Part shown: positions 1 through 64,000 of the stretch, in pieces
Position numbering within the stretch: position 1 is the first letter of the stretch
Layout of the letters: the number at the start of each line of letters is the position of its first letter
Assembly (NCBI RefSeq): GCF_964273255.1
Contig: NZ_OZ186835.1
Location: 1,555,413-1,619,412, forward strand
From: Streptomyces sp. enrichment culture
Lineage (GTDB): Bacteria; Actinomycetota; Actinomycetes; Streptomycetales; Streptomycetaceae
Length of the DNA stretch: 64,000 bases
Direction: 5' to 3'
Notes under the pieces: generated by a model
Seen by the model: the letters and a program-made list of their open reading frames with translations, nothing else
Told to the model about the DNA's origin: nothing
Database searches by the model: none
Translations under genes and position numbers: made by a program

Positions 1-1275
1 ATCCTGCTCCTCCGGCTCGTCCGGGCGGGTGCGGACGACCAGCAGGGCGGCGCCGAGCGCGACGGCCACGAGGGCGCCGAAGACGGTGGCGATGCCCGCG
101 TCGCCGGCCAGGGCGAGGCCCGCGCCGCCGAGGGCCGCGCCGGCGAAGACGCCGAGGCTCTGCCCCGCCGCGTTCAGGCTCAGCGCGGCGCCGCGCCGGG
201 CTCCGCAGCGCCGCACGAGCAGGCTCACGGCGCAGGCGGCGACGACGGCGTGGCTCGCGGCGTGCAGCGCGGTGAGCGCGAGGGCGAGCGGCAACCGGTC
301 GGTGGCGTAGAAGGCGACGACCGAGGCCAGGGACGTCAACAGGCCCACGACGAGGAGCCGTTCGGTGCTCAGGCGGGGGGTGGCGGAGTTGGTGATCCGT
401 CCGGTGAGCAGGTTGCTGACGAAGTACGCGGTGCCGCTGAGCGTCCACACGAGGGCGAAGACGGCGGGGCCGAGCCCGAACCGTTCGTCGTAGTGGGCGG
501 CCAGGTAGGCGAGGTACCCCATGAACACGGCGGTGCGCAGCAGGGAGACGAGCAGCAGCGGCACCGCGCCGGGGACGGCCACGAGTCCGCGGAACGAGGC
601 CAGGTAGCCGGGGTGCCGGGCGGCCTCGGCACCCGGGCGGTCCCCGTCCGCCTCGCGCCGGCCGCGGGTCAGGACGACCGCGGCGAGCACGAGGCAGGCG
701 GCGGCCACGGCGAGGAGGTCGCCCTGCCAGCCCCACAACAGGGCGGGCAGCGCGACGGCCGGTGCGGCGAGCATCGCGGTCATCGACTGGGTGGCGGTGA
801 CCAGGGTCGCCGCCCGCCCGGCCGCCGGCCCGTCGCCGTACCGGTCGGCGGCCGCGGCGGTGAGGGCCGGGTTCAGTACGGCGGTGCTCGCGCCGACGAG
901 CAGGCAGAAGGCGGCCAGCAGCACGAAGTCGCCGCTCGCGCCCAGCGCCGCCGACGCGCCGAGGACGACGAGCGCGCCCGCCGCCGCCCGGTCGCGGCGC
1001 ACCCGGTCGAGGAACGGGGCGAGGGCGGTGCCGACCAGGAGGGCGGCCAGCCCGCCGAGTCCGCGCAGGCCGCCGACGGCGGCGACGCCGCTGCCGGCGC
1101 GGTCGGCGATGGGGACGAGGTAGGTGCTGAAGACGGTGAACGGCAGCAGTCCGACGGCGGAGGCCAGCAGTACCGGCCACAGGGCGCGGGCCATCACGAG
1201 GTCGCCCGGCAGGGGGTCCTTGCCCGGCGAAGTCCCCGCGCCCGCCCCGGGGTTGCGGGAGGCGTCGGTGTTCAC
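1..1275 (-). CDS. MFS transporter (3' end runs off the window)
   Basis: Minus-strand frame not in the ORF track. GTG at 1275 overlaps the upstream TGA (GTGA). Translation (MARALWPVLLASAVGLLPFTVFSTYLVPIADRAG...) gives serial hydrophobic TM helices typical of MFS. Confidence 0.8.
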   Translation of the reverse strand, partial: MNTDASRNPGAGAGTSPGKDPLPGDLVMARALWPVLLASAVGLLPFTVFSTYLVPIADRAGSGVAAVGGLRGLGGLAALLVGTALAPFLDRVRRDRAAAGALVVLGASAALGASGDFVLLAAFCLLVGASTAVLNPALTAAAADRYGDGPAAGRAATLVTATQSMTAMLAAPAVALPALLWGWQGDLLAVAAACLVLAAVVLTRGRREADGDRPGAEAARHPGYLASFRGLVAVPGAVPLLLVSLLRTAVFMGYLAYLAAHYDERFGLGPAVFALVWTLSGTAYFVSNLLTGRITNSATPRLSTERLLVVGLLTSLASVVAFYATDRLPLALALTALHAASHAVVAACAVSLLVRRCGARRGAALSLNAAGQSLGVFAGAALGGAGLALAGDAGIATVFGALVAVALGAALLVVRTRPDEPEEQD

Positions 1276-2123
1276 GGGCCGTCCTCGCCGGGGAGTGCGG
1301 GGGCCGGGCGGCCGGTCCGGTAGCGGTACATCGTCGTGGGCTCGGCGCTGAACTGGGAGAACGGGAAGGGCTCGGCGTTCAGGGCGGTGACGCCGCGGGA
1401 GAGGAAGGCGCGGGCGACGGCGCTGCCGGTCTGGGCGTAGACGACGAGGGGGACGTCCTGGTCCCGGCAGTGTTCGAGGACGAGGTCGAAGGTGCCGTTG
1501 CTCAGGGTCATGCCGGTGGCGACGACGGCGTCGGCCGCGGCGAGCACCTCGGTCATGTCGTCGGTGACCGGCTCGCCCCACTGCGTGGTGCGCAGGTTGA
1601 GGTCGCAGGGCAGGCAGACGCCGCCCCGCTCGTGTATCGCGGTGATGAGCGGGTTGACCACGCCGATGAGGGCGACCTTGGCGCCCGGCGCGATGTCGAG
1701 CAGGGAGGCGACGGCGGCGTCCCGGGCGCGGGCCCGGACCTCCGGGGTGCCGGCGGGCAGGGCGACGGGTTCGGCGCCGGGCGCCTCCCGGTGGGGTGTG
1801 ACGTGGGACAGGTAGGCGTCGAGCGCGGCGGTCCGGACGGGGGTCGCCGGGTGCCGCAGCAGCGCGGCGAGGGTGTGTCCGGAGGCGTTCTCGCAGATGT
1901 CGGGGGCGAGTTCGCCGGCCTCGAAGGCGCAGGCGCCGAAGACGGGTCCGGTCCGCAGAACGAAGTAGTGGTTGTGGTAGGTGACATCGCCGCCGGCCAG
2001 CCGGGTGGTGTGGTAGATCCGGAAGGCGCTGGTGACGTGCAGGGCGTGGGGGTCGGGTCCGTGGGCGCCGGCCAGGACGGCGTCGGTCAGGGCGGCCACG
2101 GTGCGCGGCTCGGGGTGGGGCAT
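1272..2123 (-). CDS. DUF364-like Rossmann-fold (putative heavy-metal chelation) protein
   Basis: 283 aa. KVALIGVVNP, LPCDLN and ADAVVATGMTLSNGTFD resemble DUF364 proteins. Tightly coupled to its neighbours. Confidence 0.7.
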   Translation of the reverse strand: MPHPEPRTVAALTDAVLAGAHGPDPHALHVTSAFRIYHTTRLAGGDVTYHNHYFVLRTGPVFGACAFEAGELAPDICENASGHTLAALLRHPATPVRTAALDAYLSHVTPHREAPGAEPVALPAGTPEVRARARDAAVASLLDIAPGAKVALIGVVNPLITAIHERGGVCLPCDLNLRTTQWGEPVTDDMTEVLAAADAVVATGMTLSNGTFDLVLEHCRDQDVPLVVYAQTGSAVARAFLSRGVTALNAEPFPFSQFSAEPTTMYRYRTGRPAPALPGEDGP

Positions 2124-2124
2124 G

Positions 2125-3150
2125 TCAGTCTCTCCGGTCGGCGGGGCGGGGGGAGTCCGGCAGGCGCAGGTCGGCTCGGGCCGCGGTGGACCAGGGGCGC
2201 CGCAGGTCGCGCAGGTCGGTGATCTCGTGCGGTTTCAGGGCGTCGGGGTCCTTCGCCTCGCGGTGCCGGGCGTAGGCGTCGTCGACGTAGCGGTGGCCGG
2301 TGTCGGGCGCGATGAAGACGTGGGTGCGGGCGCCGTCCCGGCGGCGTTCCCAGTGGGCGGCGAGGTGGGCGGCACCGGTGGACAGGCCGGCGAAGATGCC
2401 GGTGTCCCGGAGCAGTTGGACGGCACCGGAGAGGGCGCAGTCGAAGCCGACCCAGTGGATCCGGTCGTAGAGCGCGTGGCGGACGTTGCGGAACTCGATG
2501 GCGCTGCCGATCCCGGCGATGATCATGTCGGGGTCCGTCACGTGCTGCGCGCCGAAGGTGACGCTCCCGAAGGGCTGGACGCCGACCAGCGACACGTCGC
2601 GGCCGGCCTCGCGCAGCCAGGTGGCGAGGGCACCGGTGGAGGCGCCGGAACCGACTCCGCCCACCAGCGTCAGGGGGACGCCGGGGATCTCCCGGTCGAT
2701 CCGTGCGGCCACTTCGCGGTAGCCGAGGTAGTGGATGTCGTCGTGGTACTGGCGCATCCAGTGGTACGTGGGGTTGCGGTCCAGGATCTCGGCGACGCGC
2801 CGCACCCGGGACTCCTGGTCGAGGCGCAGGTCCTGGGAGGGCCGGACCTGTTCCAGGGTGGCGCCGAGGATCTCCAGCTGGACGCGCAGGGTGTGGTCGA
2901 CGGTGGTGGAGCCCACGATGTGGCACTTCATCCCGTACCGGTGGCAGGCGAGGGCGAGCGCGTGGGCGTAGATGCCGCTGGAGCTGTCGACGAGCGTGTC
3001 ACCGGGGCGGACGGCGCCGGTCTCCAGGAGGTGGCGCACCGCCCCGAGGGCCGAGTGGAGCTTCATGCTCTCGAAGCGGAGACACACCAAGTCCGGTTGC
3101 AGCGAGATGAGATCCGGTCTCTTGACCGCCTCCGCGATGTGCGGGTCCAT
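2125..3150 (-). CDS. Cysteine synthase/SbnA-like fold-type II PLP enzyme
   Basis: 341 aa. PLP Lys in FESMKLHSA, substrate loop DSSSG, YHWMRQY, phosphate loop VGGVGSGAST. Confidence 0.85.
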   Translation of the reverse strand: MDPHIAEAVKRPDLISLQPDLVCLRFESMKLHSALGAVRHLLETGAVRPGDTLVDSSSGIYAHALALACHRYGMKCHIVGSTTVDHTLRVQLEILGATLEQVRPSQDLRLDQESRVRRVAEILDRNPTYHWMRQYHDDIHYLGYREVAARIDREIPGVPLTLVGGVGSGASTGALATWLREAGRDVSLVGVQPFGSVTFGAQHVTDPDMIIAGIGSAIEFRNVRHALYDRIHWVGFDCALSGAVQLLRDTGIFAGLSTGAAHLAAHWERRRDGARTHVFIAPDTGHRYVDDAYARHREAKDPDALKPHEITDLRDLRRPWSTAARADLRLPDSPRPADRRD

Positions 3151-3202
3151 GCCGGTCCTCCTGTCTGGTCGGCGACGGGACCGGCGTGAGCATCACATCA
3201 AA

Positions 3203-3217
3203 TGAAAATGATTGTCA
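3203..3217. promoter_or_regulatory. Zur-box-like 7-1-7 dyad TGAAAAT-G-ATTGTCA
   Basis: AT-rich imperfect palindrome in the divergent intergenic region; one mismatch to the Streptomyces Zur consensus TGAAAATGATTTTCA as I recall it. Confidence 0.7.
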
Positions 3218-3292
3218 ACATCGAAAGAGTCGGTAGCACGAGCGCCGGCCAGCGGACGGAACCCGGGGTTGCCCACTCCGGCCCCACTCGCG

Positions 3293-3307
3293 TACAAATG
3301 ATTTTCA
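3293..3307. promoter_or_regulatory. Second Zur-box-like dyad TACAAAT-G-ATTTTCA
   Basis: Right half is a perfect match to the same consensus; lies 10 nt before the kinase ATG. Confidence 0.55.
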
Positions 3308-3316
3308 CTTTCATCT

Positions 3317-4258
3317 ATGACGGCTGACACCCCATCACGGAGGACTCGCGTGCGCACCGGAGTGGGTACCGCCCACGGCACCTTCGGCGAACTGCTGCAG
3401 GGCGTACTGCCGGAGAGGGACGGGGACTTCCTGGTCACCCTGCCGGTGGCGCGCTGGACGAGAGCGGTCTTCCGGCCGGACCCGGCGGCCACCGGCGTGG
3501 TGGTGCGGCCGGCCGGGAAGCGCAAGGCCCTGCGGCTGGCCCGCCTCCTGCTCGCCGAGGCCCCGCGGCCGGCCGGCGGGGTGCTCACGGTCAGCAGCCT
3601 GCTGCCGGAGGGCAAAGGGCTGGCCAGTTCGTCCGCCGATCTGGTCGCCACCGCGCGGGCCATGGGGCAGGCGCTCGGCCTGGCGATGCCCGCCGCCCGG
3701 ATCGAGCGGCTCCTGGCCCGCATCGAGCCCACCGACGGCGTGCTGCATCCCGGCATCGTCGCCTTCCACCACCGCAGCGTGCGGCTGCGGGCGGTGCTCG
3801 GGTCACTGCCGCCGATGGCCGTGGTGGGCGTGGACGAGGGCGGCGCGGTCGACACGGTCGCCTTCAACCGCCTCCCGAAGCCGTTCACGGCGGCCGACCG
3901 GCGCGAGTACGCGCGCCTGCTGGACCGGCTCACCCTCGCCGTGCGCGCCCAGGACCTCGCCGCGGTGGGCCGGATCGCCACCCGCAGCGCGCGGATGAAC
4001 CAGGCGCTGCGCCCGAAACGGCTGCTGGACCCGCTGTGCGAGATCTGCCGCGAGGTCGGCGGTCTGGGCGTCGCGGTCGGCCACAGCGGGACGGCCCTGG
4101 GTGTGCTGCTGGACACCGCGGACCCGGCGTACACCCACCGCGCGACCGCGGCGGCGCAGGCGTGCGCGGGTCTCGCGCACGGCGTGACGGTCTACCGGAC
4201 GCTCGGCTTCTCCGGACCCGTCCGGCCCGTCGCCCCTCCCCCGCCGGTGCCCGCCTGA
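3317..4258 (+). CDS. GHMP-family kinase (PduX/L-threonine kinase-like)
   Basis: GTFGELLQG N-terminal motif, PEGKGLASSSAD ATP-binding loop, C-terminal GHSGT. Confidence 0.85.
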   Translation: MTADTPSRRTRVRTGVGTAHGTFGELLQGVLPERDGDFLVTLPVARWTRAVFRPDPAATGVVVRPAGKRKALRLARLLLAEAPRPAGGVLTVSSLLPEGKGLASSSADLVATARAMGQALGLAMPAARIERLLARIEPTDGVLHPGIVAFHHRSVRLRAVLGSLPPMAVVGVDEGGAVDTVAFNRLPKPFTAADRREYARLLDRLTLAVRAQDLAAVGRIATRSARMNQALRPKRLLDPLCEICREVGGLGVAVGHSGTALGVLLDTADPAYTHRATAAAQACAGLAHGVTVYRTLGFSGPVRPVAPPPPVPA

Positions 4259-4263
4259 AAAAG

Positions 4264-4301
4264 CCGCCGCCCACGTCCCCGGCGGGGGTCGTGGGCGGCG
4301 G
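4264..4301. terminator. Hairpin between convergent genes
   Basis: 12-bp stem CCGCCGCCCACG/CGTGGGCGGCGG just after the kinase stop. Confidence 0.6.
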
Positions 4302-4338
4302 TGGGGGCGGCGCGGGGCCGGCGACGGGCGTCGAGGGT

Positions 4339-5655
4339 CTACGCCGCGTCGCTGCCGGTCGCCGCCAGGGCACCTCCCCCGGTCTCCTCAGGGGCGGCCG
4401 AGGACAGCGGGATCGGGGTGAACAGGGGCGGCTCCTCGTCGGGAGTCAGGGCGGTGGGACCGTACACCCAGTCGGTGAAGTGGTAGTCGTAGGTGTCCCG
4501 GGCCCGCATGATCGCGTTGCGGCGCAGCCGCGGCTCCCCGTCGAGGTGCCACAGTTCGCCCCAGGCGCGGGCGGTGGTCTGGACGCGGCGGCAGTGCTCC
4601 ACCCGGACCGCCTGGTACGCGGCGAGCGCGTCCTCCCACGCGGGTCGGGTGCCCTCGGGGGCTGCCCCGGCCAGCCGCGCGTAGTGCTCGGCGAGCACCC
4701 AGCCGTCCTCGATGGCCATGATCGCGCCCTGCGCCATGTACTGCAGCGGCGGGTGCGCGGCGTCGCCGAGCAGGACGACGCGGCCGTGGACCCAGGTGTC
4801 GACCGGGTCCCGGTCGAACATCCGCCACCAGCGGTCCCGCCACATCAGCGGGATGCCCTTGCGCACGGGGTCGCAGGTCGCCTCGAAGGCGGCGTCCAGC
4901 TCGTCCGGGGTGCCCCAGTCCTCCTGGCCGGCCAGGGCCTTGGGCGACTCGAACACGGCGACCTGGTTGAACATGTCGCCGCCGCGCAGGGCGTACTGGA
5001 CGAAGTGGCAGCGCGGGCCGACGTACACGGTGACGTCGTTCTCCGCGATGCCGTTGTCCCGGACCTGCTCGATCGGCACGGCCGCCCGGTAGGCGACGTA
5101 GCTGGAGCTGACCACGTCGTCGCCGATCAGCTTGGTGCGCGCCACGGAGTTCAGGCCGTCCGCGGCGATCACCAGGGGAGCTTCCTCGGTGCTGCCGTCC
5201 GCCAGGCGCACCAGGGCGCCGTCCGCGGTCTGCTCGTAGTCGACGACCGTGCGGTCGGTGAGCAGTTCGACCCCGGCGCGCTCGCAGGCGCGCAGGAAGA
5301 TGCCGTGCAGGTCGCTGCGGTGGATGACCATGTACGGGAACCCGTAGCGGCGTTCCAGGTCGCGCAGGTCCAGCCGGGTCAGCTCGCTGGAGTCGAGGGC
5401 GTCGCGCATCACCATGGCGTCCGGCACGACGCCGAGTGCGCGGGCCTCGTCGAGGAGACCGTACTCGTCGAGGATGCGCGTGCAGTTGGGTGCGATCTGC
5501 AGGCCCGCGCCGACCTCGCCGAACGCCGGGGCCCGCTCCAGGACACGGACCCGCAGCCCCTGGCGGGACAGGGCGAAGGCGGCGCCGAGGCCGCCGATGC
5601 CGCCGCCGACCACGAGGACGTCGGGCCGCCCGGCGGGGGTGGGTTCAGGATTCAT
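4339..5655 (-). CDS. nagX: 3-hydroxybenzoate 6-hydroxylase-like flavoprotein monooxygenase
   Basis: GGGIGG FAD motif, DG motif, GDAAHPPLQYMAQGAIMAIEDG as in actinobacterial 3HB6H. Last gene of the gentisate operon. Confidence 0.8.
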   Translation of the reverse strand: MNPEPTPAGRPDVLVVGGGIGGLGAAFALSRQGLRVRVLERAPAFGEVGAGLQIAPNCTRILDEYGLLDEARALGVVPDAMVMRDALDSSELTRLDLRDLERRYGFPYMVIHRSDLHGIFLRACERAGVELLTDRTVVDYEQTADGALVRLADGSTEEAPLVIAADGLNSVARTKLIGDDVVSSSYVAYRAAVPIEQVRDNGIAENDVTVYVGPRCHFVQYALRGGDMFNQVAVFESPKALAGQEDWGTPDELDAAFEATCDPVRKGIPLMWRDRWWRMFDRDPVDTWVHGRVVLLGDAAHPPLQYMAQGAIMAIEDGWVLAEHYARLAGAAPEGTRPAWEDALAAYQAVRVEHCRRVQTTARAWGELWHLDGEPRLRRNAIMRARDTYDYHFTDWVYGPTALTPDEEPPLFTPIPLSSAAPEETGGGALAATGSDAA

Positions 5656-5686
5656 GATCGGTTCCTTACGGTTCGCGGACCCCTGG

Positions 5687-6397
5687 TCAGAGCCAGGCGC
5701 CCAGCGTGGGGGCGGGGCTTCCGTCGGCGGTGCGCGGCACGGCGCCCCGTCCGGTGAGGTAGGCCGCGAGGTCCGGCAACGTGCCCTCGACCAGGGCGGG
5801 TTCGCCGTCGCCGGGCAGGTTCCAGGTGGTGTCGCCGGCCGGCACCCGCAGGGTCACGGCCGGACCGGGGGCGGCGGAGCGCTTGGCCACGACGTCGTCG
5901 CAGAGGGCGGCCAGGAAGTCCTCCTGCAGGTCCCCGAAGGTGACGCCGGCCGCCAGGTCGACGGCGTGCACGCACACCTCCCGGGACCGCAGCCAGGGCA
6001 CCTCGGTAGCCGGCACCGTCCTGCCCTGCGCGGTGACCACCTCGCGGCGCCACTGTTCGTCGCCGAGCGCGGCCATGCCCTCCTCCAGCGCCCGTGCCGA
6101 GGAACGCAGCCACGCGGTCAGCTCGGCGGCGGGCAGGGCCCGGCCCCGCTCGAGGCCGGCGGCGCGCTCCTCGGGGGAGGCGTACATGGGGGTGGGCTCG
6201 CCGGTGGCAGCCCAGTGGACCAGGTTGGACAGCGCCTCAGCGTTGGCGGCGACGTGGGCGGCCAGGTGGGCCCGGCTCCAGCCCGGCAGCGTGCTGGGTC
6301 CGGCGAAGGCGGCGGCGTCGAGACCGTCGGCGGCCTTCAGCAGCAGCTCCGTGCCGTGCCTGCTCCAGTCGCGGGCCTGGTCGAAGGTGCGGGCCAT
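5687..6397 (-). CDS. nagL: Mycothiol-dependent maleylpyruvate isomerase family protein
   Basis: PSTLPGWSRAHLAAHV and REVCVHAVDL metal-binding motifs; gentisate operon context. Confidence 0.85.
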   Translation of the reverse strand: MARTFDQARDWSRHGTELLLKAADGLDAAAFAGPSTLPGWSRAHLAAHVAANAEALSNLVHWAATGEPTPMYASPEERAAGLERGRALPAAELTAWLRSSARALEEGMAALGDEQWRREVVTAQGRTVPATEVPWLRSREVCVHAVDLAAGVTFGDLQEDFLAALCDDVVAKRSAAPGPAVTLRVPAGDTTWNLPGDGEPALVEGTLPDLAAYLTGRGAVPRTADGSPAPTLGAWL

Positions 6398-7245
6398 CAG
6401 GCGGACTTCTCCTTGACGACCGTGTTCTCCAGGCGGCCGATGCCCTGGATCTCGGTGACGATCCGCTCGCCGCCGAGGAGGTAGCGGGCGGGCTTGCGGG
6501 CGTGGCCGACGCCGCCGGGGGTGCCGGTGGCGATGATGTCACCGGGGTTCAGCCGGGTGATGGTCGAGACGTACTCGATCAGGTCGACCGGGTCGAACAG
6601 CAGGTCGCCGGTGGTGTCGGACTGCATCACCTCGCCGTCGACGGTGAGCGTGACGTCGAGGGCGGGGCGGACGCCGCCCGGCAGCTCGTCGGGGGTCACC
6701 AGGTACGGGCCGACCGGCGTGGTGGAGTCCCACATCTTGCCCTGGAGCCACTCGCGGGTGCGGAACTGCCAGTCCCGGCAGGTGATGTCGTTGAGCACGG
6801 TGAAACCGGCGACGGCCTGCTCGGCCTCCTCGCCGCGGGCCCGGCGCACGCCCTTGCCGACGACGACCGCGAGCTCGACCTCCCAGTCGAACTGCTCGGT
6901 CTCGCCGGGCCGGACGATGTCGTCGCCGGCGCCGATCAGAGAGTCCGCGAACTTGGCGAACAGGGTGGGGTGTTCGGGCAGGTCGCGGCCCATCTCCTGG
7001 ATGTGGTTGCGGTAGTTGAGGCCGACGCACACCACCTTGGAGGGGGTCGGCACCACGGGGGCGAAGTCGGCGCCCGCCACCGGGTAGCTGGTGGCGCCGT
7101 CGGAGGTGACGGCGGCCGCGCGCCCGGCCCAGCCCTCCTCGGCGAGCAGGGCGCCCAGGTCGGGGGCGCCGAGGTCGACCAGGACGTCGCCGTCCAGCTT
7201 CACGGCGCGGGTGGTGCCGCCGGTGCGGAGGGTGGCGAGCTTCAT
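6397..7245 (-). CDS. nagK: Fumarylacetoacetate hydrolase family (fumarylpyruvate hydrolase)
   Basis: Starts MKLATLRTGG (ATGA overlap). KVVCVGLNY, DWEVEL, LNDITCRD, GDIIATGTPGGVG. Confidence 0.9.
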   Translation of the reverse strand: MKLATLRTGGTTRAVKLDGDVLVDLGAPDLGALLAEEGWAGRAAAVTSDGATSYPVAGADFAPVVPTPSKVVCVGLNYRNHIQEMGRDLPEHPTLFAKFADSLIGAGDDIVRPGETEQFDWEVELAVVVGKGVRRARGEEAEQAVAGFTVLNDITCRDWQFRTREWLQGKMWDSTTPVGPYLVTPDELPGGVRPALDVTLTVDGEVMQSDTTGDLLFDPVDLIEYVSTITRLNPGDIIATGTPGGVGHARKPARYLLGGERIVTEIQGIGRLENTVVKEKSA

Positions 7246-8411
7246 CGGGTGGTTCCTTCCACGTGGGTACGGTCGAGCCGCAGGGCTTCGAAGATCGGCG
7301 AGTCGCTGAACCGGAACAGGTCCAGGGCGCCGGAGTCGGAGTCGGTGGACCCGGCCTCGGAACGGACCGAGAACGGCTGCCAGGAGGGGACGACGAACAG
7401 GTCGCCGCGGCTGACCGACCAGGTGGTGTCGCCGACGGTGACCGTGCCGGAGCCGTCGAAGACCTGGTAGACGGAGGACCCTGTCTCGCGCACCGGGGCC
7501 GTCTCGGTGCCGCGCGCGACGCGGTGCACCTCGGCGCGGATGGTCGGCAGGACGTCGGCGCCGGTCGCCGGGTCGGAGAAGCGGACGGCGGCGTGTCCCG
7601 GCTCGACGGTGCCCCCGTACCCCTCGGCCTCCAGGGCGAGCTGGTCGGCGAGGGCGCGGTCGGTGTGCTCCCAGCGGTAGGCGAGCAGCGGGGAGCCGGG
7701 GCCGGCCGGTGCGGCGCCGACCGGGCGCAGCCCGGGGTGGCCCCACAGCCGCTCGGAGCGCGAACGGTCGGGGGTGATGCGCTCGGCGTCGCTGATCTCG
7801 TCCCGGCCGAACTCGAAGAACTGCGACTCGCTCGTGTACTGGAAGGGGATGTCCAGTCCGTCGATCCAGGCCATCGGCTCGGACGTGGCGTTGTGGTGGG
7901 CGTGCATGTTCCAGCCGGCCTGCGGCAGGAAGTCGCCGCGCCGCATGGCCACCGGGTCGCGGCCGACGACCGTCCACACGCCCTCGCCCTCGACGACGAA
8001 GCGGAAGGCGTGCTGGGTGTGGCGGTGCTCCGGGGCGTCCTCGCCGGGCATCAGGTACTGGATGGCCGCCCACAGCGTCGGGGTGGCGAAGGGCCGCCCG
8101 CCGAGCGAGGGGTTGGCCAGCGCGATGGCGCGGCGCTCGCCGCCGCGGCCGACCGGAACCAGCTCGCCGGCCTGCGCGGCCAGTTCCCGCAGGCGCTCCC
8201 ACCGCCACAGGTGCGGCAGGGCGCGGGACCGCGGGTGGGCCGGCATCAGGTCGCCGATCTCGGTCCACAGGGGGACCAGGAGTTCCTTCTCGAAGCCCCG
8301 GTACAGCTCTTCGAGGGCGGGGGTGACCTCGGGTTGCCCCTCCGCGGCCACGGCTTCGAGCCGGACCGGGGAACCCGTCACCGTGTCGTGGGCGAGGGAG
8401 GAGTGCGTCAT
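7242..8411 (-). CDS. nagI: Gentisate 1,2-dioxygenase (bicupin)
   Basis: ERRAIALANP, TLWAAIQYLMPGEDAPEHRHTQHAFRF, WNMHAHHN, DGLD. Confidence 0.9.
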   Translation of the reverse strand: MTHSSLAHDTVTGSPVRLEAVAAEGQPEVTPALEELYRGFEKELLVPLWTEIGDLMPAHPRSRALPHLWRWERLRELAAQAGELVPVGRGGERRAIALANPSLGGRPFATPTLWAAIQYLMPGEDAPEHRHTQHAFRFVVEGEGVWTVVGRDPVAMRRGDFLPQAGWNMHAHHNATSEPMAWIDGLDIPFQYTSESQFFEFGRDEISDAERITPDRSRSERLWGHPGLRPVGAAPAGPGSPLLAYRWEHTDRALADQLALEAEGYGGTVEPGHAAVRFSDPATGADVLPTIRAEVHRVARGTETAPVRETGSSVYQVFDGSGTVTVGDTTWSVSRGDLFVVPSWQPFSVRSEAGSTDSDSGALDLFRFSDSPIFEALRLDRTHVEGTTR

Positions 8412-8444
8412 GGCCCCAGGGTGCCGTGTGCCTCTCTGAAGAAC

Positions 8445-8471
8445 ATGCGAATTCTGCTGAGCAGAACGCAT
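8445..8471. promoter_or_regulatory. Candidate IclR operator (TTCTGC-TGA-GCAGAA within ATGCG...CGCAT)
   Basis: Extended dyad in the divergent dioxygenase/IclR intergenic region. Confidence 0.55.
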
Positions 8472-8537
8472 GAGAGGATGGCGGGAGACGGAGCGCCCGG
8501 CACCGGGGCGTCCACGACCTCCGGAAGGGCCGACGGG

Positions 8538-9314
8538 ATGGACAAACCGCTCAAGACGCCGCCGCCCTACCCCATCGCCAGCGTGGACCACGCGCTGCGG
8601 GCGGCGACCGTGCTGCAGATGGAGGGCGGCGCGACCGTGTCGCAGATCGCCGAGCGGCTCGGGGTGGCGCGTTCGACCGCGCACCGGCTGCTGGCGATGC
8701 TCGTGTACCGGGACTTCGCCGTGCAGGGCGAGGACCGCGTCTACCGGGCCGGGCCGGTACTGGAACTCGCCGCGCACTCCCAGTCCTTCGTCTCCCGGCT
8801 GCGCGCGGTGGCCCTGCCGCACCTGCAACGGGTCGTCGACCTGCTGGACGAGACGGCGAACCTGATCGTGCGCACCGGGGACACGGCCCGTTTCATCGCC
8901 TCCGTGGAGTGCCGGCAGACCCTGCGGGTGGGCTCCCGGGAGGGCATGGTGTTCCCGGCGCACCGCACGACGGCCGGTCTGCTGCTGCTCGCCGACCTGT
9001 CCGACGAGGAGCTGAGGGACGTCTACGCACCGGAGCGGTACACCGACCGGCCCGGCGAGCGCCCCGACCTGGACGCGCTGCGCACGGAGTTGAAGCGGCT
9101 GCGCCGCAACGGCTGCGCCGTCAACCGGGAGCGGTCGGAACGCGGGCTGGTGGCGGTCGGCGTGCCGGTGCGCGACACCGGCGGCCGGGCGCGGGCGGGC
9201 CTGTCGGTGTCGATGCCGAGCGTGCGGTACGACCCGCAGCGGCTGCGGTCCCTGGTCGCCGTCCTGGACGCCTCGGCACGGGCCGTGGAGCGGGACCTGG
9301 CCGAGGCGGTGTGA
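8538..9314 (+). CDS. IclR family transcriptional regulator
   Basis: SVDHALR...ATVSQIAERLGVARSTAHRLLAML HTH; HRTTAG effector-domain motif; divergent from the gentisate operon. Confidence 0.9.
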   Translation: MDKPLKTPPPYPIASVDHALRAATVLQMEGGATVSQIAERLGVARSTAHRLLAMLVYRDFAVQGEDRVYRAGPVLELAAHSQSFVSRLRAVALPHLQRVVDLLDETANLIVRTGDTARFIASVECRQTLRVGSREGMVFPAHRTTAGLLLLADLSDEELRDVYAPERYTDRPGERPDLDALRTELKRLRRNGCAVNRERSERGLVAVGVPVRDTGGRARAGLSVSMPSVRYDPQRLRSLVAVLDASARAVERDLAEAV

Positions 9315-9390
9315 GCCGCCGCGGCACCCGCGCGCGAAGGGCCGGCCGGGGGACGGTGTCCCCCGGCCGGCCCTGAGGCGTCCTGGGCCG

Positions 9391-11127
9391 CTACTGCGCC
9401 GCGCCGGTGGCGGGCGCCGTGGTGAACGGCAGCACCAGCCGGGACGGGTGGGCGGCGTCCCGGTAGATCTTGTGCGTGACCGGGCGGCCCACCGGCAGGT
9501 GGAAGGCGTCCGGCGGCAGCAGCGCGTTGTGCGCGTCCGCGAGCGGCTCGTTGTTGGACAGCTCCACCACCAGCCGGTGTCCCGGCAGGAAGGTCGCCGC
9601 GAACGGGTACAGCCGCAGCACGTACTCCTGGACCGTCCCCGGCTCCACCGGCACCGCGCGGGTGTGCGGATGGTACGGGTTGCCCTCGGTGGTGCGCTCC
9701 TCGTCGAGTTCGCGGTGCGACGCCTTGAGGTAGCCGCTGGTGATCAGCTGCCGCTTGCCGCCGGGGGCCTCGTCCCACAGGCGCAGGATGAAGTTGGTGT
9801 CGTCCTGGTCGATCTCCGCGAACAGGTGCGCCGCACCGGTGCCGATCAGCTCGGTGGGCTTCTCGAACGGCTCGGTGCGCCAGTCGAGGATCTCCACCCG
9901 GTCGGTGACGGTCAGCGGCGCCTGGTAGAAGCCGTCGGGGGCGGCGTGCTCGGCACCCATCGCCTCCGGTTCGAAGGACAGCTTGCGCCGGGGCCGCAGG
10001 TACAGGGACCTGTACTCGGTCTCCTTCGGCGGCCACTGCCCGGCGGTGACGACCTCGCGCGAGCCCTCCACGAAGACCTGCACGGCCGGCTCGTCCATGA
10101 TCCCGTTGTCGACGCCCTTGAGCCAGTACTCGTACCAGCGGAACATCTTGTCGTGCTCCTCGATCCAGGGGCGCGACTGCATCGGGGGGTAGGAACCGAT
10201 GTCCAGCTTCTTGGGGCCCTTGAGGACGTCGAACAGCTCGATGTGGCCGTCGACGGTCCAGCCGCGGCCCTGGTCGATCTGGAGGTAGACCGGGATGTCG
10301 ATGTTCCGGGCCAGGTTGACCGGGTTGCGCTCCTCGTACCAGTCGCCGTCGAGCGGGTTCATCACGATGTCGAACCAGAACTCACGGTTCTTGGGGTACT
10401 TGAGGACGTGCACCAGGTTGGGCCAGGCCGCCACGTCCGGGTCGCGCAGCCGCTCGTCGACCAGCTTCCTCAGCTCCTCGGGCGAGTACACCTCCTGCAT
10501 GCGGGACCTGACGTTCGTGTGGGCGATGCCCGAGTCGCCGCCGCGTCCCTCACGGGCGGCACGCGGCATGAACCACATGACGCCGCCGTGGTACGTCGTC
10601 TCGTAGAAGTCGTAGTGGCCGCCGCTGACGAAGATCGCCTTGAGGTGCGGCGGGCGTTCGGCGGCGGCGAGCACCTGCATGGAGCCGAAGTAGGAGATGC
10701 CGATCATGCCGACGTTGCCGTCGCACCACGGCTGCGCGGCGACCCACTCGACGACGTCGTACAGGTCCTGCCCCTGGGAGACCCCGCCGAAGTTGTAGTT
10801 GCCGATCATGACGCCGCCGGAGTCGCCGGTGCCGCGCATGTCGCCGATGACGTGGACGTACCCCTCCTTCACCACGCGGGCGATGTCCCCCGCCTCGATG
10901 CAGCCGTCCCACATGGGGCTGGGCCGCAGCTGCGGGGGCGTGGTCAGGGCGAGGGCCTGGAGCTCCTTGCCGTAGGCGCTCATCGCGATCAGGGCCGGGC
11001 GGGGGGTGTCGTCCTGACCGTGGTAGGCGTCGACGGCGAGCTCGACGCCGTCGCGCATCGGGACCCGGAGGTCCTTGCGGACGGCGATGGTCTGCTCGCC
11101 CGCCCGGATGGTCTGGAGGTCGGTCAT
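9391..11127 (-). CDS. CocE/NonD family serine hydrolase
   Basis: VPMRDGVELAVD, DMRGTGDSGG, WCDGNVGMIGISYFG (GxSYxG nucleophile), C-terminal jelly-roll. AGGAG RBS before ATG 11127; alternative GTG at 11148. Confidence 0.9.
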   Translation of the reverse strand: MTDLQTIRAGEQTIAVRKDLRVPMRDGVELAVDAYHGQDDTPRPALIAMSAYGKELQALALTTPPQLRPSPMWDGCIEAGDIARVVKEGYVHVIGDMRGTGDSGGVMIGNYNFGGVSQGQDLYDVVEWVAAQPWCDGNVGMIGISYFGSMQVLAAAERPPHLKAIFVSGGHYDFYETTYHGGVMWFMPRAAREGRGGDSGIAHTNVRSRMQEVYSPEELRKLVDERLRDPDVAAWPNLVHVLKYPKNREFWFDIVMNPLDGDWYEERNPVNLARNIDIPVYLQIDQGRGWTVDGHIELFDVLKGPKKLDIGSYPPMQSRPWIEEHDKMFRWYEYWLKGVDNGIMDEPAVQVFVEGSREVVTAGQWPPKETEYRSLYLRPRRKLSFEPEAMGAEHAAPDGFYQAPLTVTDRVEILDWRTEPFEKPTELIGTGAAHLFAEIDQDDTNFILRLWDEAPGGKRQLITSGYLKASHRELDEERTTEGNPYHPHTRAVPVEPGTVQEYVLRLYPFAATFLPGHRLVVELSNNEPLADAHNALLPPDAFHLPVGRPVTHKIYRDAAHPSRLVLPFTTAPATGAAQ

Positions 11128-11144
11128 GACGTGGTGCTCCTGTG

Positions 11145-12086
11145 TCACGGGGTGCGGTCGAAGTGCGTGCGGTAGCCGGCCAGCGTGGTGAAGAACGGCG
11201 ACGGTTCGAGGGTGGGGTCACCGGTGTAGCCGAGTTCCTCGGCGACAGGCCCGAACGGCGAGTACGGCGAGTCCGTCTCCCTGAGGCCGGCCCGCAGGCA
11301 GTCGCAGGCCGCCCGGGCGACCCGGCTCTCGATGTCGAGGCTCTGGGTGAGGGCCTGGCGGGCCTCGTCCTCGTCGAGTTCCACTCCGTAGGGCGTGCCG
11401 TCGGCACGGCGGTAGGGGTGCCCGAGGTAGAGGTGCCGCGGGCGGACGGTGTCGCGCAGGTGCTCCAGGCCGGCGCGGTAGGCCCCCGGGTCGGTGTAGC
11501 CGGGGAAGCCGTTGGCCGCGCCGTGCACCTGGACGGCGTCCCCGGTGAACGCGGCCCGCTGCCCGTCGAGGACGTAGGCGACGGAGCCGGGCGTGTGCCC
11601 GGGGACCGCGTGCACGGACACGGTCACCCCGCCGCCGAGGGACAGGGTCTCACCGCCCCGGACCAGCAGGGTGGGCTCCGTCTCGCCGGAGATGACGGCG
11701 TCGGCCGCGGCCGCCACCTTCGCCTCGCCCTCCGGGTCGCGCAGATAGCGGCCGCGCCCGGCGGCGTACTCCGCCACATGGGCCCGGCGCGAGCGGAGGA
11801 AGGGCGCGTCGGCCTCGTGGATCACCACCTGGGCGCGCCGGCCGGTCATCTCCCAGAGGGCGAACGCCCCGCCGACGTGGTCGATGTGACCGTGCGTCAG
11901 CAGGATCCAGCGCACGTCCTCGATGCGCCGCCCGATCGCCTCCAGCGCGGGCGCCATCCCCTCGGCGGGGGACGAGGCGATACCGGTGTCGACGATCGCG
12001 GGCTGGGGCGCGTCGATGTAGAAGCTGTAGAGCCCGAACCGGCCCCATGGCGAGACCAGGGGGTGGACGGGGACTGCTCGCGTCAT
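11145..12086 (-). CDS. Metallo-beta-lactamase fold hydrolase
   Basis: THGHIDHVGG, PGHTPGS, TGDAV, LYLGH. Confidence 0.9.
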   Translation of the reverse strand: MTRAVPVHPLVSPWGRFGLYSFYIDAPQPAIVDTGIASSPAEGMAPALEAIGRRIEDVRWILLTHGHIDHVGGAFALWEMTGRRAQVVIHEADAPFLRSRRAHVAEYAAGRGRYLRDPEGEAKVAAAADAVISGETEPTLLVRGGETLSLGGGVTVSVHAVPGHTPGSVAYVLDGQRAAFTGDAVQVHGAANGFPGYTDPGAYRAGLEHLRDTVRPRHLYLGHPYRRADGTPYGVELDEDEARQALTQSLDIESRVARAACDCLRAGLRETDSPYSPFGPVAEELGYTGDPTLEPSPFFTTLAGYRTHFDRTP

Positions 12087-12119
12087 GCTGCTTCCGCTCC
12101 GCTCGTTCCGGGTGGCCGG

Positions 12120-13043
12120 TCAGGACCGGCCGAGGAAGTCCCGCGTCTCCGCGAAGACCCGGTGGTACTCGGGGATCCAGGAGAAGTGCTGGACGAAGCC
12201 GTGGCCGGCGCCCGGGTAGCGGCTCACCGTGGCCTCCACCCCGGCTTCGCGCAGCCGCTGCCCGTACAGCTCGCCCTCGTCGCGCATCGGGTCGAACTCG
12301 GCGGTGACCACGAGGGCCTTCGGCAGACCGGTGAGGTCCTGCCGCTTGACCGGTGAGACCAGCGGGTCGGCGGGGTCGGCGCCGCTGTCCAGGTAGAAGG
12401 CGTTGAAGGGCTTCAGCCCCGCCGTCTCCAGGCCGTAGCCGACGGCGTTCTCCCGCAGCGAGGCGTAGCGGCCGGTGTCGAAGTCCAGGTCCAGGGAGGG
12501 GTAGTAGAGGATCTGGTGGGTGATCCGGTCGAAGCCCTCGTCGTGTGCGCGGGCCGCGACGGCGGCGGCGAAATTGCCGCCGGAGCTGTCGCCGGCGACG
12601 GCGAGGGTGGTGCCGTCCCAGCCCAGTTCGTCGCCCTGTCCGGCGACCCAGCGCACGACGGCGTGGCAGTCGTCGAGGCCGGCCGGGAAGGCGGCCTCGG
12701 GGGCCCGGCGGTAGTCCACGGAGACGACCTTGTGGCCGGTCTCGGCGGCCAGCGACCGCGCCACGTGGTCGTGGGTCTCCAGGCTGCCGAGGAAGAAGGC
12801 GCCGCCGTGGAAGTAGACGATCACGCCGTGGCGTTCCGCGGCGTCCGGGGTGTAGATCCGCACGGGCACGTCCCCGGCGGCGGTGCGGGCGGTGACGTCC
12901 TCGACGGCGTGCAGGGGCAGCCGCTCCTCGGACGGGGCGGCCTGCGCCTCCTCGGCGGCGCGCAGGGCGACGGGGTCGAGCGGGCCCTCGGGAGGGGCGG
13001 GCAGGCTCGCCAGGACCTTGGCGATCTCGGGGTGCAGAGGCAT
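12120..13043 (-). CDS. HSL-family alpha/beta hydrolase (esterase)
   Basis: HGGAF oxyanion motif, GDSSG nucleophile, EFDPMRDE, HGF. Confidence 0.9.
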   Translation of the reverse strand: MPLHPEIAKVLASLPAPPEGPLDPVALRAAEEAQAAPSEERLPLHAVEDVTARTAAGDVPVRIYTPDAAERHGVIVYFHGGAFFLGSLETHDHVARSLAAETGHKVVSVDYRRAPEAAFPAGLDDCHAVVRWVAGQGDELGWDGTTLAVAGDSSGGNFAAAVAARAHDEGFDRITHQILYYPSLDLDFDTGRYASLRENAVGYGLETAGLKPFNAFYLDSGADPADPLVSPVKRQDLTGLPKALVVTAEFDPMRDEGELYGQRLREAGVEATVSRYPGAGHGFVQHFSWIPEYHRVFAETRDFLGRS

Positions 13044-13046
13044 GGG

Positions 13047-14162
13047 TTACTCCTGGGCCGCGGCGGCCGCGGGCTTCTGTCCGGGGAAGACCTCGTCGAT
13101 CTCGTCCTCGCTCCATCCCTGGCGCGAGATGCTCTGGAGCTTGTCGGTCACCGGCTTGCGGGTGGCCTGGTAGAGGGCCAGCGCCTCCTTGACGGAGTCC
13201 GCCTCGCGCAGGGCGTCGGCGAGCGCGCCGCCGTCCTCGATGGCGGAGTTGGCGCCCTGGCCCTGGTGGTGCAGCATCGAGTGCGCCGCGTCGCCGAGCA
13301 GGACGACGGAGTCGGAGTGCCAGGTGTCGACGGGGTCGATGTCGTAGACGCCGCGGACGTTGACGGTGTCGAGGTCGAGCCCGCGGGTGATGGAGACCAG
13401 GCGCTCGTCGAAGCCCTCGACGGTCTTCAGCATGTCCTCCCGGGTCACCCGCGGGTTCCAGGTGGGGTCCGGGCACAGGGCGGTGATGTCGAAGGAGACC
13501 TGGCCCCGGTGGCGCAGCGGGAGCAGGTAGATCTTCGTGCCCTTGCCGATGTACATCCGCAGGTTGTCGTCGACGACCATGCCGTGGGCGTCGTCCACGG
13601 AGATGACCGCGCGGTAGGCGCGCTCGCCGGAGAAGACCGGGCCCTGGTCGCTGAACAGCCGGTCCCGCACGACCGACTTGATGCCGTCGGCGCCGACGAC
13701 CAGGTCGGCCTCGACGGTCCTGCCGTCGGCGAACGTCAGGACGGAGCGGTCGCCCTTGTCCTCGACGGCCTCCAGCTTGTGGCCGAGGTGCACCATGCCC
13801 TCGGGGAGCACGCCCAGCAGTGCCTCGATGAAGTCGCCGCGGTGGATCAGGTGGGTGTGGGTCTGCTCGCCGTCGGCGGGCCACGCCTCCTTCATGATCG
13901 GGTCACCGGTGGCGGTGAGGATCTCGAAGTACTCGCTCGGGGAGCTGACCTTCGCGATCGCGTCGAAGATGCCCCACTCGCGGAAGCGGTTCATGGTGGA
14001 CGGGCGCAGGCCGATGCCGGCGCCGACCTCCCGGATGCGGGTGGCCTGTTCGTAGACGTCGACCCGGGCGCCGAGCAGGCTCAGCGCTTTGGCGGCCGCC
14101 GCGCCGCCGTAGCCGGCTCCGACGACGGCGATCTTCAGGTTCTTGAGGTCCGAGAGCTGCAT
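13047..14162 (-). CDS. Group A flavoprotein monooxygenase (salicylate hydroxylase-like)
   Basis: Starts MQLSDLKN. GAGYGG, GADGIKS, GDAAHSMLHHQGQGANSAIEDG. Confidence 0.85.
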   Translation of the reverse strand: MQLSDLKNLKIAVVGAGYGGAAAAKALSLLGARVDVYEQATRIREVGAGIGLRPSTMNRFREWGIFDAIAKVSSPSEYFEILTATGDPIMKEAWPADGEQTHTHLIHRGDFIEALLGVLPEGMVHLGHKLEAVEDKGDRSVLTFADGRTVEADLVVGADGIKSVVRDRLFSDQGPVFSGERAYRAVISVDDAHGMVVDDNLRMYIGKGTKIYLLPLRHRGQVSFDITALCPDPTWNPRVTREDMLKTVEGFDERLVSITRGLDLDTVNVRGVYDIDPVDTWHSDSVVLLGDAAHSMLHHQGQGANSAIEDGGALADALREADSVKEALALYQATRKPVTDKLQSISRQGWSEDEIDEVFPGQKPAAAAAQE

Positions 14163-14173
14163 GGTGGTTCTCT

Positions 14174-15139
14174 CTACTTCTGGAGGGTGAGGAAGGCGGC
14201 CGGGTTGTGGACGAAGATCGTCTCGATGGCGGCCTCGTCGAGACCGGCGGCACGGAGGTCCGGAATGAGGTCCTCGAAGATGTAGTTGACGGTGTGGCCC
14301 TTGACGCCGGGCCAGCCCAGCGGGCTGCAGTTGGCGTCGGCGGAGGCGAGGACCTGCCCGATCCTGCGGCCGCCGTCGATGAACCGCAGGAAGTGGTCGA
14401 GGCGCTCCTTGCGGGGGCGGGCCCAGAAGGGCGGGTCCGGGAGTTCGGTCTCGTAGCCGAAGGTGTCGAAGCCGATGCGTCCGCCCTGCTCGGCGATCCA
14501 CACGTCGCGGGTCCTGTCGGCGTTGACCCCGTCGTCGACGTGTCCGAACAGGACGCGGTCCAGGGGGAGTCCTTCCTCGCGGAAGATGGAGATCGCATTC
14601 TCGGCGTCGATCGCCAGGTGGGTGAGGATGGGCACGCCCGTGGTGAGCGCGGCGCGGGCGGCGGCCCGGTAGATGCGCTTGTCGAGGTCGGTCATGCGAC
14701 CGCCGCGGCTGACTCCGACCTTGATGACGCCGGCGAGGCTGCCGGTGTCGCCGATGCCGACGGTGATCTCGTGGACGAACTGCCGCATCAGGTAGTCCAC
14801 GTCGGCGCGGGCGAAGTGCGGCAGCGCGGTGTCGCCGCCGACGAAGCCGGTGCAGGCGACGATGTGGACGCCGGTCTTGGCGGACAGCGACTTGTAGTAG
14901 TCGACGTCACGGCCGTTGCAGATCCCGGTGGCGTCGACGAAGGTGCCGCCGCCGTACTCGTGGAACGCGCGCAGCTTGGGGACGGTCTCCTCGTACCGCT
15001 GCTCGGGGGTCTTCCACCACGTCGTGTCCAGCTCGGAGCCGGGCATCCCGTAGCCGATGTGCTCGTGGACGGCCACGAGCCCCAGTTCCTCGGCCGGGAC
15101 CGCCCCCAGGACGGTGTTCACTCTCGACACAGCACTCAC
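14174..15139 (-). CDS. Phosphotriesterase-like amidohydrolase (metal ligands intact)
   Basis: VNTVLG, HEH, GVIKVG (carbamylated Lys position), ILTH, FGHVD, ASAD. Confidence 0.88.
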   Translation of the reverse strand: MSAVSRVNTVLGAVPAEELGLVAVHEHIGYGMPGSELDTTWWKTPEQRYEETVPKLRAFHEYGGGTFVDATGICNGRDVDYYKSLSAKTGVHIVACTGFVGGDTALPHFARADVDYLMRQFVHEITVGIGDTGSLAGVIKVGVSRGGRMTDLDKRIYRAAARAALTTGVPILTHLAIDAENAISIFREEGLPLDRVLFGHVDDGVNADRTRDVWIAEQGGRIGFDTFGYETELPDPPFWARPRKERLDHFLRFIDGGRRIGQVLASADANCSPLGWPGVKGHTVNYIFEDLIPDLRAAGLDEAAIETIFVHNPAAFLTLQK

Positions 15140-15185
15140 CTTTGAATGAAGAAGCCTGAAGCCTGACGGTCGTTCGGGCGGACGC

Positions 15186-16169
15186 TCAGCGCGCCGGTCG
15201 CACCGACAGCAGTGCGCGCGGGTTCGTCTCGAGGATCCGCCGCGTGTCCTCGTCGCCGAGTCCGCGCGCCTTCAGGAGCGGGACGAAGACGGTGAGAACG
15301 TGGCTGTAGGGCAGGTCGTTGCCGGTGTGGCCCTTGGCGACGCCGGTGGCGCCGGTGGACAGCAGGACGCGGTCGGCGAACCCGGCCGCCACCAGCTCGG
15401 CGACCAGGGCGGCGCGTTCGGCGTCGGTGAGGTGGTCCTCGTCCTCGGTGCCGACGTGGTCAAGGGCGACGCGGGCACCCCGGCGGGCGACCTCCAGGGG
15501 GGCGCCGGCGGCGGCGAGGTCCCGGCGGTCGAGTCCGCCGACGACGACCCGGTCGGCGGGCAGCTTCTCGTCGAGGACGACGTCGAGGTCGTGCAGGGCG
15601 TCGGCGCCGGGGCGGACGGAGACGGCGACGCCGGTGGCGAGTCCGGCGCGGGCGGCGCCGCGGAACAGGCTCTCGTCGGTGGCCGTCATGCCCTCCCGGG
15701 TGGCGGCGGTGGCCACCAGTCCGGCGGCGCCACGCCGCTCCACCCGGGGGACGACCATGCCCTCGGTGACCTCCCGGGCGAACAGATCGGCGAACTTCTC
15801 GGCCGGCCACGGCGTCGGCGGGTTGGTCTGCGGGGTCAGGAAGTAGCCGCCGAGGAGTTCCTCCGGGCCCTGGCCGGTGGAGGCGACGATGTGCACGCCG
15901 GTCGCGCGGGACAGGGTCTCGTACAGCCGTACGTCCCGGCCGTGGAACATGCCGGTGCTGTCGACGAGGGTGCCGCCGCCGTGGGCGCGGAAGTCCTTCA
16001 GCTTCGCGGCGAGGAGCTCGTAGATCTCGGCGCGGTCGAGGGTGACGTCGAAGGCGTGCTCCGCGCCGGGCACCACGGACAGCAGCGCCTCGTGGATCGC
16101 GACGACGCCCAGTTCCTCGGCCGGCACCGGGCCCAGGACGGTGTTGACGGTGGTGCTCTCGACGCTCAT
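15186..16169 (-). CDS. Phosphotriesterase-like paralog lacking most metal ligands
   Basis: Same fold motifs (TVNTVLGPVPAEELG, GRDV, NPRALL), but HEH->HEA, Lys absent, TH->VR, GH->GG, SAD->STG. Confidence 0.8.
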   Translation of the reverse strand: MSVESTTVNTVLGPVPAEELGVVAIHEALLSVVPGAEHAFDVTLDRAEIYELLAAKLKDFRAHGGGTLVDSTGMFHGRDVRLYETLSRATGVHIVASTGQGPEELLGGYFLTPQTNPPTPWPAEKFADLFAREVTEGMVVPRVERRGAAGLVATAATREGMTATDESLFRGAARAGLATGVAVSVRPGADALHDLDVVLDEKLPADRVVVGGLDRRDLAAAGAPLEVARRGARVALDHVGTEDEDHLTDAERAALVAELVAAGFADRVLLSTGATGVAKGHTGNDLPYSHVLTVFVPLLKARGLGDEDTRRILETNPRALLSVRPAR

Positions 16170-16249
16170 GGCTGCCTCACGTGTCCGGGGTGGGGTGCGC
16201 GGCACCCGGTGGGTGCGGTCACCGTAGCCATTCGGTTTACACGGCGTCA

Positions 16250-16264
16250 ATGAAATGAACGCAT
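16250..16264. promoter_or_regulatory. LysR-type T-N11-A box ATGA-N7-GCAT
   Basis: In the AT-rich divergent promoter between the PTE operon and the P450. Confidence 0.45.
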
Positions 16265-16312
16265 AGAAAAAATATTGCACACTTCCCTGATCCGGGCTCG
16301 TGACCAGCGATC

Positions 16313-16327
16313 ATGCGTCGCATGCAT
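16313..16327. promoter_or_regulatory. LysR-type box ATGC-N7-GCAT
   Basis: Perfect interrupted dyad ATGCGTCGCATGCAT about 60 nt upstream of the P450 start; a NodD/NahR-like LysR is encoded at the end of the operon. Confidence 0.55.
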
Positions 16328-16385
16328 GTCGGATCATGCAGAACATTCACTTGCCGAATGGGTGCGGGCTCCCTTCACTGAGGGC

Positions 16386-17558
16386 ATGAGCACCCCACCC
16401 ACTTCGGACCTCGACCTCTTCGCCGACGAGGTCCTCCTCGACCCGTACCCCGCCTACGCCGCGCTGCGGGACCTCGGCTCCGTCGTCCACCTGCCGGAGA
16501 ACGACGTCTACGCGCTGACGCGCTACGACGCGATCCGGGGCGCCCTGGCGGACTGGGAGTCCTTCTCCTCCACGTCGATCGGATTCAATCCGGCGGTCAA
16601 CGAGGCACTCACCGGAACCTCGCTCGCCTCCGACCCGCCGGTGCACACCCAGCTGCGCGCCACCCTCACCGAGAACCTGTCGCCCCGCGCGCTGCGCGGT
16701 CTGAAGGGGCAGATCGAGGCCAAGGCGGACGCCCTGGTGGCCGCCCTCGTCGAGCAGGGCTCCTTCGAGGCGATCGACGCGCTCGCCCGGGCGTTCCCCC
16801 TGGAGGTCGTCGCGGACCTGATCGGCTTCACCGGCGAGGCGCGCGACAACATGCTGCGCTGGGGCCAGGCCGCCATGCAGGTCATCGGCCCGATGAACCA
16901 GCGCACCGCCGAGAACTTCCCGATCGCCGGCGAGCTGTACGCCTGGTGCTCCCAGGTCAGGGCCGCCGACCTGGCCGAGGGCTCCGTGGGCCGCGGCATC
17001 TTCCACGCCGAGGCCCGGGGCGACATCCCCGCGGGCACCGCCGGACACATCATCCACCAGTACCTCGGGGCGGGCGTCGACACCACGATGGCCTCGATCG
17101 GCAACATCGTCGCCCTGTTCGGGAAGCACCCCGACCAGCTCGCGCTGATCCGCGAGGACCCCTCGCTGGTGCCGAGCGCGTTCAGCGAGGTGCTGCGCTA
17201 CTGGGCCCCGATCCACGCCTGGGGACGCCGCGTCACCCGGGACGTCACCGTCGACGGCACCCTCATCCCCGAAGGGGCCCAGGTCGCCGTCCTGTTCGGC
17301 GCCGGCAACCGCGACCCCCGGCACTACGAGAACGCGGACGCCTTTCTCGTCGAGCGCAACCCGATCGACCACCTGTCCTTCGGGTACGGGCCGCACGGCT
17401 GCGCCGGCCAGGGGCTCGCCCGCCTGGAGGCGCACGCCGTCATCGACGCGCTGTCCCGTCGCGTGGAGCGCCTCGTCCTGGGCCCGGAGGACCGCGTCCC
17501 CAGCAACATCACCCGCAGCATCGAGAAACTCCCCGTCCTGGAGGTGGTCCCGGCATGA
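16386..17558 (+). CDS. Cytochrome P450
   Basis: I-helix AGVDTT, EVLR (ExxR), heme motif FGYGPHGCAG. Confidence 0.95.
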   Translation: MSTPPTSDLDLFADEVLLDPYPAYAALRDLGSVVHLPENDVYALTRYDAIRGALADWESFSSTSIGFNPAVNEALTGTSLASDPPVHTQLRATLTENLSPRALRGLKGQIEAKADALVAALVEQGSFEAIDALARAFPLEVVADLIGFTGEARDNMLRWGQAAMQVIGPMNQRTAENFPIAGELYAWCSQVRAADLAEGSVGRGIFHAEARGDIPAGTAGHIIHQYLGAGVDTTMASIGNIVALFGKHPDQLALIREDPSLVPSAFSEVLRYWAPIHAWGRRVTRDVTVDGTLIPEGAQVAVLFGAGNRDPRHYENADAFLVERNPIDHLSFGYGPHGCAGQGLARLEAHAVIDALSRRVERLVLGPEDRVPSNITRSIEKLPVLEVVPA

Positions 17559-17743
17559 ACATCGTTCTCGACCGCGCCCGTTGCGAGGGGCACGGCCTGT
17601 GCGAGGAGGCCGCCCCGCAGCTCATGCACCTGGACGACGACGGCGAACTCGTCCTGGACCGCCAGCCGGCGGACACCGCGGACGCCGCCGCGGCGAACGC
17701 CGCCGTCCGGGTGTGCCCGGTCGCCGCGCTGAGGCTGGCATGA
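17555..17743 (+). CDS. [3Fe-4S]-type ferredoxin
   Basis: 62 aa; CEGHGLC...CPV; ATGA overlaps at both ends. Confidence 0.9.
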   Translation: MNIVLDRARCEGHGLCEEAAPQLMHLDDDGELVLDRQPADTADAAAANAAVRVCPVAALRLA

Positions 17744-18885
17744 GCACCGCCACCCTGCGGCGCGTGGTGGTGGTCGGCAACGGCATCGCCGGGCTCACCG
17801 CGGCCGACACCCTGCGCGAGAGCGGCTTCGACGGCGAGCTGACGATCATCGGCGACGAGCCGCACCCGGCGTACAGCCGCCCGGCCCTGTCGAAGGCGCT
17901 CCTGCTCGACGGTGAGGACCTGACCGCGCACGAGCTGCCGCCGGCCGCCCACGGAGCCACCGAGCTGCTGGGCGTCCGGGCGACCGGGCTCGACCCGGAC
18001 CGCCGCCGCGTCCGCCTCGACGACGGAACCGACCTGCCCTACGACGGGATCGTCCTGGCCACCGGCTCCCGGGCCCGGCGGCTGTCCGCGCTGGACGGGG
18101 AGATCACCCTGCGCGGGCTCGACGACGCGCTGACGCTGCGCGGCCGGCTGGCCGGCCGCCCGTCGGTCGTCGTGGTCGGCGGCGGTCCGCTCGGCATGGA
18201 GATCGCCTCGGGCTGCCTCGCCACGGGGTGCGAGGTCACCGTCGTCTCCCAGGGGCTGCCGCTGACCGTGCAGCTCGGCCCATACCTGGCCGGCGTCTTC
18301 GTGACGGCGGCGCGGGAACAGGGGCTCACGGTCGTCGACACCGCTTCGGCCCGCCTGGAGGGGCGGGGGGAGGACAACCCGCGGGTGGTCCTCGCGGAGG
18401 GCACGGTGCTGGAGGCGGACCTCGTGGTGTCCGCCGTCGGCGACGTACCCAACACGGAGTGGCTGGACGGCACGGGACTCGTGAAGCGGGGCGTCGTCCC
18501 GGTGGACGCGCGCGGGCTGGCCCGGCCGGACATCGCCGCCGCCGGTGACCTCGTGGGCCTGCCCACCCCGTCCGGTCCGCGCCGCATCCCGCTGTGGAGC
18601 AGCGCGATCGAGCAGGCGAAGTGCGCCGCAAGGGCCCTGGTGCAGGGCGCGGACGCGCCTGCGCTGGCGTTCCAGCCCTACTTCTGGACCGAGCAGTTCG
18701 GGCTGAACCTCAAGGCCGTCGGCCCGCTGCCGCCGACCGGGGACCCCGTCCTCGTGGACGGCGAGCCCGGGACCGGCCGGGCGCTCATGCGCTGGCAGCA
18801 CGCCGACGGCATCGGCCTCGCCGCGGCGCTCAACTACCGGATCCCGATCCCGCGGCTGCGCCGGCTGAGCGAGTCCGCCGCGTAG
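17740..18885 (+). CDS. Ferredoxin reductase (FAD/NADH)
   Basis: VVVGNGIAG, YSRPALSK, ATGSRAR, VVGGGPLG, AAGD, PYFWTEQFG. Confidence 0.9.
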   Translation: MSTATLRRVVVVGNGIAGLTAADTLRESGFDGELTIIGDEPHPAYSRPALSKALLLDGEDLTAHELPPAAHGATELLGVRATGLDPDRRRVRLDDGTDLPYDGIVLATGSRARRLSALDGEITLRGLDDALTLRGRLAGRPSVVVVGGGPLGMEIASGCLATGCEVTVVSQGLPLTVQLGPYLAGVFVTAAREQGLTVVDTASARLEGRGEDNPRVVLAEGTVLEADLVVSAVGDVPNTEWLDGTGLVKRGVVPVDARGLARPDIAAAGDLVGLPTPSGPRRIPLWSSAIEQAKCAARALVQGADAPALAFQPYFWTEQFGLNLKAVGPLPPTGDPVLVDGEPGTGRALMRWQHADGIGLAAALNYRIPIPRLRRLSESAA

Positions 18886-18896
18886 CATTCCTGGCC

Positions 18897-19994
18897 ATGG
18901 ACGAGGCCGAGAACCGCGCGGAGGACGACGCGGCGGACGACGCGCGGGACGGTACGGGGGCCGGTACGGGGGCCGGGGCACCGGGCGGCACAGGCGATCA
19001 GGCGGAAGGCGACCGCGCGGACGGCACGAGGGCCGACGCGGAGGTTACGGGGGCCGGAGCACCGGACGGCACGGGGGCCGGGGCGGAGGGCGCCGCGGGT
19101 TCGTCGCTGGACCGTCTGGCCTCGGTCAACCTCAACCTGCTGGTGCCCCTCCTCGCGCTCCTGGAGGAGCGCTCGGTCACCCGTGCCGCGGCGCGGGTCG
19201 GCCTCTCCCAGCCCGCGATGAGTCACGCCCTGGCGCGGATGCGGCGGCTGCTGGACGACGACCTCGTCGTCCGGCAGGGGCCGGGCGTCACCCTGACCCC
19301 GAAGGCCACCCAGCTCCTGGCCCCGCTGCGCAGCGTGCTGCAGCAGACGGCGCACATCGTCGACCTGCCCTCCTTCGACCCCGCCACGGACCACCGGGTC
19401 GTCACGGTGGCCATGACGAACAGCACCGCCTTCGTCATGGGCCCGCACCTCATCCGGCTGGTCTCCGAACGGGCGCCGGGCGTGACCCTGCGGCTGCGCA
19501 CCATCACGGTGCCCACCGAGGCGACCTTCACCGACCAGGGCGTCGACGTCGTCCTCATCTCCGAGGCGCACTTCGCCCCGCACCCGCGCGAACGTCTCTA
19601 CGACGACCGCGTGGTGGTCGTGGCCGGCGCGGACGCCCGGCCGGAAGAGAGCACCCTGGACCTGCTGACGGGCCGCCCCCACATCGTCGTCGACACCGAA
19701 CGGCGGGTGTTCCCGTACTCGGTGCTGGAGGACCACGGAGTCCCCTACCGGGTCGGCCTGCGGGTCTCCGACTTCCTGCTCGTGCCGGTCCTGGTCGCCC
19801 GCGCCGGGGGCGTCGCCCTCTTCCGGTACCGGGTCGCCGCGGCCATGCGGACGCTGGCCGACCTGCGGATCGAGGAGTTCCCGTTCCCGCTGCCCGGTCT
19901 CGGGATCGACATGGTGTGGAACCCGCGCTCGGGCGACCAGGAGTTCGTCGCCTGGTTCCGCACCCTGCTCCGGGACGCCGCCGCGCAGCTCTGA
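18897..19994 (+). CDS. LysR family regulator (NodD/NahR-like) with low-complexity N-terminal extension
   Basis: LNLLVPLLALLEERSVTRAAARVGLSQPAMSHALARMR HTH. Start uncertain. Confidence 0.85.
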   Translation: MDEAENRAEDDAADDARDGTGAGTGAGAPGGTGDQAEGDRADGTRADAEVTGAGAPDGTGAGAEGAAGSSLDRLASVNLNLLVPLLALLEERSVTRAAARVGLSQPAMSHALARMRRLLDDDLVVRQGPGVTLTPKATQLLAPLRSVLQQTAHIVDLPSFDPATDHRVVTVAMTNSTAFVMGPHLIRLVSERAPGVTLRLRTITVPTEATFTDQGVDVVLISEAHFAPHPRERLYDDRVVVVAGADARPEESTLDLLTGRPHIVVDTERRVFPYSVLEDHGVPYRVGLRVSDFLLVPVLVARAGGVALFRYRVAAAMRTLADLRIEEFPFPLPGLGIDMVWNPRSGDQEFVAWFRTLLRDAAAQL

Positions 19995-20214
19995 CGGGCG
20001 CCGGTGACGCCCTGGAACCCCGGGCAGGGGCGGGATGGCTCGCGCCGCCGCCCCGGGGCGCCCGGCACTGCCCCGGGCGCCCGGGGCCGCCCTGGGTGCC
20101 GGCGGCTGCTCCGGGTGCCGGCCGCTGCTGCGGGTGTCGGCGGCTGCTCCGGGCGCCGGCGGCTCGCCGGGGCGTGGTGCGGCGGGACGGGGCGCGTGGT
20201 GGGGCGGGCGGGGA

Positions 20215-20289
20215 CCTGTGGCGCGGTGTGGCGGGACGGGGCCTGTGGCGCGGTGTGGCGGGACGGGGCCTGTGGCGCGGTGCGGCGGA
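20215..20289. repeat. 27-bp tandem repeat CCTGTGGCGCGGTGTGGCGGGACGGGG (about 2.7 copies)
   Basis: Head-to-tail copies at 20215 and 20242, partial copy at 20269; intergenic. Confidence 0.85.
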
Positions 20290-20451
20290 CGAATCGTCGT
20301 GGGCCGGGTGGGACCGGCCTGAGCGGCTCGGTGTGCGGCAGGCCCGCTGAGAGGCCAGGCCACGCGAGGCCCGGTGAGAGGCCACACCAGGCCCGGTGAG
20401 ACCCGGTCAGGTCGAGTCAGGCCAGGGCAGGGCAGGCCCGGTCAGGTCAGG

Positions 20452-21060
20452 TCAGGTCAGGAGCCGTACCCAGCTCTCGCCGAGTTCGTCCAGCATCTGG
20501 TCCCGGCTGAGCTTCCAGTCGGCGCGGTGCCAGTTCTGGGCGACGAAGTCCAACTGGGCCATCGCGAGGACGCCGCGGAAGCGGCGCTGGTGCGGTTCGA
20601 AGCGGCCCGCGCGGTCCAGACCGTCCTCGATGTCGCTGATCGCCTCCTCCAGCCAGCCCTCCACCAGGTCGGTGAGCTCCGGATCGACCACGGCGGCGGC
20701 GCGCCCGGCACGGATGATGGGCCGGATGTCCGGCCACCGCTCGGCGGTCTGCCGCAGCCACGCCGCGATCGCCTCCGGTGTGCCCTCGGCGACGGTCGCG
20801 ACCAGGTCGTGGGCCGTGGAACCGTGTTCGGCGGAACGGACCCGGCGCAGCGCCTCGTTGAGCCGCTCGTCGATGAGCGCCCTCATCAGCTCGCTGCGGG
20901 AGGGGAAGTACGCGTAGAAGGTGACGCGCGTGGTGCCCGCGGCGGTCGCGATGTCGTCCACCGTGGTGCCGGCGTACCCCTTCGCGTCGAAGAGTTCGAG
21001 CGCCGATTCCAGCAGCAGACGGCGCGTCATCTGCTTGTGCGCTTCACGAAGGTTCGCCAT
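20452..21060 (-). CDS. TetR family regulator
   Basis: LELFDAKGYAGTTVDDIATAAGTTRVTFYAYFPSR. A -10 TAGGAT lies 7 nt before the ATG (probably leaderless). Confidence 0.92.
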   Translation of the reverse strand: MANLREAHKQMTRRLLLESALELFDAKGYAGTTVDDIATAAGTTRVTFYAYFPSRSELMRALIDERLNEALRRVRSAEHGSTAHDLVATVAEGTPEAIAAWLRQTAERWPDIRPIIRAGRAAAVVDPELTDLVEGWLEEAISDIEDGLDRAGRFEPHQRRFRGVLAMAQLDFVAQNWHRADWKLSRDQMLDELGESWVRLLT

Positions 21061-21399
21061 GCCCCGGATCCTAACGCGCGGCTCTGCCCGCCGAACGGGC
21101 GGACCGACACCACTCCACACGTTACGTAAGCCTTCCTTACAGACTGTGCAGGGCGGGCGGCCACGAACCGGTCCGCCCCCTGAGGCGACATGCGGAAACC
21201 TTGCCTTACGGAGCAGTTGCTTACTTTAGGGCATGCTCAAAGCATTGACGCCACGTAAAGCCAATGCCATTCTCCACGGCATCACGCCCGACCCGCTGTC
21301 GTGCCCTTCCCCCACCGCGACCGCCGGGCTGTCGCCTCACGGCTCTCCAGGCTCCCGTTCCCGGGACGCCCTCTTTCCCCAGCCATGGAGATCACAGCA

Positions 21400-23034
21400 A
21401 TGACCGTCAACAACGGGACGTCGACGTCCCAGGGCCCAACCGCGGGGGCTGTCCGGATGCCGGGCTACGCGGGCACGCTGGCCGCCGCCTGTGGCGCGGT
21501 GTTCGTCGCCCAGGTCGCGAACGCGCTGCCGGCCTCGCTGAACGGACTGTTCCAGCAGGACCTCAACACCCACGGATCCCAGCTCACCTGGATCACCGCG
21601 ACCTTCATGATCGCGGTGGTCTGCTTCGAGTTCACCTTCGGTGTCCTCGGTGACCTCTTCGGCCGCCGGCGTCTGGTCGTCGCCGGTACCGCCCTGGTCG
21701 TGGCGGGCAGCTCCGTGGCCGCGCTCGCGCCCACCGTGCAGGTCCTGTGGGTCGGTGCCGCCCTCAACGGCCTCGGCGCCGGAGCCATGTTCCCCGGCTC
21801 GCTGACCGCGATCACCGCGGTCACCCGCACCAAGCGGGAACGCGCGCACGCGGTCGCCCTGTGGAGCGGCTTCCTGTCGGCCGGTGCCGCCCTCTCCCCG
21901 CTGCTCGGCGGCATGTTCGCCAAGGTCGGCTCGTGGCGCGGCTCGTTCTGGGTGCTCGTGGGGCTCGCCCTGGTCAGCATGGTGGTCACCGCCCTGCTGG
22001 CGACGGAGTCCAAGGCCCCCGAGGGCCGCAAGCTGGACGTCCCGGGCCAGATCACCTTCGCCCTCGGCCTGATCCTCGTCCTGTACGGCGCCGTCGAGGG
22101 CCCCGAGTCGGGCTGGACCACCCTGCCCGTCATGCTCGCCTTCGGCCTCGGCGCCTGCTTCCTGGCCGGGTTCGTCCTGGTGGAGCTGGGTGCCGAGTCA
22201 CCGATCTTCGACCTGAAGCTGTTCCGCAACCGGGCCTTCACCGTGTCGTCCGTCGTCGCGGTGATCGGCATGCTGGCCTTCCTCGGCGCCTGCTTCGCGA
22301 CGAGCATGTGGCTCGGCCCCGTCCAGCACCAGGACCCGCTCCGCGTGGCGGTGCCCTTCCTGCTCCTCCAGGGCCCCGCCTTCCTGCTCATCCCCGTCGT
22401 CTCGCGCCTGCTGCACCGGGTCGCCCCGGCCTGGCTGCTCACCTCCGGGTTCCTGGTGATGGCGGCGGGCTGCCTGCTGGCCACCCGGCTCGACGTCACC
22501 GACACGAGCCTCGGCGCGTTCGTCGCCCCGGCCCTGCTCATCGGCGTCGGCTTCGCCTGCACCGTCAGCTCGGTGACGGCCGTGGCGCTGAACAGCGTCC
22601 CGCTGCACCTGGCGGGCATGGCCAGCGCCACCACCAACATGCTGCGCGACCTCGGCTTCGTCCTCGGTCCCGTGGTCGTCAGCGCCGTCGCCCTGAGCAA
22701 CGCGGGCTCGGCCTTCATGTCCGGCCTCGCCGGCGCGGACCTGCCCGCCGACCAGATGGCCGCCGCACGGCAGATCGCCGAGGCCGGCGGACCCATCGCC
22801 GTGAACAGCCTGCCGCCGGGCGCCCCCGGCTCCGCCGCCCACGGTGTCGCCCTGGAGGCCCTGGGCAGCGGCTTCCACACGGCCTACCTGGTGTGCGGGG
22901 TGGCGGCCCTCGTCGCCGCGGGCCTGACCGCCTTCGGCATGCTCGGCATCCGCTCGGAGCGCTCCACCGAGGAGGCGGCCCAGGCCGCCTCGGCAGCCGG
23001 CCACGACGGCACCCCGGCCCCGGCAGCGGTCTGA
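21400..23034 (+). CDS. MFS transporter (DHA2-like, 14 TM)
   Basis: LGDLFGRRR motif A, PLLGG motif C, many TM helices; GGAG RBS; divergent from TetR. Confidence 0.9.
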   Translation: MTVNNGTSTSQGPTAGAVRMPGYAGTLAAACGAVFVAQVANALPASLNGLFQQDLNTHGSQLTWITATFMIAVVCFEFTFGVLGDLFGRRRLVVAGTALVVAGSSVAALAPTVQVLWVGAALNGLGAGAMFPGSLTAITAVTRTKRERAHAVALWSGFLSAGAALSPLLGGMFAKVGSWRGSFWVLVGLALVSMVVTALLATESKAPEGRKLDVPGQITFALGLILVLYGAVEGPESGWTTLPVMLAFGLGACFLAGFVLVELGAESPIFDLKLFRNRAFTVSSVVAVIGMLAFLGACFATSMWLGPVQHQDPLRVAVPFLLLQGPAFLLIPVVSRLLHRVAPAWLLTSGFLVMAAGCLLATRLDVTDTSLGAFVAPALLIGVGFACTVSSVTAVALNSVPLHLAGMASATTNMLRDLGFVLGPVVVSAVALSNAGSAFMSGLAGADLPADQMAAARQIAEAGGPIAVNSLPPGAPGSAAHGVALEALGSGFHTAYLVCGVAALVAAGLTAFGMLGIRSERSTEEAAQAASAAGHDGTPAPAAV

Positions 23035-23214
23035 GTCACACCTCGTCCGAGCTGTACCGTCCGGGCCGCGGGCCGCGCCGTGCGAGCCGCGAGCCGCATC
23101 GTCCGAGCCGCGCCGTGCGAGCCACCCCGGCCCCACGCCCCCGAGGGGCACGCCCCCTGGGGTCGGGGCGGGCGGACGGCACCGGGCCCGTCGCCCGGTG
23201 CCGTCCGCACCCGT

Positions 23215-23727
23215 TCACGGCACTCGCGCGTCGGGGTGCTCCGGCAGGGCGAGCCAGTCCGACCAGGAGATGTCGCGGCCGAGGAAGCGCGGCTGCTGGA
23301 ACGGCCAGTCGGCGGCGATCCACTGCGGCACCAGCGCGTCGAGGGCCTGCTCGACCTCGCTGCCCACCAGGTCGTCCACCACCCACCAGGAGATCTCGCC
23401 GTCCGCGCCGGCCCTCTCCGGCGGGTCGATGTAGACACACCCGAGCAGGGCCGTCTCCGCCGCGTCGAACAGCGCGTAGTTGAAGGACTGGTGCGCGGCG
23501 ATCTCCTGCTCGTGGCGCACCAGGTCGGCCCGGTCGGCCTCGTAGGTCATGGTGGCCGCGGGCCAGCCCCAGGCCGGGCCGAAGATGGTCCACAGCCGCT
23601 CACGCGAACCCATCACGGCCGGATAGTCGAGCGGGGTGTCCGCCTCCCGGATCGGCCGCAGATGATGACCACCGCCCGGCAGCGGTACCTGGACGGGGTG
23701 GACGAAGTCCTCGGGAAGCCAGCTCAT
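23215..23727 (-). CDS. GNAT-like N-acetyltransferase family protein
   Basis: HLRPIREAD...SFNYALFD...LLGCVYIDPP resembles a common actinobacterial GNAT-like family. Confidence 0.65.
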   Translation of the reverse strand: MSWLPEDFVHPVQVPLPGGGHHLRPIREADTPLDYPAVMGSRERLWTIFGPAWGWPAATMTYEADRADLVRHEQEIAAHQSFNYALFDAAETALLGCVYIDPPERAGADGEISWWVVDDLVGSEVEQALDALVPQWIAADWPFQQPRFLGRDISWSDWLALPEHPDARVP

Positions 23728-23794
23728 GGCGCCCGACCGTAACAGCGCACGGTCGCCCGCTCCCTCGATTTTCTCCCGCCCACCGCCGGGTCCG

Positions 23795-23875
23795 ATCCCA
23801 TGCCGGACCGGGCCGGGTCCAATCCCATGCCGGGCCGGGCCGGGCCCAATCCCATGCCGGGCCGGGCCGGGCCCA
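23795..23875. repeat. 27-bp tandem repeat ATCCCATGCCGGGCCGGGCCGGGCCCA (3 copies)
   Basis: Copies at 23795, 23822 and 23849, followed by short GGCCCGGTG repeats near 23960-24020. Confidence 0.85.
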
Positions 23876-24046
23876 TGATCACCCGATCAGGGCTCCTGTC
23901 CGATCGACGGCCGTCATGATCGGCACGGCGGCGAGACCTCGGAGCCTGAGGCTCGATGGCCCGATGGCCCGGTGACCCCGGTGGTCCGGTGGCCCGGTGG
24001 CCCGGTAGCCCGGTGGCCCCGGGGAATTGCGCACGCGACGCAGCCA

Positions 24047-25522
24047 CTACCGGTCCCCCGTCCGCCCCAGCAGGGTGACGAACCCGTCCGGACCGCGCAC
24101 CGCGCGGCACCCCGTGCGCAGCCAGCCGCCCGCCCGGCGGCCCTGGTCGTCGCCGATCTGCGGTCCGTGCAGCAGCAGTTCACCGGCGTGGCCCGGCAGC
24201 GCCTCCACGCCCGCGAACCCCTCGACGGCGATCCGGGCCCGGGTGCGCGGCAGGGCCACTCCCGCCGTCCCCGGGCGGGCGCCGTCGGTGAGCGGGTTGG
24301 CCAGGGCGACGCCCGCGGCGGCGGTGGGCCCGTACGCCTCCACGACGCGGGCGCCCACCGCCGCCCGTAACCGCTCGCCGGTGGTGACGTCCAGCGGAGC
24401 CGTGACGATGGTGCGCACCGCGGCCAGCGCCTGCCGTTCCCGGGCGGAGCACGCCAGGAGCCGGCCCAGTGCGGCGGGCGGGGCCACCAGCACGGTGGGC
24501 GTGTGCCGGCGCGCCGCCCGCAGCACGCCCGACGGGTCGCCGCCGGGCGCCAGCACCGTGCGGAACCCGGCCAGCAGGGCCGCCGTCACCAGGACGATCC
24601 CCCGGGCGTCGGACAGCGGGACCAGGGAGAGCAGACGGGGCCGGCGCGGCAACGGGCCGGTGTGCCACGCCACGATCTGGTGGGCCGCCGCCACGATCGC
24701 GCGGTGCGGCAGTGAGATCCGGGTGCCGTCCCGCCGGTGCACGACGACGGCGACGTCGTCGGGTTCGGGCCCGCCGGACCAGTCCCAGTCCCGTACCGGG
24801 TCCGGCCGCGAGCCGCCCGCCCGCCGGTCGAGGTCCCGGTAGGACACGATGTCCACCGGCCCGCGCCGCGCCGGGACGGCCCGCGGGCCGACGCCGGTGT
24901 GCACCGGCCTCGAACTCGTGCGCTGGGCGGGGATGTTCGGGACGGTCGCGGCGGGCCGGACGGCCGCGGCCGGTTCCGCGACCGGCTCCCCCGCGACCGG
25001 CTTCCCCGCTTCCTCCCGCCCCCCGGTCCGGGAGGAAGCGCCCGCCCTCCTGCCCTCCGCGGCGACCGGGACGGTCACCACGGCGCGCAGGAGCGCGCGG
25101 TCCGCGCGAGCGGCCACCTCGGACAGCCGGTCCTCCGGGACGGCGGCCACCGCCGCGTGCGCCAGGGCCCGCCCGGGATCACGAATGCTCCCGGGTACGA
25201 CGACCACGCCGAGCCGCCACGCGGCGTGGCACAGCACCACCGCCTCCGGGCAGTCCGGCAGCAGCAGCGCCAGGTGGTCGCCGCGCCGCAGGCCCAGCCG
25301 GGACAGTGCCGGGGCGAGTCGTGCGGCCGTCCGGCGCAGCGCGCGGAAGCCGGTACGGTGCCCCCGGGCGGCCAGGGCCGTGCGTCCCCCGTACCTGCGG
25401 GCCGCGCCGTCGAGCAGGTCGGGCAGCGTCTCCCGGGGCACGGGCAGGGACCACGGGACGCCGTGCGGGTAGAAGCCCACGCCGGGTTCCTCGGCGGGCC
25501 GTCGCTCGAACAGATCCGTCAT
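24047..25522 (-). CDS. Degenerate/truncated AMP-binding (acyl-CoA ligase-like) protein
   Basis: Long-chain FadD-like N-terminus (FYPHGVPWSL, LALLLPDCP), VVEAYG, GELLLHGPQ, GWLRTG. P-loop is degenerate and the ORF stops at the hinge (GRTGDR*). Confidence 0.7.
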   Translation of the reverse strand: MTDLFERRPAEEPGVGFYPHGVPWSLPVPRETLPDLLDGAARRYGGRTALAARGHRTGFRALRRTAARLAPALSRLGLRRGDHLALLLPDCPEAVVLCHAAWRLGVVVVPGSIRDPGRALAHAAVAAVPEDRLSEVAARADRALLRAVVTVPVAAEGRRAGASSRTGGREEAGKPVAGEPVAEPAAAVRPAATVPNIPAQRTSSRPVHTGVGPRAVPARRGPVDIVSYRDLDRRAGGSRPDPVRDWDWSGGPEPDDVAVVVHRRDGTRISLPHRAIVAAAHQIVAWHTGPLPRRPRLLSLVPLSDARGIVLVTAALLAGFRTVLAPGGDPSGVLRAARRHTPTVLVAPPAALGRLLACSARERQALAAVRTIVTAPLDVTTGERLRAAVGARVVEAYGPTAAAGVALANPLTDGARPGTAGVALPRTRARIAVEGFAGVEALPGHAGELLLHGPQIGDDQGRRAGGWLRTGCRAVRGPDGFVTLLGRTGDR

Positions 25523-25708
25523 GCCGGGATGGTGGCCCATGGCACGCTGTGCCCACTTGTGTGCGGACGCGCAGGGACGAACCGTATCGTTGTCACTTGC
25601 ATAACAAGCATCGCTGCCGGATCTGTCGGACACCGACGGGCCCGGGGACTTACTCCCCGGTAAGGTCACGGGGCCCGCCTTTGATGTCCCTGACACCGAG
25701 GGAGCCCC

Positions 25709-26926
25709 ATGGACGACGCCCGCACCAGGATCCCGCACGGACCGGATCACGCCCGCACCACGGACCTCCCGGCTGAACTCCAGGACCACCTGCGGCCATT
25801 CCTCCGTGAGATCACCGAGGACGTCGTACAGGCCATCCGCACCGAGATCCCCGAGTACGCCCGGCCGACGGACGAGACGTACATGCACGTGGTCAACCGG
25901 GGCGTCGAACAGGCCCTGGAGGGCTTCCTGTCCCGCCTGTCCGGCTCGGGGGCCGACTGGGACGACGTCAGGGCCACGTACCGGCGCATCGGGCAGGGCG
26001 AGGCCGACGAGGGGCGCAGCCTCGACTCCTTCCAGGCGGCGCTGCGGCTCGGCGCGCGGGTGACCTGGCGCCGGGTGAGCGAACTCGTCGACGTCCACCG
26101 GCTGCCGCCGCAGGAACTCATCGCGTTCGGCGAAACCATGTTCCTGCACCTGGACGAGATGGCGGCCGCCACCACCAGCGGCTACACCGAGGCCCGGTTG
26201 CACGCCGCCGGCGAACTCCAGCAGCGGCGCAGCCGGTTGATCGACCTGCTGACCGGTGACGCGGCCGTCTCCCCCGAGGCGGTCGCCGAGCTCGCCCGCA
26301 CCGCGCAGTGGCCGCTCCCCCGGGACATCGCCGTCGTCGTCACGGAGCACACCGGGGAGCCCGACACCGTCAACCGCATCGTGCCGCCGGAGTTCCTCGC
26401 CCGGCTCGACGGCCGGCCGGGCGTTCTCGTGGTGCCGGACCCGGAGGGACCGGGCCGCGAACGGGCCGTCGCCGGGGTCTTACGCGGCCTGCGGGGCGCG
26501 CTCGGCCCCACCGTCCCGCTCGACGCGGGCGCCCGCTCGCTGCGCTGGGCCCGCGACGCGCTCGACCTCGCGCAGCGCGGCATCCTGCCCGGCAGCGGCC
26601 TCGTCCGGTGCGCCGACCACCTGACCACCCTGCTGCTGTTCCGCGACGAGGAGTTGGTCGACGAACTCGCCCGGCAGCGCCTCGCCCCGCTCGACGCCGT
26701 GCGCTCCCCGCAGCGTGAACGGCTCGCCGAGACGCTGCTGTGCTGGCTCAGCTGTGCCCGCAACGCCAGCGAGGTCGCCCAGCGCCTCGCCGTGCACGCG
26801 CAGACGGTGCGCTACCGGCTGCGCCAGCTGGAGGAGGTGTTCGGCGAGGAACTGCGCGACCCCGCCGCCCAGTTCGAGATGCAGATCGCGCTGCGCGCCC
26901 GCGAACTGCGCCGCTCGGCGGACTGA
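25709..26926 (+). CDS. PucR/CdaR (FasR-like) transcriptional regulator
   Basis: C-terminal LAETLLCWL...NASEVAQRLAVHAQTVRYRLRQLEEVFG HTH; EIPEYARP and GRSLDSFQAALRLGAR N-terminal motifs. Confidence 0.9.
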   Translation: MDDARTRIPHGPDHARTTDLPAELQDHLRPFLREITEDVVQAIRTEIPEYARPTDETYMHVVNRGVEQALEGFLSRLSGSGADWDDVRATYRRIGQGEADEGRSLDSFQAALRLGARVTWRRVSELVDVHRLPPQELIAFGETMFLHLDEMAAATTSGYTEARLHAAGELQQRRSRLIDLLTGDAAVSPEAVAELARTAQWPLPRDIAVVVTEHTGEPDTVNRIVPPEFLARLDGRPGVLVVPDPEGPGRERAVAGVLRGLRGALGPTVPLDAGARSLRWARDALDLAQRGILPGSGLVRCADHLTTLLLFRDEELVDELARQRLAPLDAVRSPQRERLAETLLCWLSCARNASEVAQRLAVHAQTVRYRLRQLEEVFGEELRDPAAQFEMQIALRARELRRSAD

Positions 26927-27039
26927 ACGGCGCACGCCCCGAGGTCGGTCGGCGGACTGAGCCGCGCACGCCCCCGAGGTCGGCCGGCGGACTGAGCCTC
27001 CCTCCTGCGGGCTGAGCCTCACCCGGCGGGGCGGGCGGC

Positions 27040-28068
27040 TCACTCCCCGGTGGACCGCTCGTCGAGCACCGTCACGAAGGCCGAGGCGACCAGGGCGACG
27101 GCGGGATCGTCGTCCCGGGTCAGGTCCCGGAGGACCTCCCGCACGCCGTCCCCCGGCAGCTCGACCAGCGCCTGGACCAGACGGATCCGGGCCGCGGACC
27201 GGGCTGTGGGGGCGGCGAGTTCTGCGGTCAGCGCGGTGGTGATCCGGTCCGCGCAGCCGGGGTCCCGGGACAGTGACGCCAGGGCCTCGGCCGCCTCCAC
27301 GTCGTGGTCTCCCGCGACCACCATGGCGACCAGCACCGGGACGGCGTCCCCGGCGCCGCGCCGCCCGAGCGCCAGCGCCGCGTGCCCGCGCACCGTCGCG
27401 TCCTCGTCCCCGAGCGCGTCCGTCAGCGCCGCGGAGGCCCCTGGCGCGTCCGCCCCCAGCTCGACGACCGCCCGCACCGCCCGACGCCGGACGGCCGCGT
27501 CGTCCGAGTCCAGGCCGGCGGCCAGCGACGCCACCGCCCCGCCGTCGTCGGCCGACCGGGCGAGCGCCCAACGCAGGGCGCCCGCCACGTGCGGATCAGA
27601 CTCCGCGAGGACCGCCTCGGCCAGCAGCTCGGTGGCGCCGTCAGCACCACCGGCCGGGCCGAGCACCGTCTGCTGCCTGCGCGCCGCGCTGGGCGACCCG
27701 AGGCCCTGCATCAGGGCGACGACGCGCAGCACGTCCTGCCAGTCACCGGGCTCCGCCGCGTCGATCGCGCGCAGCCTGTCGAGCAGCTCGCGCTCCCGCT
27801 CCAGCCGGTCCTCCGTCCACCGGATCAGATCACCGACCAGCGCGGACGGGGTGAAGTCAGGATCCTCGAGCGCCCGCCCGATCTGCTGGAGCGAGAGCCC
27901 GAGGGACCGCAGGCTCTGCACGTGGAAGATCCGGCGCACGTCCTCGGCGGAGTACTCCCGGTACCCGCCGACGGTCCGGCCGGTCGGCCGCACCAGCCCG
28001 AGGGCGTCGTAGTGGCGCAGCATCCGGGTGCTCACCCCGGAGTGCCGCGCCACCTCACCGATCAGCAT
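27040..28068 (-). CDS. MerR-family regulator with C-terminal HEAT repeats
   Basis: MLIGEVARHSGVSTRMLRHYDALGLVRP...GYREY, followed by HEAT-like repeats (DAAVRRRAVRA, DATVRGHAALAL). Confidence 0.9.
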   Translation of the reverse strand: MLIGEVARHSGVSTRMLRHYDALGLVRPTGRTVGGYREYSAEDVRRIFHVQSLRSLGLSLQQIGRALEDPDFTPSALVGDLIRWTEDRLERERELLDRLRAIDAAEPGDWQDVLRVVALMQGLGSPSAARRQQTVLGPAGGADGATELLAEAVLAESDPHVAGALRWALARSADDGGAVASLAAGLDSDDAAVRRRAVRAVVELGADAPGASAALTDALGDEDATVRGHAALALGRRGAGDAVPVLVAMVVAGDHDVEAAEALASLSRDPGCADRITTALTAELAAPTARSAARIRLVQALVELPGDGVREVLRDLTRDDDPAVALVASAFVTVLDERSTGE

Positions 28069-28834
28069 GCGGCGCCCCCTCGGAAGCGGCGGCCCCGGCT
28101 GTCCCGCCCCCGTGGTCCCCGACGGGCCGCGCGGTCGCGGCGGCCACCTCCGCGGCGGCGAGCCGTTCCGGTCCGAGGGCGACGACCCGCTTCGCCTCCT
28201 CGACGGCTGCGTCGAACCCGGCCTCCGGGTCCCGGCGCAGCAGCTCGGTGGCCGCGGCGTGGGTGGCCACCTCCGGGTCGGGGTCCGCCGCCGCCTTCTC
28301 CAGAGCGGGCGAAACCGCGTCCCCCAGGTCCACGAGGGCCCGGCTCAGGCTCAGCCGAACGGTCCGGTCGCCCCGCCCGAGCTGCTCCGCGAGCACGTCG
28401 CCCAGGCGGGCCCTCTCCTCCTCGTCCCCGGGCACGAGAGCCACCGCCGTCCGCCACGCGGTGCGCGCCACCTCGTCGTCGGCGTCGTGCAGCAGCGGGC
28501 GCCTGATCCAGGCGTACGCACGACGGTCACCGATCTTGGACAGCGTGTGAAGCGCCTGGCTCCGGGCCTGGGCGCGCCCGGAGTCCAGCTCCGTGCGCAG
28601 CCGGGACAGGGTGAGGTCCGCCGGGAGGCGGATCAGCGCCCAGGTCAGCATGTCCCGCACGAAGAAGTCCGGCTCGACCGCGCACCGCTCGACAAGCGTC
28701 TCCAGCAGGGCGGGGTCCGGCGCCGAACCGGCCGCCATCGCCGCCTGGAGCCGCACCGACGACGTCTCGGCACTCAGGGCGGCGGCCACTCGGGTCTGCT
28801 GCGGGGTTCCGTTGGTCGGGTTGATCGAAACCAC
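28055..28834 (-). CDS. HEAT repeat protein
   Basis: SVRLQAAMAAG, EPDFFVRDMLTWAL, QARSQALHTLSKIGD, DDEVARTAWRTA. Start uncertain. Confidence 0.8.
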   Translation of the reverse strand: MVSINPTNGTPQQTRVAAALSAETSSVRLQAAMAAGSAPDPALLETLVERCAVEPDFFVRDMLTWALIRLPADLTLSRLRTELDSGRAQARSQALHTLSKIGDRRAYAWIRRPLLHDADDEVARTAWRTAVALVPGDEEERARLGDVLAEQLGRGDRTVRLSLSRALVDLGDAVSPALEKAAADPDPEVATHAAATELLRRDPEAGFDAAVEEAKRVVALGPERLAAAEVAAATARPVGDHGGGTAGAAASEGAPHADR

Positions 28835-28853
28835 CTCCTGCACCCAGGGGACA

Positions 28854-28877
28854 CCTTGTCACGATGTCAGGGTCAAG
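28854..28877 (-). promoter_or_regulatory. Candidate MerR-type promoter: -35 TTGACC followed by imperfect dyad CCCTGACATCGTGACAAGG
   Basis: Dyad sits immediately downstream of the -35, as in MerR promoters; the -10 is poor. Confidence 0.5.
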
Positions 28878-28896
28878 CCCGGGCCGCGCCCTCTCC

Positions 28897-29385
28897 TCAC
28901 CCGGTGGCCGGTAGCGCGTACTCCGCCCACACCGTCTTGCCCGGGCCGTCGCACCGCGGATACCAGCCCCAGCGGGCGGCCAGCCCCGCCACCAGCAGCA
29001 ACCCCCGGCCGCCGGCGTCCTCCGCCCCCGGCGCCCGCACCTGTGCCGGTTCGGGCGGGGTCCGGTCGCCCCGCGTGTCGGTGACGTCGATGCGCACCGT
29101 GCGGGGGCATGCCGTCACCTCCAGGCGGAGGTGGAAGTCCCGGCCGCCCACACGACCGTGCCGTACGGCATTCGCGGCCAGCTCGCCGACGACCACCACG
29201 ATCTCCTCGTGCGGTCCGGTCCCGTAGGGGACACCCCAGGCGTCCAGCCGGTGCGCGGCCAGCCGGCGGGCCAGGCGCGCACCGCGCGGGGTGGAGGTGA
29301 AGCGCATCTCGAAGGCGCGGCCCGACGCATCGGCCTCGACCGCGGACCGGACGGTGCCGACGGCACCCGGGAGGTGATTCGTCAC
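28897..29385 (-). CDS. RsbW-like ATP-binding protein (HATPase)
   Basis: ELAANAVRHG N-box, IDVTD, AGGRGLLLV, GKTVWAE; divergent from the XRE gene. Confidence 0.85.
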   Translation of the reverse strand: MTNHLPGAVGTVRSAVEADASGRAFEMRFTSTPRGARLARRLAAHRLDAWGVPYGTGPHEEIVVVVGELAANAVRHGRVGGRDFHLRLEVTACPRTVRIDVTDTRGDRTPPEPAQVRAPGAEDAGGRGLLLVAGLAARWGWYPRCDGPGKTVWAEYALPATG

Positions 29386-29537
29386 GCCCTCCACGGTCCC
29401 GTCGGCCGCACGGCGTGACCAGCGGCGACCCGACGACGCGGTCCGTTGTACGCGCACCACCTCCCCCCGTACGTGGCGCGGTGCGTGACGGGACCGGGCG
29501 GCAAGCCGTTGGGCACGGGAGGCGACAGGGGGCACCG

Positions 29538-30407
29538 ATGACCGAGGGCACGAAGCCGGGGGGCGAGTCCGTCATGACGGACGACACGGACGGGGCGGCG
29601 GCCGACACGACCGGGCAGGCCGTCGTCGTCGCGTTCGGGCGGACACTGAAGACCCTGCGCCTGAGAGCGGGCCTGGAACGCGAGGAGTTCGGACGCCGCA
29701 TCGGCTATTCCGCGTCCACCGTCGCGTCCTACGAACAGGGCCGCCGCATCCCGTCACCGAGGACCATCGAGCGGGCCGACGAGGTACTGGACGCGGGCGG
29801 CCTGCTGACGGTGTGGAAGGAGCAGGTGGAACGGGCCCAGTATCCGGTGTTCTTCCAGGGGATGGCGAGCCTGGAGAAGGTGGCCATCGAGCTGCTGGCT
29901 TACGACACGCTCGTGGTCAAGGGCCTCCTCCAGACCGAGGCCTACATGAGAGCCGTACTGGCCATGCGGCGGCCGCCGCTGGATCAGGAGACCATTGAGC
30001 AGCGGGTCGCTGCACGCCTCGCCCGCCAGGACATCTTCGACCGGCCGTCCGCGCCGTTGCTGAGCTTCGTCATGGACGAGTCGGTGCTGCGGCGCCCACT
30101 GGGCGGAACCGGCGTGCTGCGGGAGCAGTTGGAGCACTTGCTCGTCGTGGGTCGGAAACGCAACGTCGAGATCCAGATTGCTCCGCTCCACTGCGAGGAG
30201 AGCGCGGGTGTGGACGGTCCGTTCACGGTCGTCACGCGTGACGACGGCAGGAAGTTCGCGTACACGGAGGCCCAGGGAACCAGCACTCTCCAGACCGACC
30301 CGCAGCAGACGGCGCTGGCCGCGGCCCGCTATGGGATTATCCGATCCCAGGCTCTCACCCCGAGAGAGTCCCTGGAGTTCATCGAGAGGCTGCTGGAAGA
30401 CCTATGA
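29538..30407 (+). CDS. XRE-family HTH regulator with DUF5753-like C-terminus (WhiJ/Scr1-like)
   Basis: [14 protein letters not shown]...YEQGRRIP; [24 protein letters not shown]. Start 29538 or 29574. Confidence 0.9.
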
Positions 30408-30604
30408 ACACCACCGAGTCCTCACCACCCATCACGCTCGTCCTCACCTGGCGCAAGAGCAGCTACAGCGGAGCAGAGGGTGGCGACTGCGTCGAGGTCG
30501 CCGCCGGTACGGGGTCGGTGCACATCCGGGACTCCAAGGCCATGACCGGTCCCGTCGTCACCGTGTCCCCCGAGGCCTGGGCGGACTTCGTCACCCACGC
30601 CTGA
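30404..30604 (+). CDS. DUF397 protein
   Basis: [18 protein letters not shown]...IRDSK...AWADFV; ATGA overlap. Confidence 0.95.
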
Positions 30605-30633
30605 CGCCGCCCCACCCCGCTCCGTCGAAGCGG

Positions 30634-30666
30634 GAGCCCTGCCCTCCACGTCGGACGGCAGGGCTC
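30634..30666. terminator. Hairpin GAGCCCTGCC/GGCAGGGCTC
   Basis: 10-bp stem between convergent genes. Confidence 0.6.
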
Positions 30667-30756
30667 TTCGCTGTCCGGGGCACCTCCCGCCAGGTCGATC
30701 CAGTGGGTTGGGAGAGGCGGGGCACGGACGGTGAACCCGCTCGCCACCCGCCCTCG

Positions 30757-31065
30757 TCAGCTGCCGAGGTCCGACTGCACGACCTTGCGCAGCTCGTCGA
30801 GGTATGCCTCGAACCGCTCCCGCCCCGAAGGCGAGAGGCGGACTCTGGTGACGGCATGCCGTCGCTCGCGGAACTTGGCGATCTCCACGAGTCCCTCCTT
30901 CTCCAAGATCGCCAACTGACGCGAGAGTTCCGACGTCGACAGCTCCAACCCTTCTTGCAGCGCGGAGAAGTTGACCTGCTGTACGTGACGGAGCGCGCCC
31001 AGGATGGCCAGCCGGTTGGGTGAGTGCATCACCGTCGACAGTCGGGCGCGCGGTTGCGGTGACAC
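30757..31065 (-). CDS. Small winged-helix (MarR/ArsR-like) regulator
   Basis: HSPNRLAILGAL...FSALQEGLELSTSELSRQLAILEKEGLV...LSPSGRERFEAY. Confidence 0.8.
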   Translation of the reverse strand: MSPQPRARLSTVMHSPNRLAILGALRHVQQVNFSALQEGLELSTSELSRQLAILEKEGLVEIAKFRERRHAVTRVRLSPSGRERFEAYLDELRKVVQSDLGS

Positions 31066-31198
31066 GTCAACGCCTCCACCGCAGGACTAGGTAGTGACGT
31101 GACGTCATCGAGTCACGGCTCCCGGAACCATGGACCGGAGCAGGAGACAGGGCAGGGGCCAGTGCACGGGCCGGTGGTTGCACACCCCCGCGTCGTCC

Positions 31199-31765
31199 TC
31201 AACGGCACGGCATGCTCATGTACAGGGCCTGCTCGCCCTCCGACGCGGTGCCGTCGTACAGGGTCGTGTCCAGGCCGCAGAAGGTGAAGCCCATCCGTCG
31301 GTACGCGTGGATGGCGGGTGCGTTGATGTTGCTGACTTCCAGCCAGAGATGCCCGGCGCCCCGCTCACGGGCGAACTCCACCGCGAGCGCCATCAGGGCC
31401 CTGCCCACCCCGCGCCCTCGGTGCTCGGGGGCGACCTCGATGTCCTCGACGACCAGGCGGCGGTTCCAGCCGGAGTAGGAGACGGCGACGAAGCCGACCG
31501 GCGCACCGTCGGGCGTATGGGCGACGTAGGTACGGGAGTTGTCGTCGTCCGCGTCGGCCTCGCCGTCGCCGTCCTGGGCGTCGGCCGGGAACACCTTGGT
31601 GACGGGCGGGTCCACCGGGACCTCCCGCAGCGCGAACCCCTCCTCGGTGACGGTGACGCGGAAGACCCTGTCGGTGGTGAAGGAGCCGTCCAGCGCCCCG
31701 AGGGCCTCGGCATCCTCCGGGACAGCGGTTCGGCAGCGGTAGGCGGAGTCGTCGACGGTGCTCAC
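31199..31765 (-). CDS. nat1: Streptothricin/nourseothricin acetyltransferase
   Basis: LDGSFTTDRVFRV...LREVPVDPPVTKVFP...SYSGWNRRLVVEDIEVAPEHRGRGVGRALM...GEQALYMSMPC closely matches S. noursei Nat1 as recalled. Confidence 0.92.
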   Translation of the reverse strand: MSTVDDSAYRCRTAVPEDAEALGALDGSFTTDRVFRVTVTEEGFALREVPVDPPVTKVFPADAQDGDGEADADDDNSRTYVAHTPDGAPVGFVAVSYSGWNRRLVVEDIEVAPEHRGRGVGRALMALAVEFARERGAGHLWLEVSNINAPAIHAYRRMGFTFCGLDTTLYDGTASEGEQALYMSMPCR

Positions 31766-31923
31766 GACACGACCGTACGGCCGACCGGACCACGGGGACC
31801 AAGGGGACCACGGCCCGGGCTCCCTCGGCCCACAGGCGGACGCGCACACCCGGAACAGTGGCACCGTCCGGATCGTGGTGTGAGGGTGGGAGGGAGGGGG
31901 GACCGTCTTCCGAGGAGCGCCCC

Positions 31924-32565
31924 ATGAACGTCACCATCGTCGGCGCCGGCCACATGGGCCGCGGCATCGGTACCCGGGTCCTGGCCGGGGGGAACAGCCT
32001 CCGCCTGCACGACCGCACCAGGGCCAAGGCGGAGGAGCTGGCCACCGAGTTGCGCGAGGGCGCGTCCGGGGCGGACGTCTCGGCGGTCGACGCCGACCGT
32101 GCGGCCGACTCCGACGTCGTCGTCCTGGCCCTGCCGTATCCGGCCGGGCGCGACATCGCCGCGGCGTGGGCCGAGAACCTGGACGGCACGATCGTCGTCG
32201 ACATCTCCAACCCCGTCGACTTCAGCACCTTCGACAAGCTGGTCGTACCCTCCGACACCTCCGCAGCGGAGCAGATCGCGGCCGCCGCCCCCAAGAGCCG
32301 GGTCGTCAAGGCGTTCAACACCACGTTCGCCGGTCCGCTCGCGGAGGGAGAGGTGGCCGGGCGGCCCCTGGACGTCTTCATCGCCGGGGACGACGACGCG
32401 GCCAGGCAGACCGTGGCCGATCTCGTGACCGGGGCCGGGCTCCGCCCGCTGGACGTGGGTCCGCTGCACTGGGCGCGCCAGTTGGAGGGGTTCCAGTTGC
32501 TGCACATGGCGTCCCAGGAACGGCTCGGCCTGAACTGGTCCAGCGCTCTGACGATCATGACGTGA
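31924..32565 (+). CDS. NADPH-dependent F420 reductase-like oxidoreductase
   Basis: IVGAGHMG, VVLALPY, VDISNP, VVKAFNT, AGDD, LDVGPL. Confidence 0.85.
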   Translation: MNVTIVGAGHMGRGIGTRVLAGGNSLRLHDRTRAKAEELATELREGASGADVSAVDADRAADSDVVVLALPYPAGRDIAAAWAENLDGTIVVDISNPVDFSTFDKLVVPSDTSAAEQIAAAAPKSRVVKAFNTTFAGPLAEGEVAGRPLDVFIAGDDDAARQTVADLVTGAGLRPLDVGPLHWARQLEGFQLLHMASQERLGLNWSSALTIMT

Positions 32566-32737
32566 CGCGGCGCCCGCGTCCGCCCCGGACGGGCGGGAAG
32601 GCGTGAGACCGGTGATGCGGAGGCGTTGATCACCTCGCACCGCCGGTCTCCCGCGTACACGCGCCGGTCCGACACGTGCGCACCGCCGGCCTCCCGCAGG
32701 AGACCGGCGGTGCGCCGCCCGCGTCGCGCCCCGTCCC

Positions 32738-34369
32738 TCAGTGAGCGGCGACCGCCACCGCGCGCTCCGGGACGTCCTCCGCCGCAGTCCGCGCCTCCGC
32801 GGCACGGCTCTTGATCCCGGCGACCGCGACCACCGCACCGATCAGGCAGAGCACGCCGGTGACGGTGACGGCCGAGTGCAGGCCGTTGACGAAGGCCTGG
32901 CCGCTGCCCTCCACGACCGCCGCCCGAAGCGGTCCGGGCATGTCGGAGGTTACCGGCGCGATGCCCATCGCCACCGCGTCCTCCGCCTTCTGCAGGCCCT
33001 GCGCCACGGACGCGGGAACCCCGGCTCCGGTCAGCTCACCGAACAGCGACGAACCGGCCTTGCCGGCGATCACCGTCACCAGCACGGACGTGCCGAGCGC
33101 ACCACCGACCTGGAGCGCCGTGGACTGCAGGCCGGAGGCCACTCCGCCGTCCCTGACCGGCACGTTGCCGATGATCGCGGCGGCGGTGGCGGGCAGCACG
33201 ATGCCGACACCGAGCCCCATCGCGATGTACGACGGCCACATCGTCGCGTAGGACGAGTCGACGGTCCACGTCAGCATGCCGAACATGGCCGCGGCGGACA
33301 GGCACAGTCCCAGCGGGATCGTGGCCCGCGGCCCGAACCGCGCGGTCAGCTGGGAACCGATCGGGGAGGCGAACAGCGAGGCGATCGACATCGGCAGGGT
33401 GCTGATGCCGGCCTCGACCGGCGTGTAGCCGCGCACGTTCTGCAGGTACAGCATGATGAAGAAGATGCCGCCGAGCATCACGAAGAAGTTCAGCACCGTC
33501 ATCACCGTGCCGGTGGTCAGTGAACGGTTGCGGAACAGCCGCATCGGCAGCAGCGGATGCGGCTGCCGGGTCTCGTACCAGCCGAAGGCGACGAGCAGCA
33601 CCAGGCCGAGGGCGATGGACCCGAGGGTCCCGCCGGACATCCAGCCCCACGTCTCGCCCTTGACGATGCCGAAGACGAGCGCGAGCAGTCCCGCGGTGAG
33701 GAGGACGACACCGGCGATGTCGAAGCGCCCGCCGCCGTCCGCGTTCCTGGACTCCTTGAGCACCGCGATGCTGAACAGCAGCGCGACGAGGCCGATCGGC
33801 GCGTTGAGGTAGAAGACCCACGTCCAGTCGACGTGTTCGACGAGCAGGCCGCCGACGATGGGGCCGAGCGAGGTGGAGACGGCCGAGACCATGCCCCAGA
33901 TGCCCACCGCGAGCGGGAATCGCCGCGGCGGGAAGACGGCCCGCAGGATGCCCAGGGTGTTGGGCATGAGGATGCCCCCGCACAGGCCCTGGAGGGCGCG
34001 GAAGGCGATGACACCCTCGATGCTGCCCGCCAGACCGATGGCGACGGAGGTGACGACGAAGCCGCCGACTCCGGCGAGGTAGTAGAAGCGCCGGCCGAAC
34101 CGGTCGCCCAGCTTGCCGCCGAGGATCATCGAGGCCGCGAGTGCGAGCAGGTAGGAATTGGTGACCCACTGGAGCTCGGCCGTGGTCGCCCCGAGGTCCT
34201 TGCCGATCGCCGGGTTGGCGATGGCCACGACGGAGCCGTCGAGCTGCACCATGAGCAGGCCGAATGACACGGCGATCAGAGCGAGCCAGGGGTTGCCCCG
34301 GCGGCCGGCGGTCCTGCCGGTCTCGGACACCGGGCCCGGGGCCGTGTGGGCCGCGGAAGTGGACGTCAT
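32738..34369 (-). CDS. MFS efflux transporter (DHA2, EmrB/QacA-like)
   Basis: QLDGSVVAIANP, WVTNSYLL, GKLGDRFGRR, GPIVGGLLV, WVFYLNAP. Confidence 0.92.
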   Translation of the reverse strand: MTSTSAAHTAPGPVSETGRTAGRRGNPWLALIAVSFGLLMVQLDGSVVAIANPAIGKDLGATTAELQWVTNSYLLALAASMILGGKLGDRFGRRFYYLAGVGGFVVTSVAIGLAGSIEGVIAFRALQGLCGGILMPNTLGILRAVFPPRRFPLAVGIWGMVSAVSTSLGPIVGGLLVEHVDWTWVFYLNAPIGLVALLFSIAVLKESRNADGGGRFDIAGVVLLTAGLLALVFGIVKGETWGWMSGGTLGSIALGLVLLVAFGWYETRQPHPLLPMRLFRNRSLTTGTVMTVLNFFVMLGGIFFIMLYLQNVRGYTPVEAGISTLPMSIASLFASPIGSQLTARFGPRATIPLGLCLSAAAMFGMLTWTVDSSYATMWPSYIAMGLGVGIVLPATAAAIIGNVPVRDGGVASGLQSTALQVGGALGTSVLVTVIAGKAGSSLFGELTGAGVPASVAQGLQKAEDAVAMGIAPVTSDMPGPLRAAVVEGSGQAFVNGLHSAVTVTGVLCLIGAVVAVAGIKSRAAEARTAAEDVPERAVAVAAH

Positions 34370-34807
34370 GAAGGAAGCCCGTTTCTTTCTCGGAAGGGGA
34401 TACGCACCGCAGGACAGGCGACCGGTCGACCAGCAACCGGTCACCGGTATGCGGAGTGCGGGGTGCGGGGTGCGGTAACCAAAGGACGCGCGGCAGCACG
34501 GGGGCGCCCGGGATCAGGAAGGACCAGGGGAGTCCGGAGGTGGCCCCGGACTTCCCTGGATGCCCGCCCGAGGCTCACGCCCGCGTGAATCCGCACGTCC
34601 GTCCGGATTCACCCGGTCCCGGGGACGGGCCACGCGGCAGGCCCCGGGAGACGGAGGGGAAGGGGAGGGGTATGGAGGGAACGGAAGGGAGGAAGGGAGG
34701 CGGCGCCGACACGAGGCCGGCGGTGGTGAGCCGGACCGGACCTCGGCCCCTCGCGCCCGAGCCCTTCGTGCCTCGCCCCTCGTGCCCGCGCGCAGCGGGC
34801 CGGTCTG

Positions 34808-35281
34808 TCAGCCGGCTGCGGGGCGGAGACCGCGCGTGAGCGAGTTGAGCGCGCCGATGGCGGAGCCGAGCGCGTCCATCTCGCCCTCGGTCAGCGTGAG
34901 CAGCGCCTCACCGAGGTAGCCGCGCTCCAGGGCGGACACTTCGGCGATGCGCTGCCGGGAGGTCGCCGTGAGGTGGAGGCGGGCGATGCGCCGGTCGGCA
35001 CCGTCCTGCCGCCGCTCCAGCTCTCCCCGCTCCGTGAGCTGGGAGACCAGGGCGCTGACGTTGTTCGGCTTCATCAGCAGTGCGGCCGCCGCCTCGCGCA
35101 CCGTCGTGCCTTCGTGCTGGGCGACGTACCGCAGCAGCGCGAGCTGGCCCTCCTGCGGCTTCGGGTGGGCATAGCCGGCGGCGATCCGCCGGTCCAGTGC
35201 CCGGTGCAGGGCAGGCAGGCAGGCCGCGAGCTCGGAGGCGACGCGGTCGATGCGCTGTTCGGAGGCACTGCTGTCGGACAC
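34808..35281 (-). CDS. MarR family regulator
   Basis: QLALLRYVA...TVREAAAALLMKPNNVSALVSQL...DRRIARLHLT. Confidence 0.88.
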   Translation of the reverse strand: MSDSSASEQRIDRVASELAACLPALHRALDRRIAAGYAHPKPQEGQLALLRYVAQHEGTTVREAAAALLMKPNNVSALVSQLTERGELERRQDGADRRIARLHLTATSRQRIAEVSALERGYLGEALLTLTEGEMDALGSAIGALNSLTRGLRPAAG

Positions 35282-35288
35282 ACCCGGG

Positions 35289-35318
35289 ATATTAGGTATG
35301 ACGACATACCTAAGTCAA
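35289..35318 (-). promoter_or_regulatory. TTGACT-N18-TAATAT promoter with overlapping perfect palindrome TTAGGTATG-ACGA-CATACCTAA (35292-35313)
   Basis: Read directly from the sequence; the -10 ends 7 nt before the marR GTG. Confidence 0.8.
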
Positions 35319-35427
35319 GCGGTCCGCGCCGTCAGGCCGAGCGATCAGCGCCGGGGCCCCCGCCCCTCGCCCCCCCAGGGCACCATCCCTCGCCCCCGGA
35401 GCCGGGAAGCGACGCGACGCGGCACGC

Positions 35428-36615
35428 TCAGAACGCGTACCGCACGCGCAGCCAGGGCGCCCGGGCCGCGATCAGGTCCCGCAGTTCCGCCAGGGCCCGG
35501 CGCTTGACGTCGCGGGCGTAGCGGACGTTGAGGTCGCCGTTCTGCGAGCGCTTCGCCTCCTGCACCTCGGGCCGCCACAGCACCTCCTCGGCCTGCGGAT
35601 GCCAGCCGAGGTTGACATCGTGCAGCGCCCGGTTGTGGGTGAGCATGATGACCTCGCAGGCCGCCTGCTCCTTCACACGGGCGGGCAGCACGTCGTCGAG
35701 GTGGGTGAGCAGGTCGGCCCAGTCCCGCTGCCAGCCCTCGCGCAGGACGACGGGCGAGAGGTTGAAGTGGACCTCGTAGCCCGCGTCGAGGAAGTCGGCC
35801 GCGGCGGCGATGCGCTCGGCGACCGGACTGGTGCGCAGATCCAGCAGCCGGGAGTCGTCGGCGGGCATGAGCGAGAAACGCACCCGGGTACGCCCCTGCG
35901 GGTCGAGAGCGAGCAGGTCGGGGTTGACGAACTTGGTCGCGAAGGACGCCTTCGCCGTCGGCAGGCTCCGGAACGCCGTGATCAGGTCGGCCGTGTTGTC
36001 GCAGATCAGGGCATCGACGGAACAGTCGCCGTTCTCACCGATGTCGTAGACCCACGCCTCAGGGTCGCACTGGTTGGGCTCGGGCTTCGGCCCCTGCGCC
36101 CGTACGTGGCGCCGGATGTGCGCCACGATCGCCTCGATGTTGGTGAACAAGGTGATGGGGTTGGCGTACCCCTTGCGCCGTGGGACGTAGCAGTACGCGC
36201 AGGCCATGGCGCAGCCGTTGGAGGGGCCGGGGGCGATCCAGTCGGCGGACCGGCCGTTGGGCCGGGTCGTGAGCGACTGCTTCACCCCGAGGACCAGCGT
36301 CTCGGTCTTGACCCGTACCCAGCGGGAGACGTTGCCGTCGTTGCCGTGCAGGGAGGGGATGCGCCAGTGGCCGGGCACCTCGGTGACACGGACCCCCGGG
36401 AGCCCGGCGACGATCCGGGCACCACGCGGGGAGTCCAGGGCGGCCGGCTCCGCGTAGATCTCCCGGATGTCCAGCATCCGGCGCGCCCGGTCACTGTCCC
36501 GGAACGACGGCCGGGACGGCTGCGTCGACGCCGGTTCCGGTGCCGCGTCGGCCCACCCGAACAGGGTCTGCTGCTCGGGCTCCCCGGGGGCGGGCCCTCG
36601 CCTCGGGTGCTCCAT
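35428..36615 (-). CDS. Spore photoproduct lyase-like radical SAM protein
   Basis: GCAMACAYCYV (CxxxCxxC), ASFATKFVN, RVRFSLMP, GYEVHFNLSPV. Start uncertain. Confidence 0.82.
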   Translation of the reverse strand: MEHPRRGPAPGEPEQQTLFGWADAAPEPASTQPSRPSFRDSDRARRMLDIREIYAEPAALDSPRGARIVAGLPGVRVTEVPGHWRIPSLHGNDGNVSRWVRVKTETLVLGVKQSLTTRPNGRSADWIAPGPSNGCAMACAYCYVPRRKGYANPITLFTNIEAIVAHIRRHVRAQGPKPEPNQCDPEAWVYDIGENGDCSVDALICDNTADLITAFRSLPTAKASFATKFVNPDLLALDPQGRTRVRFSLMPADDSRLLDLRTSPVAERIAAAADFLDAGYEVHFNLSPVVLREGWQRDWADLLTHLDDVLPARVKEQAACEVIMLTHNRALHDVNLGWHPQAEEVLWRPEVQEAKRSQNGDLNVRYARDVKRRALAELRDLIAARAPWLRVRYAF

Positions 36616-36888
36616 GTGCGTGTACCTCTCGTCGTCCCGCGCTGCCCCCCTTTCACCCCCGCCGCGTGCCGGTCCGGGGGCGTGTGCCCCCGGGTGACGT
36701 GTCTCGGGTGACATGTCCCGGGTGACGTGCACACGAGAAGCTCGGTACGGAGGAGGCGGAAGGTTCCAGTATCCACCTTTTCGCGTCGGATCCCCCCGCC
36801 GTCTGCCCAGGCCTCGGCCCCGGCTCCGGTCTCCGTCCCGGTCCCGGTACACGGACAGTCCGGCGCCGGGAAGCCCATACCCCGTAGG

Positions 36889-37130
36889 CTGGCGGGTGCA
36901 GCTGGTTCGCCCCGTCCTCCCCCATAGCCCTAAAGGCATGGGGGACCCCCACGGCGGGCGCGTCGCAAGAGGGAACCCGGTGGGAATCCGGGACTGCCCC
37001 GCAGCGGTGAGCGGGAACGACCGCCGTCACACGCACTGGGTCCGACGTACCGGACCCGGGAAGCGACGGCCAGTAGGTGTCCTCCGGCACGGAGGACGGG
37101 CCCGCGAGTCCGAAGACCTGCCACCTGCCC
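36889..37130 (+). ncRNA. Cobalamin riboswitch
   Basis: GGTTCG...AAGAGGGAACCCGGTGGGAATCCGGGACTGCCCCGCAGCGGTG...CACTGGG...CGGGAAG...GAGTCCGAAGACCTGCC; directly upstream of metE. Confidence 0.93.
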
Positions 37131-37312
37131 GCGCCCGGACCACTCCGTGCGCGGACATCCCGGTGACCTCGAGGGCGGGTCGGCGACCACATCGGACGGA
37201 GCGGACGTTCCCGCAGCCACCGGAACGCATGCGTCCGGTCCGGTGCACCGTCCCCTTCGCGTCCTCCCCCGTCCCCGGGATCTCAGGGATTCATCTCGCG
37301 AAGGAGATCTCC

Positions 37313-39631
37313 GTGACAGCGAAGTCCGCAGCCGCGGCAGCACGGGCCACCGTGTACGGCTACCCCCGTCAGGGACAGCACCGTGAACTGAAGAAGGCGA
37401 TCGAGGGCTACTGGAAGGGCCGCGTCGACGCGTCCCGGCTCCGTTCCGTCGCCGCCGACCTGCGCGCCGCCCACTGGCGGCAGCTCGCCGAGGCGGGCAT
37501 CGACGAGGTGCCGACCGGCGACTTCTCGTACTACGACCACGTGCTCGACACCTCCGTCATGGTCGGCGCCGTCCCGGAACGCCATCGCGACGCCGTCGCG
37601 GCCGATGCCCTGGACGGCTACTTCGCCATGGCCCGTGGCACCCAGGAGGTCGCTCCCCTGGAGATGACCAAGTGGTTCGACACCAACTACCACTACCTGG
37701 TCCCCGAACTGGGCCCCGGCACCCTCTTCACCGCCGACGCCTCCCAGCAGGTCGCCGAGCTCAAGGAGGCCCTGGCGCTGTCCCTGACCGCCCGCCCGGT
37801 CCTGGTCGGCCCGGTCACCTACCTGCTGCTGGCCAAGCCGGCCCCCGGCGCCCCCGCCGACTTCGAACCGCTCACCCTCCTGGACCGGCTGCTGCCCGTG
37901 TACGCGGCAGTCCTGGCCGACCTGCGCGCGGCCGGCGCCGACTGGGTCCAGCTGGACGAACCGGCCTTCGTCCAGGACCGCACCCCGGCCGAACTCGCCG
38001 CCCTGGAGCGCGCCTACCGCGAACTCGGCGCCCTCACCGACCGCCCCAAGCTGCTCGTCGCCTCCTACTTCGACCGCCTCGGCGACGCCCTGCCCGTCCT
38101 CGCCAAGGCCCCCGTCGACGGCCTCGCCCTGGACTTCACCGGGTCCGCCGCGGCGAACCTGGACGCCCTCGCAGCCGTCGGCGGACTACCCGGCAAGCGC
38201 CTGGTCGCCGGCGTGGTCGACGGCCGCAACATCTGGATCAACGACCTCCAGAAGTCGCTGTCCACCCTCGGCACCCTTCTCGGACTCGCCGACCGCGTCG
38301 ACGTCTCGGCCTCCTGCTCCCTGCTCCACGTTCCCCTGGACACCGGTGCCGAGCGCGACATCGACCCGCAGATCCTGCGCTGGCTCGCCTTCGCCCGGCA
38401 GAAGACGACCGAGATCGTCACCCTCGCCAAGGGCCTGGCCCGGGGCACCGGCACGATCGCCGCCGAACTCGCCGCCAATCGCGCCGATCTGGCCGCCCGC
38501 GCCGCCTCCCCGATCACCCGCGACCCGGCCGTCCGCGCCCGCACGGAGGCCGTGTCCGACACCGACACCCGCCGTTCCCAGCCGTACCCCGAACGGTCGG
38601 CCGTCCAGCGCGCCCACCTCGGCCTGCCGCTCCTGCCGACCACCACCATCGGTTCGTTCCCGCAGACCACCGAACTGCGTACCGCCCGCGCCGACCTGCG
38701 CGCCGGCCGTCTCGACACCGCCGGGTACGAGGAACGCGTCAAGACGGAGATCCAGGAGGTGATCTCCTTCCAGGAGAAGACCGGCCTGGACGTCCTCGTG
38801 CACGGCGAACCCGAACGCAACGACATGGTCCAGTACTTCGCGGAGCAGCTGACGGGCTACCTCGCCACCCAGCACGGCTGGGTCCAGTCCTACGGCACCC
38901 GCTACGTCCGCCCGCCGATCCTGGCCGGCGACATCTCCCGCCCCGAGCCCATGACGGTCCGCTGGACGACCTACGCCCAGTCCCTCACCGACAAGCCCGT
39001 CAAGGGCATGCTCACCGGCCCGGTCACCATGCTCGCCTGGTCCTTCGTCCGCGACGACCAGCCCCGCGCCGACACCGCCCGCCAGGTCTCCCTCGCCCTG
39101 CGCGACGAGGTCACCGACCTGGAGGCGGCCGGCACCACGGTCATCCAGGTCGACGAACCCGCCCTGCGCGAAACCCTCCCGCTGCGCGCCACCGACCGCC
39201 CCGCCTACCTGACCTGGGCCACGGAGGCCTTCCGCCTCACCACCTCCGGCGTCCGCCCGGACACCCAGATCCACACCCACATGTGCTACGCCGAGTTCGG
39301 CGACATCGTCCAGGCCATCGACGACCTCGACGCCGACGTCATCAGCCTGGAAGCCGCCCGCTCCCACATGCAGGTCGCCCGCGAACTCGCCGCGCACGGC
39401 TACCCGCGTGAGGCCGGCCCCGGCGTGTACGACATCCACTCCCCGCGCGTACCCGACGCGGACGAAGCCGCCGCGCTCCTCCGCACGGGCCTCGAGGCGA
39501 TCCCGGCCGAACGCCTGTGGGTCAACCCCGACTGCGGCCTGAAGACCCGGGCGTGGCCGGAGACCCGGGCCTCCCTGGAGAACCTGGTGACCGCCGCGCG
39601 CACCCTCCGCGGTGAGCTGTCCGGCTCCTGA
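37313..39631 (+). CDS. metE: Cobalamin-independent methionine synthase
   Basis: GYPRQG, DFSYYDHVLD, EMTKWFDTNYHYLVPE, PTTTIGSFPQT, HGEPERNDMVQYF, HTHMCY, WVNPDCGLKTR; AAGGAG RBS. Confidence 0.97.
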   Translation: MTAKSAAAAARATVYGYPRQGQHRELKKAIEGYWKGRVDASRLRSVAADLRAAHWRQLAEAGIDEVPTGDFSYYDHVLDTSVMVGAVPERHRDAVAADALDGYFAMARGTQEVAPLEMTKWFDTNYHYLVPELGPGTLFTADASQQVAELKEALALSLTARPVLVGPVTYLLLAKPAPGAPADFEPLTLLDRLLPVYAAVLADLRAAGADWVQLDEPAFVQDRTPAELAALERAYRELGALTDRPKLLVASYFDRLGDALPVLAKAPVDGLALDFTGSAAANLDALAAVGGLPGKRLVAGVVDGRNIWINDLQKSLSTLGTLLGLADRVDVSASCSLLHVPLDTGAERDIDPQILRWLAFARQKTTEIVTLAKGLARGTGTIAAELAANRADLAARAASPITRDPAVRARTEAVSDTDTRRSQPYPERSAVQRAHLGLPLLPTTTIGSFPQTTELRTARADLRAGRLDTAGYEERVKTEIQEVISFQEKTGLDVLVHGEPERNDMVQYFAEQLTGYLATQHGWVQSYGTRYVRPPILAGDISRPEPMTVRWTTYAQSLTDKPVKGMLTGPVTMLAWSFVRDDQPRADTARQVSLALRDEVTDLEAAGTTVIQVDEPALRETLPLRATDRPAYLTWATEAFRLTTSGVRPDTQIHTHMCYAEFGDIVQAIDDLDADVISLEAARSHMQVARELAAHGYPREAGPGVYDIHSPRVPDADEAAALLRTGLEAIPAERLWVNPDCGLKTRAWPETRASLENLVTAARTLRGELSGS

Positions 39632-39810
39632 CGACAGTGTCCCGTGGGCCGGGACGGCAACGGACCACCCCGGCCCACGGGACGACGACGGCGGGACCGC
39701 CCTTCGTGCAGCGGTAAGTCGTCGCCCCCCGGCCGACGGTCCTCGGCCACCGGTGGCGGCCGGCTCGCCGCACAACCCGCGCGCCCGGCGAACGGTGCCA
39801 CACTGGAGAA

Positions 39811-40134
39811 ATGGCAGATCCGGAGGACCGGGAAGAGGCCCGGGAGCGGGGCCAGGATCATGGCCGGGACCGAGACCGGGACCGGCGGCTGGAGCAGGTC
39901 ATCATCGGCCTGCTGGACCAGCGTTCGGCGACCGCCTCGATCTGCCCGTCCGACGCCGCGCGCACGGCCTACGACGGTGACGACGACGGCTGGCGGGCGT
40001 TGATGGAACCCGTCCGCCGCGCCGCCTGGCGTCTGGTGTCGGCCGGCGAGGTCGAGGTGACCCAGGCGGGCCGGCCGGTCGCGGAGGAGTCCGCCCGCGG
40101 TCCCCTCCGCATCCGCCGCGCCGGGCGCCGGTAG
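39811..40134 (+). CDS. DUF3253-like small winged-helix protein
   Basis: SICPSDAAR...WRALMEPVRRAAWRL...VEVTQAG...RGPLRIR. Confidence 0.75.
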   Translation: MADPEDREEARERGQDHGRDRDRDRRLEQVIIGLLDQRSATASICPSDAARTAYDGDDDGWRALMEPVRRAAWRLVSAGEVEVTQAGRPVAEESARGPLRIRRAGRR

Positions 40135-40345
40135 CCGGACCGCGCCGAACACTTCCAGCGGCCCCGCGTGCGCATCCCGCCTCTCCGGGGACGGCACGCC
40201 GTCACGGCCGCACGGTCTGCCCCTCACCGCGGCTGCCGGACGGTGTCCGCACGAGCCGGGGAACGGCCCCCGGGTACCCGAAGCTCCGGCGGCCCGGCTG
40301 GGCGGACGACACGAACGCCCTCCCTGCGGCCCGGCTGGACGGACG

Positions 40346-41176
40346 TCACGGGGTGCGCCGTTCCTCGTCCTCCGTCCCCGCGGAGCCCGGCTCCGCCATG
40401 CGCCGGTGGGCCGCCGCCTTGAGCCCGTCGGGCAGCACCTTCCCGGCCAGCCCCTGGGCCTTCGCCTTCAACGACCCGGTGACGGCCTTCCTCTCACCCG
40501 TCATGATCGCCTCGAACGCCTGCGCGGCGACCTGTGCGGGATCGTCCTTCTTCATGGTGCCGATCCGGGTGTCGTCCGCCATGTCCGCCCGGTCGAAGAA
40601 CTCGGTGTCGGTGGGGCCCGGCAGGAAGGAGGTGACGGTCACGCCGGTGTCCTTGACCTCCTCGGCCAACGCCTGGGCGAAGGACTGCACGAACGCCTTG
40701 GAGGCGTTGTAGACCGGCTGAAAGGATCCGGGCATCGCCGAGGCGACGGACGAGGTCAGGGCGAGCCGGCCCTCGCCACGGACCACCATGCCCCTGAGCA
40801 GCGGTTTGGCCAGCCGCACGGTGGCGGTGACGTTGAGGTCGATGACCTCCTGATCGTCGGCGAGATCGGTGTCCACGAAGGCGCCGCCCTGGCCCACCCC
40901 GGCGTTGAGGACGGCCACGTCGACGGTCAGGCCGTCGAGCGCGTCCAGGAGACGGAACCGTCCCTCGCCCGACCGGAGATCGGCACGCACCGCCCGGACC
41001 TCGGCCCCCGCCGTCGTCCTCACCTCCTCGGCCACGGACTCCAGCGCCTCGTCCTCGGCGTTCACCACGAGGTCGTACCCGTGCCGCGCGAACTCCCGGG
41101 CGAGCTCGCGACCGATTCCGCTGGACGCGCCGGTGATCAGAGCGAGGGGCCGGGTGTCCGGTCGTGTGTCCGTCAT
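40346..41176 (-). CDS. Short-chain dehydrogenase/reductase
   Basis: TGASSGIG, LNAGVG, SS, YNASK. Confidence 0.92.
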   Translation of the reverse strand: MTDTRPDTRPLALITGASSGIGRELAREFARHGYDLVVNAEDEALESVAEEVRTTAGAEVRAVRADLRSGEGRFRLLDALDGLTVDVAVLNAGVGQGGAFVDTDLADDQEVIDLNVTATVRLAKPLLRGMVVRGEGRLALTSSVASAMPGSFQPVYNASKAFVQSFAQALAEEVKDTGVTVTSFLPGPTDTEFFDRADMADDTRIGTMKKDDPAQVAAQAFEAIMTGERKAVTGSLKAKAQGLAGKVLPDGLKAAAHRRMAEPGSAGTEDEERRTP

Positions 41177-41489
41177 GGCGGACGGGTAACCGCCCCGACC
41201 CGTGCCAAGCATGGCAGCAGGCCCGCAAGGACCTCGCTCCGGTTCTCCGGCGGGGCCCGGGCGCCCGGCGGATGCCCGGGCCCCCGACGCTCCGCCGACG
41301 GGGCCGACGGGACCGACGGGCGTCCGCTCGGTCCGGGCAACGTGACGGGTGTCCGCTCGGTCCGGGCAACGTTTCGCTCGATTCCGCACGGGTTACCCGG
41401 ACCGCTCGTGCCCCCGCGCGCCCCTGTCGTCACGCACGCTCCGAAGGCCGCGGGCGGCGTGGTCGTCGACGGGATCGGAACGGAGCTTC

Positions 41490-43334
41490 ATGGCCAGCAC
41501 CAAGGTGTCCGACTACATCCTCCAACGGCTCCGTGAGTGGGACGTCGACCATGTCTTCGCCTACGCGGGCGACGGCATCAACGGGCTGCTGGCGGCATGG
41601 GGGCGGGCGGACAACGACCCGAAGTTCGTCCAGGCCCGTCACGAGGAGATGGCCGCGTTCCAGGCCGTCGGCTACGCGAAGTTCTCCGGCAAGGTCGGGG
41701 TGTGCGCGGCCACCTCCGGCCCCGGAGCCATCCACCTGCTGAACGGGCTGTACGACGCCAAGCTGGACCACGTGCCGGTGGTGGCGCTGGTCGGGCAGAC
41801 CGACCGCAGCGCCATGGGCGGCTCCTACCAGCAGGAAGTGGACCTCGCGAGTCTGTACAAGGACGTCGCCTCCGACTTCTGCGAGACGGTCACGGTCCCC
41901 GAGCAGCTGCCGAACGTGATCGACCGGGCGTTCCGCACCGCGTACGCGAAGCACACCGTCACCGCGATCATCCTCCCCGGTGACGTGCAGGAGCTGGACT
42001 ACAGCCCGCCCACGCACGCGTTCAAGATGGTCCCCTCCAGCCTCGGCCTGGGCCGCTCCGCACCCGTGCCGGCCGACGAGGACCTCCAGCGGGCCGCCGA
42101 CGTGCTGAACGCCGGGGAGCGGGTCGCGGTCCTGATCGGCCAGGGCGCCCGCGGCGCGCGCGAGGAGGTCGAGCGGCTGGCGGACGTGCTGGGTGCAGGA
42201 GTGGCCAAGGCCCTCCTCGGCAAGGACGCCCTGCCCGACGACCTGCCGTACGTGACCGGAGCCATCGGTCTGCTGGGCACCCGCCCCTCCTACGAGCTGA
42301 TGCAGAAGTGCGACACCCTGCTGATGATCGGCTCCAGCTTCCCCTACACCCAGTTCATGCCGGAACTGGATCAGGCCAGGGCGGTGCAGATCGACATCGA
42401 TCCGCACATGATCGGCCTGCGCTACCCGAACGAGGTCAACCTCGTCGGTGACGCCCGCGAGACCCTGCGCCGCCTGCTGCCGAAGCTGCACCGCAAGCAG
42501 GACCGCGCATGGCGGGACACGATCGAGAACAACGTGGCCCGCTGGTGGGAGGTCATGCAGCGCCGTGCCGCGGTCAGCGCCGACCCCGTCAACCCGGAGT
42601 ACGTCGTCCACGCCCTGGACGGCAAGCTGCCCGACGACGCGATCCTCTCCGCCGACTCCGGGTCGGCCGCCAACTGGTACGCCCGCCACCTGCGGCTGCG
42701 CGGGCACATGCGCGGCTCCCTGTCCGGCACCCTGGCCTCCATGGGCCCCGGCGTGCCCTACGCCATCGGCGCGAAGTTCGCCCACCCGGACCGGCCCGCC
42801 ATCGCCCTGGTCGGCGACGGCGCGATGCAGATGAACGGCATGATGGAACTGGTCACCGCCGCGAAGTACTACCGCGAGTGGTCCGACCCGCGGCTCGTCG
42901 TGGCGGTCCTGAACAACGGCGACCTCAACCAGGTCACCTGGGAGATGCGCGCCCTGTCCGGCGCCCCCCAGTTCGAGGAGTCCCAGCACATCCCCGACCT
43001 CCCCTACGCCGACATCGCCCGGCGCATCGGCCTGGACGGCGTGCGGGTGGAAAAGCCCAAGCAGGTCGAAGCCGCCTGGGACCGGGCCCTCGCCGCCGAC
43101 CGGCCGTTCGTGATCGACTTCCGCACCGACCCGGCCGTCCCGCCGATCCCGCCGCACGCCTCACTGGACCAGATCGAGGCCGCGGCGGCCGCGATCCTCA
43201 AGGGCGACAGCGACCGCGGCTCGGTGCTGACACAGGGACTCAAGGCCAAGGTGCAGGAGATGCTGCCGGGCAGCCGCCACCGCCAGGACCGTCCGGGCGC
43301 GGGGCGGCACGACAGCTCCGAGAAGAACACCTGA
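41490..43334 (+). CDS. ThDP-dependent enzyme (pyruvate oxidase/PoxB-like family)
   Basis: YAGDGING, RHEEMAA, TSGPGAIHLLNGLYDAKLDH, VGDGAMQMNG...LNNGDL. Confidence 0.9.
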   Translation: MASTKVSDYILQRLREWDVDHVFAYAGDGINGLLAAWGRADNDPKFVQARHEEMAAFQAVGYAKFSGKVGVCAATSGPGAIHLLNGLYDAKLDHVPVVALVGQTDRSAMGGSYQQEVDLASLYKDVASDFCETVTVPEQLPNVIDRAFRTAYAKHTVTAIILPGDVQELDYSPPTHAFKMVPSSLGLGRSAPVPADEDLQRAADVLNAGERVAVLIGQGARGAREEVERLADVLGAGVAKALLGKDALPDDLPYVTGAIGLLGTRPSYELMQKCDTLLMIGSSFPYTQFMPELDQARAVQIDIDPHMIGLRYPNEVNLVGDARETLRRLLPKLHRKQDRAWRDTIENNVARWWEVMQRRAAVSADPVNPEYVVHALDGKLPDDAILSADSGSAANWYARHLRLRGHMRGSLSGTLASMGPGVPYAIGAKFAHPDRPAIALVGDGAMQMNGMMELVTAAKYYREWSDPRLVVAVLNNGDLNQVTWEMRALSGAPQFEESQHIPDLPYADIARRIGLDGVRVEKPKQVEAAWDRALAADRPFVIDFRTDPAVPPIPPHASLDQIEAAAAAILKGDSDRGSVLTQGLKAKVQEMLPGSRHRQDRPGAGRHDSSEKNT

Positions 43335-43542
43335 AGAGGGCCCAGCCCGGAACCGTTACGCCGGCGCCCACCCCTGCCCTGCCCTGCCGTGAGGCATGCT
43401 CCCCGGGCTGACCCACCGGGACACTCCTCACGCCACGCCCGCACGACCGCTACAACACCGGAAAGCCTCCCGCCCGCTGGTCCGGCTCCGGGGAATTCCA
43501 CGCAAGGTCGGTCGGGCCACCACTACCCGACCACGTCCCCGG

Positions 43543-44223
43543 TTATACGGGATCGAGCACAGGCTTCTCGGGAAGCCCGCCGTTCTTCTCACAGCGCAGT
43601 TCCTTGGCCATGGCTAGGGCGAAGGAATGAGCAACGGTCGCGTAGGCGTTCTTCAGCACTTTGGGGTCGCCTTCAGGCTCCGGGTACTTCGACCATTGCC
43701 ATACGCTGATGCTGATGTAACCCGCTTCCGAGGAGTCAGACAATCTGTCGCTCTGGCACGCAAACTGCAAGTACGCATTGTCCGCCTGCGCCACAGTTCG
43801 CTCCCCCATATTCAGTACTGTGACGTCCGGATTAGGTGGATTAGACGGAGGGCCGTCGAGCAACCTCCAGCTGATCCTCATCACAAACTTCGGCACTTGT
43901 TTGGCCGTAAATATGCGACAGATGTCTTTTCTAGCAACGGACGGGGCGGGAAAAGCCTCGACCAGGTCCTCCGCCGCCCGCACAGGGGTACTTCCTTCCC
44001 CTGTCGCCTCGAACCTCGACGAACCCGTAATCACTTCGAGCGCCTTGGCCGCCTCGGCAGACACCGCCTCCCCGCCGCAAAGCTGAGTTCCTGCAACTTC
44101 CTTCACCTCCTGGTCCTCACCCCCTCCACAAGCCACGGTCCCCAAAAGCACCGAACCGAACACGACCATGGCCACAATGCTTCGGTTTACCGACCTACGG
44201 CTGATCAATGCCAGTATCCTCAA
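43543..44223 (-). CDS. Predicted lipoprotein, candidate immunity protein
   Basis: Basic N-terminus, hydrophobic stretch and lipobox TVAC; directly downstream of the 781-aa protein. Confidence 0.65.
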   Translation of the reverse strand: MRILALISRRSVNRSIVAMVVFGSVLLGTVACGGGEDQEVKEVAGTQLCGGEAVSAEAAKALEVITGSSRFEATGEGSTPVRAAEDLVEAFPAPSVARKDICRIFTAKQVPKFVMRISWRLLDGPPSNPPNPDVTVLNMGERTVAQADNAYLQFACQSDRLSDSSEAGYISISVWQWSKYPEPEGDPKVLKNAYATVAHSFALAMAKELRCEKNGGLPEKPVLDPV

Positions 44224-44246
44224 TTAGCTCGCCTGCGCACTTGACC

Positions 44247-46592
44247 TCAATCGACTTCCGGACCATTACCCTGCTGCCTCTGTCGATCGTTGCCGACTCC
44301 ATAACCGATCTGCACCGATTCGACCAGGTCCGCGCCGAACGTGCTCTCCTTAAGGTTCACACCGTTCCTCTGCAAGAACCATTCCACTGGGGCCTCGGCC
44401 ATGCTCTCCCCGGCGGAGTAAATCCTCTTCTTTTCGATGTCGTTGAGGTCCTCCACCTTTTCCTTGTGCTCGTCCACAGACTTATCCGAGAAATTACCGA
44501 CCAACTGACTGATAACCTGTTCCGCCGCGCCACTAGCAGTGTCGGTCGCCAGCGGAACAAGTACGGCGGCCGCGCCGACGGCCGCAGTCGCAGGCAAGAA
44601 CGCCACCCCGGCCGCGAGGGCCGCAGTGGCTCCGAACTCGACCCAGCCCGCGCGTTGCGCGACCGCCTTCTCATAGTCCTCATGCGTCTTGAGGTACGTC
44701 GCCTCCACCTGGTCGGCCCGGGACTGGTCCAGCATTCCCTGCACCTCAGCCCCTACACGAGCGGCAGTCCTGGCGGAACCCTCCTTGATCCCCTCCGATC
44801 CCACGGTCCCCTCCAGGACGCTGCGGGTGTACACCTGTTCCGCGGTCGAGAGCGTCGCGTAGGCATCGGGATGCTGGCCCAGAGTGCTCAGGAAGCCTCG
44901 GACAATGCTCCGCCCGTCCCCGTCCTCGGCGTCCGCGAAGTCGATGCGCCCCTCCGGGTTTCCACCCGGCGCGAACACGCTGTCCCGATGGTTCTTGTCC
45001 AGCGCCCAGTTGATGTCGTCGATGTATCCGGCGCCCATGATGCCCAGGCTGTCGGACATCACCTCGTGCTGCTTCAGCAGAGCCGGGTCGGCGCCGTATT
45101 TCTCCATGACCCGCTGCATGATCGCTGCATTGTCTGCGTCCCGGACCACGTGAGGGTCCGGGACTCCGGCCGGGTAGCCGAGGGTCGCCGCCTCCAGGGC
45201 GTGACCCAAAGCGTCCGGCATGTGATCGAGTGACGCCTCTCGTTCCTTCACGTCCGGCGAGTTGACGTCGCCGAAGGACTCCCACTCCTCGTTCGCGAAG
45301 AAGTCGAGATAGTTCTCGATCTCCTCCCCGTCCTTGTTCTTGCCCAGGTCGGCTGTGGCGCCGCGGTTGACCGTGCCGTCCTCGTTGTAGGCCGTGGGAG
45401 TGTCCGTGAAGAACTTCTTCGCGGCGTCCGGACTGTTGCCGAGCGCCTCCAGCATGGCGGTAGTCGGGTCGTAACCGGCCCCGTTGACCCCTGAGGGGTT
45501 GAACGGATTCTTGTCGGGACCGCTCAGGATTCTGCTCCCGGAGAACAGCCGGGGATTCTTCTCGTGCAACTGCGCTACGTGTTCGGCGATCGGGTTGAGG
45601 AACTTCGCGTCATAGTTCCCGTACCGCATGATTCCGCCCAGCAGCTGGTACCCGAACGGGCGACCATGGTGGTACTGGTCCAACGAAATGCGCTCCGTGC
45701 CCAGCTTGCGCAGTTCCGGGCCCCACTTCTCGGTGAAGTCCTTGTCGTGGGAGGCAGTCGCCAGGTTGAGGCCGAGGTTTTTCTGGAGGTCCTGGACGTC
45801 CTTGAGGCGTTGCGGGTCGACCTCGCCGAAGTCGTGTGTGTCCGTCGCGAGCTGGCCGAAGAACGCCAGCGCCTTCTCCGGCCCCAGCCTGTTGTAGAAG
45901 AGCTGGGCGAACTCGGCGGACTTGCTGTTGTCCTTCAGCAGCTCGTTGAGTTGCTGAAGCTGCGCGTGCGTGAGGTCCCGGCCCTTGGACGCCAGGGCAA
46001 CCGCGCGGGCGGCTTCCTCCTGGTCCAGCGTGGTGTACCTCGGAGCGCCGAAGTCCTTGCGGTCGGTGACGTTGGCCTCGAGGGTGTTCTTCAGGGTGAC
46101 GTCTGTGTCGTTGCAGTTGTCGACGATGAGGTCGATCCGCTTCTGCCACTCCTCGACCGCCTGCCGCTCCTTGCGCAGAAGCTGGTCGTAGTCGGGTTCG
46201 TTCCGCGCTCCCTCGATCTCGGAGAGCGGTTCCCGTGGCGTCACCTTCCCCTTGCCGTCCACGCGAACGCCGGCCGCGGGCCCCTCGTCGTCGCGGATGG
46301 CGATCAGGTCGGCCCTGGCCTTCTTGATGGCCGCGTAGCCCTCGTTGAGGATCCGGTGCACGCCCTTGGCCTCGGCCACCGCGTCCGTGAACTCCTTGGC
46401 CGTCTTGCCGATGAACTCCTTGGTGACACCTGCGTTGACGCCCTGCCAGGCCGCCCGGTCCGCCTTCTTCTTCATCCCGTCGCGGGCGTCGGTGGCGAGC
46501 TTCTCCAGCTTCCCCGCCATCTCGGACCAGTCGTCGACGGCCGTCTTCAGCTTCACCAACGGGGCGTCGATGATGTCCTCGTACTTCAGCAC
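44247..46592 (-). CDS. Large T7SS-associated hypothetical protein (WXG/LXG-like helical N-terminus)
   Basis: 781 aa. N-terminal AAWQGVNAG WxG-like motif in a helical region; C-terminal hydrophobic segment GATAALAAGVAFLPATAAVGAAAVLVPLA. Confidence 0.65.
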   Translation of the reverse strand: MLKYEDIIDAPLVKLKTAVDDWSEMAGKLEKLATDARDGMKKKADRAAWQGVNAGVTKEFIGKTAKEFTDAVAEAKGVHRILNEGYAAIKKARADLIAIRDDEGPAAGVRVDGKGKVTPREPLSEIEGARNEPDYDQLLRKERQAVEEWQKRIDLIVDNCNDTDVTLKNTLEANVTDRKDFGAPRYTTLDQEEAARAVALASKGRDLTHAQLQQLNELLKDNSKSAEFAQLFYNRLGPEKALAFFGQLATDTHDFGEVDPQRLKDVQDLQKNLGLNLATASHDKDFTEKWGPELRKLGTERISLDQYHHGRPFGYQLLGGIMRYGNYDAKFLNPIAEHVAQLHEKNPRLFSGSRILSGPDKNPFNPSGVNGAGYDPTTAMLEALGNSPDAAKKFFTDTPTAYNEDGTVNRGATADLGKNKDGEEIENYLDFFANEEWESFGDVNSPDVKEREASLDHMPDALGHALEAATLGYPAGVPDPHVVRDADNAAIMQRVMEKYGADPALLKQHEVMSDSLGIMGAGYIDDINWALDKNHRDSVFAPGGNPEGRIDFADAEDGDGRSIVRGFLSTLGQHPDAYATLSTAEQVYTRSVLEGTVGSEGIKEGSARTAARVGAEVQGMLDQSRADQVEATYLKTHEDYEKAVAQRAGWVEFGATAALAAGVAFLPATAAVGAAAVLVPLATDTASGAAEQVISQLVGNFSDKSVDEHKEKVEDLNDIEKKRIYSAGESMAEAPVEWFLQRNGVNLKESTFGADLVESVQIGYGVGNDRQRQQGNGPEVD

Positions 46593-46608
46593 GTCGCTCC
46601 CCCGAGCC

Positions 46609-47022
46609 TTACTTCATGTACTCGCTGAGCACCGAGATGCGCAGCAGTTCTCCTTCGACCTTCGCCTCGTCCTTGGCGTGCTGCGCCTTGCTGAAGTCAA
46701 GGTGGTTGGAGATCCGCGCGCAGGCGTCCAGCAGGGTCTTCAGGTGCGTCTGCCAGCGGTCGTGGACCTTCAGCACGGCCGAGCCGCTTTCGAAGTTGCC
46801 GTTGGTCAGCGCCGTGGCCGCGTCGAACGTGGCGGGACGGGCGATGTCGCCCTCCTTCGTCAGCCGGCCGAGCAGGTCGTAGGCGTCGTTGCCGATGGCG
46901 CCCAGGTCGTCCCGGTTGACCACCAGGTCGTAATCCCCGTCGGTCGCGCTGCTGTTGATCTGTGTCGTCGTGCGACGGGCAGCTGCCGCGCGCAGCTCTG
47001 CCCATTCCTGCTCGAACGTCAT
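46609..47022 (-). CDS. Small WXG100-like partner protein
   Basis: MTFEQEWAELRAAAARR...HDRWQTHLKTLLDAC..ISNHL.FSKAQHAKDE: helical hairpin with a C-terminal H/YxxxD/E-like export signal. Confidence 0.6.
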   Translation of the reverse strand: MTFEQEWAELRAAAARRTTTQINSSATDGDYDLVVNRDDLGAIGNDAYDLLGRLTKEGDIARPATFDAATALTNGNFESGSAVLKVHDRWQTHLKTLLDACARISNHLDFSKAQHAKDEAKVEGELLRISVLSEYMK

Positions 47023-47465
47023 CACACCCCCGAAGTCCTCCAACCGGTCTCACGGACCGCTTCACGATACGCGGACGATCACCAGCCTGATCACCGGCCC
47101 TTGGCCCGCCCATCGACCGTGGACGGCAGCAACCGCGCCCGCGGGCCCGCTCAGGCACCGGCTCGACGGGACAGGTTCACTTTCACTCGGACGAGACCTG
47201 CCCGCACATGGTCCTTGACCCGGCACCGTCGAACCCACGGCGGCCGTCCATGGTCGTGAGCCATGGGATCACGGTCGGTTGCCGGCTGCAGGAGAACGCT
47301 TCGGAGTGGCCGAATACCGTTCCGGTATGCGAATGGTTGACCGACCGGGAGGGCTCGGGTGACGGTCTCGGCAGACCCTCCGGGCTTCCCAGCCGCGCAA
47401 GGCAGCAGCCGGCCGCGGCCCCGTCACAGGACGGAGTCCGCGGCCGGCCGGATCCCAGACGGAGG

Positions 47466-48203
47466 TCAGCCGCTGACCGTGATGTTCGAGTTGCCACTGC
47501 TCTGGTAGCCCTCGGTGGCCATGATCATGTAGTACCTGAACTGGCCCAGGTTCATGCCCGCGCGCGCCCAGGCGTCGAAGTGGTTCCCGGTGGTGATGGT
47601 GCCGGAGCCGATCACCTTCGACTGCCGGACGCTCCAGTACTGGTCGAAGGTGCGCGTGCCCTCCACGGAGGGGGCGTTGTACCGCGTCGTCTTGTAGATG
47701 TCGTACGTGCCGCCGTCGCTGTACACGGTGCCGCGGTGCTCGCCGGTGGGCCGGTAGCTGCCCCAGTTGTCGACGATGTAGTACTCGACCAGCGGGTTCG
47801 ACGTCCAGCCGTAGAGGCAGCCGTAGCCGTTGCCCGACGGGTTGAAGTAGCCGCTGTACCGGACCGTCCTGCGCCCGCCGTTGGCCCAGCCCTTGCCGGC
47901 GACGAAGTTGCCGCAGTTGGTCCACTGGGTGCTGTAACTCCCGCCGCCGTTCAGTGTCATGGAGACGCGGCCGCCCCCGTCCGTCCAGAACGAGTAGTAC
48001 ATGCCGTCGTAGCCGGTCTGGTTGGTGGTGATGGTGGTGGCGGCGTGGGCCGTGCCGGGCAGCAGCAGTCCGGACGCGGTCGCGAGCGCGACGGTGCCGG
48101 CGCCGCCGAGGAAGCCTCGTCGGCTCAAGCCGCTGAAGGGGGCGGGGTGCTGCGGGTTCTGGTCCTGCTGGTTCCGTTCTTGCCGCTTACCGTCCTGCTG
48201 CAT
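47466..48203 (-). CDS. xlnC: Tat-secreted GH11 endo-1,4-beta-xylanase C
   Basis: SRRGFLG Tat motif, [12 protein letters not shown] and [10 protein letters not shown] catalytic motifs; closely resembles S. lividans XlnC as recalled. Confidence 0.95.
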
Positions 48204-48394
48204 GCGTCCTCCCGATGAAGGCTGGTGGGGGGCGGGCGGCTTCTGCCACCCGTGGCCTTGCATGGAACACGGCGGGGGACATCCGTCGTCGTGCCACGAT
48301 GACGTGACCGGCCGCCGCACCGGTCACACGGCGCGAGGAGTACGACGGTTGCCCGTCGTTCGGTGGCCACAGTTGTCGCAGAGCGCCATGAGCC

Positions 48395-48558
48395 TGTCAA
48401 TGGTTTCGGTATTCTTTCGGAAACAGCAGCACTGCAGAATGGACCCTGACGGCGGCGTTTTACCAGGCCACGCCCATACTCGAGCAGATCGACTCGGCGG
48501 TCGCCTGCCACCGAGACGACTCCAACCGCAAGCACGGCTATCTACTACGAAACTTTCG
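48395..48558 (-). promoter_or_regulatory. xlnC upstream region: -35 TTGACA (48395-48400) and CGAA-N-TTCG operator CGAAACTTTCG (48548-48558)
   Basis: Motifs read directly; CGAA-Nx-TTCG is the reported BxlR (LacI) xylan-regulon motif. Confidence 0.55.
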
Positions 48559-48718
48559 ATCCTGGATATGGAACAGCGGTCCCCCTCCGAGGAGGCCGGC
48601 AGCACGCACGGTGCACTGCCGGTCGTCCTCGCGGAGCGATCAGGGAGGGTGCCGGCGACGGACCGACACTCAGGCTTCTCGAACGCTCGCCTCGTGCCAC
48701 GAACGTGCCGACCTCACG

Positions 48719-48910
48719 ACCGGCCCGGCGCCGCAGTTCCGTCCTGGTCGAGGCCAGCAGGGCGTGCCACGAGGCGGCGAACTTCTCGACACCCTCGTCC
48801 TCCAGGCGCCGGACGACGACGTCGTACGAGATGCCGAGCTTGCCGATGACCGTGTCCCTGCAGGCCGGGTCCTTCACCCCGGTCGAGGCCCAGAGCGGCC
48901 GCTGCTTCAC
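48719..48910 (-). pseudogene. tal: Internally deleted 3' remnant of actinobacterial transaldolase
   Basis: QRPLWASTGVKDP joined directly to LGISYDVVVRRLEDEGVEKFAASW; no 5' part present. Confidence 0.8.
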
Positions 48911-49104
48911 GATTGTGTCGGGCCCTGCCGCAACCTGCTGAATCGCTGAGCCACCAGATCAACGCACTCATGCAGACTCGGCATCGGCAGACCGACACGG
49001 TCGCGCATCACAGCAATGGCCTGCACGTTTCGCCCGGCCGAGACGAGGCTGTCCACCTCCGACCGCGCCTCGATCGAGAGCCGGTCCCACAGCGCGTCCT
49101 CCAT
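48907..49104 (-). CDS. Small hypothetical protein (65 aa), possible orphan immunity gene
   Basis: MEDALWDRLSIEARSEVDSLVSAGRNVQAIAVMRDRVG...LHECVDLVAQR; protein-like composition, family not recognised. Confidence 0.45.
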   Translation of the reverse strand: MEDALWDRLSIEARSEVDSLVSAGRNVQAIAVMRDRVGLPMPSLHECVDLVAQRFSRLRQGPTQS

Positions 49105-49225
49105 ACCCGCATTCAACCCCACGGGCCGCACCCGAGAGCTTCCGCGGTCCCCACGAACCGCCGCCTCACCGAACAACTCCGCCGGGACGAAACGCGCGTT
49201 CAGGAGCCGGGCGGAGCGACGGTGG

Positions 49226-49345
49226 GCCCTCACCGGGGACGACGAGGTTTCTGACGTGGTCCGTGACGGAGTCGATGCTCCGTTCGTCGATCGTGCCGAC
49301 GTCGCCCGTGCGCAGCCAGCCGTCCGCGTCGGTCACGGGCACCAG
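49226..49345 (-). pseudogene. Acyl-CoA synthetase fragment
   Basis: DADGWLRTGDVGTID adenylate-forming motif with no flanking gene. Confidence 0.55.
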
Positions 49346-49425
49346 GCAGCCGTCGACCCGCAGGCGGCCGGGGACGACCACCGGGCCGCACCCGCGACCT
49401 CACCGCGCCCCGGGCCCACGCCATC

Positions 49426-49704
49426 GTGCCGGTCTGCCTCACCCGGCAGATCCTTGTCCTGGCCGACCGCGCCTACCAGGGTGCCGGCGCCACCTTCCGC
49501 ACCGCCTCCTGCCACCACAGCCAACAGCCCGAGCATTACCAGCAGTGCAACCGCGACCACGCACGACTGAGAGCCCCCGGCGAACGCCCCTTCGCCCGAC
49601 TCAAGTCCTGGCACCTCATGCGCAGAGCACGCTGTTCGAGCCGCCGTATAAGCCGCACCGTCCAAACCATTTACGTACTACTGAGCTGCACCTATTCAGG
49701 ATGA
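49426..49704 (+). mobile_element. IS5-family transposase C-terminal remnant
   Basis: LVLADRAYQGAG, NRDHARLRAPGERPFARLKSW resemble DDE_Tnp_4-type transposases; N-terminus missing. Confidence 0.8.
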
Positions 49705-49776
49705 GAAACTTGGCGTCCCTCGGCGGCGTGGCGGTGTTCCCTGGGCCGGACGGCGCCGGTTGCCCGTCCTGGGCCT

Positions 49777-50097
49777 TCAACCTTCCAGCAGATCGCTGAC
49801 ATACTCGCGGAGCTGAGGAGGAAGGTTGCCGAGGACGATCTCACGCAGAGGGGAAAGGTGGTCACGGTCGACGTGACCGGTGGATGCGAGTTCGATGAGG
49901 GCGTGCAACTCGGCTTCCCGGGCGGAGTTCTCCCTTTCGAAGGCAGCGGTTGCCGCCAGCAGTGTCGCCAGCGCCGACGCCTGGGCAGACGTCAATGAAC
50001 CCACGTGGTCGGACACTTCGTCGGCCGCGCGTTCTCGTGCCTGTGCATCGACTTCCAGGATCATTCGCGCCATGCTGATGAAGTCGTGAGACTTCAA
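49777..50097 (-). CDS. Candidate immunity protein for Ntox30-like toxin (copy 1)
   Basis: Intact ORF (TTG 50097 or ATG 50073) directly after a toxin-tip remnant; near-identical to 60039-60359. Confidence 0.7.
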   Translation of the reverse strand: MKSHDFISMARMILEVDAQARERAADEVSDHVGSLTSAQASALATLLAATAAFERENSAREAELHALIELASTGHVDRDHLSPLREIVLGNLPPQLREYVSDLLEG

Positions 50098-50114
50098 TGT
50101 GCAACACCCGTTCG

Positions 50115-50292
50115 TCACTGGTACGGAAGTGGAAACTGAGTCGCCAGGAGATGTGTGTGGCATGGGCCACATCCGGATCGTAGTGCGGGCTGTTCGGGTT
50201 GTGGACCTGCTGGTGTACAAGTTCCGCACCGCATCCTGGTATTTCCCGCCGATCGATATGCGGTAGATATCTCCGTTTGCCGCGTTGGGAGC
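50115..50292 (-). pseudogene. C-terminal remnant of Ntox30-like toxin (copy 1), frameshifted
   Basis: NAANGDIYRISIGGKYQD...HATHI(S)W; ancestral end QFPLPYQ* (TGA 50115-50117) still readable. Confidence 0.7.
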
Positions 50293-50360
50293 CGGCGGCA
50301 CCGCCACGTGGGTCGAGCGCGGGCCCCGCGCCGGTTCCCGGGGCGGGGCCTCGGAAGCGG

Positions 50361-50404
50361 GCTCCTCTCCAGCGATCCGCGTCCTCATTCGCCTGGAGAG
50401 GAGC
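50361..50404. terminator. Hairpin GCTCCTCTCCAG/CTGGAGAGGAGC
   Basis: 12-bp stem just downstream of the 50410 gene. Confidence 0.55.
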
Positions 50405-50409
50405 TGGGC

Positions 50410-50889
50410 TCAGAATTCGTGCAACACCACCCAGTATTCGTCATCTTCGACCGAGGCGGCGCACAGGCGGCGACCATCCCGCGAGACGGCTACGAACTCG
50501 GGTGCACCCGTTACTCCGGCGACACGGGACGGAAGGTGCGTGCCGACCGGATCCTTTACGCGTACCCAGCCGGCCCTGCTCCCGCCCGGCACCGGCGGCA
50601 GGATGAGGAAATCGCCGCTCTCGCCGTACAGACGGAACTGTGAGGCACGGTGGTGCCACACCTCGTCCAATGCGTCGGCGGCTCGAGGACTGGAGGCGGG
50701 GATCGTCACGGCCGGCTCGACCTCGAATCCGGTGACCGCGTAAAGGGCGAAGTCCACAGGTGGACCGCCCCGTTCCGCCCTTCCTGTGACGTCCAGGCCA
50801 CAGCGCTCAAGGACGTCCAGCCCATCAGGCGCCTGGGTGGTCGCAGGGGGCGGGGCGATTGCTCTGGGCCGGTATTCGTCCTCTTTCAC
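50410..50889 (-). CDS. Hypothetical protein, candidate orphan immunity (159 aa)
   Basis: GTG overlaps the upstream stop (GTGA); C-terminal PEFVAVSRDG..LCAASVEDDEYWVV; position in the Rhs downstream array. Confidence 0.6.
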   Translation of the reverse strand: MKEDEYRPRAIAPPPATTQAPDGLDVLERCGLDVTGRAERGGPPVDFALYAVTGFEVEPAVTIPASSPRAADALDEVWHHRASQFRLYGESGDFLILPPVPGGSRAGWVRVKDPVGTHLPSRVAGVTGAPEFVAVSRDGRRLCAASVEDDEYWVVLHEF

Positions 50890-51650
50890 CAGTTCCCGTA
50901 GTCCTCCACGTAGGTGGCGATGAGCTCCAGCAGGGCGTCGGCCCGGTGCCGGTCCTCGCGTTGCTCTCGCAGGGCCCTGTCGGTGGCCTGGAGACGGGCC
51001 AGGGCGGCCGGTTCGCCGTCGACCAGGCCGTCGACCACCGGCACCACGGTGACCAGATCCAGGCATTCGGTGAGGAGGTGGCGGGTGGCCGGGACGGGGG
51101 GAGCGGGGTCGGGGGCGGTGAAGCCGGCGGTCAGGTAGCGCGCGGGGTCCGTGATGCTCCAGCCGACGACAGTGCCGTGCTGGATGAGGAGTGCCACGTC
51201 TGGGGCGATGCCGATGCGGGCCTCCAGAGGCTCGTCCAGGATGTCGAGGTCGCGCAGGCAGGTCAGCACGGCGTCACCGGGAGCGCGGCACAGCACCGTG
51301 CACATCTCGTGCCGGAAGTCCTTGACCTCGTCCGCCTGCAGACCGCCCGGGCGTACTTCGGGCATGTCGGGAACGCGGGCCGAGTCCTCGGCCGAGGCGG
51401 CCTCTTCCGGGATGCGGAACTCGGCTCCGACCAGCTTCCGGTCGCCCGGGGAGAAGCGGAAGACGTCGGGGAGGTCCCACAGCACGTCATGGCTGCCGAA
51501 CGTGTCCGCGAAGAACCTCTCCCGTTCCACCCGGTCCGCATAGGGGGACACGATCAGGGACGTGCCGATGAGACGAGGGACGAGGTCCAGTGGCTCGTCC
51601 GTCACCGCCGCGGACCAGCCTCCGTCGAACTTCAGTTTCGTCGTCATCAC
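50886..51650 (-). CDS. Hypothetical protein, probable cognate immunity of the Rhs toxin (254 aa)
   Basis: Starts 5 nt after the reconstructed Rhs stop, with GAGG RBS. Confidence 0.65.
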   Translation of the reverse strand: MMTTKLKFDGGWSAAVTDEPLDLVPRLIGTSLIVSPYADRVERERFFADTFGSHDVLWDLPDVFRFSPGDRKLVGAEFRIPEEAASAEDSARVPDMPEVRPGGLQADEVKDFRHEMCTVLCRAPGDAVLTCLRDLDILDEPLEARIGIAPDVALLIQHGTVVGWSITDPARYLTAGFTAPDPAPPVPATRHLLTECLDLVTVVPVVDGLVDGEPAALARLQATDRALREQREDRHRADALLELIATYVEDYGNW

Positions 51651-51654
51651 TGCC

Positions 51655-54600
51655 TCATCTGATTTGTACCGCCGGAGGCTGGAAGCGGCCGTCCTTGGCG
51701 GGAATCCTGCCGTTCACGATGTCCTCGTGCGTGACCGGGGCGCCGGGGTCAGTGGGTTTTCCGCCGAGCGCCGTGGCCCCGGAGTCACCCTTGATGCCTG
51801 AGGGACCGTACGCCGTGATGGCCTGGCCCTGGGTCTGACCCGGGCCGTCGATCACCACGATGTCGTTGCCCTGCCGGAATGTGAACGTCCCGGCCGTGCC
51901 CGTCGAGTGGTACACGGCGTCCGGGTTCTTGAGGATTTCGACGACCCGTTCGTCGCTGAAGTCATGCCGGGTGTCTCCGTGGTAGTCGTGGCGTTTCCTG
52001 AACCCGCCGTCCTGTGCTCTCTCCACGTGTCGTCCACCACCTTGTTGATCCGCTTCTGGGCCCGTTCCTCTTTCGTGTACTTGGGCATGAGGCCCAGCGG
52101 GTCGCACCCGCTGTACGGGTTGTCCACGTACGCGACTGGGTTCGGGGCGGGAGCCAGGCCCAGCGGGTCGGGGGAGGTGTAGCGGCCGGTCTCGGGGTCG
52201 TAGTGGCGGAAGTAGTTGTAGTGGAGGCCGGTCTCGGGGTCGTAGTACTGGCCGGGGAAGCGGAGCGGGGTGTAGGCGCTGCTGTCACGGGCCCAGGCCG
52301 TGGTGCCCCAGAGCGTGCTCCGGGTGCGCCAGGCGATGTCGCCCGTCTCGTCGATGAGCTCGGTCGGCGTGCCGATCAGGTCGGTGGCGATGGCGAAGAA
52401 CCGCCGGTCGATCTCCTCCTGGCGGTCGTCGGCCGTGAGGATGCGCTCGGTCTGGGCGAGGGGCACGTCGGCGCGATGTTCCCAGGTGAGCGCGACCGTG
52501 TGCGGTACGTCCGGCTGGTGGCTGGTCTGTTCGCACAGGGTGAGGCCGTCCCAGGTGAACCGGGTCTCCTCGGCCACACTGGTGCCGTCGGCCGCCAGGC
52601 GCTGTTTCGCGATGCGGCGGCCCAGCGGGTCGTAGCGGTAGGTCCAGCGGGTGCCGTCGGGGGTGGTGACGGAGGTGAGGCGGTTCTCCGTGTCCCACGT
52701 GTAGCGCCATGTGTCGGGCTTGCGGGAGAGGCGGGTCTTCTGCCGCAGGGTGACCCGGCCGAGGGCGTCGTACTCGAACCGGACGTCTCCGGCACGGGTG
52801 ATACGGGTGCCGCTGTAGGTCCGCTCCCCGGTCGCCTCACCGCCCGGATGCCGGTCCGGCCAGGTCGCCGAGGTCTGGTTGCCGGCGTCGTCGTAGGCGT
52901 ACCGCTCCGTCCAGCCCCGGGCGTGGACGGCGGTGACCCGGCCCACCCGGTCGAGGTCGAAGGAGCGGCTGCCCGACAGACGGTCCGTGACGGAGGTGGG
53001 ATGTCCGTCGGCGCGGTAGGAGTAGGCACGGTGGTTGACGACGCGAGCTCCGGCGGTGATGTGCTGCGCGGCGAGCCGTCCGGCCTCGTCCCAGGCCGAG
53101 GTCATGGTGATCGTGTCGCCGAAGACGCGGGTGAGTTCCCTGCCGGCGGCGTCATGGGTGAATGCGATGCGGTGCCCGCCGCTGGTCAGGCGGTGGGGCT
53201 GTCCGTCGGCGCCGTAGGTGTAGGAAGTGACGTGACCGGTGGGGGTGGTGCGGCGCGTGCGGCGGCCCAGGGCGTCGTAGGAGTAGGAGACGGGGCGGCC
53301 GTCCACCAGTTCGGTCTTGACCTTCCCCCGGCGGTCGTACTGGTAGCGGAGTTCGCTGTCCGGACCGGCCGCCTCCAGCAGGCGGCCCGCCCTGTCGTAG
53401 GCGTAGGTCGTCACCCGGCCGTCGATGTCCTTGCGGACCACCTGGCCGAGCTGGTCACGCTCGAAGGAGATGGTCCCGCCGAGCGCGTCGGTGCGGGCGG
53501 CGAGCCGGCCCGCGGCGTCCACCCGGTAGGTGAGTACGCGGTCGTCGAAGTCGGTCTCGGAGACGATGTCGCCGGCGGCGTTGTACTCGTAGGTCCAGGT
53601 CAATCCCTGCGGGTTGATGACGCGGGTGAGACGCAGTTCGGCATCGTGCTCGAACGCGTAGCGCGTGCCGTCGGGTCGGCTGCGACCGACCAGGAGGTCG
53701 AAGTGGGTGTACTCGAAGCGGGAGACACCACCGGACACATCCGTGTGGGTGAGCAGGTTGCCCTCGCCGTCGTAGGTCCACGATTCCGTGGCTCCATCGG
53801 GGCCGATGCGTCGGGCGAGTTGCCCGTCGGCGTGCCATTCCAGGCGGGTCACGCCGCCCACCGGGTCCGTGATGCGGACCGGCCTGCCGAGGGCGTCCCG
53901 TCGCGTGCGCGTGCCGGCGCCGCCGGGACCGGTCACCTCCACGGGCAGCCCCGCCGCGTCGCACACCACGCGCGTCACGGCTCCGAGTGCGTCCGTGACC
54001 GATGTGAGGCGACCGGCGTGGTCGTAGGTGTAGCGGGTGGTGGCACCGGCCTGGTCGGTGACCGCCGTGCGGTTTCCCCGCTCGTCGAACTCATGGACCA
54101 TACGGGCGCCGTCCGGCCCGACGACCTCCACCGGCAGACCGAACCGGCCGCGAACGGTCCGCAGTTCGCTTCCGTCGGGGCGGGTGGCGGAGACGACCCG
54201 GCCGTCCTCGTCGTAGAAGAACGCGGTGGTGTGGCCCAGCGGGTCGGTGCGGGTGAGGACGTTGCCGCGGGTGTCGTAGGTGAAACGGGTGGTGTGGCCG
54301 AGCGGGTCGGTGGTGGCGATCACCCGGCAGCGGTGGTCGATCAGGTGGCGGGTCGTGTGGCCGGCGGCGGTGGTGAGGGTGGTGGTGCGGTGGCCGGTGT
54401 CCGGGTCGGGTTCGGTGTAGGCCAGGGTGATCTGGACGTGGCCCGCTTCGCCGCCCTCCGCCACGACACGGTCGCGGTCGTCGTAGACGTAGTCGTAGCG
54501 GCTGCCGTTGGAGTCGATCCAGGCGGTGACGCGGCGGCGGTCGTCGTAGACGAACGTGGTGGTCGCGCCGGAAGGTTTGGTGACGGTGGTGAGGTTGCCG

Positions 54601-56426
54601 TCCTCGTCGTAGCCGTAGGACATCAGCGGCAGATCGGCACCGTCCTCGCCCCCGCCGGCCAGGTGCAGTGCGGTGATCAGGCCGTCGGCGGAGGCGAGGT
54701 CGATCCGGCGGCCGGCCGAGTGGACCAGGGCCGTGGGCAGGCCGTCTCCGGCGCGGTCGACGGTGACGGTATGGCCGTTGCGTTCGGTGAAGCAGGCCAG
54801 CCAGGCGGTTCCGTCGCCACCGGGTTCGGCGTCGGGCGGGGCGGTGAAGCGACGGGTCAGGCCGGTGTCGGGGTCGGTGAGCGTGTAGTCGCCGTCCGCG
54901 TCCCGGGCCAGCAGGGTGCGGGCGGGGCCGGACTCCGGGCGGGTGGCGGTGCCGGGGGCGGGGTGCGGATAGGTGATCAGCAGCCCGTCGGCGGTGACGT
55001 GGACGATGCCGACCGGGTCGACCTCCAGGCGCTCGTCGACGGTGGAGGTCCAGGACGGCCCCAGGAAACGGCCGGCCGTGCAGCCCGACTCGGTGCGGCG
55101 GGTGAACACCAGCGGCAGGATGCCGGGGATCTCCACGTCCGTCTGCGGCAGGAACATACGGCCCGAGGCGAGGTCGACCGGGTCGGTGCCGTCGGTCGTG
55201 CGGTCGCCGTCCGGCCGGTTGTGGGTGCCGTCGGGCGCGTCGTCGACCAGCCTGCGCACCCGGGCCGCGTCGGCCGCGTCGGCGGCGACGCGCACCCCCT
55301 TGACGGCGGCGCCACCCCCGCCCGTGGCCACGGTCAGCGCCACGTCCGGCAGCAGACGGCCGAAACCCTCGTAGGGGTCCTTCGTGAAGTCGCTGACCAT
55401 CTGCTTGCCGGTGCCGACCGGGTCGTTGGCGGCCAGCACCAGCCCCGCGGCCAGGCTGTTGAGGCTGGTGGCGTATTCGGCGGGGTGGGTCAGGTTGTAC
55501 GGGTCGAGGGGGTTGATGCCCCGCACGAAGTTGAGCAGCCCGGCGGTGCCCTTGATGACGCCGCCGCCGACATGGTCCCCCATGATCTGGAACTCCTGGA
55601 GGCCGTCGCCGAGTTGCTCCGTGTACGACGGCTTCTCCGGCGCCATGTCCCGGGCCGCGCGCACCGCTGTGCGGGCCGTCTCGGCCGCGGTGTTGCGCTG
55701 CTTGCGGGCCTCGGCCAGGATCTCCTGCGCCTCCTTCATCAGCTTCTTGCCCGGGTCGTCGAACGTCGGAGCCGGGCAGGGCGGAAGCGTGGAGGGGTCC
55801 CGCTTGTCGGCGGGCAGGGCGTTGTAGCGGTCGACGGCCTTGTTGTACGTGTCGACCTTTTTGCGGTGGGCGTCGGCGGCGTCCTCGGACGCCTTCACCC
55901 CGTCCTTCCACTTCTCGATCGCCGTCTGCGCCTGCCCCTGCGCCCAGGTCACGGTGGAGGCGAACGACTCCAGCGCGGCGGCGGCCTTCTCGCAGGCGTC
56001 GGCGCCCTCGAACCACTTCGGCGGCTGGGTGCTCACCGCCTTGCGCAGCGCCTCGGCCGTCTCCCCCTTCAGACGGGAGGGGTCCAGCCCCTTCAGGCCA
56101 CCGCCCGCGTCGTCGAACGCCTTCTGGAAGCCGCGCAGTTTCTCCGCGGTGGAGCGGATCTTGTCCGGGCTTCCGTGGACCAGTTTCGTCTTGTCCTCGG
56201 TGTCCCCGAGGTCCATCTCGTCGACCTCGGCGCCCATCCGGTTCGCGACCGAACGGGACTGCTCGCGCACCCAGTCCGCGCCGGACTCCCAGCCGACGTC
56301 GTCCAGCCGGTCCGCGGTCCAGTTGCCCGCGCCCTCGACCCTGTCACCGAGCCACTCGACACCCTCCTCGACCGCCTCCTCAACCGAGTCAGGGGTGATG
56401 TCCTTGATGAAGTCGCCGATGCCCAC
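51655..56426 (-). pseudogene. T7SS-type Rhs/YD-repeat polymorphic toxin with 1-nt frameshift near 52025
   Basis: Helical T7SS-type N-terminus, DPVDLASG, YD repeats, PLRFPGQYYDPETGLHYNYFRHYDPETGRYTSPDPLG core, DPLGL cleavage motif. The tip continues in the frame ending at 51655; 4772 nt + 1 = 1591 codons. Confidence 0.88.
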
Positions 56427-56428
56427 GC

Positions 56429-57094
56429 TCAGTTGCCCCCGCCGTCACCCGGGCCGCCCTGCTGCTGCGCCTGCTGGGCGCGTTCCTCGGGCGACGGACC
56501 GAACGTCTCGTCCAACGCCCGGTTCCACTCGTTGTCGTCGATGCCCAGCCGCTCGTTGAGCCACTCCGCCTGCTGTCCGCCCCGCCCCTCCGTCAGCAGC
56601 GAACGGCCGGTGTCCTTCCAGGTCTGCTCGATCTCCTCACCGGCCCGCTCGAACGACTCCCGGCTCCAGTCCGGGTCGAAGGCGTCCGGCGTGAACACCT
56701 CACCCCAGCCCTGCTGGGCGATCTCCTCCTCGGAGGCGTGCGGGTTGCCGCCCATCAGGGCGTTGACCCCCACCTTCAGCGAGCCGGCCACGTACTGGTC
56801 GTGCTCCCACAAGGTGCCCGCCGCGAGGCCGAGCCGGTTCGCGATCTGGCTGGCGTCGTTGACCAGGGCGCGCACACCCCACTCCCAGCGTTCGCAGAAG
56901 TCCTCGAAGTCCACGGACAGGCCGTGGTGCCCGGCCTCCATCCCCGTCATCGACAGCCCGGAAAAGCCCTTGCCCATGATCGAGCCGGTGGCACCGCCCA
57001 ACTCCCCCAGCCCGTCGATGGTCGCGCCCACGCCCTTGGTGAACTTCGCCACCGAGGCGGCATCGAGATTCAGATCCACATCGTCAGCGGCCAC
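56429..57094 (-). CDS. WXG100-like partner of the Rhs protein (221 aa)
   Basis: VAADDVDLNL...FEDFCERWEWGVRALV (WxxG-like) helical hairpin; between SseB and Rhs. Confidence 0.7.
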   Translation of the reverse strand: MAADDVDLNLDAASVAKFTKGVGATIDGLGELGGATGSIMGKGFSGLSMTGMEAGHHGLSVDFEDFCERWEWGVRALVNDASQIANRLGLAAGTLWEHDQYVAGSLKVGVNALMGGNPHASEEEIAQQGWGEVFTPDAFDPDWSRESFERAGEEIEQTWKDTGRSLLTEGRGGQQAEWLNERLGIDDNEWNRALDETFGPSPEERAQQAQQQGGPGDGGGN

Positions 57095-57542
57095 GCCCGT
57101 TCCCCTCCCCGTCCGAGCCGTCGGCCCCGGCCTCGACGGCGGCCCCGGCGGCCCCGGCGTCGACGGCGGCCCCGTCCGGGACGATGCCCGCGACCGGCGG
57201 GAAGAACATCGACCCGTCCTCGGTCGCGATGTCCACCGCCAGCCCGGCGGGCTCCCCCAGCCCCGGCACGATCTCGTCCACGATCCGGGCCCCCAGCAGC
57301 GCCGCATAATCCAACGGCCGTTCCGCCATCCCGCGTTGCTCCGCGAACCGGGCCAGCGCCGTCTCGTCCGTGAAGGCACACACCCACCGCACCCCGCCCG
57401 AGTGCGCGCTCCACAGCCGCCCGTCCACCGACGGCACCAGCAGTACCGACCGGCGCATCTCCCCCACCAGCGCACGAGGATCACCAAGCCCCGCCCTCTG
57501 CTCGGCTATTCGCTCGGCCAACACCGTCCTGGGCTGCTCCAC
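57084..57542 (-). CDS. SseB-family protein
   Basis: ALVGEMRRSVLLVP...GVRWVCAFTDETALARF...GLAVDIA...MFFPP; typical first gene of Streptomyces Rhs operons. Confidence 0.75.
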   Translation of the reverse strand: MEQPRTVLAERIAEQRAGLGDPRALVGEMRRSVLLVPSVDGRLWSAHSGGVRWVCAFTDETALARFAEQRGMAERPLDYAALLGARIVDEIVPGLGEPAGLAVDIATEDGSMFFPPVAGIVPDGAAVDAGAAGAAVEAGADGSDGEGNGRGR

Positions 57543-58337
57543 GACCCCTCCCTCGTCCTGGTGTCACGGGTGACTGATGGCACCGTAGATCACGACGCGC
57601 GCGAAGAGGGCTGTGGTTCTCGTGAAACTCGACCGGGCCCCCATCAGGCTCCGTTGATCTGGACGCCGAGGTTCACGGGATCATCTGAACCGCACCGACG
57701 GCGACGCGCCCCTGCGACAGGAACGGCGTCAATCGAGCGTCAGGTTCCCGCGGCCGGCCCCGTCGGTATCGCCTCCCCCAGATCCCCAGAGACGCATCGG
57801 ACTTCCGACACATACGGAACCGCAGGTCATCGGCCCCTTCGGAAGAACGGCGGGGCGCTTCTCCAACGAGAGCATGGATGCCCTCCATCCCGACGACACG
57901 ACCGTCCTGCCGACCGCATCAAACGACTGATCCCCTACACCACGTCAAGGGACATGACCTCTCCGAAGCGCGCCGGCCGAACCGGCTGCACAGCGGTACC
58001 CCACTGGGTTGCTTCCCGCGTCGTGGCGCGGAGGGTCCAGCGTTGCGCGTTCCGGCGCACGGCCCCAGACCGATCTCCGTAGAGGCGCCAGTCCACGAGA
58101 CGCCCCGCCGAGGCGAGTTGAACCCTCGGGACGGCGGATACGCCATCCCCGACCTGCGGATTCCGACGTGCGACGGAAGGTCGAACACTTCCTCGCTCCC
58201 TCGTCGACGTCGACACATGGGCGGCACGTGAAACCGCGTCATCCTTCCGCCGCGGCATCGACAAGGACGGGCCGGTTACCGACCTGACCAGCCGGGCGTT
58301 CAGCGTCGGCTCCCGGTTGCCGCCGGAGTCCAGATCT

Positions 58338-58425
58338 GGGACCGGCCAGTGTGCCGGTGGAAGAACCTGCTGAAGTGGGTGGGCTGGGGAAGTCGAGCCG
58401 GTCGGCGATACGGACGACGAGTTCG
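58338..58425 (-). pseudogene. AraC-family HTH C-terminal remnant (frameshifted)
   Basis: VRIADRLDFPS/THFSRFFHRHTGRS across a 1-nt shift matches the AraC second HTH signature. Confidence 0.6.
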
Positions 58426-58508
58426 GCCGCAGCGTCTCGGCCACCCTCTTCACCGCCCGCCCCGCCCCTGACAGCCGCCCATGTCTGCGCACCACCCCAC
58501 CTGAAAGT

Positions 58509-58865
58509 CCGTCAGAACGAGCGTCATTCCAGCGCCAGGACTTCCAGGACGCCCCGTCCGCAGACCAGGCAACCATCCGCCACCGCACCGGAAAAGCCCA
58601 GGCCGGAGCCCATAGGGCCACGCCATCACGCCTCGACCTGTTTCCATCCGGGAAACACGTCGAGCACAACGGGCCGCGCCTGAGAAACCCAGGAAAACCG
58701 CAGGTCAGAACCCCTTTGCGGTAGGCTCCAGAATCGCCACGCACTCCACATGGTGCGTCATCGGAAAGATGTCGGACTGAGCAAGGCACGGAAAAGCCCA
58801 GGTCAGGACCAGTTTCTCGGCTTGCTGCCCCGCGTACGGGCGCCCGGAGCGTCAAACGAGCGTCA
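58509..58865. mobile_element. attP-like element A: GCGTCA arm repeats - rlmD 3' core (58705-58773) - GCGTCA arm repeats
   Basis: Minus-strand core translates DIFPMTHHVECVAILEPTAKGF*; arms CCGTCA-N6-GCGTCA (58509-26) and GCGTCA-N5-GCGTCA (58849-65). Confidence 0.65.
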
Positions 58866-59166
58866 CGGTCCGGGTCATCATGTCGACCGCATCACATGTG
58901 GCCTCATCCCCTGGCACCGGACGTACCGGCTCGGCACCGGTCGGCAGGGCGCGGAGCGGGCGGCGGCGCGACGGTCATCGCGGTCGACAGGAGGCACTCG
59001 CTGCCGACGAGCGGGCTTCGGTTTCCCGAACCCCTGCATCGGGGGCCGACAGGCCCCTTCCTGCCGGCCGGGACCCGTGACAACGGGCCTCGTGGACGGT
59101 CCGTCGGGACCGTATCGTTTCGGCGGGCAGGTCAGGTGTTGCTCCGGTCCGTGCCCGGAAGGCCGT

Positions 59167-59972
59167 CTACGGACGGCTCCCGTCAGTCGTGCAGCGACGG
59201 AACGCCTCCCAGGTCGCGCGCACGGCGGTTCGGAGTCCTGCGTCGTCGAGATCACCGGGTTCCGCGAGGTCGGGGTCGACCGAGTACTGCTCAAGGATCA
59301 TGAACACTTCGTCCAGGAGATCACCGAGCGCGCCTCGGACCCGCTCCCCGTACGTCTGGGAGGCCCGCCGGCCTCCCACCAGCCGTGGGCGAACTCCGGT
59401 GCGCCGCACGTTCCGGCCTCGGTGAACGCCTCCAGTAGTGCCAGTTGTTGTGCCGTGGCGCTGACCGGGTCGACATCGCCGAGCCTGGACCACGCGCGAT
59501 CACCGGGCGGATGGGAGGCAGCCACAGGTGCGAGCGAGGGGTGACGTTCCAGGAGCGCGCGTGCGTAACGGCCGAAGCGTGCGCGTGCCGTGTCCGTGCC
59601 CTCGCTGACGGCCGAGGCCATGAAAGCGGTGGTCCCCGCGATCAGCGCGTAGCCTTCCTCAGGGAAGAGGACGGCTCCCTGCGCGTCGGGCGTGCGCAGC
59701 TGGACGGGTGGGCGCAAGCCCGTCAAGTCCGCGTCTGCGGGAACCCGGGACGGCGCCCCGGGCACGTCGGCGAGACTCGTCGCAAGGAGGTGCGGGGCCC
59801 CCACGGCACGACAGCCGGCCTCGATCCTGCGGGCCAACGCTGCGTCGAGGCGCGCTCCCACGGGCATCGGGGCCACCGTCCTCTCCCGCAGCCACGACGA
59901 CGTGAAGGTGCCGTCCGGACCGAGCACCCCGCTCTGGCTCCCCGATGACTCCCCGCCTTCTGGACCGGTCAC
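59167..59972 (-). pseudogene. Immunity-like gene with C-terminal colicin D immunity-like domain, 1-nt frameshift near 59370
   Basis: EFAHGWWEA/RRASQ..GERVRGALGDLLDEVFMILEQYSVDPDLAEPGDLDDAGLR; 806 nt + 1 = 269 codons. Confidence 0.6.
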
Positions 59973-60038
59973 CGCAAGAACCCGTTGTCGATGAGCGGAG
60001 TTCCGGGACCGGACGGCGCCGGCTGCCGTCCTGAGCCT

Positions 60039-60359
60039 TCATCCTTCCAGCAGATCGCTGACATAGTCGCGGAGCTGTGGAGGAAGGTCGCCGAGGACGA
60101 TCTCACGCAGAGAGGACAGGTGGTCAAGGTCGACATAGCCGGTGGATGCGAGTTCGATGAGGGCGTGCAACTCGGCTTCCCGGGCGGAGTTCTCCTTCTC
60201 CGAGGCAGCAGTTGCCGCCAGCAGTGTCGCCAGAGCCGATGCCTGGGCAGACGTATATGACCCCACGTGGTCGGACACTTCGTCGGCCGCCCGTTCTCGT
60301 GCCCGCGCATCGACTTCCAAAATCATTCGCGCCATGCTGATGAAATCGTGAGACTTCAA
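60039..60359 (-). CDS. Candidate immunity protein for Ntox30-like toxin (copy 2)
   Basis: LKSHDFISMARMILEVDARARERAADEVSDHVG...SDLLEG; now in frame with the upstream toxin remnant. Confidence 0.7.
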   Translation of the reverse strand: MKSHDFISMARMILEVDARARERAADEVSDHVGSYTSAQASALATLLAATAASEKENSAREAELHALIELASTGYVDLDHLSSLREIVLGDLPPQLRDYVSDLLEG

Positions 60360-60376
60360 AATGAAACATCCGTTCG

Positions 60377-60833
60377 CCACTCGTACGGAAGTGGACTGGG
60401 CCGGCCAGGGGATGTGTGTGGCATGGGCCGCATCCGAGTTGCAGTGCGGGCTGTTCGGGTTGTGGACCTGCCGGTGATACAAGTTCCCCGCCTCGTCCTG
60501 GTATCTTCCGCCGATCGATATGCGGTAGATATCTCTGTTTGCCGCGTTGGCGCCCGCGGGAGCAGTTCCGTCCTTGTCGTGCACCCGTAGGCGGACCTTG
60601 TTACCCGTCTCGGGGTCTTCCCATTTGCATTCCACCCCCTTCTGTGCACCGCCATTGGGGTCCGGCTCGAGTGTCCGCATCTCGGCATCGTCGGGAACGA
60701 TGCCGAGCGGGTTGTGACCGCGCACGTCCCAGCCACCCCCCTCAATGCGGGAGGGATAGGGGGACAGGCCTAGCGGGTCGGCCCACAGATGTGGGTTGAC
60801 CACATATGCCGTCGGATTGGGAGCGGCTTCCAA
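60377..60833 (-). pseudogene. Orphan Rhs C-terminal module with Ntox30-like RNase toxin
   Basis: Short core stub APNPTAYVVNPHLWADPLGL, then LRVH (RxH) and HATHIP (THIP) motifs; no upstream Rhs body. Confidence 0.78.
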
Positions 60834-60964
60834 GCCACGCCTACCGGAGACCTGTCGCCGTATAGCTCAAGTCCATAGAGCAGACCTAACGCGCTACTCG
60901 ACGGGCTGAGCCCGAAAAGTCGATTGGCCCGCGCCATCCGGTCCTAGCACGACCACCTCACACT

Positions 60965-61315
60965 CCGTCAGGAACAGCGTCGAACGAGCGTCAAGACATG
61001 CCTTGAACCCGTCCCTGACGGAGTTGAGCAGAGCGTTCTGGACTCACGCTCCCGTTGTGAAACCGCAGGTGAACCACGCGGCGACTACTCCACGCGGTGA
61101 ACTTCGGAAAACAGGTCGAGCACCGTCGAGCACCCCTGAAGAACCCGATAAAACCGCAGGTCAGAGCCCCTTCTGCGCAGGCTCAAGAATTGCCACGCAC
61201 TCCACGTGCGACGTCATCGGAAACATGCCACATGAAGCAAGGCCGGGAGAGAAGCAGGTCAGAGGGTGCTTTTCTCCGGGCGGGCTGTCAGCACCTGAGC
61301 GTCAAACGAGCGTCA
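60965..61315. mobile_element. attP-like element B: arm repeats - rlmD 3' core (61161-61229) - arm repeats
   Basis: Core translates GMFPMTSHVECVAILEPAQKGL*; arms CCGTCA-N6-GCGTCG-N5-GCGTCA (60965-93) and GCGTCA-N5-GCGTCA (61299-315). Confidence 0.65.
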
Positions 61316-61742
61316 CAAACAGAGAGCGACCGACCCGCTCGACGGGCTTCCAAGGCCGACCGGGTGACGGCACGCGATGGCGTCGGGCATCGGCACGCGC
61401 CCAGATCACGGCCGACGGTCAGGCGTCGGTCATCATCTGCGCCTCTCCCCCACGGCTGGCGAAGGTCAGCCAGGGCCTGGGACACCCACTTCAAGAAGTC
61501 TTCTGCGAGCGGGACCGTGTCCTGCGAATGTCCGAAGCGACCATTCGCCCTGCACGACGGCGACAGTGTGTACGACAAGCGCCCGTCGCACGGTCTGCCT
61601 GCGGTCTCATGCAGGCCGCTCCGTTCCCGGCAGGTAGGCGATGACGATCCACCAGGCGACGCGCAGGTGCACGGTCTCTGCGTTCACTGAGGTGGGTCCC
61701 GGATGGCGGGGTCCGGGACCCGGTGGTGCCTCTACCTCTTGT

Positions 61743-62057
61743 TCATCTATTGGTCGGGAGCCCGGCTGCGGATACATGCCGGGTCGAAACCCGGGGCGGT
61801 GTCACGAGGACATGCTTGCCCGATGGGCGACGATCATGGTGGCTCCAGGTGACCCAGCCCCGCTGCGCGGCGACCACGCCTGCGGCGAATCGATTCTGTA
61901 CCTCGAGTATTTCCATGATCCGGGCCACCCGACGGCGCACCGTGCGCACGCTGACCTTCAGATGCCGGGCTATCGGCTCGTCGCACGGGTACGTGGCGAG
62001 TAGGGAAAGCAGCCGAAGATCGTCGGCGGAAAGGGCGCAGTCCTGTTCGGCGGTCAT
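61743..62057 (-). CDS. Stand-alone LuxR-type HTH protein
   Basis: LSADDLRLLSLLA...DEPIARHLKVSVRTVRRRVARIMEILEVQNRFAAGVVAAQRGW. Confidence 0.75.
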   Translation of the reverse strand: MTAEQDCALSADDLRLLSLLATYPCDEPIARHLKVSVRTVRRRVARIMEILEVQNRFAAGVVAAQRGWVTWSHHDRRPSGKHVLVTPPRVSTRHVSAAGLPTNR

Positions 62058-62202
62058 TGATCCCCCGTGATAGCGAGACGGATTCAGCGGGGTGGCGGTT
62101 GCCCACCCTTGGTCGACTGGATAAATCGGTCGCCTACAACGTCAATGTGAGCATAATAGCCCGAATCCGCTTCCTCATAGAAGCTTTTTGGACATCTGAT
62201 CA

Positions 62203-63999
62203 TCACGGTGCCAGTGCGTTGTTCACGATTTCCGACGTCTCGGCCGACAGTCCTTGGGCCTCCCGCAGCGACCCCAGCGTGCGCAGGACCAGCTCCCGCC
62301 TCGCGGGGTCCAGCACCCGCCAGCCGTCGAAGCAGCCGGCCAGCCGCGCCGCCACCTGCGGGTTGAGCGCGTCGACGCGGCGGATCTGCTCGGCGGCGAA
62401 GGCGTAGCCCGAGCCGTCGGCGGCGTGGAAGTGCGCCGGGTTGTCGAAGCAGTACGCGATCACCAGCGCACCCACCCGGTTCGGGTTGGCCTCGGAGTAG
62501 GCGGGGTGGTGGATCAGGCGCCGGACCCGGGCCGGGGCGTCCGGGCGGCGGCTGCGGGCGTGCAGGGAGAACCACTTGTCCAGCACCAGCGGATGATCCC
62601 GCCAGCGCTCCCCGAACTCTGCCAGTGCCTCCTCCCCGTCGGTTCGGTCGGCCAGCGCGGTGAGCGCGGCGAGCCGGTCGGTCATGTTGTCGGCCATCGC
62701 GTACTGCCGGTGCAGCAGCGAGGCGACCTCCGGGTCCTCCAGTTCGGCCAGGTAACCCAGGCAGGTGTTCCGCAGCGCGCGGCGCCCCGCGTCGGCCGCC
62801 GCGAAAACGTACGGGCGGCCGTCGTCCAGGCGCCGGTGACAGGCGAGGAAACGTTCCCGAAGGGTGTGCGCCAACTCCTGCCTGGTGCGGTCGAGTACAG
62901 CGGTCAGCCGGACCGGGTCCACCTCGTCGAGCAGGCCGAACAGCGTGCCGAAGCAGGGCAGTTCCAGCATGAGCGCGGCCAGGGCCGGGTCGGTGCCGTC
63001 CTCCGTGAGGAGTCCGCCGAGGGCCTCGACCAGTGCCTGGGGGAGCGGTGGGTGCGGGGCGTCCGCCGCGCCGTCCGCCCTGGGCGCGTCCCCGGCGCGG
63101 TAGCGCTCCAGGAGCAGGTCGACGAAGAAGCCGTGGAGGGACTCCCAGCGCACGAAGGGGTCGTCGTCGCGGGCGGCCAGCAGCAGACGCTCCTCGGCGG
63201 TAAGGGGCAGCCGGAGCCGTACCGGCGCGGAGAAGCCGCGCAGCAGGGAGGGGACCGGCCGCTCGGGCACATCGGCGAAGGTGAGGGTGGTGACCGGTTC
63301 CCGCAGTTCGCAGACGCGCTCGGTTCCGGTGGGAGCCGTCTCGTCCGCGAGGCGCAGCGGCAGGTGGCGCCCGTCAGGGCCCAGCAGGGCGAGGGTCAGC
63401 GGGATGTGCAGCGGCTGCTTGTAGGGCTGCCTCGGGGTCGGAGGGCAGGACTGGCGGACGGTCAGGGTGCAGGTGCGGGCCTCGGCGTCGTGGTGGGCGG
63501 TGACGTCGAGGACGGGCGTGCCGGCCTGTTCGTACCAGCGCATGAACTGGGTCAGGTCGGTCCCGTTCGCCTCCCCGACGGCCTCGACGAACTGCTCGCA
63601 CGTGGCGGCCTGCCCGTCGTACCGGGTGACGTAGGCGCGCAGGCCGCGTCGGAAGCCCTCCTCCCCGAAGAGCGTGTGGAGCATCCGGATGACCTCGGAG
63701 CCCTTCTTGTACACGGTCCAGGTGTAGAAGTTGCTGATCTCGCGGTACTCGTCCGGGCGTACGGGGTGGGCCTGGGGCCCGGCGTCCTCGGCGAACTGGC
63801 GCTCCCGCAGCGCGCGCACGTCCCGCACGCGCTGCACGCCGGGGCTGCGCCGGTCGCCGGAGAAGCGCTCGTCGCGGTAGACGGCCAGGCCCTCCTTCAG
63901 GGAGAGCTGGAACATGTCGCGGCAGGTGACGCGGTTGCCGGTCCAGTTGTGGAAGTACTCGTGGGCGACGACGGTCTCGACGGCGGCGAAGTCGTCGTC
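62203..63999 (-). CDS. pepN: M1 aminopeptidase N, proteobacterial (E. coli PepN) type; 5' part outside the window
   Basis: HEYFHNWTGNRVTCRD.FQLSLKEG, NFYT.TVY.KG.EVIRM, FMRWYEQAGTP, PSLLRGFSAPV, VLDKWFSL, NPNRV.AL, NPQVAARL. Confidence 0.95.
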   Translation of the reverse strand, partial: DDDFAAVETVVAHEYFHNWTGNRVTCRDMFQLSLKEGLAVYRDERFSGDRRSPGVQRVRDVRALRERQFAEDAGPQAHPVRPDEYREISNFYTWTVYKKGSEVIRMLHTLFGEEGFRRGLRAYVTRYDGQAATCEQFVEAVGEANGTDLTQFMRWYEQAGTPVLDVTAHHDAEARTCTLTVRQSCPPTPRQPYKQPLHIPLTLALLGPDGRHLPLRLADETAPTGTERVCELREPVTTLTFADVPERPVPSLLRGFSAPVRLRLPLTAEERLLLAARDDDPFVRWESLHGFFVDLLLERYRAGDAPRADGAADAPHPPLPQALVEALGGLLTEDGTDPALAALMLELPCFGTLFGLLDEVDPVRLTAVLDRTRQELAHTLRERFLACHRRLDDGRPYVFAAADAGRRALRNTCLGYLAELEDPEVASLLHRQYAMADNMTDRLAALTALADRTDGEEALAEFGERWRDHPLVLDKWFSLHARSRRPDAPARVRRLIHHPAYSEANPNRVGALVIAYCFDNPAHFHAADGSGYAFAAEQIRRVDALNPQVAARLAGCFDGWRVLDPARRELVLRTLGSLREAQGLSAETSEIVNNALAP

Positions 64000-64000
64000 C

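Follow-up and report, generated by a model that had tools for sequence, protein, structure and literature searches.

A conserved Streptomyces gene cluster behind predicted Zur boxes and its possible role in the synthesis and transport of a zinc chelator

The 64-kb window, i.e. the whole stretch of Streptomyces DNA analysed here, opens on a compact gene cluster that on balance is probably a Zur-repressed zinc-starvation locus, one that would make, export and re-import a small aminocarboxylate zinc chelator (zincophore). The zinc-binding product is most likely of a kind so far undescribed. Three enzymes and their transporters are found behind predicted Zur boxes, and the cluster is widespread in the genus. 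To our knowledge, coelibactin, which is still unisolated, is the only zincophore proposed for model Streptomyces.

Gene organization and predicted Zur boxes

The initial annotation described a PLP enzyme, a DUF364 protein and an MFS exporter in one operon, divergent from a GHMP kinase gene, and Pfam searches place all four genes as it had them. It also had the cluster run off the left edge of the window, and genes for a permease, an ATPase and a binding protein were indeed found there in the whole genome. Coordinates below are window positions, and negative values lie to the left of the window edge.

-1914 to -2930, minus strand: Peripla_BP_2 binding protein (Peripla_BP_2, E 2.9e-21)
-1074 to -1898, minus strand: ABC ATPase (PF00005, ABC_tran, E 4.1e-30)
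-20 to about -1072, minus strand: FecCD permease (left flank of the window, read from the genome)
1..1275, minus strand: MFS transporter, putative metallophore exporter (Pfam MFS_1, E 8.9e-26)
1272..2123, minus strand: DUF364 protein, 283 aa (Pfam PF04016, E 7.4e-12)
2125..3150, minus strand: fold-type-II PLP enzyme, 341 aa (Pfam PALP, E 2.4e-32)
3203..3217, no strand: predicted Zur box 1, TGAAAATGATTGTCA, exact match to the published motif
3293..3307, no strand: predicted Zur box 2, TACAAATGATTTTCA, two mismatches to TGAAAATGATTTTCA
3317..4258, plus strand: PduX/DabA-type GHMP kinase, an amino-acid β-hydroxyl kinase type, 313 aa (GHMP_kinases_N, E 2.2e-10; GHMP_kinases_C, E 6.8e-6)

The tight coupling claimed for the operon is evident from its gene boundaries. 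A single base separates the PLP stop codon from the DUF364 ATG, the GTG start of the MFS gene (1275) overlaps the DUF364 stop codon (GTGA), and the ATG of the gene that follows overlaps the MFS stop codon (ATGA). The last eight codons and the stop of the MFS gene lie beyond the left window edge, by 23 nt. The permease, ATPase and binding-protein genes are on the same strand as the MFS gene and are translationally coupled or nearly so. This gene order is repeated in 22 other loci of the same architecture (type A, below). The binding-protein gene is the leftward limit of the cluster, as genes beyond it are kept only in the closest relative; a His-rich membrane protein and an ECF sigma factor to its left were considered as members and rejected on these grounds. 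The right neighbour, a 3-hydroxybenzoate 6-monooxygenase of the gentisate pathway, is unrelated to the cluster. No Rfam family was detected at threshold at this locus. In a PDB sequence search the binding protein, a member of the BtuF/FhuD family, matched only uncharacterised class-III binding proteins and, after these, proteins that bind hydroxamates, haem or B12; no ligand call resulted.

The published Streptomyces Zur motif, which was derived experimentally, is a 7-1-7 sequence, tGaNNatSatNNtCa (PMC5472717). Two predicted Zur boxes are present in the 166-bp spacer between the kinase and PLP genes and precede both divergent transcription units. Box 1, which lies 53 nt upstream of the PLP start codon, is one of only two exact motif matches in the 6.98-Mb genome, and box 2 lies 10 nt upstream of the kinase start codon. 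Sites with two or fewer mismatches to TGAAAATGATTTTCA number only three genome-wide, two of them in the spacer. As an in-genome control, znuA carries TGACAGTCATTTTCA, a weaker box. Of 80 orthologous loci, each from a different species, 75 have a Zur box, and in most of the 80 the reverse complement of box 1, TGACAATCATTTTCA, is kept upstream of the operon. Box 2 is also present in the two closest relatives, L002 and L011. The zinc-starvation control proposed in the initial annotation is supported by these conserved predicted boxes: the conserved 7-1-7 promoter box supports membership of the Streptomyces Zur regulon, with Zur binding and repression predicted. A DmdR/IdeR iron box was not found in window positions 1-6000 or in the type E loci, and no riboswitch was found in the window locus or in type A-D loci. 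A scan of the spacer for sigma-70 promoters and terminators, uninformative for high-GC actinomycetes, gave nothing.

Distribution of the PLP-DUF364 core

The PLP gene adjoins the DUF364 gene in 79 of the 80 orthologous loci. This pair is the invariant core, in an arrangement beyond chance, and it occurs in three architectures. In type A the kinase gene is divergent from the operon; type B clusters have no kinase and carry Nik/Opp-type importers; in type C the kinase gene is inside the operon, between DUF364 and PLP. The biosynthetic core is always accompanied by an MFS pump, and most loci also have a FecB-type or NikA/Opp-type ABC importer. Core, exporter and ABC importer are conserved across hundreds of species. 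The importer escaped the first reading of the window, as did the fact that the PLP enzyme has DUF364, and not the kinase, as its conserved partner.

Among 151 genomes sampled evenly across the genus, 24 carry close DUF364 orthologues (about 16%, or about a sixth of the sampled Streptomyces species). The kinase gene is directly adjacent in 21 of these 24; together with its divergent position in type A and its place in the operon in type C, this agrees with the expected co-occurrence of the kinase with the PLP and DUF364 genes. DUF364 homologues were found in about 40% of the sampled Streptomyces species, and the wider PLP/DUF364 superfamily reaches about 41% of the even sample. Outside Streptomyces, further actinomycete genera and at least one low-GC organism have PLP-DUF364 cassettes, and DUF364 appears tied to biosynthesis because in a low-GC relative it is fused to an ATP-grasp ligase.

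Five to seven type B loci have, behind Zur boxes, a divergent operon for MetK, MtnA, MtnB and ARD, i.e. SAM synthetase and methionine salvage from MTA. These loci also carry a methyltransferase-like protein, and a 2OG dioxygenase is found in sister loci besides the SAM synthetase and methionine-salvage genes. The methionine-salvage linkage is confined to type B loci; the genome that contains the window has no ARD homologue. A sister cluster that lacks DUF364 consists of a kinase, a PLP orthologue (65% identical), an ATP-grasp protein, an MFS pump and an ABC importer, and sits behind cobalamin riboswitches.

Enzymes and proposed pathway

When zinc is scarce, Zur would leave both boxes, and the kinase gene and the operon (PLP enzyme, DUF364, MFS, permease, ATPase and binding protein) would be transcribed. 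The PduX/DabA-type GHMP kinase would phosphorylate L-threonine or L-serine. The SbnA-like PLP enzyme may then eliminate the phosphate to form an aminoacrylate or aminocrotonate and add the amine of a second amino acid, to give an N-(2-amino-2-carboxyethyl/propyl) amino acid, as do DabB and SbnA. With no DabC lyase or SbnB dehydrogenase to yield a diamino acid, DUF364 would elaborate the intermediate instead, most plausibly with SAM as a 3-amino-3-carboxypropyl or azetidine donor and with release of methylthioadenosine; a nicotianamine- or aspergillomarasmine-like polydentate ligand would result. The MFS pump would secrete the ligand, and the FecCD-type ABC system would re-import its zinc complex. 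The SAM-dependent elaboration by DUF364 is the weakest step of this pathway. Against the pathway, type B clusters work without a kinase, and the sister cluster is under a cobalamin riboswitch, hence a possible corrinoid or cobalt tie of the enzyme family.

The GHMP kinase is the sole homologue in this genome, and public names of its orthologues are kinase, L-threonine kinase and PduX-type. A Foldseek search with the kinase model gave only generic GHMP kinases (mevalonate, homoserine, IspE and galactokinase) and no substrate call. Its nearest paralogues, which are 55-70% identical, are members of dabABC-type operons of other Streptomyces (Lyase_1, kinase, PALP::ATP-grasp, NRPS). By its sequence relationships the protein is a putative L-Thr/L-Ser kinase that would feed the PLP enzyme, and the pairing of kinase and PLP genes in the DUF364-less cluster, as well as the Arg132 and Tyr152 of SbnA that the PLP enzyme retains, also count for this step. 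That a GHMP kinase feeds an SbnA-like enzyme had been suggested from the window; co-occurrence and the dab-type paralogues support the suggestion, but the idea is not new, as DabA and DabB were published in 2024 (PMC10906522).

The parallel with dabAB, and the location of the closest kinase paralogues in dab-type operons, would also suit the synthesis of a free diamino acid (2,3-diaminobutyrate or 2,3-diaminopropionate) not meant for metal capture, with DUF364 replacing DabC/SbnB as the cleaving enzyme, a role for which the function of DUF364 leaves room. This is unlikely. No NRPS or other consumer is present in or near the cluster, Pfam and Foldseek searches showed no similarity of DUF364 to lyases or NAD-dependent dehydrogenases, and the dedicated exporter, the class-III or class-V ABC importers and the conserved Zur boxes fit a ligand that is secreted and recaptured. 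As noted at the outset, the cluster has no SbnB/ornithine cyclodeaminase gene; a Pfam scan of the PLP, DUF364, MFS, kinase, ATPase and binding proteins gave no SbnB (ornithine cyclodeaminase-like) match.

Within the SbnA/cysteine-synthase family the PLP enzyme forms a divergent branch, and it is a putative O-phospho-Ser/Thr β-replacement (C-N bond-forming) enzyme. Its top NCBIfam match is TIGR03945 (SbnA), with 131.9 bits against a cut-off of 349.95, and CysK/CysM profiles give 83 bits or less. An alignment with S. aureus SbnA shows that Lys47, Arg132, Gln151 and Tyr152 are kept and that Ser185 is replaced by Gly. Lys47 is the Schiff-base lysine of SbnA, and Arg132, Tyr152 and Ser185 are responsible for O-phosphoserine selectivity (PMC12414870); two of these three selectivity residues (Arg132 and Tyr152) are thus retained. 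The window protein and every aligned orthologue have Ile in place of loop residue Asn77, within SSSGIYA. The enzyme is without the canonical T/S-S-G-N Asn of the SbnA and cysteine synthase families, and its chemistry may therefore differ. Canonical CysK/CysM/CBS-type genes with a TSGNTG loop are present elsewhere in the genome, and another gene, next to an NRPS, encodes a true SbnA family member (378.7 bits).

A thiol or sulfide nucleophile, in a zinc-sparing route to cysteine or S-substituted cysteine and a thiol-type ligand, might be expected from the cysteine-synthase fold and from the best PDB sequence matches, cystathionine β-synthase and OASS (E 1e-18 to 1e-17). It is quite improbable in view of the higher SbnA profile score, the conserved Arg132 and Tyr152, the housekeeping TSGNTG-loop enzymes encoded elsewhere and a cluster that has no sulfur-transfer partner (rhodanese or desulfurase). 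The same profile, residues and housekeeping genes, along with the missing TSGNT Asn, set the protein apart from an ordinary OAS sulfhydrylase, an identity that would have gone against the initial annotation.

The DUF364 protein scores 45.5 bits with PF04016 against a cut-off of 23 and consists of an enolase-N-like and a Rossmann-like domain. Its AlphaFold model (pLDDT 88.7) has 3l5o and 3npg as best Foldseek matches (E 4e-9, TM 0.59-0.67). The protein is 28% identical to an Orf5-type DUF364 encoded beside a B12-radical-SAM enzyme (E 3e-9, hhalign probability 95.9). The one DUF364 enzyme that has been characterised forms methylazetidine carboxylate and MTA from 4''-methyl-SAM, and Tyr61 and Glu204 are the residues singled out for Orf5 (PMC12930334); these are Ala66 and Met205 in the window protein. 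One representative, P0170, was considered as Orf5 and rejected, its context being a 2-hydroxyacid dehydrogenase, a DAO and an Orn/DAP decarboxylase; the true Orf5-type gene was located by a Pfam search of the genus. That DUF364 may carry out a SAM-dependent step is suggested by the cleavage of a SAM analogue by the characterised enzyme and by the MetK/MtnA/MtnB/ARD genes behind Zur boxes in type B loci. The low identity to the Orf5-type protein and the replacement of Tyr61 and Glu204 argue against it, and the methyltransferase-like protein of type B loci could be the SAM user.

It is very unlikely that this is a cobalamin/corrinoid locus, with a kinase that supplies the B12 nucleotide loop with threonine phosphate and a BtuF-family ABC system that imports corrinoids or cobalt: the PduX-type names of the kinase orthologues, the BtuF/FhuD-family binding protein, the riboswitch-controlled sister cluster and the B12-related neighbourhoods to which the DUF364 Pfam family is presumably linked stand against Zur boxes in place of riboswitches in the window and type A-D loci, Nik/Opp-type importers in type B clusters and the distribution of CbiB. 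The latter is found in 20 of 20 genomes tested, including six of ten kinase-less sister genomes that have no kinase homologue anywhere, and lies 4 Mb from the kinase gene in this genome. The kinase is not merely a B12 gene, the other reservation raised initially, because these six genomes keep CbiB without it.

The zincophore reading, if true, would introduce small zinc chelators of a new class, relevant to soil metal ecology and, as with aspergillomarasmine A, to metallo-β-lactamase inhibition. The large DUF364 family, to date with a single biochemical assignment, would gain a physiological role, and the pairing of kinase and PLP enzyme that was recently found for diaminobutyrate would have a second use. 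Far more tentatively, and with some doubt on our part, PLP-DUF364 cassettes might make up a large superfamily of minimal metallophore pathways that has gone unrecognised. In that case DUF364 would have converged with nicotianamine synthase, as a SAM-dependent enzyme of the aminocarboxypropyl- or azetidine-forming type, and the same kit would be wired to Zur boxes (zinc) or to cobalamin riboswitches (cobalt, in the DUF364-less sister cluster).

Comparison with known systems

The (2S,3R)-diaminobutyrate operon dabABC is found with Pseudomonas and Burkholderia monobactams and in the friulimicin, pacidamycin and napsamycin clusters; its kinase forms O-phospho-L-threonine, and its PLP enzyme joins the β-carbon of this product to the amine of L-Asp (PMC10906522). 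The window cluster likewise has a PduX/BluE-type GHMP kinase beside a cysteine-synthase-fold PLP enzyme, the latter only about 30-33% identical to the dab-type enzyme. Unlike dabABC, it has a DUF364 partner, an exporter, an importer and Zur boxes, and there is no argininosuccinate-lyase-type DabC and no NRPS in it or in type A-C loci. It is therefore likely that the N-substituted intermediate is retained for elaboration instead of being cut.

In staphyloferrin B synthesis, SbnA of Staphylococcus aureus acts on O-phospho-L-serine with an amino-acid amine. The SbnA/SbnB/SbnI system and the window locus seem alike in that a PLP β-replacement enzyme and a dedicated kinase are present in a metal-regulated locus. 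However, the window enzyme falls far below the family cut-off, has lost the loop Asn and has Gly for Ser185; the cluster contains neither SbnB nor NIS synthetases; and the kinase has the GHMP fold and is not SbnI, with predicted control by Zur, not Fur.

Orf5 of the bonnevillamide cluster (PMC12930334) shares Pfam family and fold with the window DUF364. The Orf5-type protein to which it is 28% identical lies beside a B12-radical-SAM enzyme and an NRPS. The window protein differs in its Ala66 and Met205, its cluster has no radical-SAM methylase, and the genomic context is another one.

Aminopolycarboxylate clusters for EDDS and EDHA in Amycolatopsis, attributed to Spohn et al. (2016, cited in PMC12161575), reportedly have SbnA-like PLP enzymes, with EDDS under Zur control. 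The fungal aspergillomarasmine A synthase produces a zinc-chelating aminopolycarboxylate by means of an SbnA-like PLP enzyme. These routes rely either on SbnB-like enzymes and decarboxylases or on one iterative synthase, and we know of none with DUF364 or a GHMP kinase.

No Pfam match to nicotianamine synthase or opine dehydrogenase was found among the cluster proteins scanned, and only the exporter-plus-importer logic is common to the window cluster and the Cnt/NAS systems, SAM use by DUF364 being inferred. By analogy, the cluster nevertheless resembles the nicotianamine, staphylopine and pseudopaline systems (NAS/CntL-CntM) and the phytosiderophores in what may be a zinc-regulated aminocarboxylate logic, with an exporter and an Opp/Nik- or Fec-type importer. 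The known Cnt/NAS-type ligands are built partly from SAM aminobutyrate units, and the SAM synthetase, methionine-salvage and 2OG dioxygenase genes of the sister loci mirror mugineic-acid biosynthesis.

Gene organization and borders

The window forms part (C1:1555413-1619412, on contig C1) of a genome of 6.98 Mb and roughly 73% G+C that is assembled in two contigs. The initial annotation, made from the sequence alone, described an operon of PALP, DUF364 and MFS genes with a divergent GHMP kinase gene, and guessed that it continues leftward. All four genes were located as described. Reading the genome leftwards (locus L001) added a FecCD-type permease, an ABC ATPase and a Peripla_BP_2 binding protein, also on the minus strand.

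Features of the window and its left flank
L001:11588-12361 (window about -3824 to -3051), minus strand: His-rich membrane protein (stretch HAGHAAHAGHRGHD), then ECF sigma factor, just downstream of the binding-protein gene
GTG start at 1275, extending 23 nt beyond the left window edge, minus strand: MFS transporter
1272-2123, minus strand: DUF364 protein, 283 aa
2125-3150, minus strand: PALP-fold enzyme (PLP enzyme), 341 aa
3203-3217: candidate Zur box 1, TGAAAATGATTGTCA, in the 166-bp spacer between PLP and kinase genes
3293-3307: candidate Zur box 2, TACAAATGATTTTCA, in the same spacer
3317-4258, plus strand: GHMP kinase, 313 aa, divergent from the PLP gene
4339-9314: gentisate pathway (3-hydroxybenzoate 6-monooxygenase, maleylpyruvate-isomerase-like, fumarylpyruvate-hydrolase-like and gentisate-dioxygenase-like proteins, IclR-type regulator)

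The operon is compact. The PLP and DUF364 genes are separated by one base, DUF364 and MFS overlap by GTGA, MFS and permease overlap by ATGA, and gaps of 1 base and 15 nt separate the permease from the ATPase and the ATPase from the binding protein. Beyond the binding protein, the His-rich membrane protein and ECF sigma factor are conserved in the nearest relative (L002) alone and were for that reason rejected as cluster members. A similar His-rich membrane protein is found at 5024-5770 of L101, a locus of another Streptomyces genome, near a riboswitch-linked cluster. The 3-hydroxybenzoate/gentisate pathway, which begins beyond the kinase, is unrelated and marks the right border.

Zur boxes and architectures of related loci

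The Streptomyces Zur motif, tGaNNatSatNNtCa, has been derived from S. coelicolor Zur ChIP data (PMC5472717). Box 1 is one of just two exact matches to it in a motif scan of the whole genome, and two of the three sites genome-wide with at most two mismatches to the perfect palindrome lie inside the 166-bp spacer, which spans 3151-3316. As an in-genome control, the gene of a His-rich ZnuA lipoprotein, which stands beside a Fur-family gene and a znuC-like ATPase gene, has TGACAGTCATTTTCA at its start. Neither an iron box nor an Rfam element was found in searches of the cluster locus.

With each species represented by a single genome, a scan detected a relative of the DUF364 protein in 516 genomes, and the best 80 were fetched; these are mostly Streptomyces, together with Spirillospora, Actinopolymorpha and Amycolatopsis. 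A box with at most three mismatches is present in 75 of the 80 orthologous loci, and most of these share the same sequence, TGACAATCATTTTCA, a short way upstream of the operon. From these sequence matches, the cluster is very probably under Zur control.

When all cluster proteins were searched with tblastn in the best 80 of the 516, the PLP gene adjoined DUF364 in 79 loci, and three architectures were apparent. In type A (23 loci and the window), the Zur box or boxes separate the kinase from a PLP-DUF364-MFS-permease-ATPase-binding protein operon. Type B (37 loci) has a methyltransferase-like protein with a weak Pfam MTS match and an NPPA motif, followed by PLP, a PhyH-type 2OG dioxygenase (18 loci), DUF364 and MFS; these loci lack the kinase, use a Nik/Opp-type or FecB-type importer and in many cases include a Fur-family gene. 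Type C (20 loci) begins with binding protein-permease-ATPase, followed by DUF364, a kinase about 37% identical to that of the window and now inside the operon, and PLP, with the MFS gene divergent; a methyltransferase-like gene lies between ATPase and DUF364 in 11 loci. Genome G016, the source of L063, carries two clusters of this family, one of type A and one of type C, and Streptomyces sp. CC228A has two type B copies on separate contigs (L033 and L039).

This core is retained in more distant relatives. A Streptomyces variant whose DUF364 protein shows 43% identity combines GNAT, ATP-grasp ligase, DUF364, PALP, an MR/MLE enzyme, MFS, a methyltransferase and a Nik/Opp-type importer, with a Zur-like box ahead. 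The same core cassette is present far outside the actinomycetes, in an organism of 38% G+C (GCA_041556995.1, L090:8376-19402), as PALP, a 701-aa fusion of ATP-grasp (L-amino-acid ligase) with DUF364, MFS and a Nik/Opp-type ABC importer. Across 151 genomes sampled evenly from the genus, 62 (41%) encode a DUF364 homologue, 24 of them close (at least 63% identity) and 38 of a roughly 45% class.

The PLP enzyme and the GHMP kinase

Among curated profiles, that of the SbnA family fits the PLP enzyme best, yet its 131.9 bits fall short of the 349.95 cut-off; CysK/CysM profiles give at most 83 bits. The solved structures nearest to it in sequence belong to a cystathionine β-synthase, OASS enzymes and CmnB (E 1e-18 to 1e-17), and SbnA follows at about 1e-14. 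The enzyme was aligned with S. aureus SbnA (numbering from PDB 5D84-5D87) and with a true SbnA-family protein of its own genome, which probably supplies diaminopropionate for a non-ribosomal peptide or siderophore.

Loci compared with the PLP enzyme and kinase
C1:2482882-2483778 (L082:1474-2454), outside the window: true SbnA-family gene of the same genome, whose 378.7 bits exceed the cut-off, directly followed by an NRPS condensation-domain gene
L106:6950-13966 (also L103, L104, L105, L107): dab-type operon in a Streptomyces NRPS cluster, with Lyase_1, GHMP kinase, PALP::ATP-grasp fusion and NRPS modules
L101:9468-15152 and L102:5302-11055: sister cluster in other Streptomyces genomes

Arg132, Tyr152 and Ser185 of SbnA are held responsible for O-phosphoserine selectivity (PMC12414870). 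Lys47, Arg132, Gln151 and Tyr152 are retained in the window enzyme, Ser185 is replaced by Gly, and where SbnA has its loop Asn (SSGN) all aligned orthologues have Ile (SSSGIYA). Canonical TSGNTG-loop housekeeping enzymes are encoded elsewhere in the genome. It is concluded that the enzyme represents a distinct, putative subfamily of O-phospho-amino-acid β-replacement enzymes, and is neither an ordinary cysteine synthase nor an orthologue of SbnA.

Orthologues of the kinase are named kinase, GHMP family kinase, L-threonine kinase or "involved in propanediol utilization" in public sources, i.e., PduX-type, and the window kinase has no other homologue in its own genome. S. venezuelae is among the species with an annotated orthologue. 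The central proposal of the initial annotation was that this kinase supplies the PLP enzyme with O-phospho-Ser/Thr, with co-occurrence of the genes in other genomes as its test. Among the 24 sampled genomes that carry a close DUF364 orthologue, 21 (3 type A, 18 type C) have the kinase gene as an immediate neighbour. Of the other three, one has it on a different contig of a fragmented assembly and two lack it, one of the two being a confirmed type B case that carries a Zur box. Outside such clusters, the nearest kinase paralogues (55-70% identity) belong to operons ordered Lyase_1 - kinase - PALP::ATP-grasp fusion - NRPS, which is the published dab organization. There, O-phospho-L-threonine comes from DabA, an L-Thr kinase of PduX/BluE type; DabB, which has a cysteine-synthase fold, couples it with L-Asp, and DabC (ATP-grasp-like domain plus argininosuccinate lyase) releases 2,3-diaminobutyrate (PMC10906522). 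Because of this adjacency and these paralogue operons, the proposal is well supported by analogy and context, and kinase-to-PLP coupling in the cluster is judged somewhat likely. As a principle, a GHMP kinase feeding a PLP enzyme is not new (PMC10906522).

A kinase making Thr-P for cobalamin, or a wider corrinoid function of the cluster, would be the alternative. The cobalamin role of the kinase fails, since a kinase homologue is missing altogether from 6 of 10 type B genomes, yet CbiB is present in 20 of 20 genomes tested; in the window's own genome CbiB is 4 Mb from the kinase. A small probability stays on a corrinoid-related reading because of the sister cluster, found in two type B genomes: kinase (34% identical) - PLP (65% identical to the window enzyme) - ATP-grasp - MFS - methyltransferase - FecB-type importer, with cobalamin riboswitches (RF00174, 60-99 bits) ahead of both kinase and importer. 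DUF364 and the Zur box are both absent from this cluster in L101 and L102, and kinase and PLP enzyme again travel together. It is possibly a cobalt- or B12-status-controlled counterpart, which suggests an enzyme kit wired to different metal-status sensors, zinc in the window cluster and perhaps cobalt in the sister.

The DUF364 protein and a proposed pathway

Membership of the DUF364 family is secure (Pfam 45.5 bits; AlphaFold model pLDDT 88.7; Foldseek top matches 3L5O and 3NPG). Only one member of the family has an assigned biochemical activity: Orf5, from the bonnevillamide cluster, converts (4''R)-4''-methyl-SAM to cis-methylazetidine carboxylate and MTA (PMC12930334).

Loci bearing on the DUF364 protein
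L109:4416-7219 and L111: Orf5-type DUF364 genes of other Streptomyces, between a B12-binding radical-SAM enzyme and an NRPS, with Tyr61 and Glu204 at the published positions
L024:1263-5718, minus strand: tightly packed, divergent MetK/salvage operon with shared Zur boxes at 5759 and 6197

L109 and L111 resemble bonnevillamide-type cassettes for methylazetidine carboxylate. The window protein shares 28% identity with the located Orf5-type protein (E 3e-9, hhalign probability 95.9), and has Ala66 and Met205, the latter invariant among its orthologues, in place of Tyr61 and Glu204, so it does not belong to the Orf5-type cyclases. The fusion of ATP-grasp with DUF364 argues for a biosynthetic protein rather than a metal-release factor.

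In 5-7 type B loci, the Zur boxes also precede a divergent operon that codes for a UbiE-type methyltransferase, MetK, MtnA (IF-2B family), MtnB (class II aldolase) and ARD, which is a SAM synthetase with an MTA salvage cycle. Its position implies that SAM supply and MTA recycling would be induced on zinc starvation, and it independently supports SAM as a stoichiometric substrate. Zur-boxed SAM synthesis with methionine salvage recalls phytosiderophore-producing roots. As type B also has a methyltransferase-like protein, which could use SAM in place of DUF364, a SAM role for DUF364 is put forward only tentatively.

In the proposed pathway, zinc shortage would lift Zur repression and the kinase would form O-phospho-Thr or O-phospho-Ser, which the PLP enzyme would join to the amine of a presumed amino-acid acceptor. 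With no DabC or SbnB for cleavage of the adduct, the DUF364 protein may extend or cap it in a predicted reaction, the added group probably being a C4 amino-acid unit from SAM. Export of the ligand would fall to the MFS pump, and return of the complex, with putatively zinc as its metal, to the ABC system. A metallophore function is rated as likely; as rivals, the cluster might make a free diamino acid or a thiol ligand.

A full-text literature search (DUF364, Streptomyces zincophores, SbnA-linked metallophores) found no published description of the cluster or its product. The cluster is classed with the Zur-regulated small aminocarboxylate metallophore systems, and its enzyme combination, which includes a putative DUF364 step, is new.

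Follow-up and report, generated by a model that had tools for sequence, protein, structure and literature searches.

The two DNA modules described here, A and B, are very probably attachment modules of a widespread family of Streptomyces genomic islands that target the 3' end of rlmD with a tyrosine integrase, left as internal junctions of a decayed array. They lie in a window of 64,000 nucleotides, the whole stretch of Streptomyces DNA that was analysed, and constitute a real feature, although of an ordinary kind among mobile-DNA junctions. An earlier note on this sequence had listed two cores, arm repeats and boxes, and we found them all where it placed them. It had also proposed attP-type junctions of an rlmD-targeting family with arms on both sides, a proposal borne out by a profile match and by integrase-linked modules in other genomes. 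The attP reading holds for the anatomy, but the sites are best read as chromosomal P'-core-P junctions in a tandem decayed array and not as free attP. As that note had stated, the window lacks an integrase: we found in it no homolog of an integrase or of an excisionase, and tblastn revealed no rlmD body in the 64 kb. Given these absences, A and B would represent internal attP-like junctions of a decayed tandem array of islands.

Module A (58505-58870, plus strand) and module B (60950-61317, plus strand) each consist of a left arm, a core, and a right arm. An nhmmer profile built from 8 independent modules, all from other genomes, matched both end to end (model length 385; positions 25-378 with E 8.3e-60 for A, and 14-375 with E 2.8e-62 for B). 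The modules are direct copies in the same orientation, with a start-to-start distance of 2456 bp. They are about 72% identical across around 220 nt and hence do not result from a recent local duplication. Module B is 89% identical over 403 nt to the NBC_01201 plasmid copy (locus L001, 11721-12123), and the similarity on the side of B begins by 60836, ahead of the module start at 60950. The left arm of B belongs to family 3, whose members also include three intact rlmD junctions (L030, L031, L055), as well as L111 and L001.

The outer end of the left arm carries direct repeats that are putative arm-type protein-binding sites. They read CCGTCA-N6-GCGTCA-N5-GCGCCA in A (58509-58537, plus strand), a motif that other genomes carry at equal distance in their left-arm families 2 and 3, and CCGTCA-N6-GCGTCG-N5-GCGTCA in B (60965-60993, plus strand). 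Further in, the left arm of A has a GTCGAGCAC box inside GGGAAACACGTCGAGCAC (58659-58667, plus strand), part of a column block, GGAAAACAGGTCGAGC, conserved in two alignments. This box was noted early on to lie left of each core, and it is indeed found there, once in A and twice in B (61116-61124 and 61126-61134). The right arm of A has the box CCCAGGTCAG at +101 (58797-58806, plus strand), in a block conserved as AAAag.gCAGGTCAGag in 24 right arms, and ends at the outer limit of the module with the dyad GCGTCAAACGAGCGTCA at +151 (58849-58865, plus strand), which is near-invariant as GAGCGTCAAACGAGCGTCA in the same 24 arms. The sequence and the right-arm alignment place the equivalent elements of B, the box GCAGGTCAG and the dyad GCGTCAAACGAGCGTCA, at 61254-61262 and 61299-61315 (both plus strand). 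We write the arm units as GAGCGTCA (dyads) and the inner boxes as AAACNGCAGGTCAG / CAGGTCAG.

These motifs are much more frequent than expected by chance. The exact pattern GCGTCR-N5-GCGTCA has 4 matches against 0.14 expected, and none of 100 shuffles reached 4. The motif AAAACCGCAGGTCAG was observed twice (58694-58708 and 61150-61164) against 0.02 expected, with weaker copies at 58797-58806, 61254-61262, and 61063-61071. The earlier note had counted a fifth GCGTCA pair at 57726-57742. The dyad is there and is exact, but it belongs to a solitary left-arm remnant without core or right arm (57726-57846, plus strand, nhmmer positions 41-139), not to a third site. The remnant comprises this dyad and AACCGCAGGTCA at 57818-57829. 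Only a search confined to 2 kb detected it, with 6.6 bits (E 8e-4); the same profile gave no match there when the whole window was searched. We had considered a third full module at 57726-58060 and rejected it, as only the weak left-arm remnant is present.

The cores lie on the minus strand, and each matches the end of rlmD on its 3' side plus a CCGCAGGTCAG box. Their extents are given by the translation and the segment of attB identity for A (58698-58775), and by the translation and the similarity boundaries for B (61154-61231). Each is about 80 bp long and contains the last 20 codons and the stop codon of the gene. The core of A encodes FPMTHHVECVAILEPTAKGF and a stop (58705-58767, stop codon 58705-58707, the 20 codons extending to 58767), and that of B encodes FPMTSHVECVAILEPAQKGL and a stop (61161-61223, stop codon 61161-61163, codons extending to 61223). 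The CCGCAGGTCAG box is part of the gene end, since it contains the stop codon and encodes SDLR in Nocardioides. The boxes previously described as flanking the cores are thus present, but the one adjoining the core is the end of the gene itself. The identity of the target is clear: the intact gene scores 203.8 bits on TIGR00479, the NCBIfam equivalog of RlmD, for a cut-off of 183.55. This gene encodes the 23S rRNA U1939 m5U methyltransferase. Both cores match a chromosomal target at the 3' end of a conserved gene, as attachment sites do.

A pattern scan of genomes returned at least 120 stretches, nearly all in Streptomyces; of those listed, about 70 hold an intact rlmD and 54 a fragment of it. 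The intact genes among these matches (about 70) end in LRAFDLFPMTHHVECVAILEPxxKGx and a stop. The similarity between fragments and genes breaks off sharply at +60 to +79 in about 780 of the 836 pairs among the matches listed, and its left limit is at about -10 to 0. Between fragments, it stops at +160 to +179, just beyond the right dyad. Core variants up to +57 track the left-arm family, and those from +66/+70 track the right-side type. The linkage thus switches within the core, somewhere from +58 to about +70, which places the crossover near GTCATCGG. Strand exchange probably occurs within or beside GTCATCGG, and the corresponding regions would be 58756-58768 in A (GCGTCATCGGAAA, not assigned to a strand) and 61212-61224 in B. 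The minor-allele counts at codon positions 1, 2, and 3 are 43, 26, and 223 in the fragments, and 26, 19, and 248 in the intact genes. Such coding-type variation in fragments is expected if each copy once served as the end of the gene.

Insertion polymorphism is visible when an apparently empty site is compared with occupied ones. Locus L049 consists of an MBL-fold gene, an arm, a core, and an intact rlmD. It is 93-97% identical up to about +75 to the fragments L075 and L097, and around 85-90% identical from about -38 rightwards to the intact-gene junction L023. The occupied junctions L075 and L023 are on the same contig, 7.1 kb apart. Together with the boundaries and the linkage switch, this comparison reveals the fixed junction of a tyrosine-integrase attachment site. 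Left arms with the same motifs adjoin apparently "empty" sites too, L049 being an example, where they may be native flank or the arm of an old element. In the 24 right arms, the motifs are near-invariant whereas the spacers have diverged, with the box at +101 and the dyad at +151. In the left arms, the dyads lie either at -65/-85 or roughly from -140 to -200, and there is a box at about -88. Modules A and B both have repeats on the two sides of the core, at these conserved distances.

Some modules are found next to integrases. Six integrase lineages (64-100% identical) have a core and a right arm past their stop codon, and GCGTCA repeats accompany rlmD-linked integrases, as the initial proposal predicted, in 6 of the 6 lineages at 64% identity or more. 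Full-length tyrosine integrases 64, 69, 72, 73, and 77% identical to that of L080 are separated from these sites by 41-405 nt, and in L080 and L134 the integrase is 1-3 kb from the module. An excisionase-like gene is present upstream of the integrase in 4 of the 6 lineages. It is of the HTH_17 type and directly upstream in L135, L137, and L141, and none was called in L142 or L143. Locus L004 retains a C-terminal integrase remnant, 76% identical, which ends about 100 nt from the dyad. Right-arm dyads of the GCGTCAAACGAGCGTCA type also adjoin integrase stop codons elsewhere. The cognate integrase that the window lacks is, for the family as a whole, present next to a core and right arm in these six lineages. 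A 59% relative, encoded in an actinomycete integrative conjugative element (AICE) of the RepSA/FtsK type, has no core/right-arm module beside it, and we found no relatives of the L080 integrase in IMG/VR. The dyad pattern gave 0 hits in IMG/VR and phage records contained nothing similar to module A. Clustering of flanking ORFs found no conserved recombinase beside the arms; it yielded a recurrent protein of 457 aa (cluster c10) without assigned function. At locus L006, an AICE with a GntR-type regulator and an FtsK/TraB-like protein abuts an intact rlmD, and its P' arm contains GCGTCG-N5-GCGTCA. The far end of this element was not recovered by a contig-specific pattern.

These results suggest how such arrays may arise. 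Islands of the family, AICEs among them, would integrate at the 3' end of rlmD by site-specific recombination with a tyrosine integrase. The core comprises the final 20 codons and the stop codon, with the CCGCAGGTCAG box overlapping the latter; since the element carries this core, rlmD would be left intact after insertion. The left (P') and right (P) arms have two kinds of conserved direct-repeat motif: on the outside, GAGCGTCA units spaced 11 bp apart, and closer to the core, AAAC(N)GCAGGTCAG boxes. The outer repeats are probably arm-type sites for the N-terminal domain of the integrase, the excisionase, or both. Successive integrations would turn each internal junction into P'-core-P, built like an attP. 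Two such junctions, from different island lineages, are probably what A and B represent, in an array that would have lost its integrase and excisionase and that has no adjoining rlmD in the window. If a cognate integrase and excisionase were provided in trans, recombination between A and B would release the cassette as a circle with one module, and this circle could then integrate again, either at rlmD or at a different module.

The most serious alternative, which we regard as unlikely, is that the sites are dead relics and that cassettes turn over only by RecA-dependent recombination between the cores of about 80 bp and similar arms. Few integrases adjoin the sites: for the roughly 125 pattern-derived sites listed, we found only 2 intact integrases and 1 remnant at distances of up to about 4 kb, which indicates that most copies are non-autonomous or dead. 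In the cassette of the window, one ORF is frameshifted and the Rhs gene is truncated, and A and B are 72% identical. However, at this identity, with longest exact stretches of around 20 nt, they are poor substrates for homologous recombination. Besides, intact int-xis pairs adjoin complete modules in several genomes, and from species to species the arm motifs hardly vary amid saturated spacers, which suggests continued selection on putative protein-binding sites. We infer present-day activity.

It is very improbable that the modules are instead cis-regulatory arrays, such as operators of response regulators or SARP-type regulators for toxin genes, or structured non-coding RNAs. Direct repeats with a period of 11 bp and TCGAGC-like heptamers do resemble OmpR- or SARP-type sites, and both the window and the plasmid Alt3 have modules upstream of Rhs operons. 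Yet, the genes beside the modules are of all kinds and in both orientations, whereas the distances of the motifs to the rlmD core are fixed and the motifs occur beside integrase genes. A structured RNA is opposed by the lack of an Rfam match (none at E <= 1 over 56000-64000) and by a consensus fold of -4.6 kcal/mol, for which 23 sequences provide 0 compensatory pairs. We give hardly any credit to the idea that the cores are leftovers of random rlmD duplicates accompanied by chance or unrelated repeats. They do translate to the C-terminus of RlmD, but an intact RlmD query matched only the last 20-24 residues at the A and B cores by tblastn. The 54 fragments listed share an identical truncation point across many species, and the flanks, which are not derived from the gene, are nevertheless conserved and match the independent profile (E about 1e-60), with a repeat count far above chance. 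The possibility raised by the earlier note itself, that the cores belong to a longer degraded rlmD, is thus contradicted. Equally implausible is a MITE-like non-autonomous transposable element with an incidental rlmD fragment: the modules are discrete units of about 370 bp with sharp ends and many copies, but the motifs at their ends are same-strand direct repeats and not inverted ones, the copies share the orientation of rlmD and delimit islands beside the intact gene, the exchange point falls inside the core, and there is no associated transposase.

The segment between A and B is a cassette of 2.1 kb, devoid of integrase and located beside an Rhs operon of the type VII secretion system (T7SS). 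It carries an orphan Rhs C-terminal fragment with its immunity ORF (60039-60833, minus strand), identified with Pfam and by similarity to Alt3. The fragment starts at the end of the core PNPxxYVxNPxxWxDPLGL, has an Ntox30 toxin domain at about 60402-60713 (PF15532, 1.1e-30), and reads on, without a change of frame, into the cognate immunity ORF (about 60039-60335). It is 72% identical to the toxin end and immunity gene of the full Rhs operon of Alt3, and a second, 90%-identical orphan lies downstream. The second cargo ORF (59167-59972, minus strand) is split by a frameshift near 59370-59490 into ORFs 59298-59972 and 59167-59493 of the ORF list, and it has no match in Pfam or NCBIfam. Contigs of the run X12 have one extra base at 59369. 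With two att sites in direct orientation as bounds, and no genes for recombination or transfer between them, the cassette resembles a cis-mobilizable element (CIME), although neither the target gene nor a helper element lies beside it in the 64-kb window. The left-arm remnant at 57726 lies immediately upstream of the SseB-like gene in the Rhs operon, and Alt3 has a full module in the equivalent spot, upstream of its SseB gene. On the other side, pepN is 0.9 kb to the right of B, where 2.7 kb are visible. An exact-protein look-up returned no record for a small HTH ORF (61743-62057), and the window has no tRNA gene. Contigs assembled from public runs over 56500-62500 break at the cores, with extra core copies at 2-3x depth; the few joints in them have sides of 21-30 nt and are not trusted.

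Other tandem arrays of small cassettes were found in L034 (0.99 kb), L090 (1.7 kb), L123 (4.7 kb), L137 (0.9 kb, RHH-Fic), L143 (6.1 kb), and L002, where 7.6 kb hold an entire Rhs operon. One may tentatively propose, although we find it rather doubtful, that rlmD modules form a genus-wide platform for cassette exchange working in trans. Complete attP-type modules of about 370 bp would then travel with integrase-less cassettes of 0.9-7.6 kb, carrying Rhs/Ntox toxins with their immunity genes, Doc and VapBC pairs, restriction systems, pPIWI, and SMC-type defence genes. Islands with Int and Xis, which are in the minority, would excise these cassettes and re-insert them at rlmD or at any module, including those on linear plasmids and in secondary chromosomal places such as that of the window. 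If true, this would be an integron-like shuffling system made from lambda-type sites, and polymorphic-toxin loci would gain a site-specific route to swap orphan toxin cassettes.

As far as the literature that we searched shows, the 3' end of rlmD has not been described before as an integration hotspot in Streptomyces, and it is defined here along with the att architecture and the cognate Int/Xis family. It may provide a new orthogonal tool for site-specific integration in Streptomyces, where such tools are valued. The modules account for conserved non-coding repeats of about 370 bp that annotation pipelines leave blank, and they suggest that reusable attachment modules often delimit the toxin/immunity and anti-phage defence cassettes of Streptomyces. 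They also offer a testable route of site-specific exchange for orphan Rhs toxin cassettes, beside the usual model of homologous recombination.

Among known systems, the modules are close to the lambda-type attP of actinomycete integrative elements (pSAM2, SLP1, mycobacteriophage L5), with which they share a composite site of about 350 bp. As in these, the core is the 3' end of a conserved host gene that is restored on insertion, arm motifs are repeated on both sides, and the rlmD family has an adjacent tyrosine integrase, with an N-terminal domain of the arm-binding type, and an HTH_17 excisionase. They differ in that the target is a protein-coding gene and not a tRNA gene, in the arm motifs (GAGCGTCA, AAACNGCAGGTCAG), and in that no integrase adjoins the majority of copies, among them the two in the window.

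Accretion of islands has been described for AICE/DAICE at tRNA-Arg in Streptomyces (PMC9513070), TR1/TR2 at aviX1 in S. scabiei (PMC10711302), PAISt modules at bacA (PMC4057263), and ssrA islands of Dehalococcoides (PMC3146451). We considered the TR1/TR2 site at aviX1 as a candidate and rejected it, its published border TAGACGTTGAAGCGGAAC being different (PMC10711302). Like such arrays and the CIMEs of Streptococcus thermophilus, rlmD modules occur in tandem islands with internal att copies in direct orientation, whose decayed members lack an integrase but are still bounded by sites that a helper could use. Unlike the cited arrays, they have another target and another att sequence, their cassettes can be very small (0.9-2.5 kb), and the array of the window is not beside the target gene, similar arrays being found on linear plasmids. 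The earlier note had cited rlmD/rumA 3' ends as ICE targets, which is right as to the gene family that serves as landing site. However, the streptococcal and clostridial rumA ICEs use serine integrases, cut inside the gene at repeats of 2-21 bp, and alter the protein C-terminus (PMC4701971), whereas rlmD modules involve a tyrosine integrase and a core of about 80 bp at the extreme 3' end, with coding preserved.

The cassettes recall those of integrons in being small, promoter-poor, integrase-less, in tandem, bounded by sites, and dependent on a recombinase from elsewhere. Yet, they have no IntI-type integrase or attI, and instead of attC hairpins of folded single-stranded DNA they have double-stranded lambda-type modules of about 370 bp; with no integrase in the window and no conserved secondary structure in the modules, they are not integrons. 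Finally, the cargo resembles the orphan toxin-immunity modules of Rhs/CDI loci, where a 5'-truncated Rhs toxin and an immunity gene lie beside a full operon. Exchange in such orphan arrays is thought to occur by homologous recombination, whereas the orphan of the window is bracketed by integrase attachment modules, which do not feature in usual accounts of such arrays.

Modules A and B are a real, well-defined feature of the window. Each is a unit of approximately 360 nt made of a left arm (P'), a core and a right arm (P), and they are direct copies of one another (A, about 58505-58870; B, about 60950-61317), alignable from end to end with around 72% identity over the central 220 nt and several identical blocks. 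On the minus strand, A closes an open frame ending in FPMTHHVECVAILEPTAKGF and a stop, and B one ending in FPMTSHVECVAILEPAQKGL and a stop. The earlier note had described repeats and cores at 58509-61315, and the sequence there matches this description. The repeat motifs are far above chance in the window: the exact pattern GCGTCR-N5-GCGTCA was observed 4 times for 0.14 expected, and AAMNSCAGGTCAG twice for 0.02 expected. A profile built from 8 full modules, all from other genomes, matches A (E 8e-60) and B (E 3e-62) over their full length, with no third match in the window. The fifth GCGTCA pair of the note, at 57726, does form a dyad (paired repeats), with AACCGCAGGTCA 92 nt further on, just upstream of an SseB-like gene, but it amounts to no more than a weak remnant of a left arm. 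On plasmid Alt3 its place is taken by a full module.

The modules belong to a large family built on the 3' end of rlmD. An intact homologue in Nonomuraea ends in FPMTHHVECVALVVKE and its DNA matches the core. Scanning a genome collection with one pattern, CCGCAGGTCAG-N18-38-ACGCACTCNAYRTG, gave at least 120 stretches, almost all in Streptomyces. Among the matches listed, about 70 are full-length genes (around 450 aa, ending in LRAFDLFPMTHHVECVAILEPxxKGx and a stop) and 54 are fragments whose frame is closed 7-140 codons upstream; the intact protein scores above the NCBIfam RlmD equivalog cut-off. The CCGCAGGTCAG box belongs to the end of the gene itself: in Streptomyces the stop codon lies inside it, and in Nocardioides it codes for SDLR. 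We compared 3-kb stretches from the listed matches all against all, counting positions from the first C of this box. Similarity between fragments and genes stops at +60 to +79, and leftward similarity at about -10 to 0 in most pairs, intact-intact pairs included. Many fragment pairs share a further segment ending at +160 to +179, exactly past the GAGCGTCAAACGAGCGTCA dyad. In 24 right arms, conservation is confined to the AAAag.gCAGGTCAGag box (+101) and the dyad (+151), and the spacers are scrambled. The left arms of the listed loci form several families: family 1 (54 members) has dyads at -65/-85, and in families 2 and 3 the dyad lies at about -140 to -200 and is accompanied by a box near -88 and by a GGAAACAGGTCGAGC block. 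Intact genes and fragments alike have left arms of both kinds beside them. In intact Streptomyces rlmD (L007-L126), the last 15 codons are rich in A/T-ending codons, unusual for the genus (consensus TTT CCG ATG ACG CAT CAT GTG GAG TGC GTG GCG ATC...), which fits repeated replacement of the gene end by element-borne DNA or a recombination-site constraint, although the search pattern biases this sample.

One line of evidence for site-specific recombination is the comparison of an empty site with an occupied one. A fragment (L075) and an intact gene (L023) lie in adjacent blocks of one contig, their cores 7.1 kb apart, and the interval codes for a TetR regulator, an NmrA-like protein, a FAD monooxygenase, a VapBC pair and IS3 remnants, with no integrase among its coding content. 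At L049, an MBL-fold gene and a left arm like those of L075 are joined directly to intact rlmD. Up to about +75, L049 matches L075 and L097 at 93-97% identity, and past that point the similarity is lost. Compared with L023, it shows no relation on the left side and about 85-90% identity from around -38 rightwards. Judged from these alignments, L049, L075 and L023 stand to each other as attB, attR-like and attL-like sites. Among 112 copies, core polymorphisms from +11 to +57, including the H/S codon that separates A from B, associate with the left-arm family and not with the right side, and from +66/+70 the association reverses. Because the linkage reverses between +57 and +66/+70, exchange probably takes place in or beside the invariant GTCATCGG, which places the putative exchange sites of the window at 58756-58768 and 61212-61224. 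Variation is dominated by the third codon position both in fragments (43/26/223 by position) and in intact genes (26/19/248), as expected if each copy was or will be a working gene end.

Successive integration of islands would leave internal junctions of the type P'-core-P, and A and B, with arms on both sides, have this anatomy. They come from different lineages. The left arm of B is of family 3, also found by intact rlmD in L030, L031 and L055, and a copy on plasmid NBC_01201 shares 89% identity with B over 403 nt. The left arm of A is unique among sampled copies, and the core variants of A and B differ as the linkage analysis predicts. The similarity between B and the plasmid copy begins at 60836, only three bases away from where the Rhs fragment is truncated; the toxin cassette was therefore added to a pre-existing arm in a rearrangement of its own. 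In public runs X1, X4, X5 and X12, assembled contigs carry the A-B cassette almost unchanged, break at both cores (58711-58911 and 61123-61323) with a depth there 2-3 times that of the flanks, and leave a loose end at 61177 that reads AAGCCGCAGGTCAAGCACCCTTCACG. It follows that the genomes of these runs contain one or more additional core copies whose left flank differs, possibly the intact rlmD.

The A-B cassette lies on the minus strand and contains a 5'-truncated Rhs C-terminus starting at the PNPxxYVxNPxxWxDPLGL motif and bearing an Ntox30 toxin domain (Pfam, 1.1e-30). The toxin frame continues into the small ORF of the cognate immunity gene, and the cassette has a second ORF, which a frameshift interrupts. 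Left of the modules is a T7SS-type operon (51852-57542, minus strand) with the SseB-like gene, a hypothetical gene and a 1524-aa Rhs protein; to the right are a weak HTH ORF and pepN. The Rhs ORF (51852-56426) has a low-complexity tail, and an overlapping 150-aa ORF in another frame (51655-52107) extends beyond it, which points to a frameshift within the C-terminal toxin domain or immediately ahead of it. Downstream of this gene and its two putative immunity genes, a second orphan (49764-50388) is 90-91% identical to the 3' part of the cassette's toxin and its immunity ORF, its toxin part being more truncated and out of frame. Just past it is a DDE transposase fragment (49426-49704; LADRAYQGAGATF, then ARLKSWH), IS5-like by eye. 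As a whole, the region from 49 to 61.4 kb resembles an island, with a GH11-type xylanase gene on one side and pepN on the other. Further away, a repeat finder detected two sets of 27-nt tandem repeats (20168-20283 and 23785-23875; 3-4 copies each, 70-97% identical).

Similar cargo is found at modules elsewhere. In plasmid Alt3, the same toxin family forms the tip of a complete SseB-hypothetical-Rhs-immunity operon with two modules around it, and Rhs genes adjoin modules in four loci (L036, L022, L028, L086). Other cargo includes Doc and VapBC pairs and sacsin-like ATPases. Defence-type cargo lies directly by modules in L104 (58-2799), L046 (4547-7954) and L106 (1654-5859), which code for a pPIWI_RE Argonaute-like protein, a 1135-aa HsdM-type N6 methylase fusion, and a 1401-aa SMC/SbcC-like (also SMC/JetC-like) ATPase with a 419-aa partner. 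Cluster c10, a protein of about 457 aa with a coiled-coil, Arg/Glu-rich C-terminal half and no Pfam or NCBIfam match, lies directly by family-1 left arms in 10 loci (including L012, L014, L021, L024, L054, L077 and L118), at -1620 to -220 from the core in either orientation; in L080 a c10 remnant sits between the right arm and an integrase.

As the earlier note had stated, the window has no integrase; neither this nor an excisionase, nor a remnant of either, was found in the 64 kb. Among the matches listed, the pattern-derived loci have two tyrosine integrases (L041 and L080) and an L080-type C-terminal remnant (76% identical, ending about 100 nt from the right dyad) in L004, the plasmid-labelled record BHT-5-2 p1, and no other recombinase item. 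Searching for proteins similar to the L080 integrase brought up many relatives in Streptomyces, and we examined the genomic context of six. The arm repeats that the note proposed to seek beside rlmD-linked integrases are indeed there: all five relatives at 64-77% identity have a core and right arm, with the box and GCGTCA repeats, just past the stop codon, at 41 nt (L142, 77%), 330 nt (L135, 73%), 159 nt (L141, 72%), 194 nt (L137, 69%) and 405 nt (L143, 64%). An HTH_17 gene lies upstream in L135, L141 and L137, and not in L142 or L143. Such a module is absent from the sixth (L139, 59%), which lies within a RepSA/FtsK-type AICE. Further module copies, 0.9 and 6.1 kb away, make arrays of L137 and L143 as well. 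In L137 (11310-12550, chromosome of Streptomyces sp. NBC_01218), an RHH antitoxin and Fic/Doc toxin of about 0.6 kb, the smallest cassette seen, is flanked by a full module and by a second core with left arm, and adjoins an intact xis-int pair. In a metagenomic relative (L134), core, box and dyad are 3.2 kb from the integrase gene. Finally, intact rlmD is directly adjoined by an AICE in L006, a predicted provirus; this AICE codes for GntR regulators and an FtsK/TraB-like protein and has GCGTCG-N5-GCGTCA in its P' arm.

The two sites of the window could be relics that now undergo homologous recombination only, as their decayed cargo and the rarity of integrases suggest. The conservation of the arm motifs argues for use instead, and we rate the relic reading as the less likely one. 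A regulatory repeat array does not explain the data, as it accounts neither for the fixed geometry around the rlmD core nor for the mixed neighbours and integrase adjacency. A structured RNA is not supported, with no Rfam match and a consensus fold of -4.6 kcal/mol without compensatory pairs, and a MITE is contradicted by ends that are direct repeats and by insertion polymorphism centred on the core. Debris of a longer degraded rlmD, the reading that the note had set against its own, is excluded because the boundaries are fixed and the arms, which are not genic, are conserved, and tblastn of full RlmD against the 64 kb matches the last 20-24 residues only, at A and B.

The att-type modules are of practical value, both as markers of hotspots of toxin and defence cassettes and because they could supply a new att/int tool. 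In the literature searched, we found no paper that describes integration at the rlmD 3' end in Streptomyces or the att architecture of these modules. The aviX1 site of S. scabiei differs in sequence and was ruled out as the same site. The note had cited ICEs in rumA/rlmD as precedent; the gene family is indeed used, but the streptococcal rumA elements have serine integrases and insert inside the gene (PMC4701971), and are only a loose precedent. Accretion arrays, decayed members without integrase and cis-mobilisation are well known already, both from Streptomyces and from elsewhere (PMC9513070, PMC10711302, PMC4057263, PMC3146451).

Follow-up and report, generated by a model that had tools for sequence, protein, structure and literature searches.

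Two direct repeats flank the interval and are derived from a methyltransferase gene end

The window, that is, the whole 64-kb stretch of DNA analyzed, contains a 2.46-kb interval between two direct repeats, designated att units A and B. A repeat search aligned 58618-58806 with 61074-61262 at 70% identity with a start-to-start spacing of 2456 bp, and a 31-nt core pattern matched exactly twice in the window (0.00 matches expected from 100 shuffles), which bears out the two cores reported in the preliminary description. Read on the minus strand, core A ends in DIFPMTHHVECVAILEPTAKGF and a stop codon (58705-58773) and core B in MFPMTSHVECVAILEPAQKGL and a stop codon (61161-61226). An att-unit profile was built from 47 orphan copies in other genomes and searched with nhmmer. 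It matched both repeats, and no further att unit was found in the window at E values up to 10 without the --max option. The repeat unit comprises ~350 nt around the last ~21 codons of an rlmD/rumA-type gene and is larger than originally described. The features are as follows.

58498..58870, plus strand: att unit A (left arm, core, right arm), core ~58696-58772; nhmmer E 5e-68
58515-58526: arm motif GAACGAGCGTCA of unit A
near 58652: arm motif GGGAAACACGTCGAGC of unit A
58693-58709: arm motif AAAACCGCAGGTCAGA of unit A
near 58797: arm motif CCCAGGTCAGG of unit A
58847-58866: arm motif GAGCGTCAAACGAGCGTCAC of unit A
58705..58773, minus strand: orphan 3' fragment of an rlmD/rumA-type 23S rRNA m5U methyltransferase gene (22 codons and stop), from translation and tblastn
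60928..61356, plus strand: att unit B, core ~61152-61228; nhmmer E 1.5e-64
60982-60993: motif GAACGAGCGTCA of unit B
near 61062: motif CCGCAGGTGA of unit B
61150-61165: motif AAAACCGCAGGTCAGA of unit B
near 61253: motif GCAGGTCAGAGG of unit B
61297-61316: motif GAGCGTCAAACGAGCGTCAC of unit B
61161..61226, minus strand: second orphan methyltransferase 3' fragment (21 codons and stop), from translation and tblastn
60836..61151, plus strand: extended left arm of att unit B, from blastn
57726..57828, plus strand: weak att left-arm remnant, nhmmer --max E 0.0012, profile positions 65-151

With the intact methyltransferase gene of locus L011 as query, tblastn gave 86% over 21 aa at the fragment 58705..58773, and the body of the gene is absent from the 64-kb window. 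Because the gene itself is absent, the array is away from its native methyltransferase site. It adjoins an HTH gene and pepN, lying between the island and pepN, and does not abut an intact target gene. Both window copies have kept both arms. Units A and B are 59% identical in the left arms, 85% in the cores, and 62% in the right arms, with a longest common word of 20 nt, and a local duplication was rejected on the basis of the arm identities and this short word. A structured RNA or tRNA at the repeats was rejected as well, as the window contains no tRNA and no Rfam family. Copy A had no match among 50,697 phage records and the core had none in IMG/VR, so a phage origin of the repeats was also rejected. 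Assembled contigs from public runs that hold the region break at the repeats; no core-to-core joint (circle or empty site) appeared in them, although contigs of this kind would not reveal one present at low frequency.

The segment 60836-61225 is 95.5%, 94.5%, and 89% identical by blastn to L014, L020, and L001, respectively. In L014 and L020, the counterpart of the extended left arm (~95% identity) lies directly downstream of the intact methyltransferase gene. This homology ends exactly where the Rhs stub described below begins (60836), a boundary that may be a deletion breakpoint or a natural cargo boundary. In other subfamilies the shared left arm ends just 50-130 nt further in, so the position of the boundary does not settle the matter in favor of a breakpoint. 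On plasmids L001 and L002, the att unit has the same spacing from the SseB-like gene as the weak remnant at 57726..57828, and 57712-57742 repeats 60963-60993 over 31 nt at 84%.

The interval holds an Ntox30-tipped Rhs fragment and two immunity-type genes

Three genes lie between the att units, all on the minus strand. A degraded copy of part of this cargo is found elsewhere in the window.

59167..59972, minus strand: colicin-immunity-like gene, frameshifted near 59369 (read-through translation; homologues)
60039..60335, minus strand: probable Ntox30 immunity gene, 98 aa from MARMILEVD (homology to L002 and L031 genes)
60336..60833, minus strand: orphan Rhs C-terminal tip (Pfam Ntox30; comparison with L002 and L031 toxin ends)
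60765-60833, minus strand: Rhs core stub (23 codons) with DPLGL motif
about 60402-60713, minus strand: Ntox30 toxin domain (Pfam)
49777..50388, minus strand: second, more degraded Ntox30 tip and immunity copy, downstream of the main Rhs (Pfam Ntox30 fragment)

The ORF 60039-60833 matches the full Ntox30 profile (PF15532) at residues 41-144 (E 1.1e-30; 106.3 bits against a cut-off of 25). It begins with MEAAPNPTAYVVNPHLWADPLGL, contains the PxxxxDPxGL core stub of Rhs orphan tips, and continues into the Ntox30 domain, the tip being followed immediately by the immunity gene. Comparison with the toxin ends of L002 and L031 shows that the tip has lost its last ~5 codons to a frameshift leading into the immunity frame; the ORF is thus a fusion of toxin tip and immunity gene. 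The sequence 60039..60335 is homologous to the gene that follows a full-length Ntox30-tipped Rhs on plasmid L002 (8461-8781) and also in L031, and probably encodes the Ntox30 immunity protein. For the third gene, the read-through protein scored below the cut-off for Colicin_immun (PF09204; E 0.008, 17.2 bits, cut-off 22). It has 97 homologues, the top one 92% identical over the full length, and several carry the name colicin immunity domain protein; the length of intact ones is ~265 aa. Full-length homologues with 54-79% identity bear the same name, and two of them carry PF09204. The frameshift either marks a pseudogene or is a sequencing error. The preliminary description had correctly recognized a toxin tip and two immunity-type genes; it had missed that tip and immunity gene are fused by a frameshift and that its "second immunity gene" is itself frameshifted, so that 2 of the 3 genes are damaged. 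Exact look-ups of three window proteins gave no match. No promoter-like site was found in 57500-62200, and the promoter/terminator scan was uninformative.

A C-terminal tip with a short DPxGL-bearing core stub, an Ntox30 domain, and a cognate immunity gene next to it is the arrangement of Rhs orphan modules. The tip could accordingly be an ordinary orphan displaced through Rhs-core homology, with the flanking repeats incidental. The retained 23-codon stub followed by the immunity gene agrees with this, as does the second copy at 49777-50388, which occupies the classical orphan position. We nevertheless regard this origin as very improbable. The interval tip does not trail its rhs gene but sits upstream of the main Rhs operon, on the far side of att unit A; att units enclose it, and an operon-terminal colicin-immunity-like gene comes after it. 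The stub meets the att arm exactly at 60836 and shares only ~67% identity with the core end of the resident Rhs, and in S. cellostaticus two att units likewise enclose a different Rhs tip and immunity gene (order: fragment, immunity gene and Rhs tip, fragment, 3 kb, intact gene). Because the longest word shared with the resident core end is 10 nt at this identity, the stub is also a poor substrate for the homologous swap onto the resident Rhs that had been suggested for it. The second copy at 49777..50388 is 91% identical at the nucleotide level to 60262-60550.

The att units belong to a genus-wide family

A scan of Streptomyces genomes recovered 119 stretches with the same core. In ~69 of them the core terminates an intact gene whose locus and upstream synteny are conserved; the remaining ~50 are orphan fragments that stop at one common point and carry arm motifs at fixed offsets. 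The intact gene encodes a TRAM/m5U methyltransferase of 440-480 aa, which scores 202.6 bits against TIGR00479 (rumA; cut-off 183.55). Each att unit consists of the last ~21 methyltransferase codons and ~25 nt past the stop codon, flanked by motif-bearing arms; the ~77-nt core is common to att units and intact genes. Both arms contain short conserved motifs at fixed distances (GAGCGTCA, CAGGTCAG, and GGAAACAGGTCGA), with CAGGTSA at -124/-113, -22, and +76 and ACGAGCGTCA at -206/-195 and +133, and arm conservation is confined to these motifs and is not uniform. Right-arm motifs occur beside orphan fragments only, and left-arm motifs also occur downstream of intact genes, a distribution that matches the distal, proximal, and internal junction classes expected of integrated elements.

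The window repeats are att-type duplicates of a probable genus-wide integration hotspot at the 3' end of an rlmD/rumA-type gene, since ~50 orphan fragments share the arm motifs at fixed offsets and ~69 stretches are the intact gene end. The earlier assignment of the cores as att-type sites is thereby upheld. No description of this gene end as an integration target in Streptomyces was found in the literature searched. Such a hotspot, with its recognizable ~350-nt site architecture, would provide a handle for locating variable toxin and defense loci.

The cargo corresponds to the 3' end of a T7SS Rhs operon

Next to att unit A lies a complete-type T7SS Rhs module.

50886..57542, minus strand: adjacent T7SS Rhs module (Pfam T7SS_signal, DUF6531, RHS_repeat)
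57084-57542, minus strand: SseB-like gene (SseB match weak)
56429-57082, minus strand: 217-aa gene
51852-56426, minus strand: Rhs
51655-52107, minus strand: toxin-domain frame
50886-51650, minus strand: immunity gene

This module is 94% identical to an att-bounded module of Streptomyces sp. TE5632 (L167), in which one T7SS Rhs operon lies between two att units; it is att-bounded on plasmids as well. The complete operons of L166, L167, and L168 share the order SseB, 221-aa protein, Rhs, immunity, and colicin-immunity-like gene, the last being the homologue of 59167..59972. The order in the interval, from Ntox30 tip through immunity gene to colicin-immunity-like gene, equals the 3' end of these operons. 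The interval is hence not the compact cassette previously proposed: it represents the 3' end of an entire Rhs operon, the 5' portion of which is gone. The expected variation in cassette number is supported, as TE5632 has one Rhs module between two att units and the window has that module plus the remnant.

Copy A joins the flanks of both TE5632 att units. As far as ~58.80 kb it tracks the SseB-side unit (84-98% identity), and from ~58.85 kb the colicin-immunity-side unit (92-98% identity). An exchange inside the core was considered, but in a three-way alignment the changeover falls in the proximal right arm, past the core yet short of the right-arm repeats and outside the gene-identity segment, and the core of copy A is itself mosaic. 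The junction is therefore no proof of an integrase-type exchange. Rhs modules face either way with respect to the core (L031 and plasmid module 3), which simple site-specific integration does not predict.

Att arrays delimit modules of varied content elsewhere

On plasmid NZ_CP108566, four direct copies delimit three modules, two of which are Rhs modules, and two core copies lie within 8 kb of each other in 16 of the 119 genome stretches. T7SS Rhs toxin operons, defense-like genes, and toxin-antitoxin pairs occur between such sites on chromosomes and linear plasmids. Many att-bounded intervals are gene-sized (0.7-5 kb), and modules reach 19 kb and include whole operons. Among the intervals below 3 kb in other genomes, 6 of 9 hold toxin-antitoxin or toxin-immunity pairs: an RHH and Fic/Doc pair in L012, L052, L084, and L105 (the same RHH-Doc pair in all four), AbiEii in L094, and an Rhs tip with immunity gene in L089. 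The L061 interval has a weak PIN match only. In intervals of 3.5-5.3 kb and on either side of orphan cores, the genes are ordinary ones for metabolism, regulation, and transport. Toxin/immunity cargo as proposed between cores is thus frequent in the small intervals, with four cases being one pair, whereas mostly ordinary accessory genes are present above ~3 kb.

These intervals bear on the idea of an active integron-like system, in which a recombinase acting in trans would capture, stockpile, and shuffle integrase-less cassettes and the 2.46-kb interval would be a circle-forming cassette. The ~350-nt units at the rlmD gene end and on linear plasmids would be its recombination sites, and toxin-antitoxin and toxin-immunity modules its preferred cargo. 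Motif-wise conservation of both arms in many species suggests sites kept functional, and window copies A and B both retain both arms. The 6 of 9 small intervals, to which the window interval adds one more case, the absence of an integrase inside the visible modules, and an element end that is 94-96% identical across species and on a plasmid, beside intact gene or fragments, and so implies recent mobility, agree with the idea too. We still consider it unlikely, because recombinase searches yielded none, the four toxin-antitoxin cases are one RHH-Doc pair that was probably inherited, the larger intervals and orphan-core flanks hold ordinary genes, and in the window the interval amounts to the truncated end of an operon, two of its genes being damaged. 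A genus-wide gene-capture process in Streptomyces, an integron analogue on attP-like sites in which a trans-acting recombinase would insert and excise integrase-free modules at the methyltransferase gene end and at att units of linear plasmids, is similarly doubtful; that the captured modules would be gene- to operon-sized, with toxin-antitoxin pairs, Rhs tip-immunity pairs, and entire T7SS Rhs operons frequent among them, is an equally tentative proposal. The att-unit architecture does make it testable whether a recombinase still moves integrase-less att-bounded modules.

Recombinase searches recovered no cognate integrase

No tyrosine or serine recombinase signal was obtained in the interval or anywhere in the 64-kb window. 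Of ~150 att copies examined, the great majority have no integrase beside them, and no visible module contains one, at odds with the "integrase-shuffled" cassette of the preliminary description. Among the 118 ORFs within 3.5 kb of orphan cores, no recombinase was present in the top Pfam families, and the 697-aa protein and the 223-aa paralogues conserved beside the intact target gene gave no match in tyrosine-recombinase searches. At ~160 loci, tyrosine-recombinase remnants near att units were short pieces in L003, L010, L110, and L162 only; the L003 remnant was the sole match to a box-II regular expression, and the recombinase profile search added those in L010, L110, and L162 only. Searching the L003 remnant against 5.8 billion proteins returned only fragments of 55-125 aa in 31 protein clusters, and two fragments of this family sit in three-recombinase clusters with no att unit nearby. 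Two full-length integrases were rejected as candidates. One, the nearest full-length relative, on a Nonomuraea plasmid, adjoins what by eye appears to be a tRNA-gene 3' end and not this att. The other, 2.4 kb from an att unit and found in a metagenome scan with the right-arm repeats (38 contigs), points away from the unit. An integrase subfamily that does not use tRNA genes is known from the AICE pSLS (PMC3218068).

The att units might alternatively be relics of an integrase system that has died out, functioning today as portable homology with no dedicated recombinase; general (RecA-type) or illegitimate recombination between these dispersed repeats, for example after conjugal transfer, would then have rearranged the modules. 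The short dead fragments that are the only integrase relatives near att units, the position of the copy A switch outside the gene-identity segment with its mosaic core, and the two module orientations are in line with this. However, A and B share words of at most 20 nt and ~60% arm identity, which is poor for homologous exchange, and cross-species motif-wise arm conservation is unexpected for neutral fossils. We judge such a history possible but rather unlikely.

The interval is probably a decayed remnant in a tandem array

Taking the evidence together, the interval is probably what truncation has left of a second T7SS-Rhs module, its 3' end, within a decaying att-delimited tandem array of the CIME/accretion type. 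The CIME/accretion reading is favored because the cargo order equals the end of the full operons in L166-L168, the TE5632 operon is att-bounded and copy A joins the flanks of both its units, att arrays exist elsewhere (NZ_CP108566, the 16 of 119 stretches, and S. cellostaticus), the window has no recombinase, and the core is a duplicated gene end with arm motifs at fixed offsets. Decay shows in the missing Rhs body and in the frameshifts of two genes, the tip and the colicin-immunity-like gene. Counted against this explanation are the position of the array away from the methyltransferase gene, the two orientations of Rhs modules, the copy A switch outside the gene-identity segment with a mosaic core, and the restriction of tyrosine-recombinase traces near att units to remnants whose family also occurs away from att units.

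The sequences show the repeats with the architecture of their family, the cargo genes with their lesions, and the arrangement of modules in relatives; that site-specific integration was the origin, and in which order the events took place, we infer. Integrative modules bearing an att unit would enter at the methyltransferase 3' end or at att units that a plasmid or island already had, and repeated insertion would build arrays with both arms at their internal junctions. Insertion or unequal att exchange would have brought another Rhs module (colicin-immunity-like gene, Ntox30 immunity gene, Ntox30-tipped Rhs) beside the first, and this module would then have lost the Rhs body and upstream genes and gained frameshifts. 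The leftover would be an integrase-less, att-flanked remnant of the cis-mobilizable-element type, excisable only by a recombinase supplied in trans. If this is true, the interval is one more decayed att-flanked remnant with little function beyond one intact immunity gene.

The array resembles CIMEs and differs from integrons

An integrase-less att-flanked element in a tandem array has already been described as a CIME formed by accretion (PMC5704250, PMC9513070), and the interval is probably a known kind of integrase-less island remnant. The preliminary description as a whole is therefore partly supported, and a new cassette system is not demonstrated. The CIME definition and a three-step accretion model are given in PMC5704250, and Streptomyces examples in PMC9513070 and PMC4057263; described cases include islands related to ICESt1/ICESt3 of Streptococcus thermophilus, AICE/DAICE accretion at tRNA-Arg in Streptomyces, and the modular PAISt. 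As in CIMEs, the direct att repeats derive from a conserved gene 3' end (in the window, two orphan rlmD-type fragments with full arms), integration and transfer genes are gone between the repeats, leaving three toxin/immunity genes, and the interval stands in tandem with a module sharing the same att and decays by deletion. In contrast to CIMEs, the window array does not abut an intact target gene, the target is an rlmD/rumA-type gene end, an integrase-bearing partner is visible neither here nor in most other arrays, many intervals are gene-sized, and some arrays sit on linear plasmids or, as in the window, apart from the target gene.

Integrons, too, are arrays of small units that lack an integrase and alternate with repeated recombination-site sequences, and toxin-antitoxin cassettes are frequent in chromosomal integrons. 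However, the present arrays are not accompanied by an intI-like gene, an attI site, or a common promoter. The site here is a ~350-nt attP-like unit with a gene end, whereas attC is an imperfect palindrome of 60-140 nt that folds as a hairpin; the att-unit motifs are direct, not inverted. The modules here also reach 19 kb, whole operons among them.

The long segment of identity to a target-gene 3' end and the arms with short motifs at fixed spacing resemble attP of tyrosine integrases of the lambda/pSAM2 type, but the window units have no adjacent int/xis, and their target encodes a protein. Among AICEs, integration at gene 3' ends is common, for the most part those of tRNA genes (PMC3218068). 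The serine-recombinase IMEs of streptococci target the same gene family, with an internal insertion site in rumA that disrupts the gene (PMC5704250), whereas here the 3' end is duplicated and the gene is left intact.

The repeats are att units built on a methyltransferase gene end

The preliminary description placed two directly repeated att cores 2456 bp apart, and the repeats are real. In a repeat search of the window, which has a Streptomyces-like G+C content of 71.5%, 58618-58806 and 61074-61262 form a direct repeat, 70% identical, whose starts are 2456 bp apart. The 64 kb contain two occurrences of a 31-nt core pattern, versus none expected from 100 shuffles. Translated from the minus strand, the cores give DIFPMTHHVECVAILEPTAKGF-stop and MFPMTSHVECVAILEPAQKGL-stop, preceded by unrelated sequence. 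No tRNA genes were found at the repeats by a tRNA scan, and no Rfam families within 57000-62500.

The core encodes the C-terminal motif of TrmA/RumA-type m5U RNA methyltransferases (PDB matches were weak). A 22-base core pattern was searched for in one genome of each species; the matches listed comprise at least 119 stretches, 118 from Streptomyces and 1 from Streptacidiphilus. In about 69 of these the core ends an intact protein of 440-480 aa (...AALARDLxYFRDGGYRVRTLRAFDLFPMTHHVECVAILEPAxKGx), which carries TRAM and tRNA_U5-meth_tr domains and exceeds the NCBIfam rumA/RlmD equivalog cut-off. The upstream neighbours of the intact gene are conserved, and the gene content 3' of it is hypervariable. 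In the remaining stretches (about 50), the last 17-22 codons stand alone as an orphan fragment, as in the window, from which the intact gene is absent. In the literature searched, we found no reports of an rlmD/rumA-type gene end as a Streptomyces target site.

In an alignment of 47 orphans the core is strongly conserved, and conservation outside it is limited to motifs, a pattern that looks like protein-binding sites and not uniform decay. CAGGTSA lies at -124/-113, -22 (across the stop codon) and +76 from the core, and ACGAGCGTCA at -206/-195 and +133. Among the matches listed, right-arm motifs occur beside orphan fragments only, and left-arm motifs beside some orphan fragments and some 15-20 intact genes. 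This distribution corresponds to the three junction classes expected for gene-end integration, namely gene-proximal, distal and internal (tandem). The repeats are confirmed as att sites, with a gene-end core and arm motifs at fixed offsets.

A profile of the 47 orphan copies matches the window twice, with no further matches elsewhere in it at E up to 10:

58498-58870: att unit, copy A (E 5e-68)
60928-61356: att unit, copy B (E 1.5e-64)

At 57726-57828 there is also a weak remnant of a left arm. The arms of the two copies are about 60% identical and the cores 85%, values that mark them as different att subtypes. The left arm and core of copy B (60836-61225) match, at 95% identity, what follows the intact gene in S. 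albogriseolus (L014) and at a second locus (L020). In 3 of 4 public runs, one contig skips 71 nt of the copy A right arm (58776-58846), which reflects an indel variant or else a paralogous copy of the att unit.

Att units bound heterogeneous modules in other genomes

The linear plasmid NZ_CP108566 carries four direct att units bounding three modules, of 19 kb (CHAT/giant-protein), 7.5 kb (Ntox30-tipped T7SS Rhs) and 8.3 kb (DUF6531 Rhs); a second linear plasmid, NZ_CP120984, has the first two in common with it. Two att units lie within 8 kb of each other in 16 of the 119 stretches listed, and contents were counted for 15, the other (L010) being a 255-bp partial duplicate.

Contents of intervals between att units within 8 kb of each other
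RHH antitoxin and Fic/Doc toxin, 0.7-0.9 kb: L012, L052, L084, L105
Weak PIN match (E 0.0014, below cut-off) and adjacent gene: L061
AbiEii toxin: L094
Rhs tip and immunity gene, 1.3 kb: L089 (S. cellostaticus)
FG-GAP protein: L006
DUF4383 membrane protein: L096
Hydrolases, transporters, regulators, 3.5-5.3 kb: L018, L033, L068, L074, L111, L112

The cargo is heterogeneous, with toxin-type pairs prominent in the smallest intervals. The families found most often in the 118 ORFs lying up to 3.5 kb from orphan cores are hydrolases, MFS transporters, TetR regulators and dehydrogenases. Some genomes have the RHH-Doc pair directly by the intact gene and others have it behind additional modules, as would be predicted from successive insertion at the gene-proximal site. 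In S. cellostaticus, a second att unit and, after it, the intact methyltransferase gene come 4.7 kb further on. A 1545-aa gene without a Pfam match abuts the att left arm in three species and a linear plasmid (L014 1962-6599, L020, L045 and L001 18000-19721) at 94-96% DNA identity, and this element end therefore looks like a recent horizontal transfer.

The att-enclosed RHH-Doc pairs, present in several Streptomyces species, lie at 5079-5707 (L012), 420-1126 (L052), 1261-1653 (L084) and 6069-6772 (L105). The Doc-like gene (a cluster of 13) lies about 890 nt from the core and adjoins either the intact methyltransferase gene or an orphan fragment. Immediately right of an orphan core in Streptomyces sp. 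NPDC001851 (L082 2549-5560) is a pPIWI_RE defence gene, related to prokaryotic Argonautes.

The interval probably carries a damaged Rhs operon end

Between copies A and B lie:

60039-60833, minus strand: ORF starting with an Rhs core stub (MEAAPNPTAYVVNPHLWADPLGL) and carrying an Ntox30 domain (E 1.1e-30)
60039-60335, minus strand: immunity gene, apparently intact
59298-59972, minus strand: colicin-immunity-like gene (colImm), continuing in another frame to 59167 by read-through translation

The inventory first proposed, a tip, its immunity gene and a second immunity gene, is right in content, although damage affects two of the three. Full-length Ntox30-tipped Rhs proteins (L002, L031) end in ...HIPWP(S/A)Q(Y/F)PLPY-stop, and the immunity gene there occupies a different frame; compared with these, the window tip slips into the immunity frame just short of the toxin end. 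The colImm read-through protein has 97 homologues of about 250-270 aa, the best 92% identical over its full length, and several are named colicin immunity domain protein. One related public run has an additional G after 59369 at about half of local depth. The stub is about 67% identical to the core end of the resident Rhs, with a longest common word of 10 nt.

In the spacer between colImm and the immunity gene, an extra C follows 60025 in all four public runs compared with the region. In related isolates and metagenomes, 59093-59934 has 2-3 times the surrounding depth and a second version about 5-10% divergent, so colImm is multi-copy in those genomes.

The resident T7SS Rhs operon, left of copy A, comprises an SseB-like gene, a 217-aa gene, the Rhs gene (T7SS_signal, DUF6531, RHS repeats) and an immunity gene. 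In three comparison loci (L166, L167, L168) the order is SseB-221aa-Rhs-imm253-colImm. Since colImm is the last gene there, the cargo order of tip, immunity gene and colImm corresponds to an operon end. The main Rhs ORF (51852-56426, minus strand) exits the toxin-domain frame soon after the DPLGL motif, and an overlapping ORF (51655-52107, minus strand) holds a toxin domain that is a homologue of the orphan tip in S. cellostaticus; from this placement, the main Rhs appears frameshifted between core and tip.

Copy A combines two att units

A syntenic island, 88-94% identical, is present in Streptomyces sp. TE5632 (L167); the GH11 xylanase and a three-gene module are part of it. The one Rhs operon there has att units at both ends, beside colImm and beside the SseB-like gene. 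Copy A matches the SseB-side unit up to about 58.80 kb (84-98% identity), and from about 58.85 kb the colImm-side unit and then colImm (92-98%). By these matches copy A is a chimera of both TE5632 units, with the form of a tandem module-to-module junction or a circle junction. A three-way alignment puts the switch after the +76 motif and before the right-arm repeat pair, which is outside the gene-identity segment; it also shows a mosaic core. The junction thus demonstrates recombination inside att units without proving integrase-type exchange.

A probable array remnant of the accretion type

The window gave no signal of a tyrosine or serine recombinase. Near about 160 att-bearing loci we found remnants only (L003, L010, L110, L162). 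Those of L003 and L110 belong to one family, represented in a 5.8-billion-protein collection only by fragments of 55-125 aa and present away from att units too. The att site had no match in phage and IMG/VR collections, and these searches yielded no cognate recombinase. The recombination system behind the sites may have died out, or it may be rare or act in trans. Two further loci (L126 6416-10333, L127 8080-10339) carry three consecutive tyrosine-recombinase genes or fragments, the third of the L003/L110 family; these clusters are possibly a recombinase-in-trio element.

Public runs were compared as assembled contigs only, with the region at 69-79% of sampled words. Their contigs break at the cores and at multi-copy colImm, and in one a copy-B-like core leads into an intact methyltransferase gene elsewhere in that genome. 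None contains a 2456-bp skip or circle joint, although such contigs would not reveal low-frequency events.

Cis-mobilizable elements, which arise by integration, decay and tandem accretion (PMC5704250), are the closest concept; in Streptomyces, both accretion and defective elements have been described (PMC9513070, PMC4057263). Like them, the interval is att-flanked, lacks an integrase and stands in tandem with other modules; unlike them, it does not adjoin the target gene. It differs from integrons in having no intI, attI or hairpin-type attC. The proposal of an integrase-shuffled defence cassette is only partly supported: the att repeats and the toxin/immunity cargo bear it out, but the window has no recombinase signal, two genes are damaged and the gene order is that of an operon end. 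Our most likely reading, which we consider probable, makes the interval the decayed remains of a second Rhs module's end within an array of the accretion type. An active, trans-mobilised cassette system, which would be considerably more interesting if true, seems unlikely given the same damage and gene order.

The surrounding region, 43400-62200 (about 19 kb, G+C 0.58-0.69 versus 0.72), holds the GH11 xylanase, Rhs loci and att units, is flanked by a TPP-enzyme gene and pepN, and looks like a single composite island away from the rlmD locus. At 49777-50388 (minus strand) lies a second Ntox30 tip and immunity copy, 90-91% identical in DNA to 60262-60550, with the toxin N-terminus missing and a frameshift within the toxin; a DDE transposase-like fragment follows (49426-49704). 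The three-gene module at 43543-47043 (minus strand; 226, 781 and 144 aa, no Pfam family) is syntenic at L167 12613-16144 and recurs directly by orphan att cores at L110 and L057.
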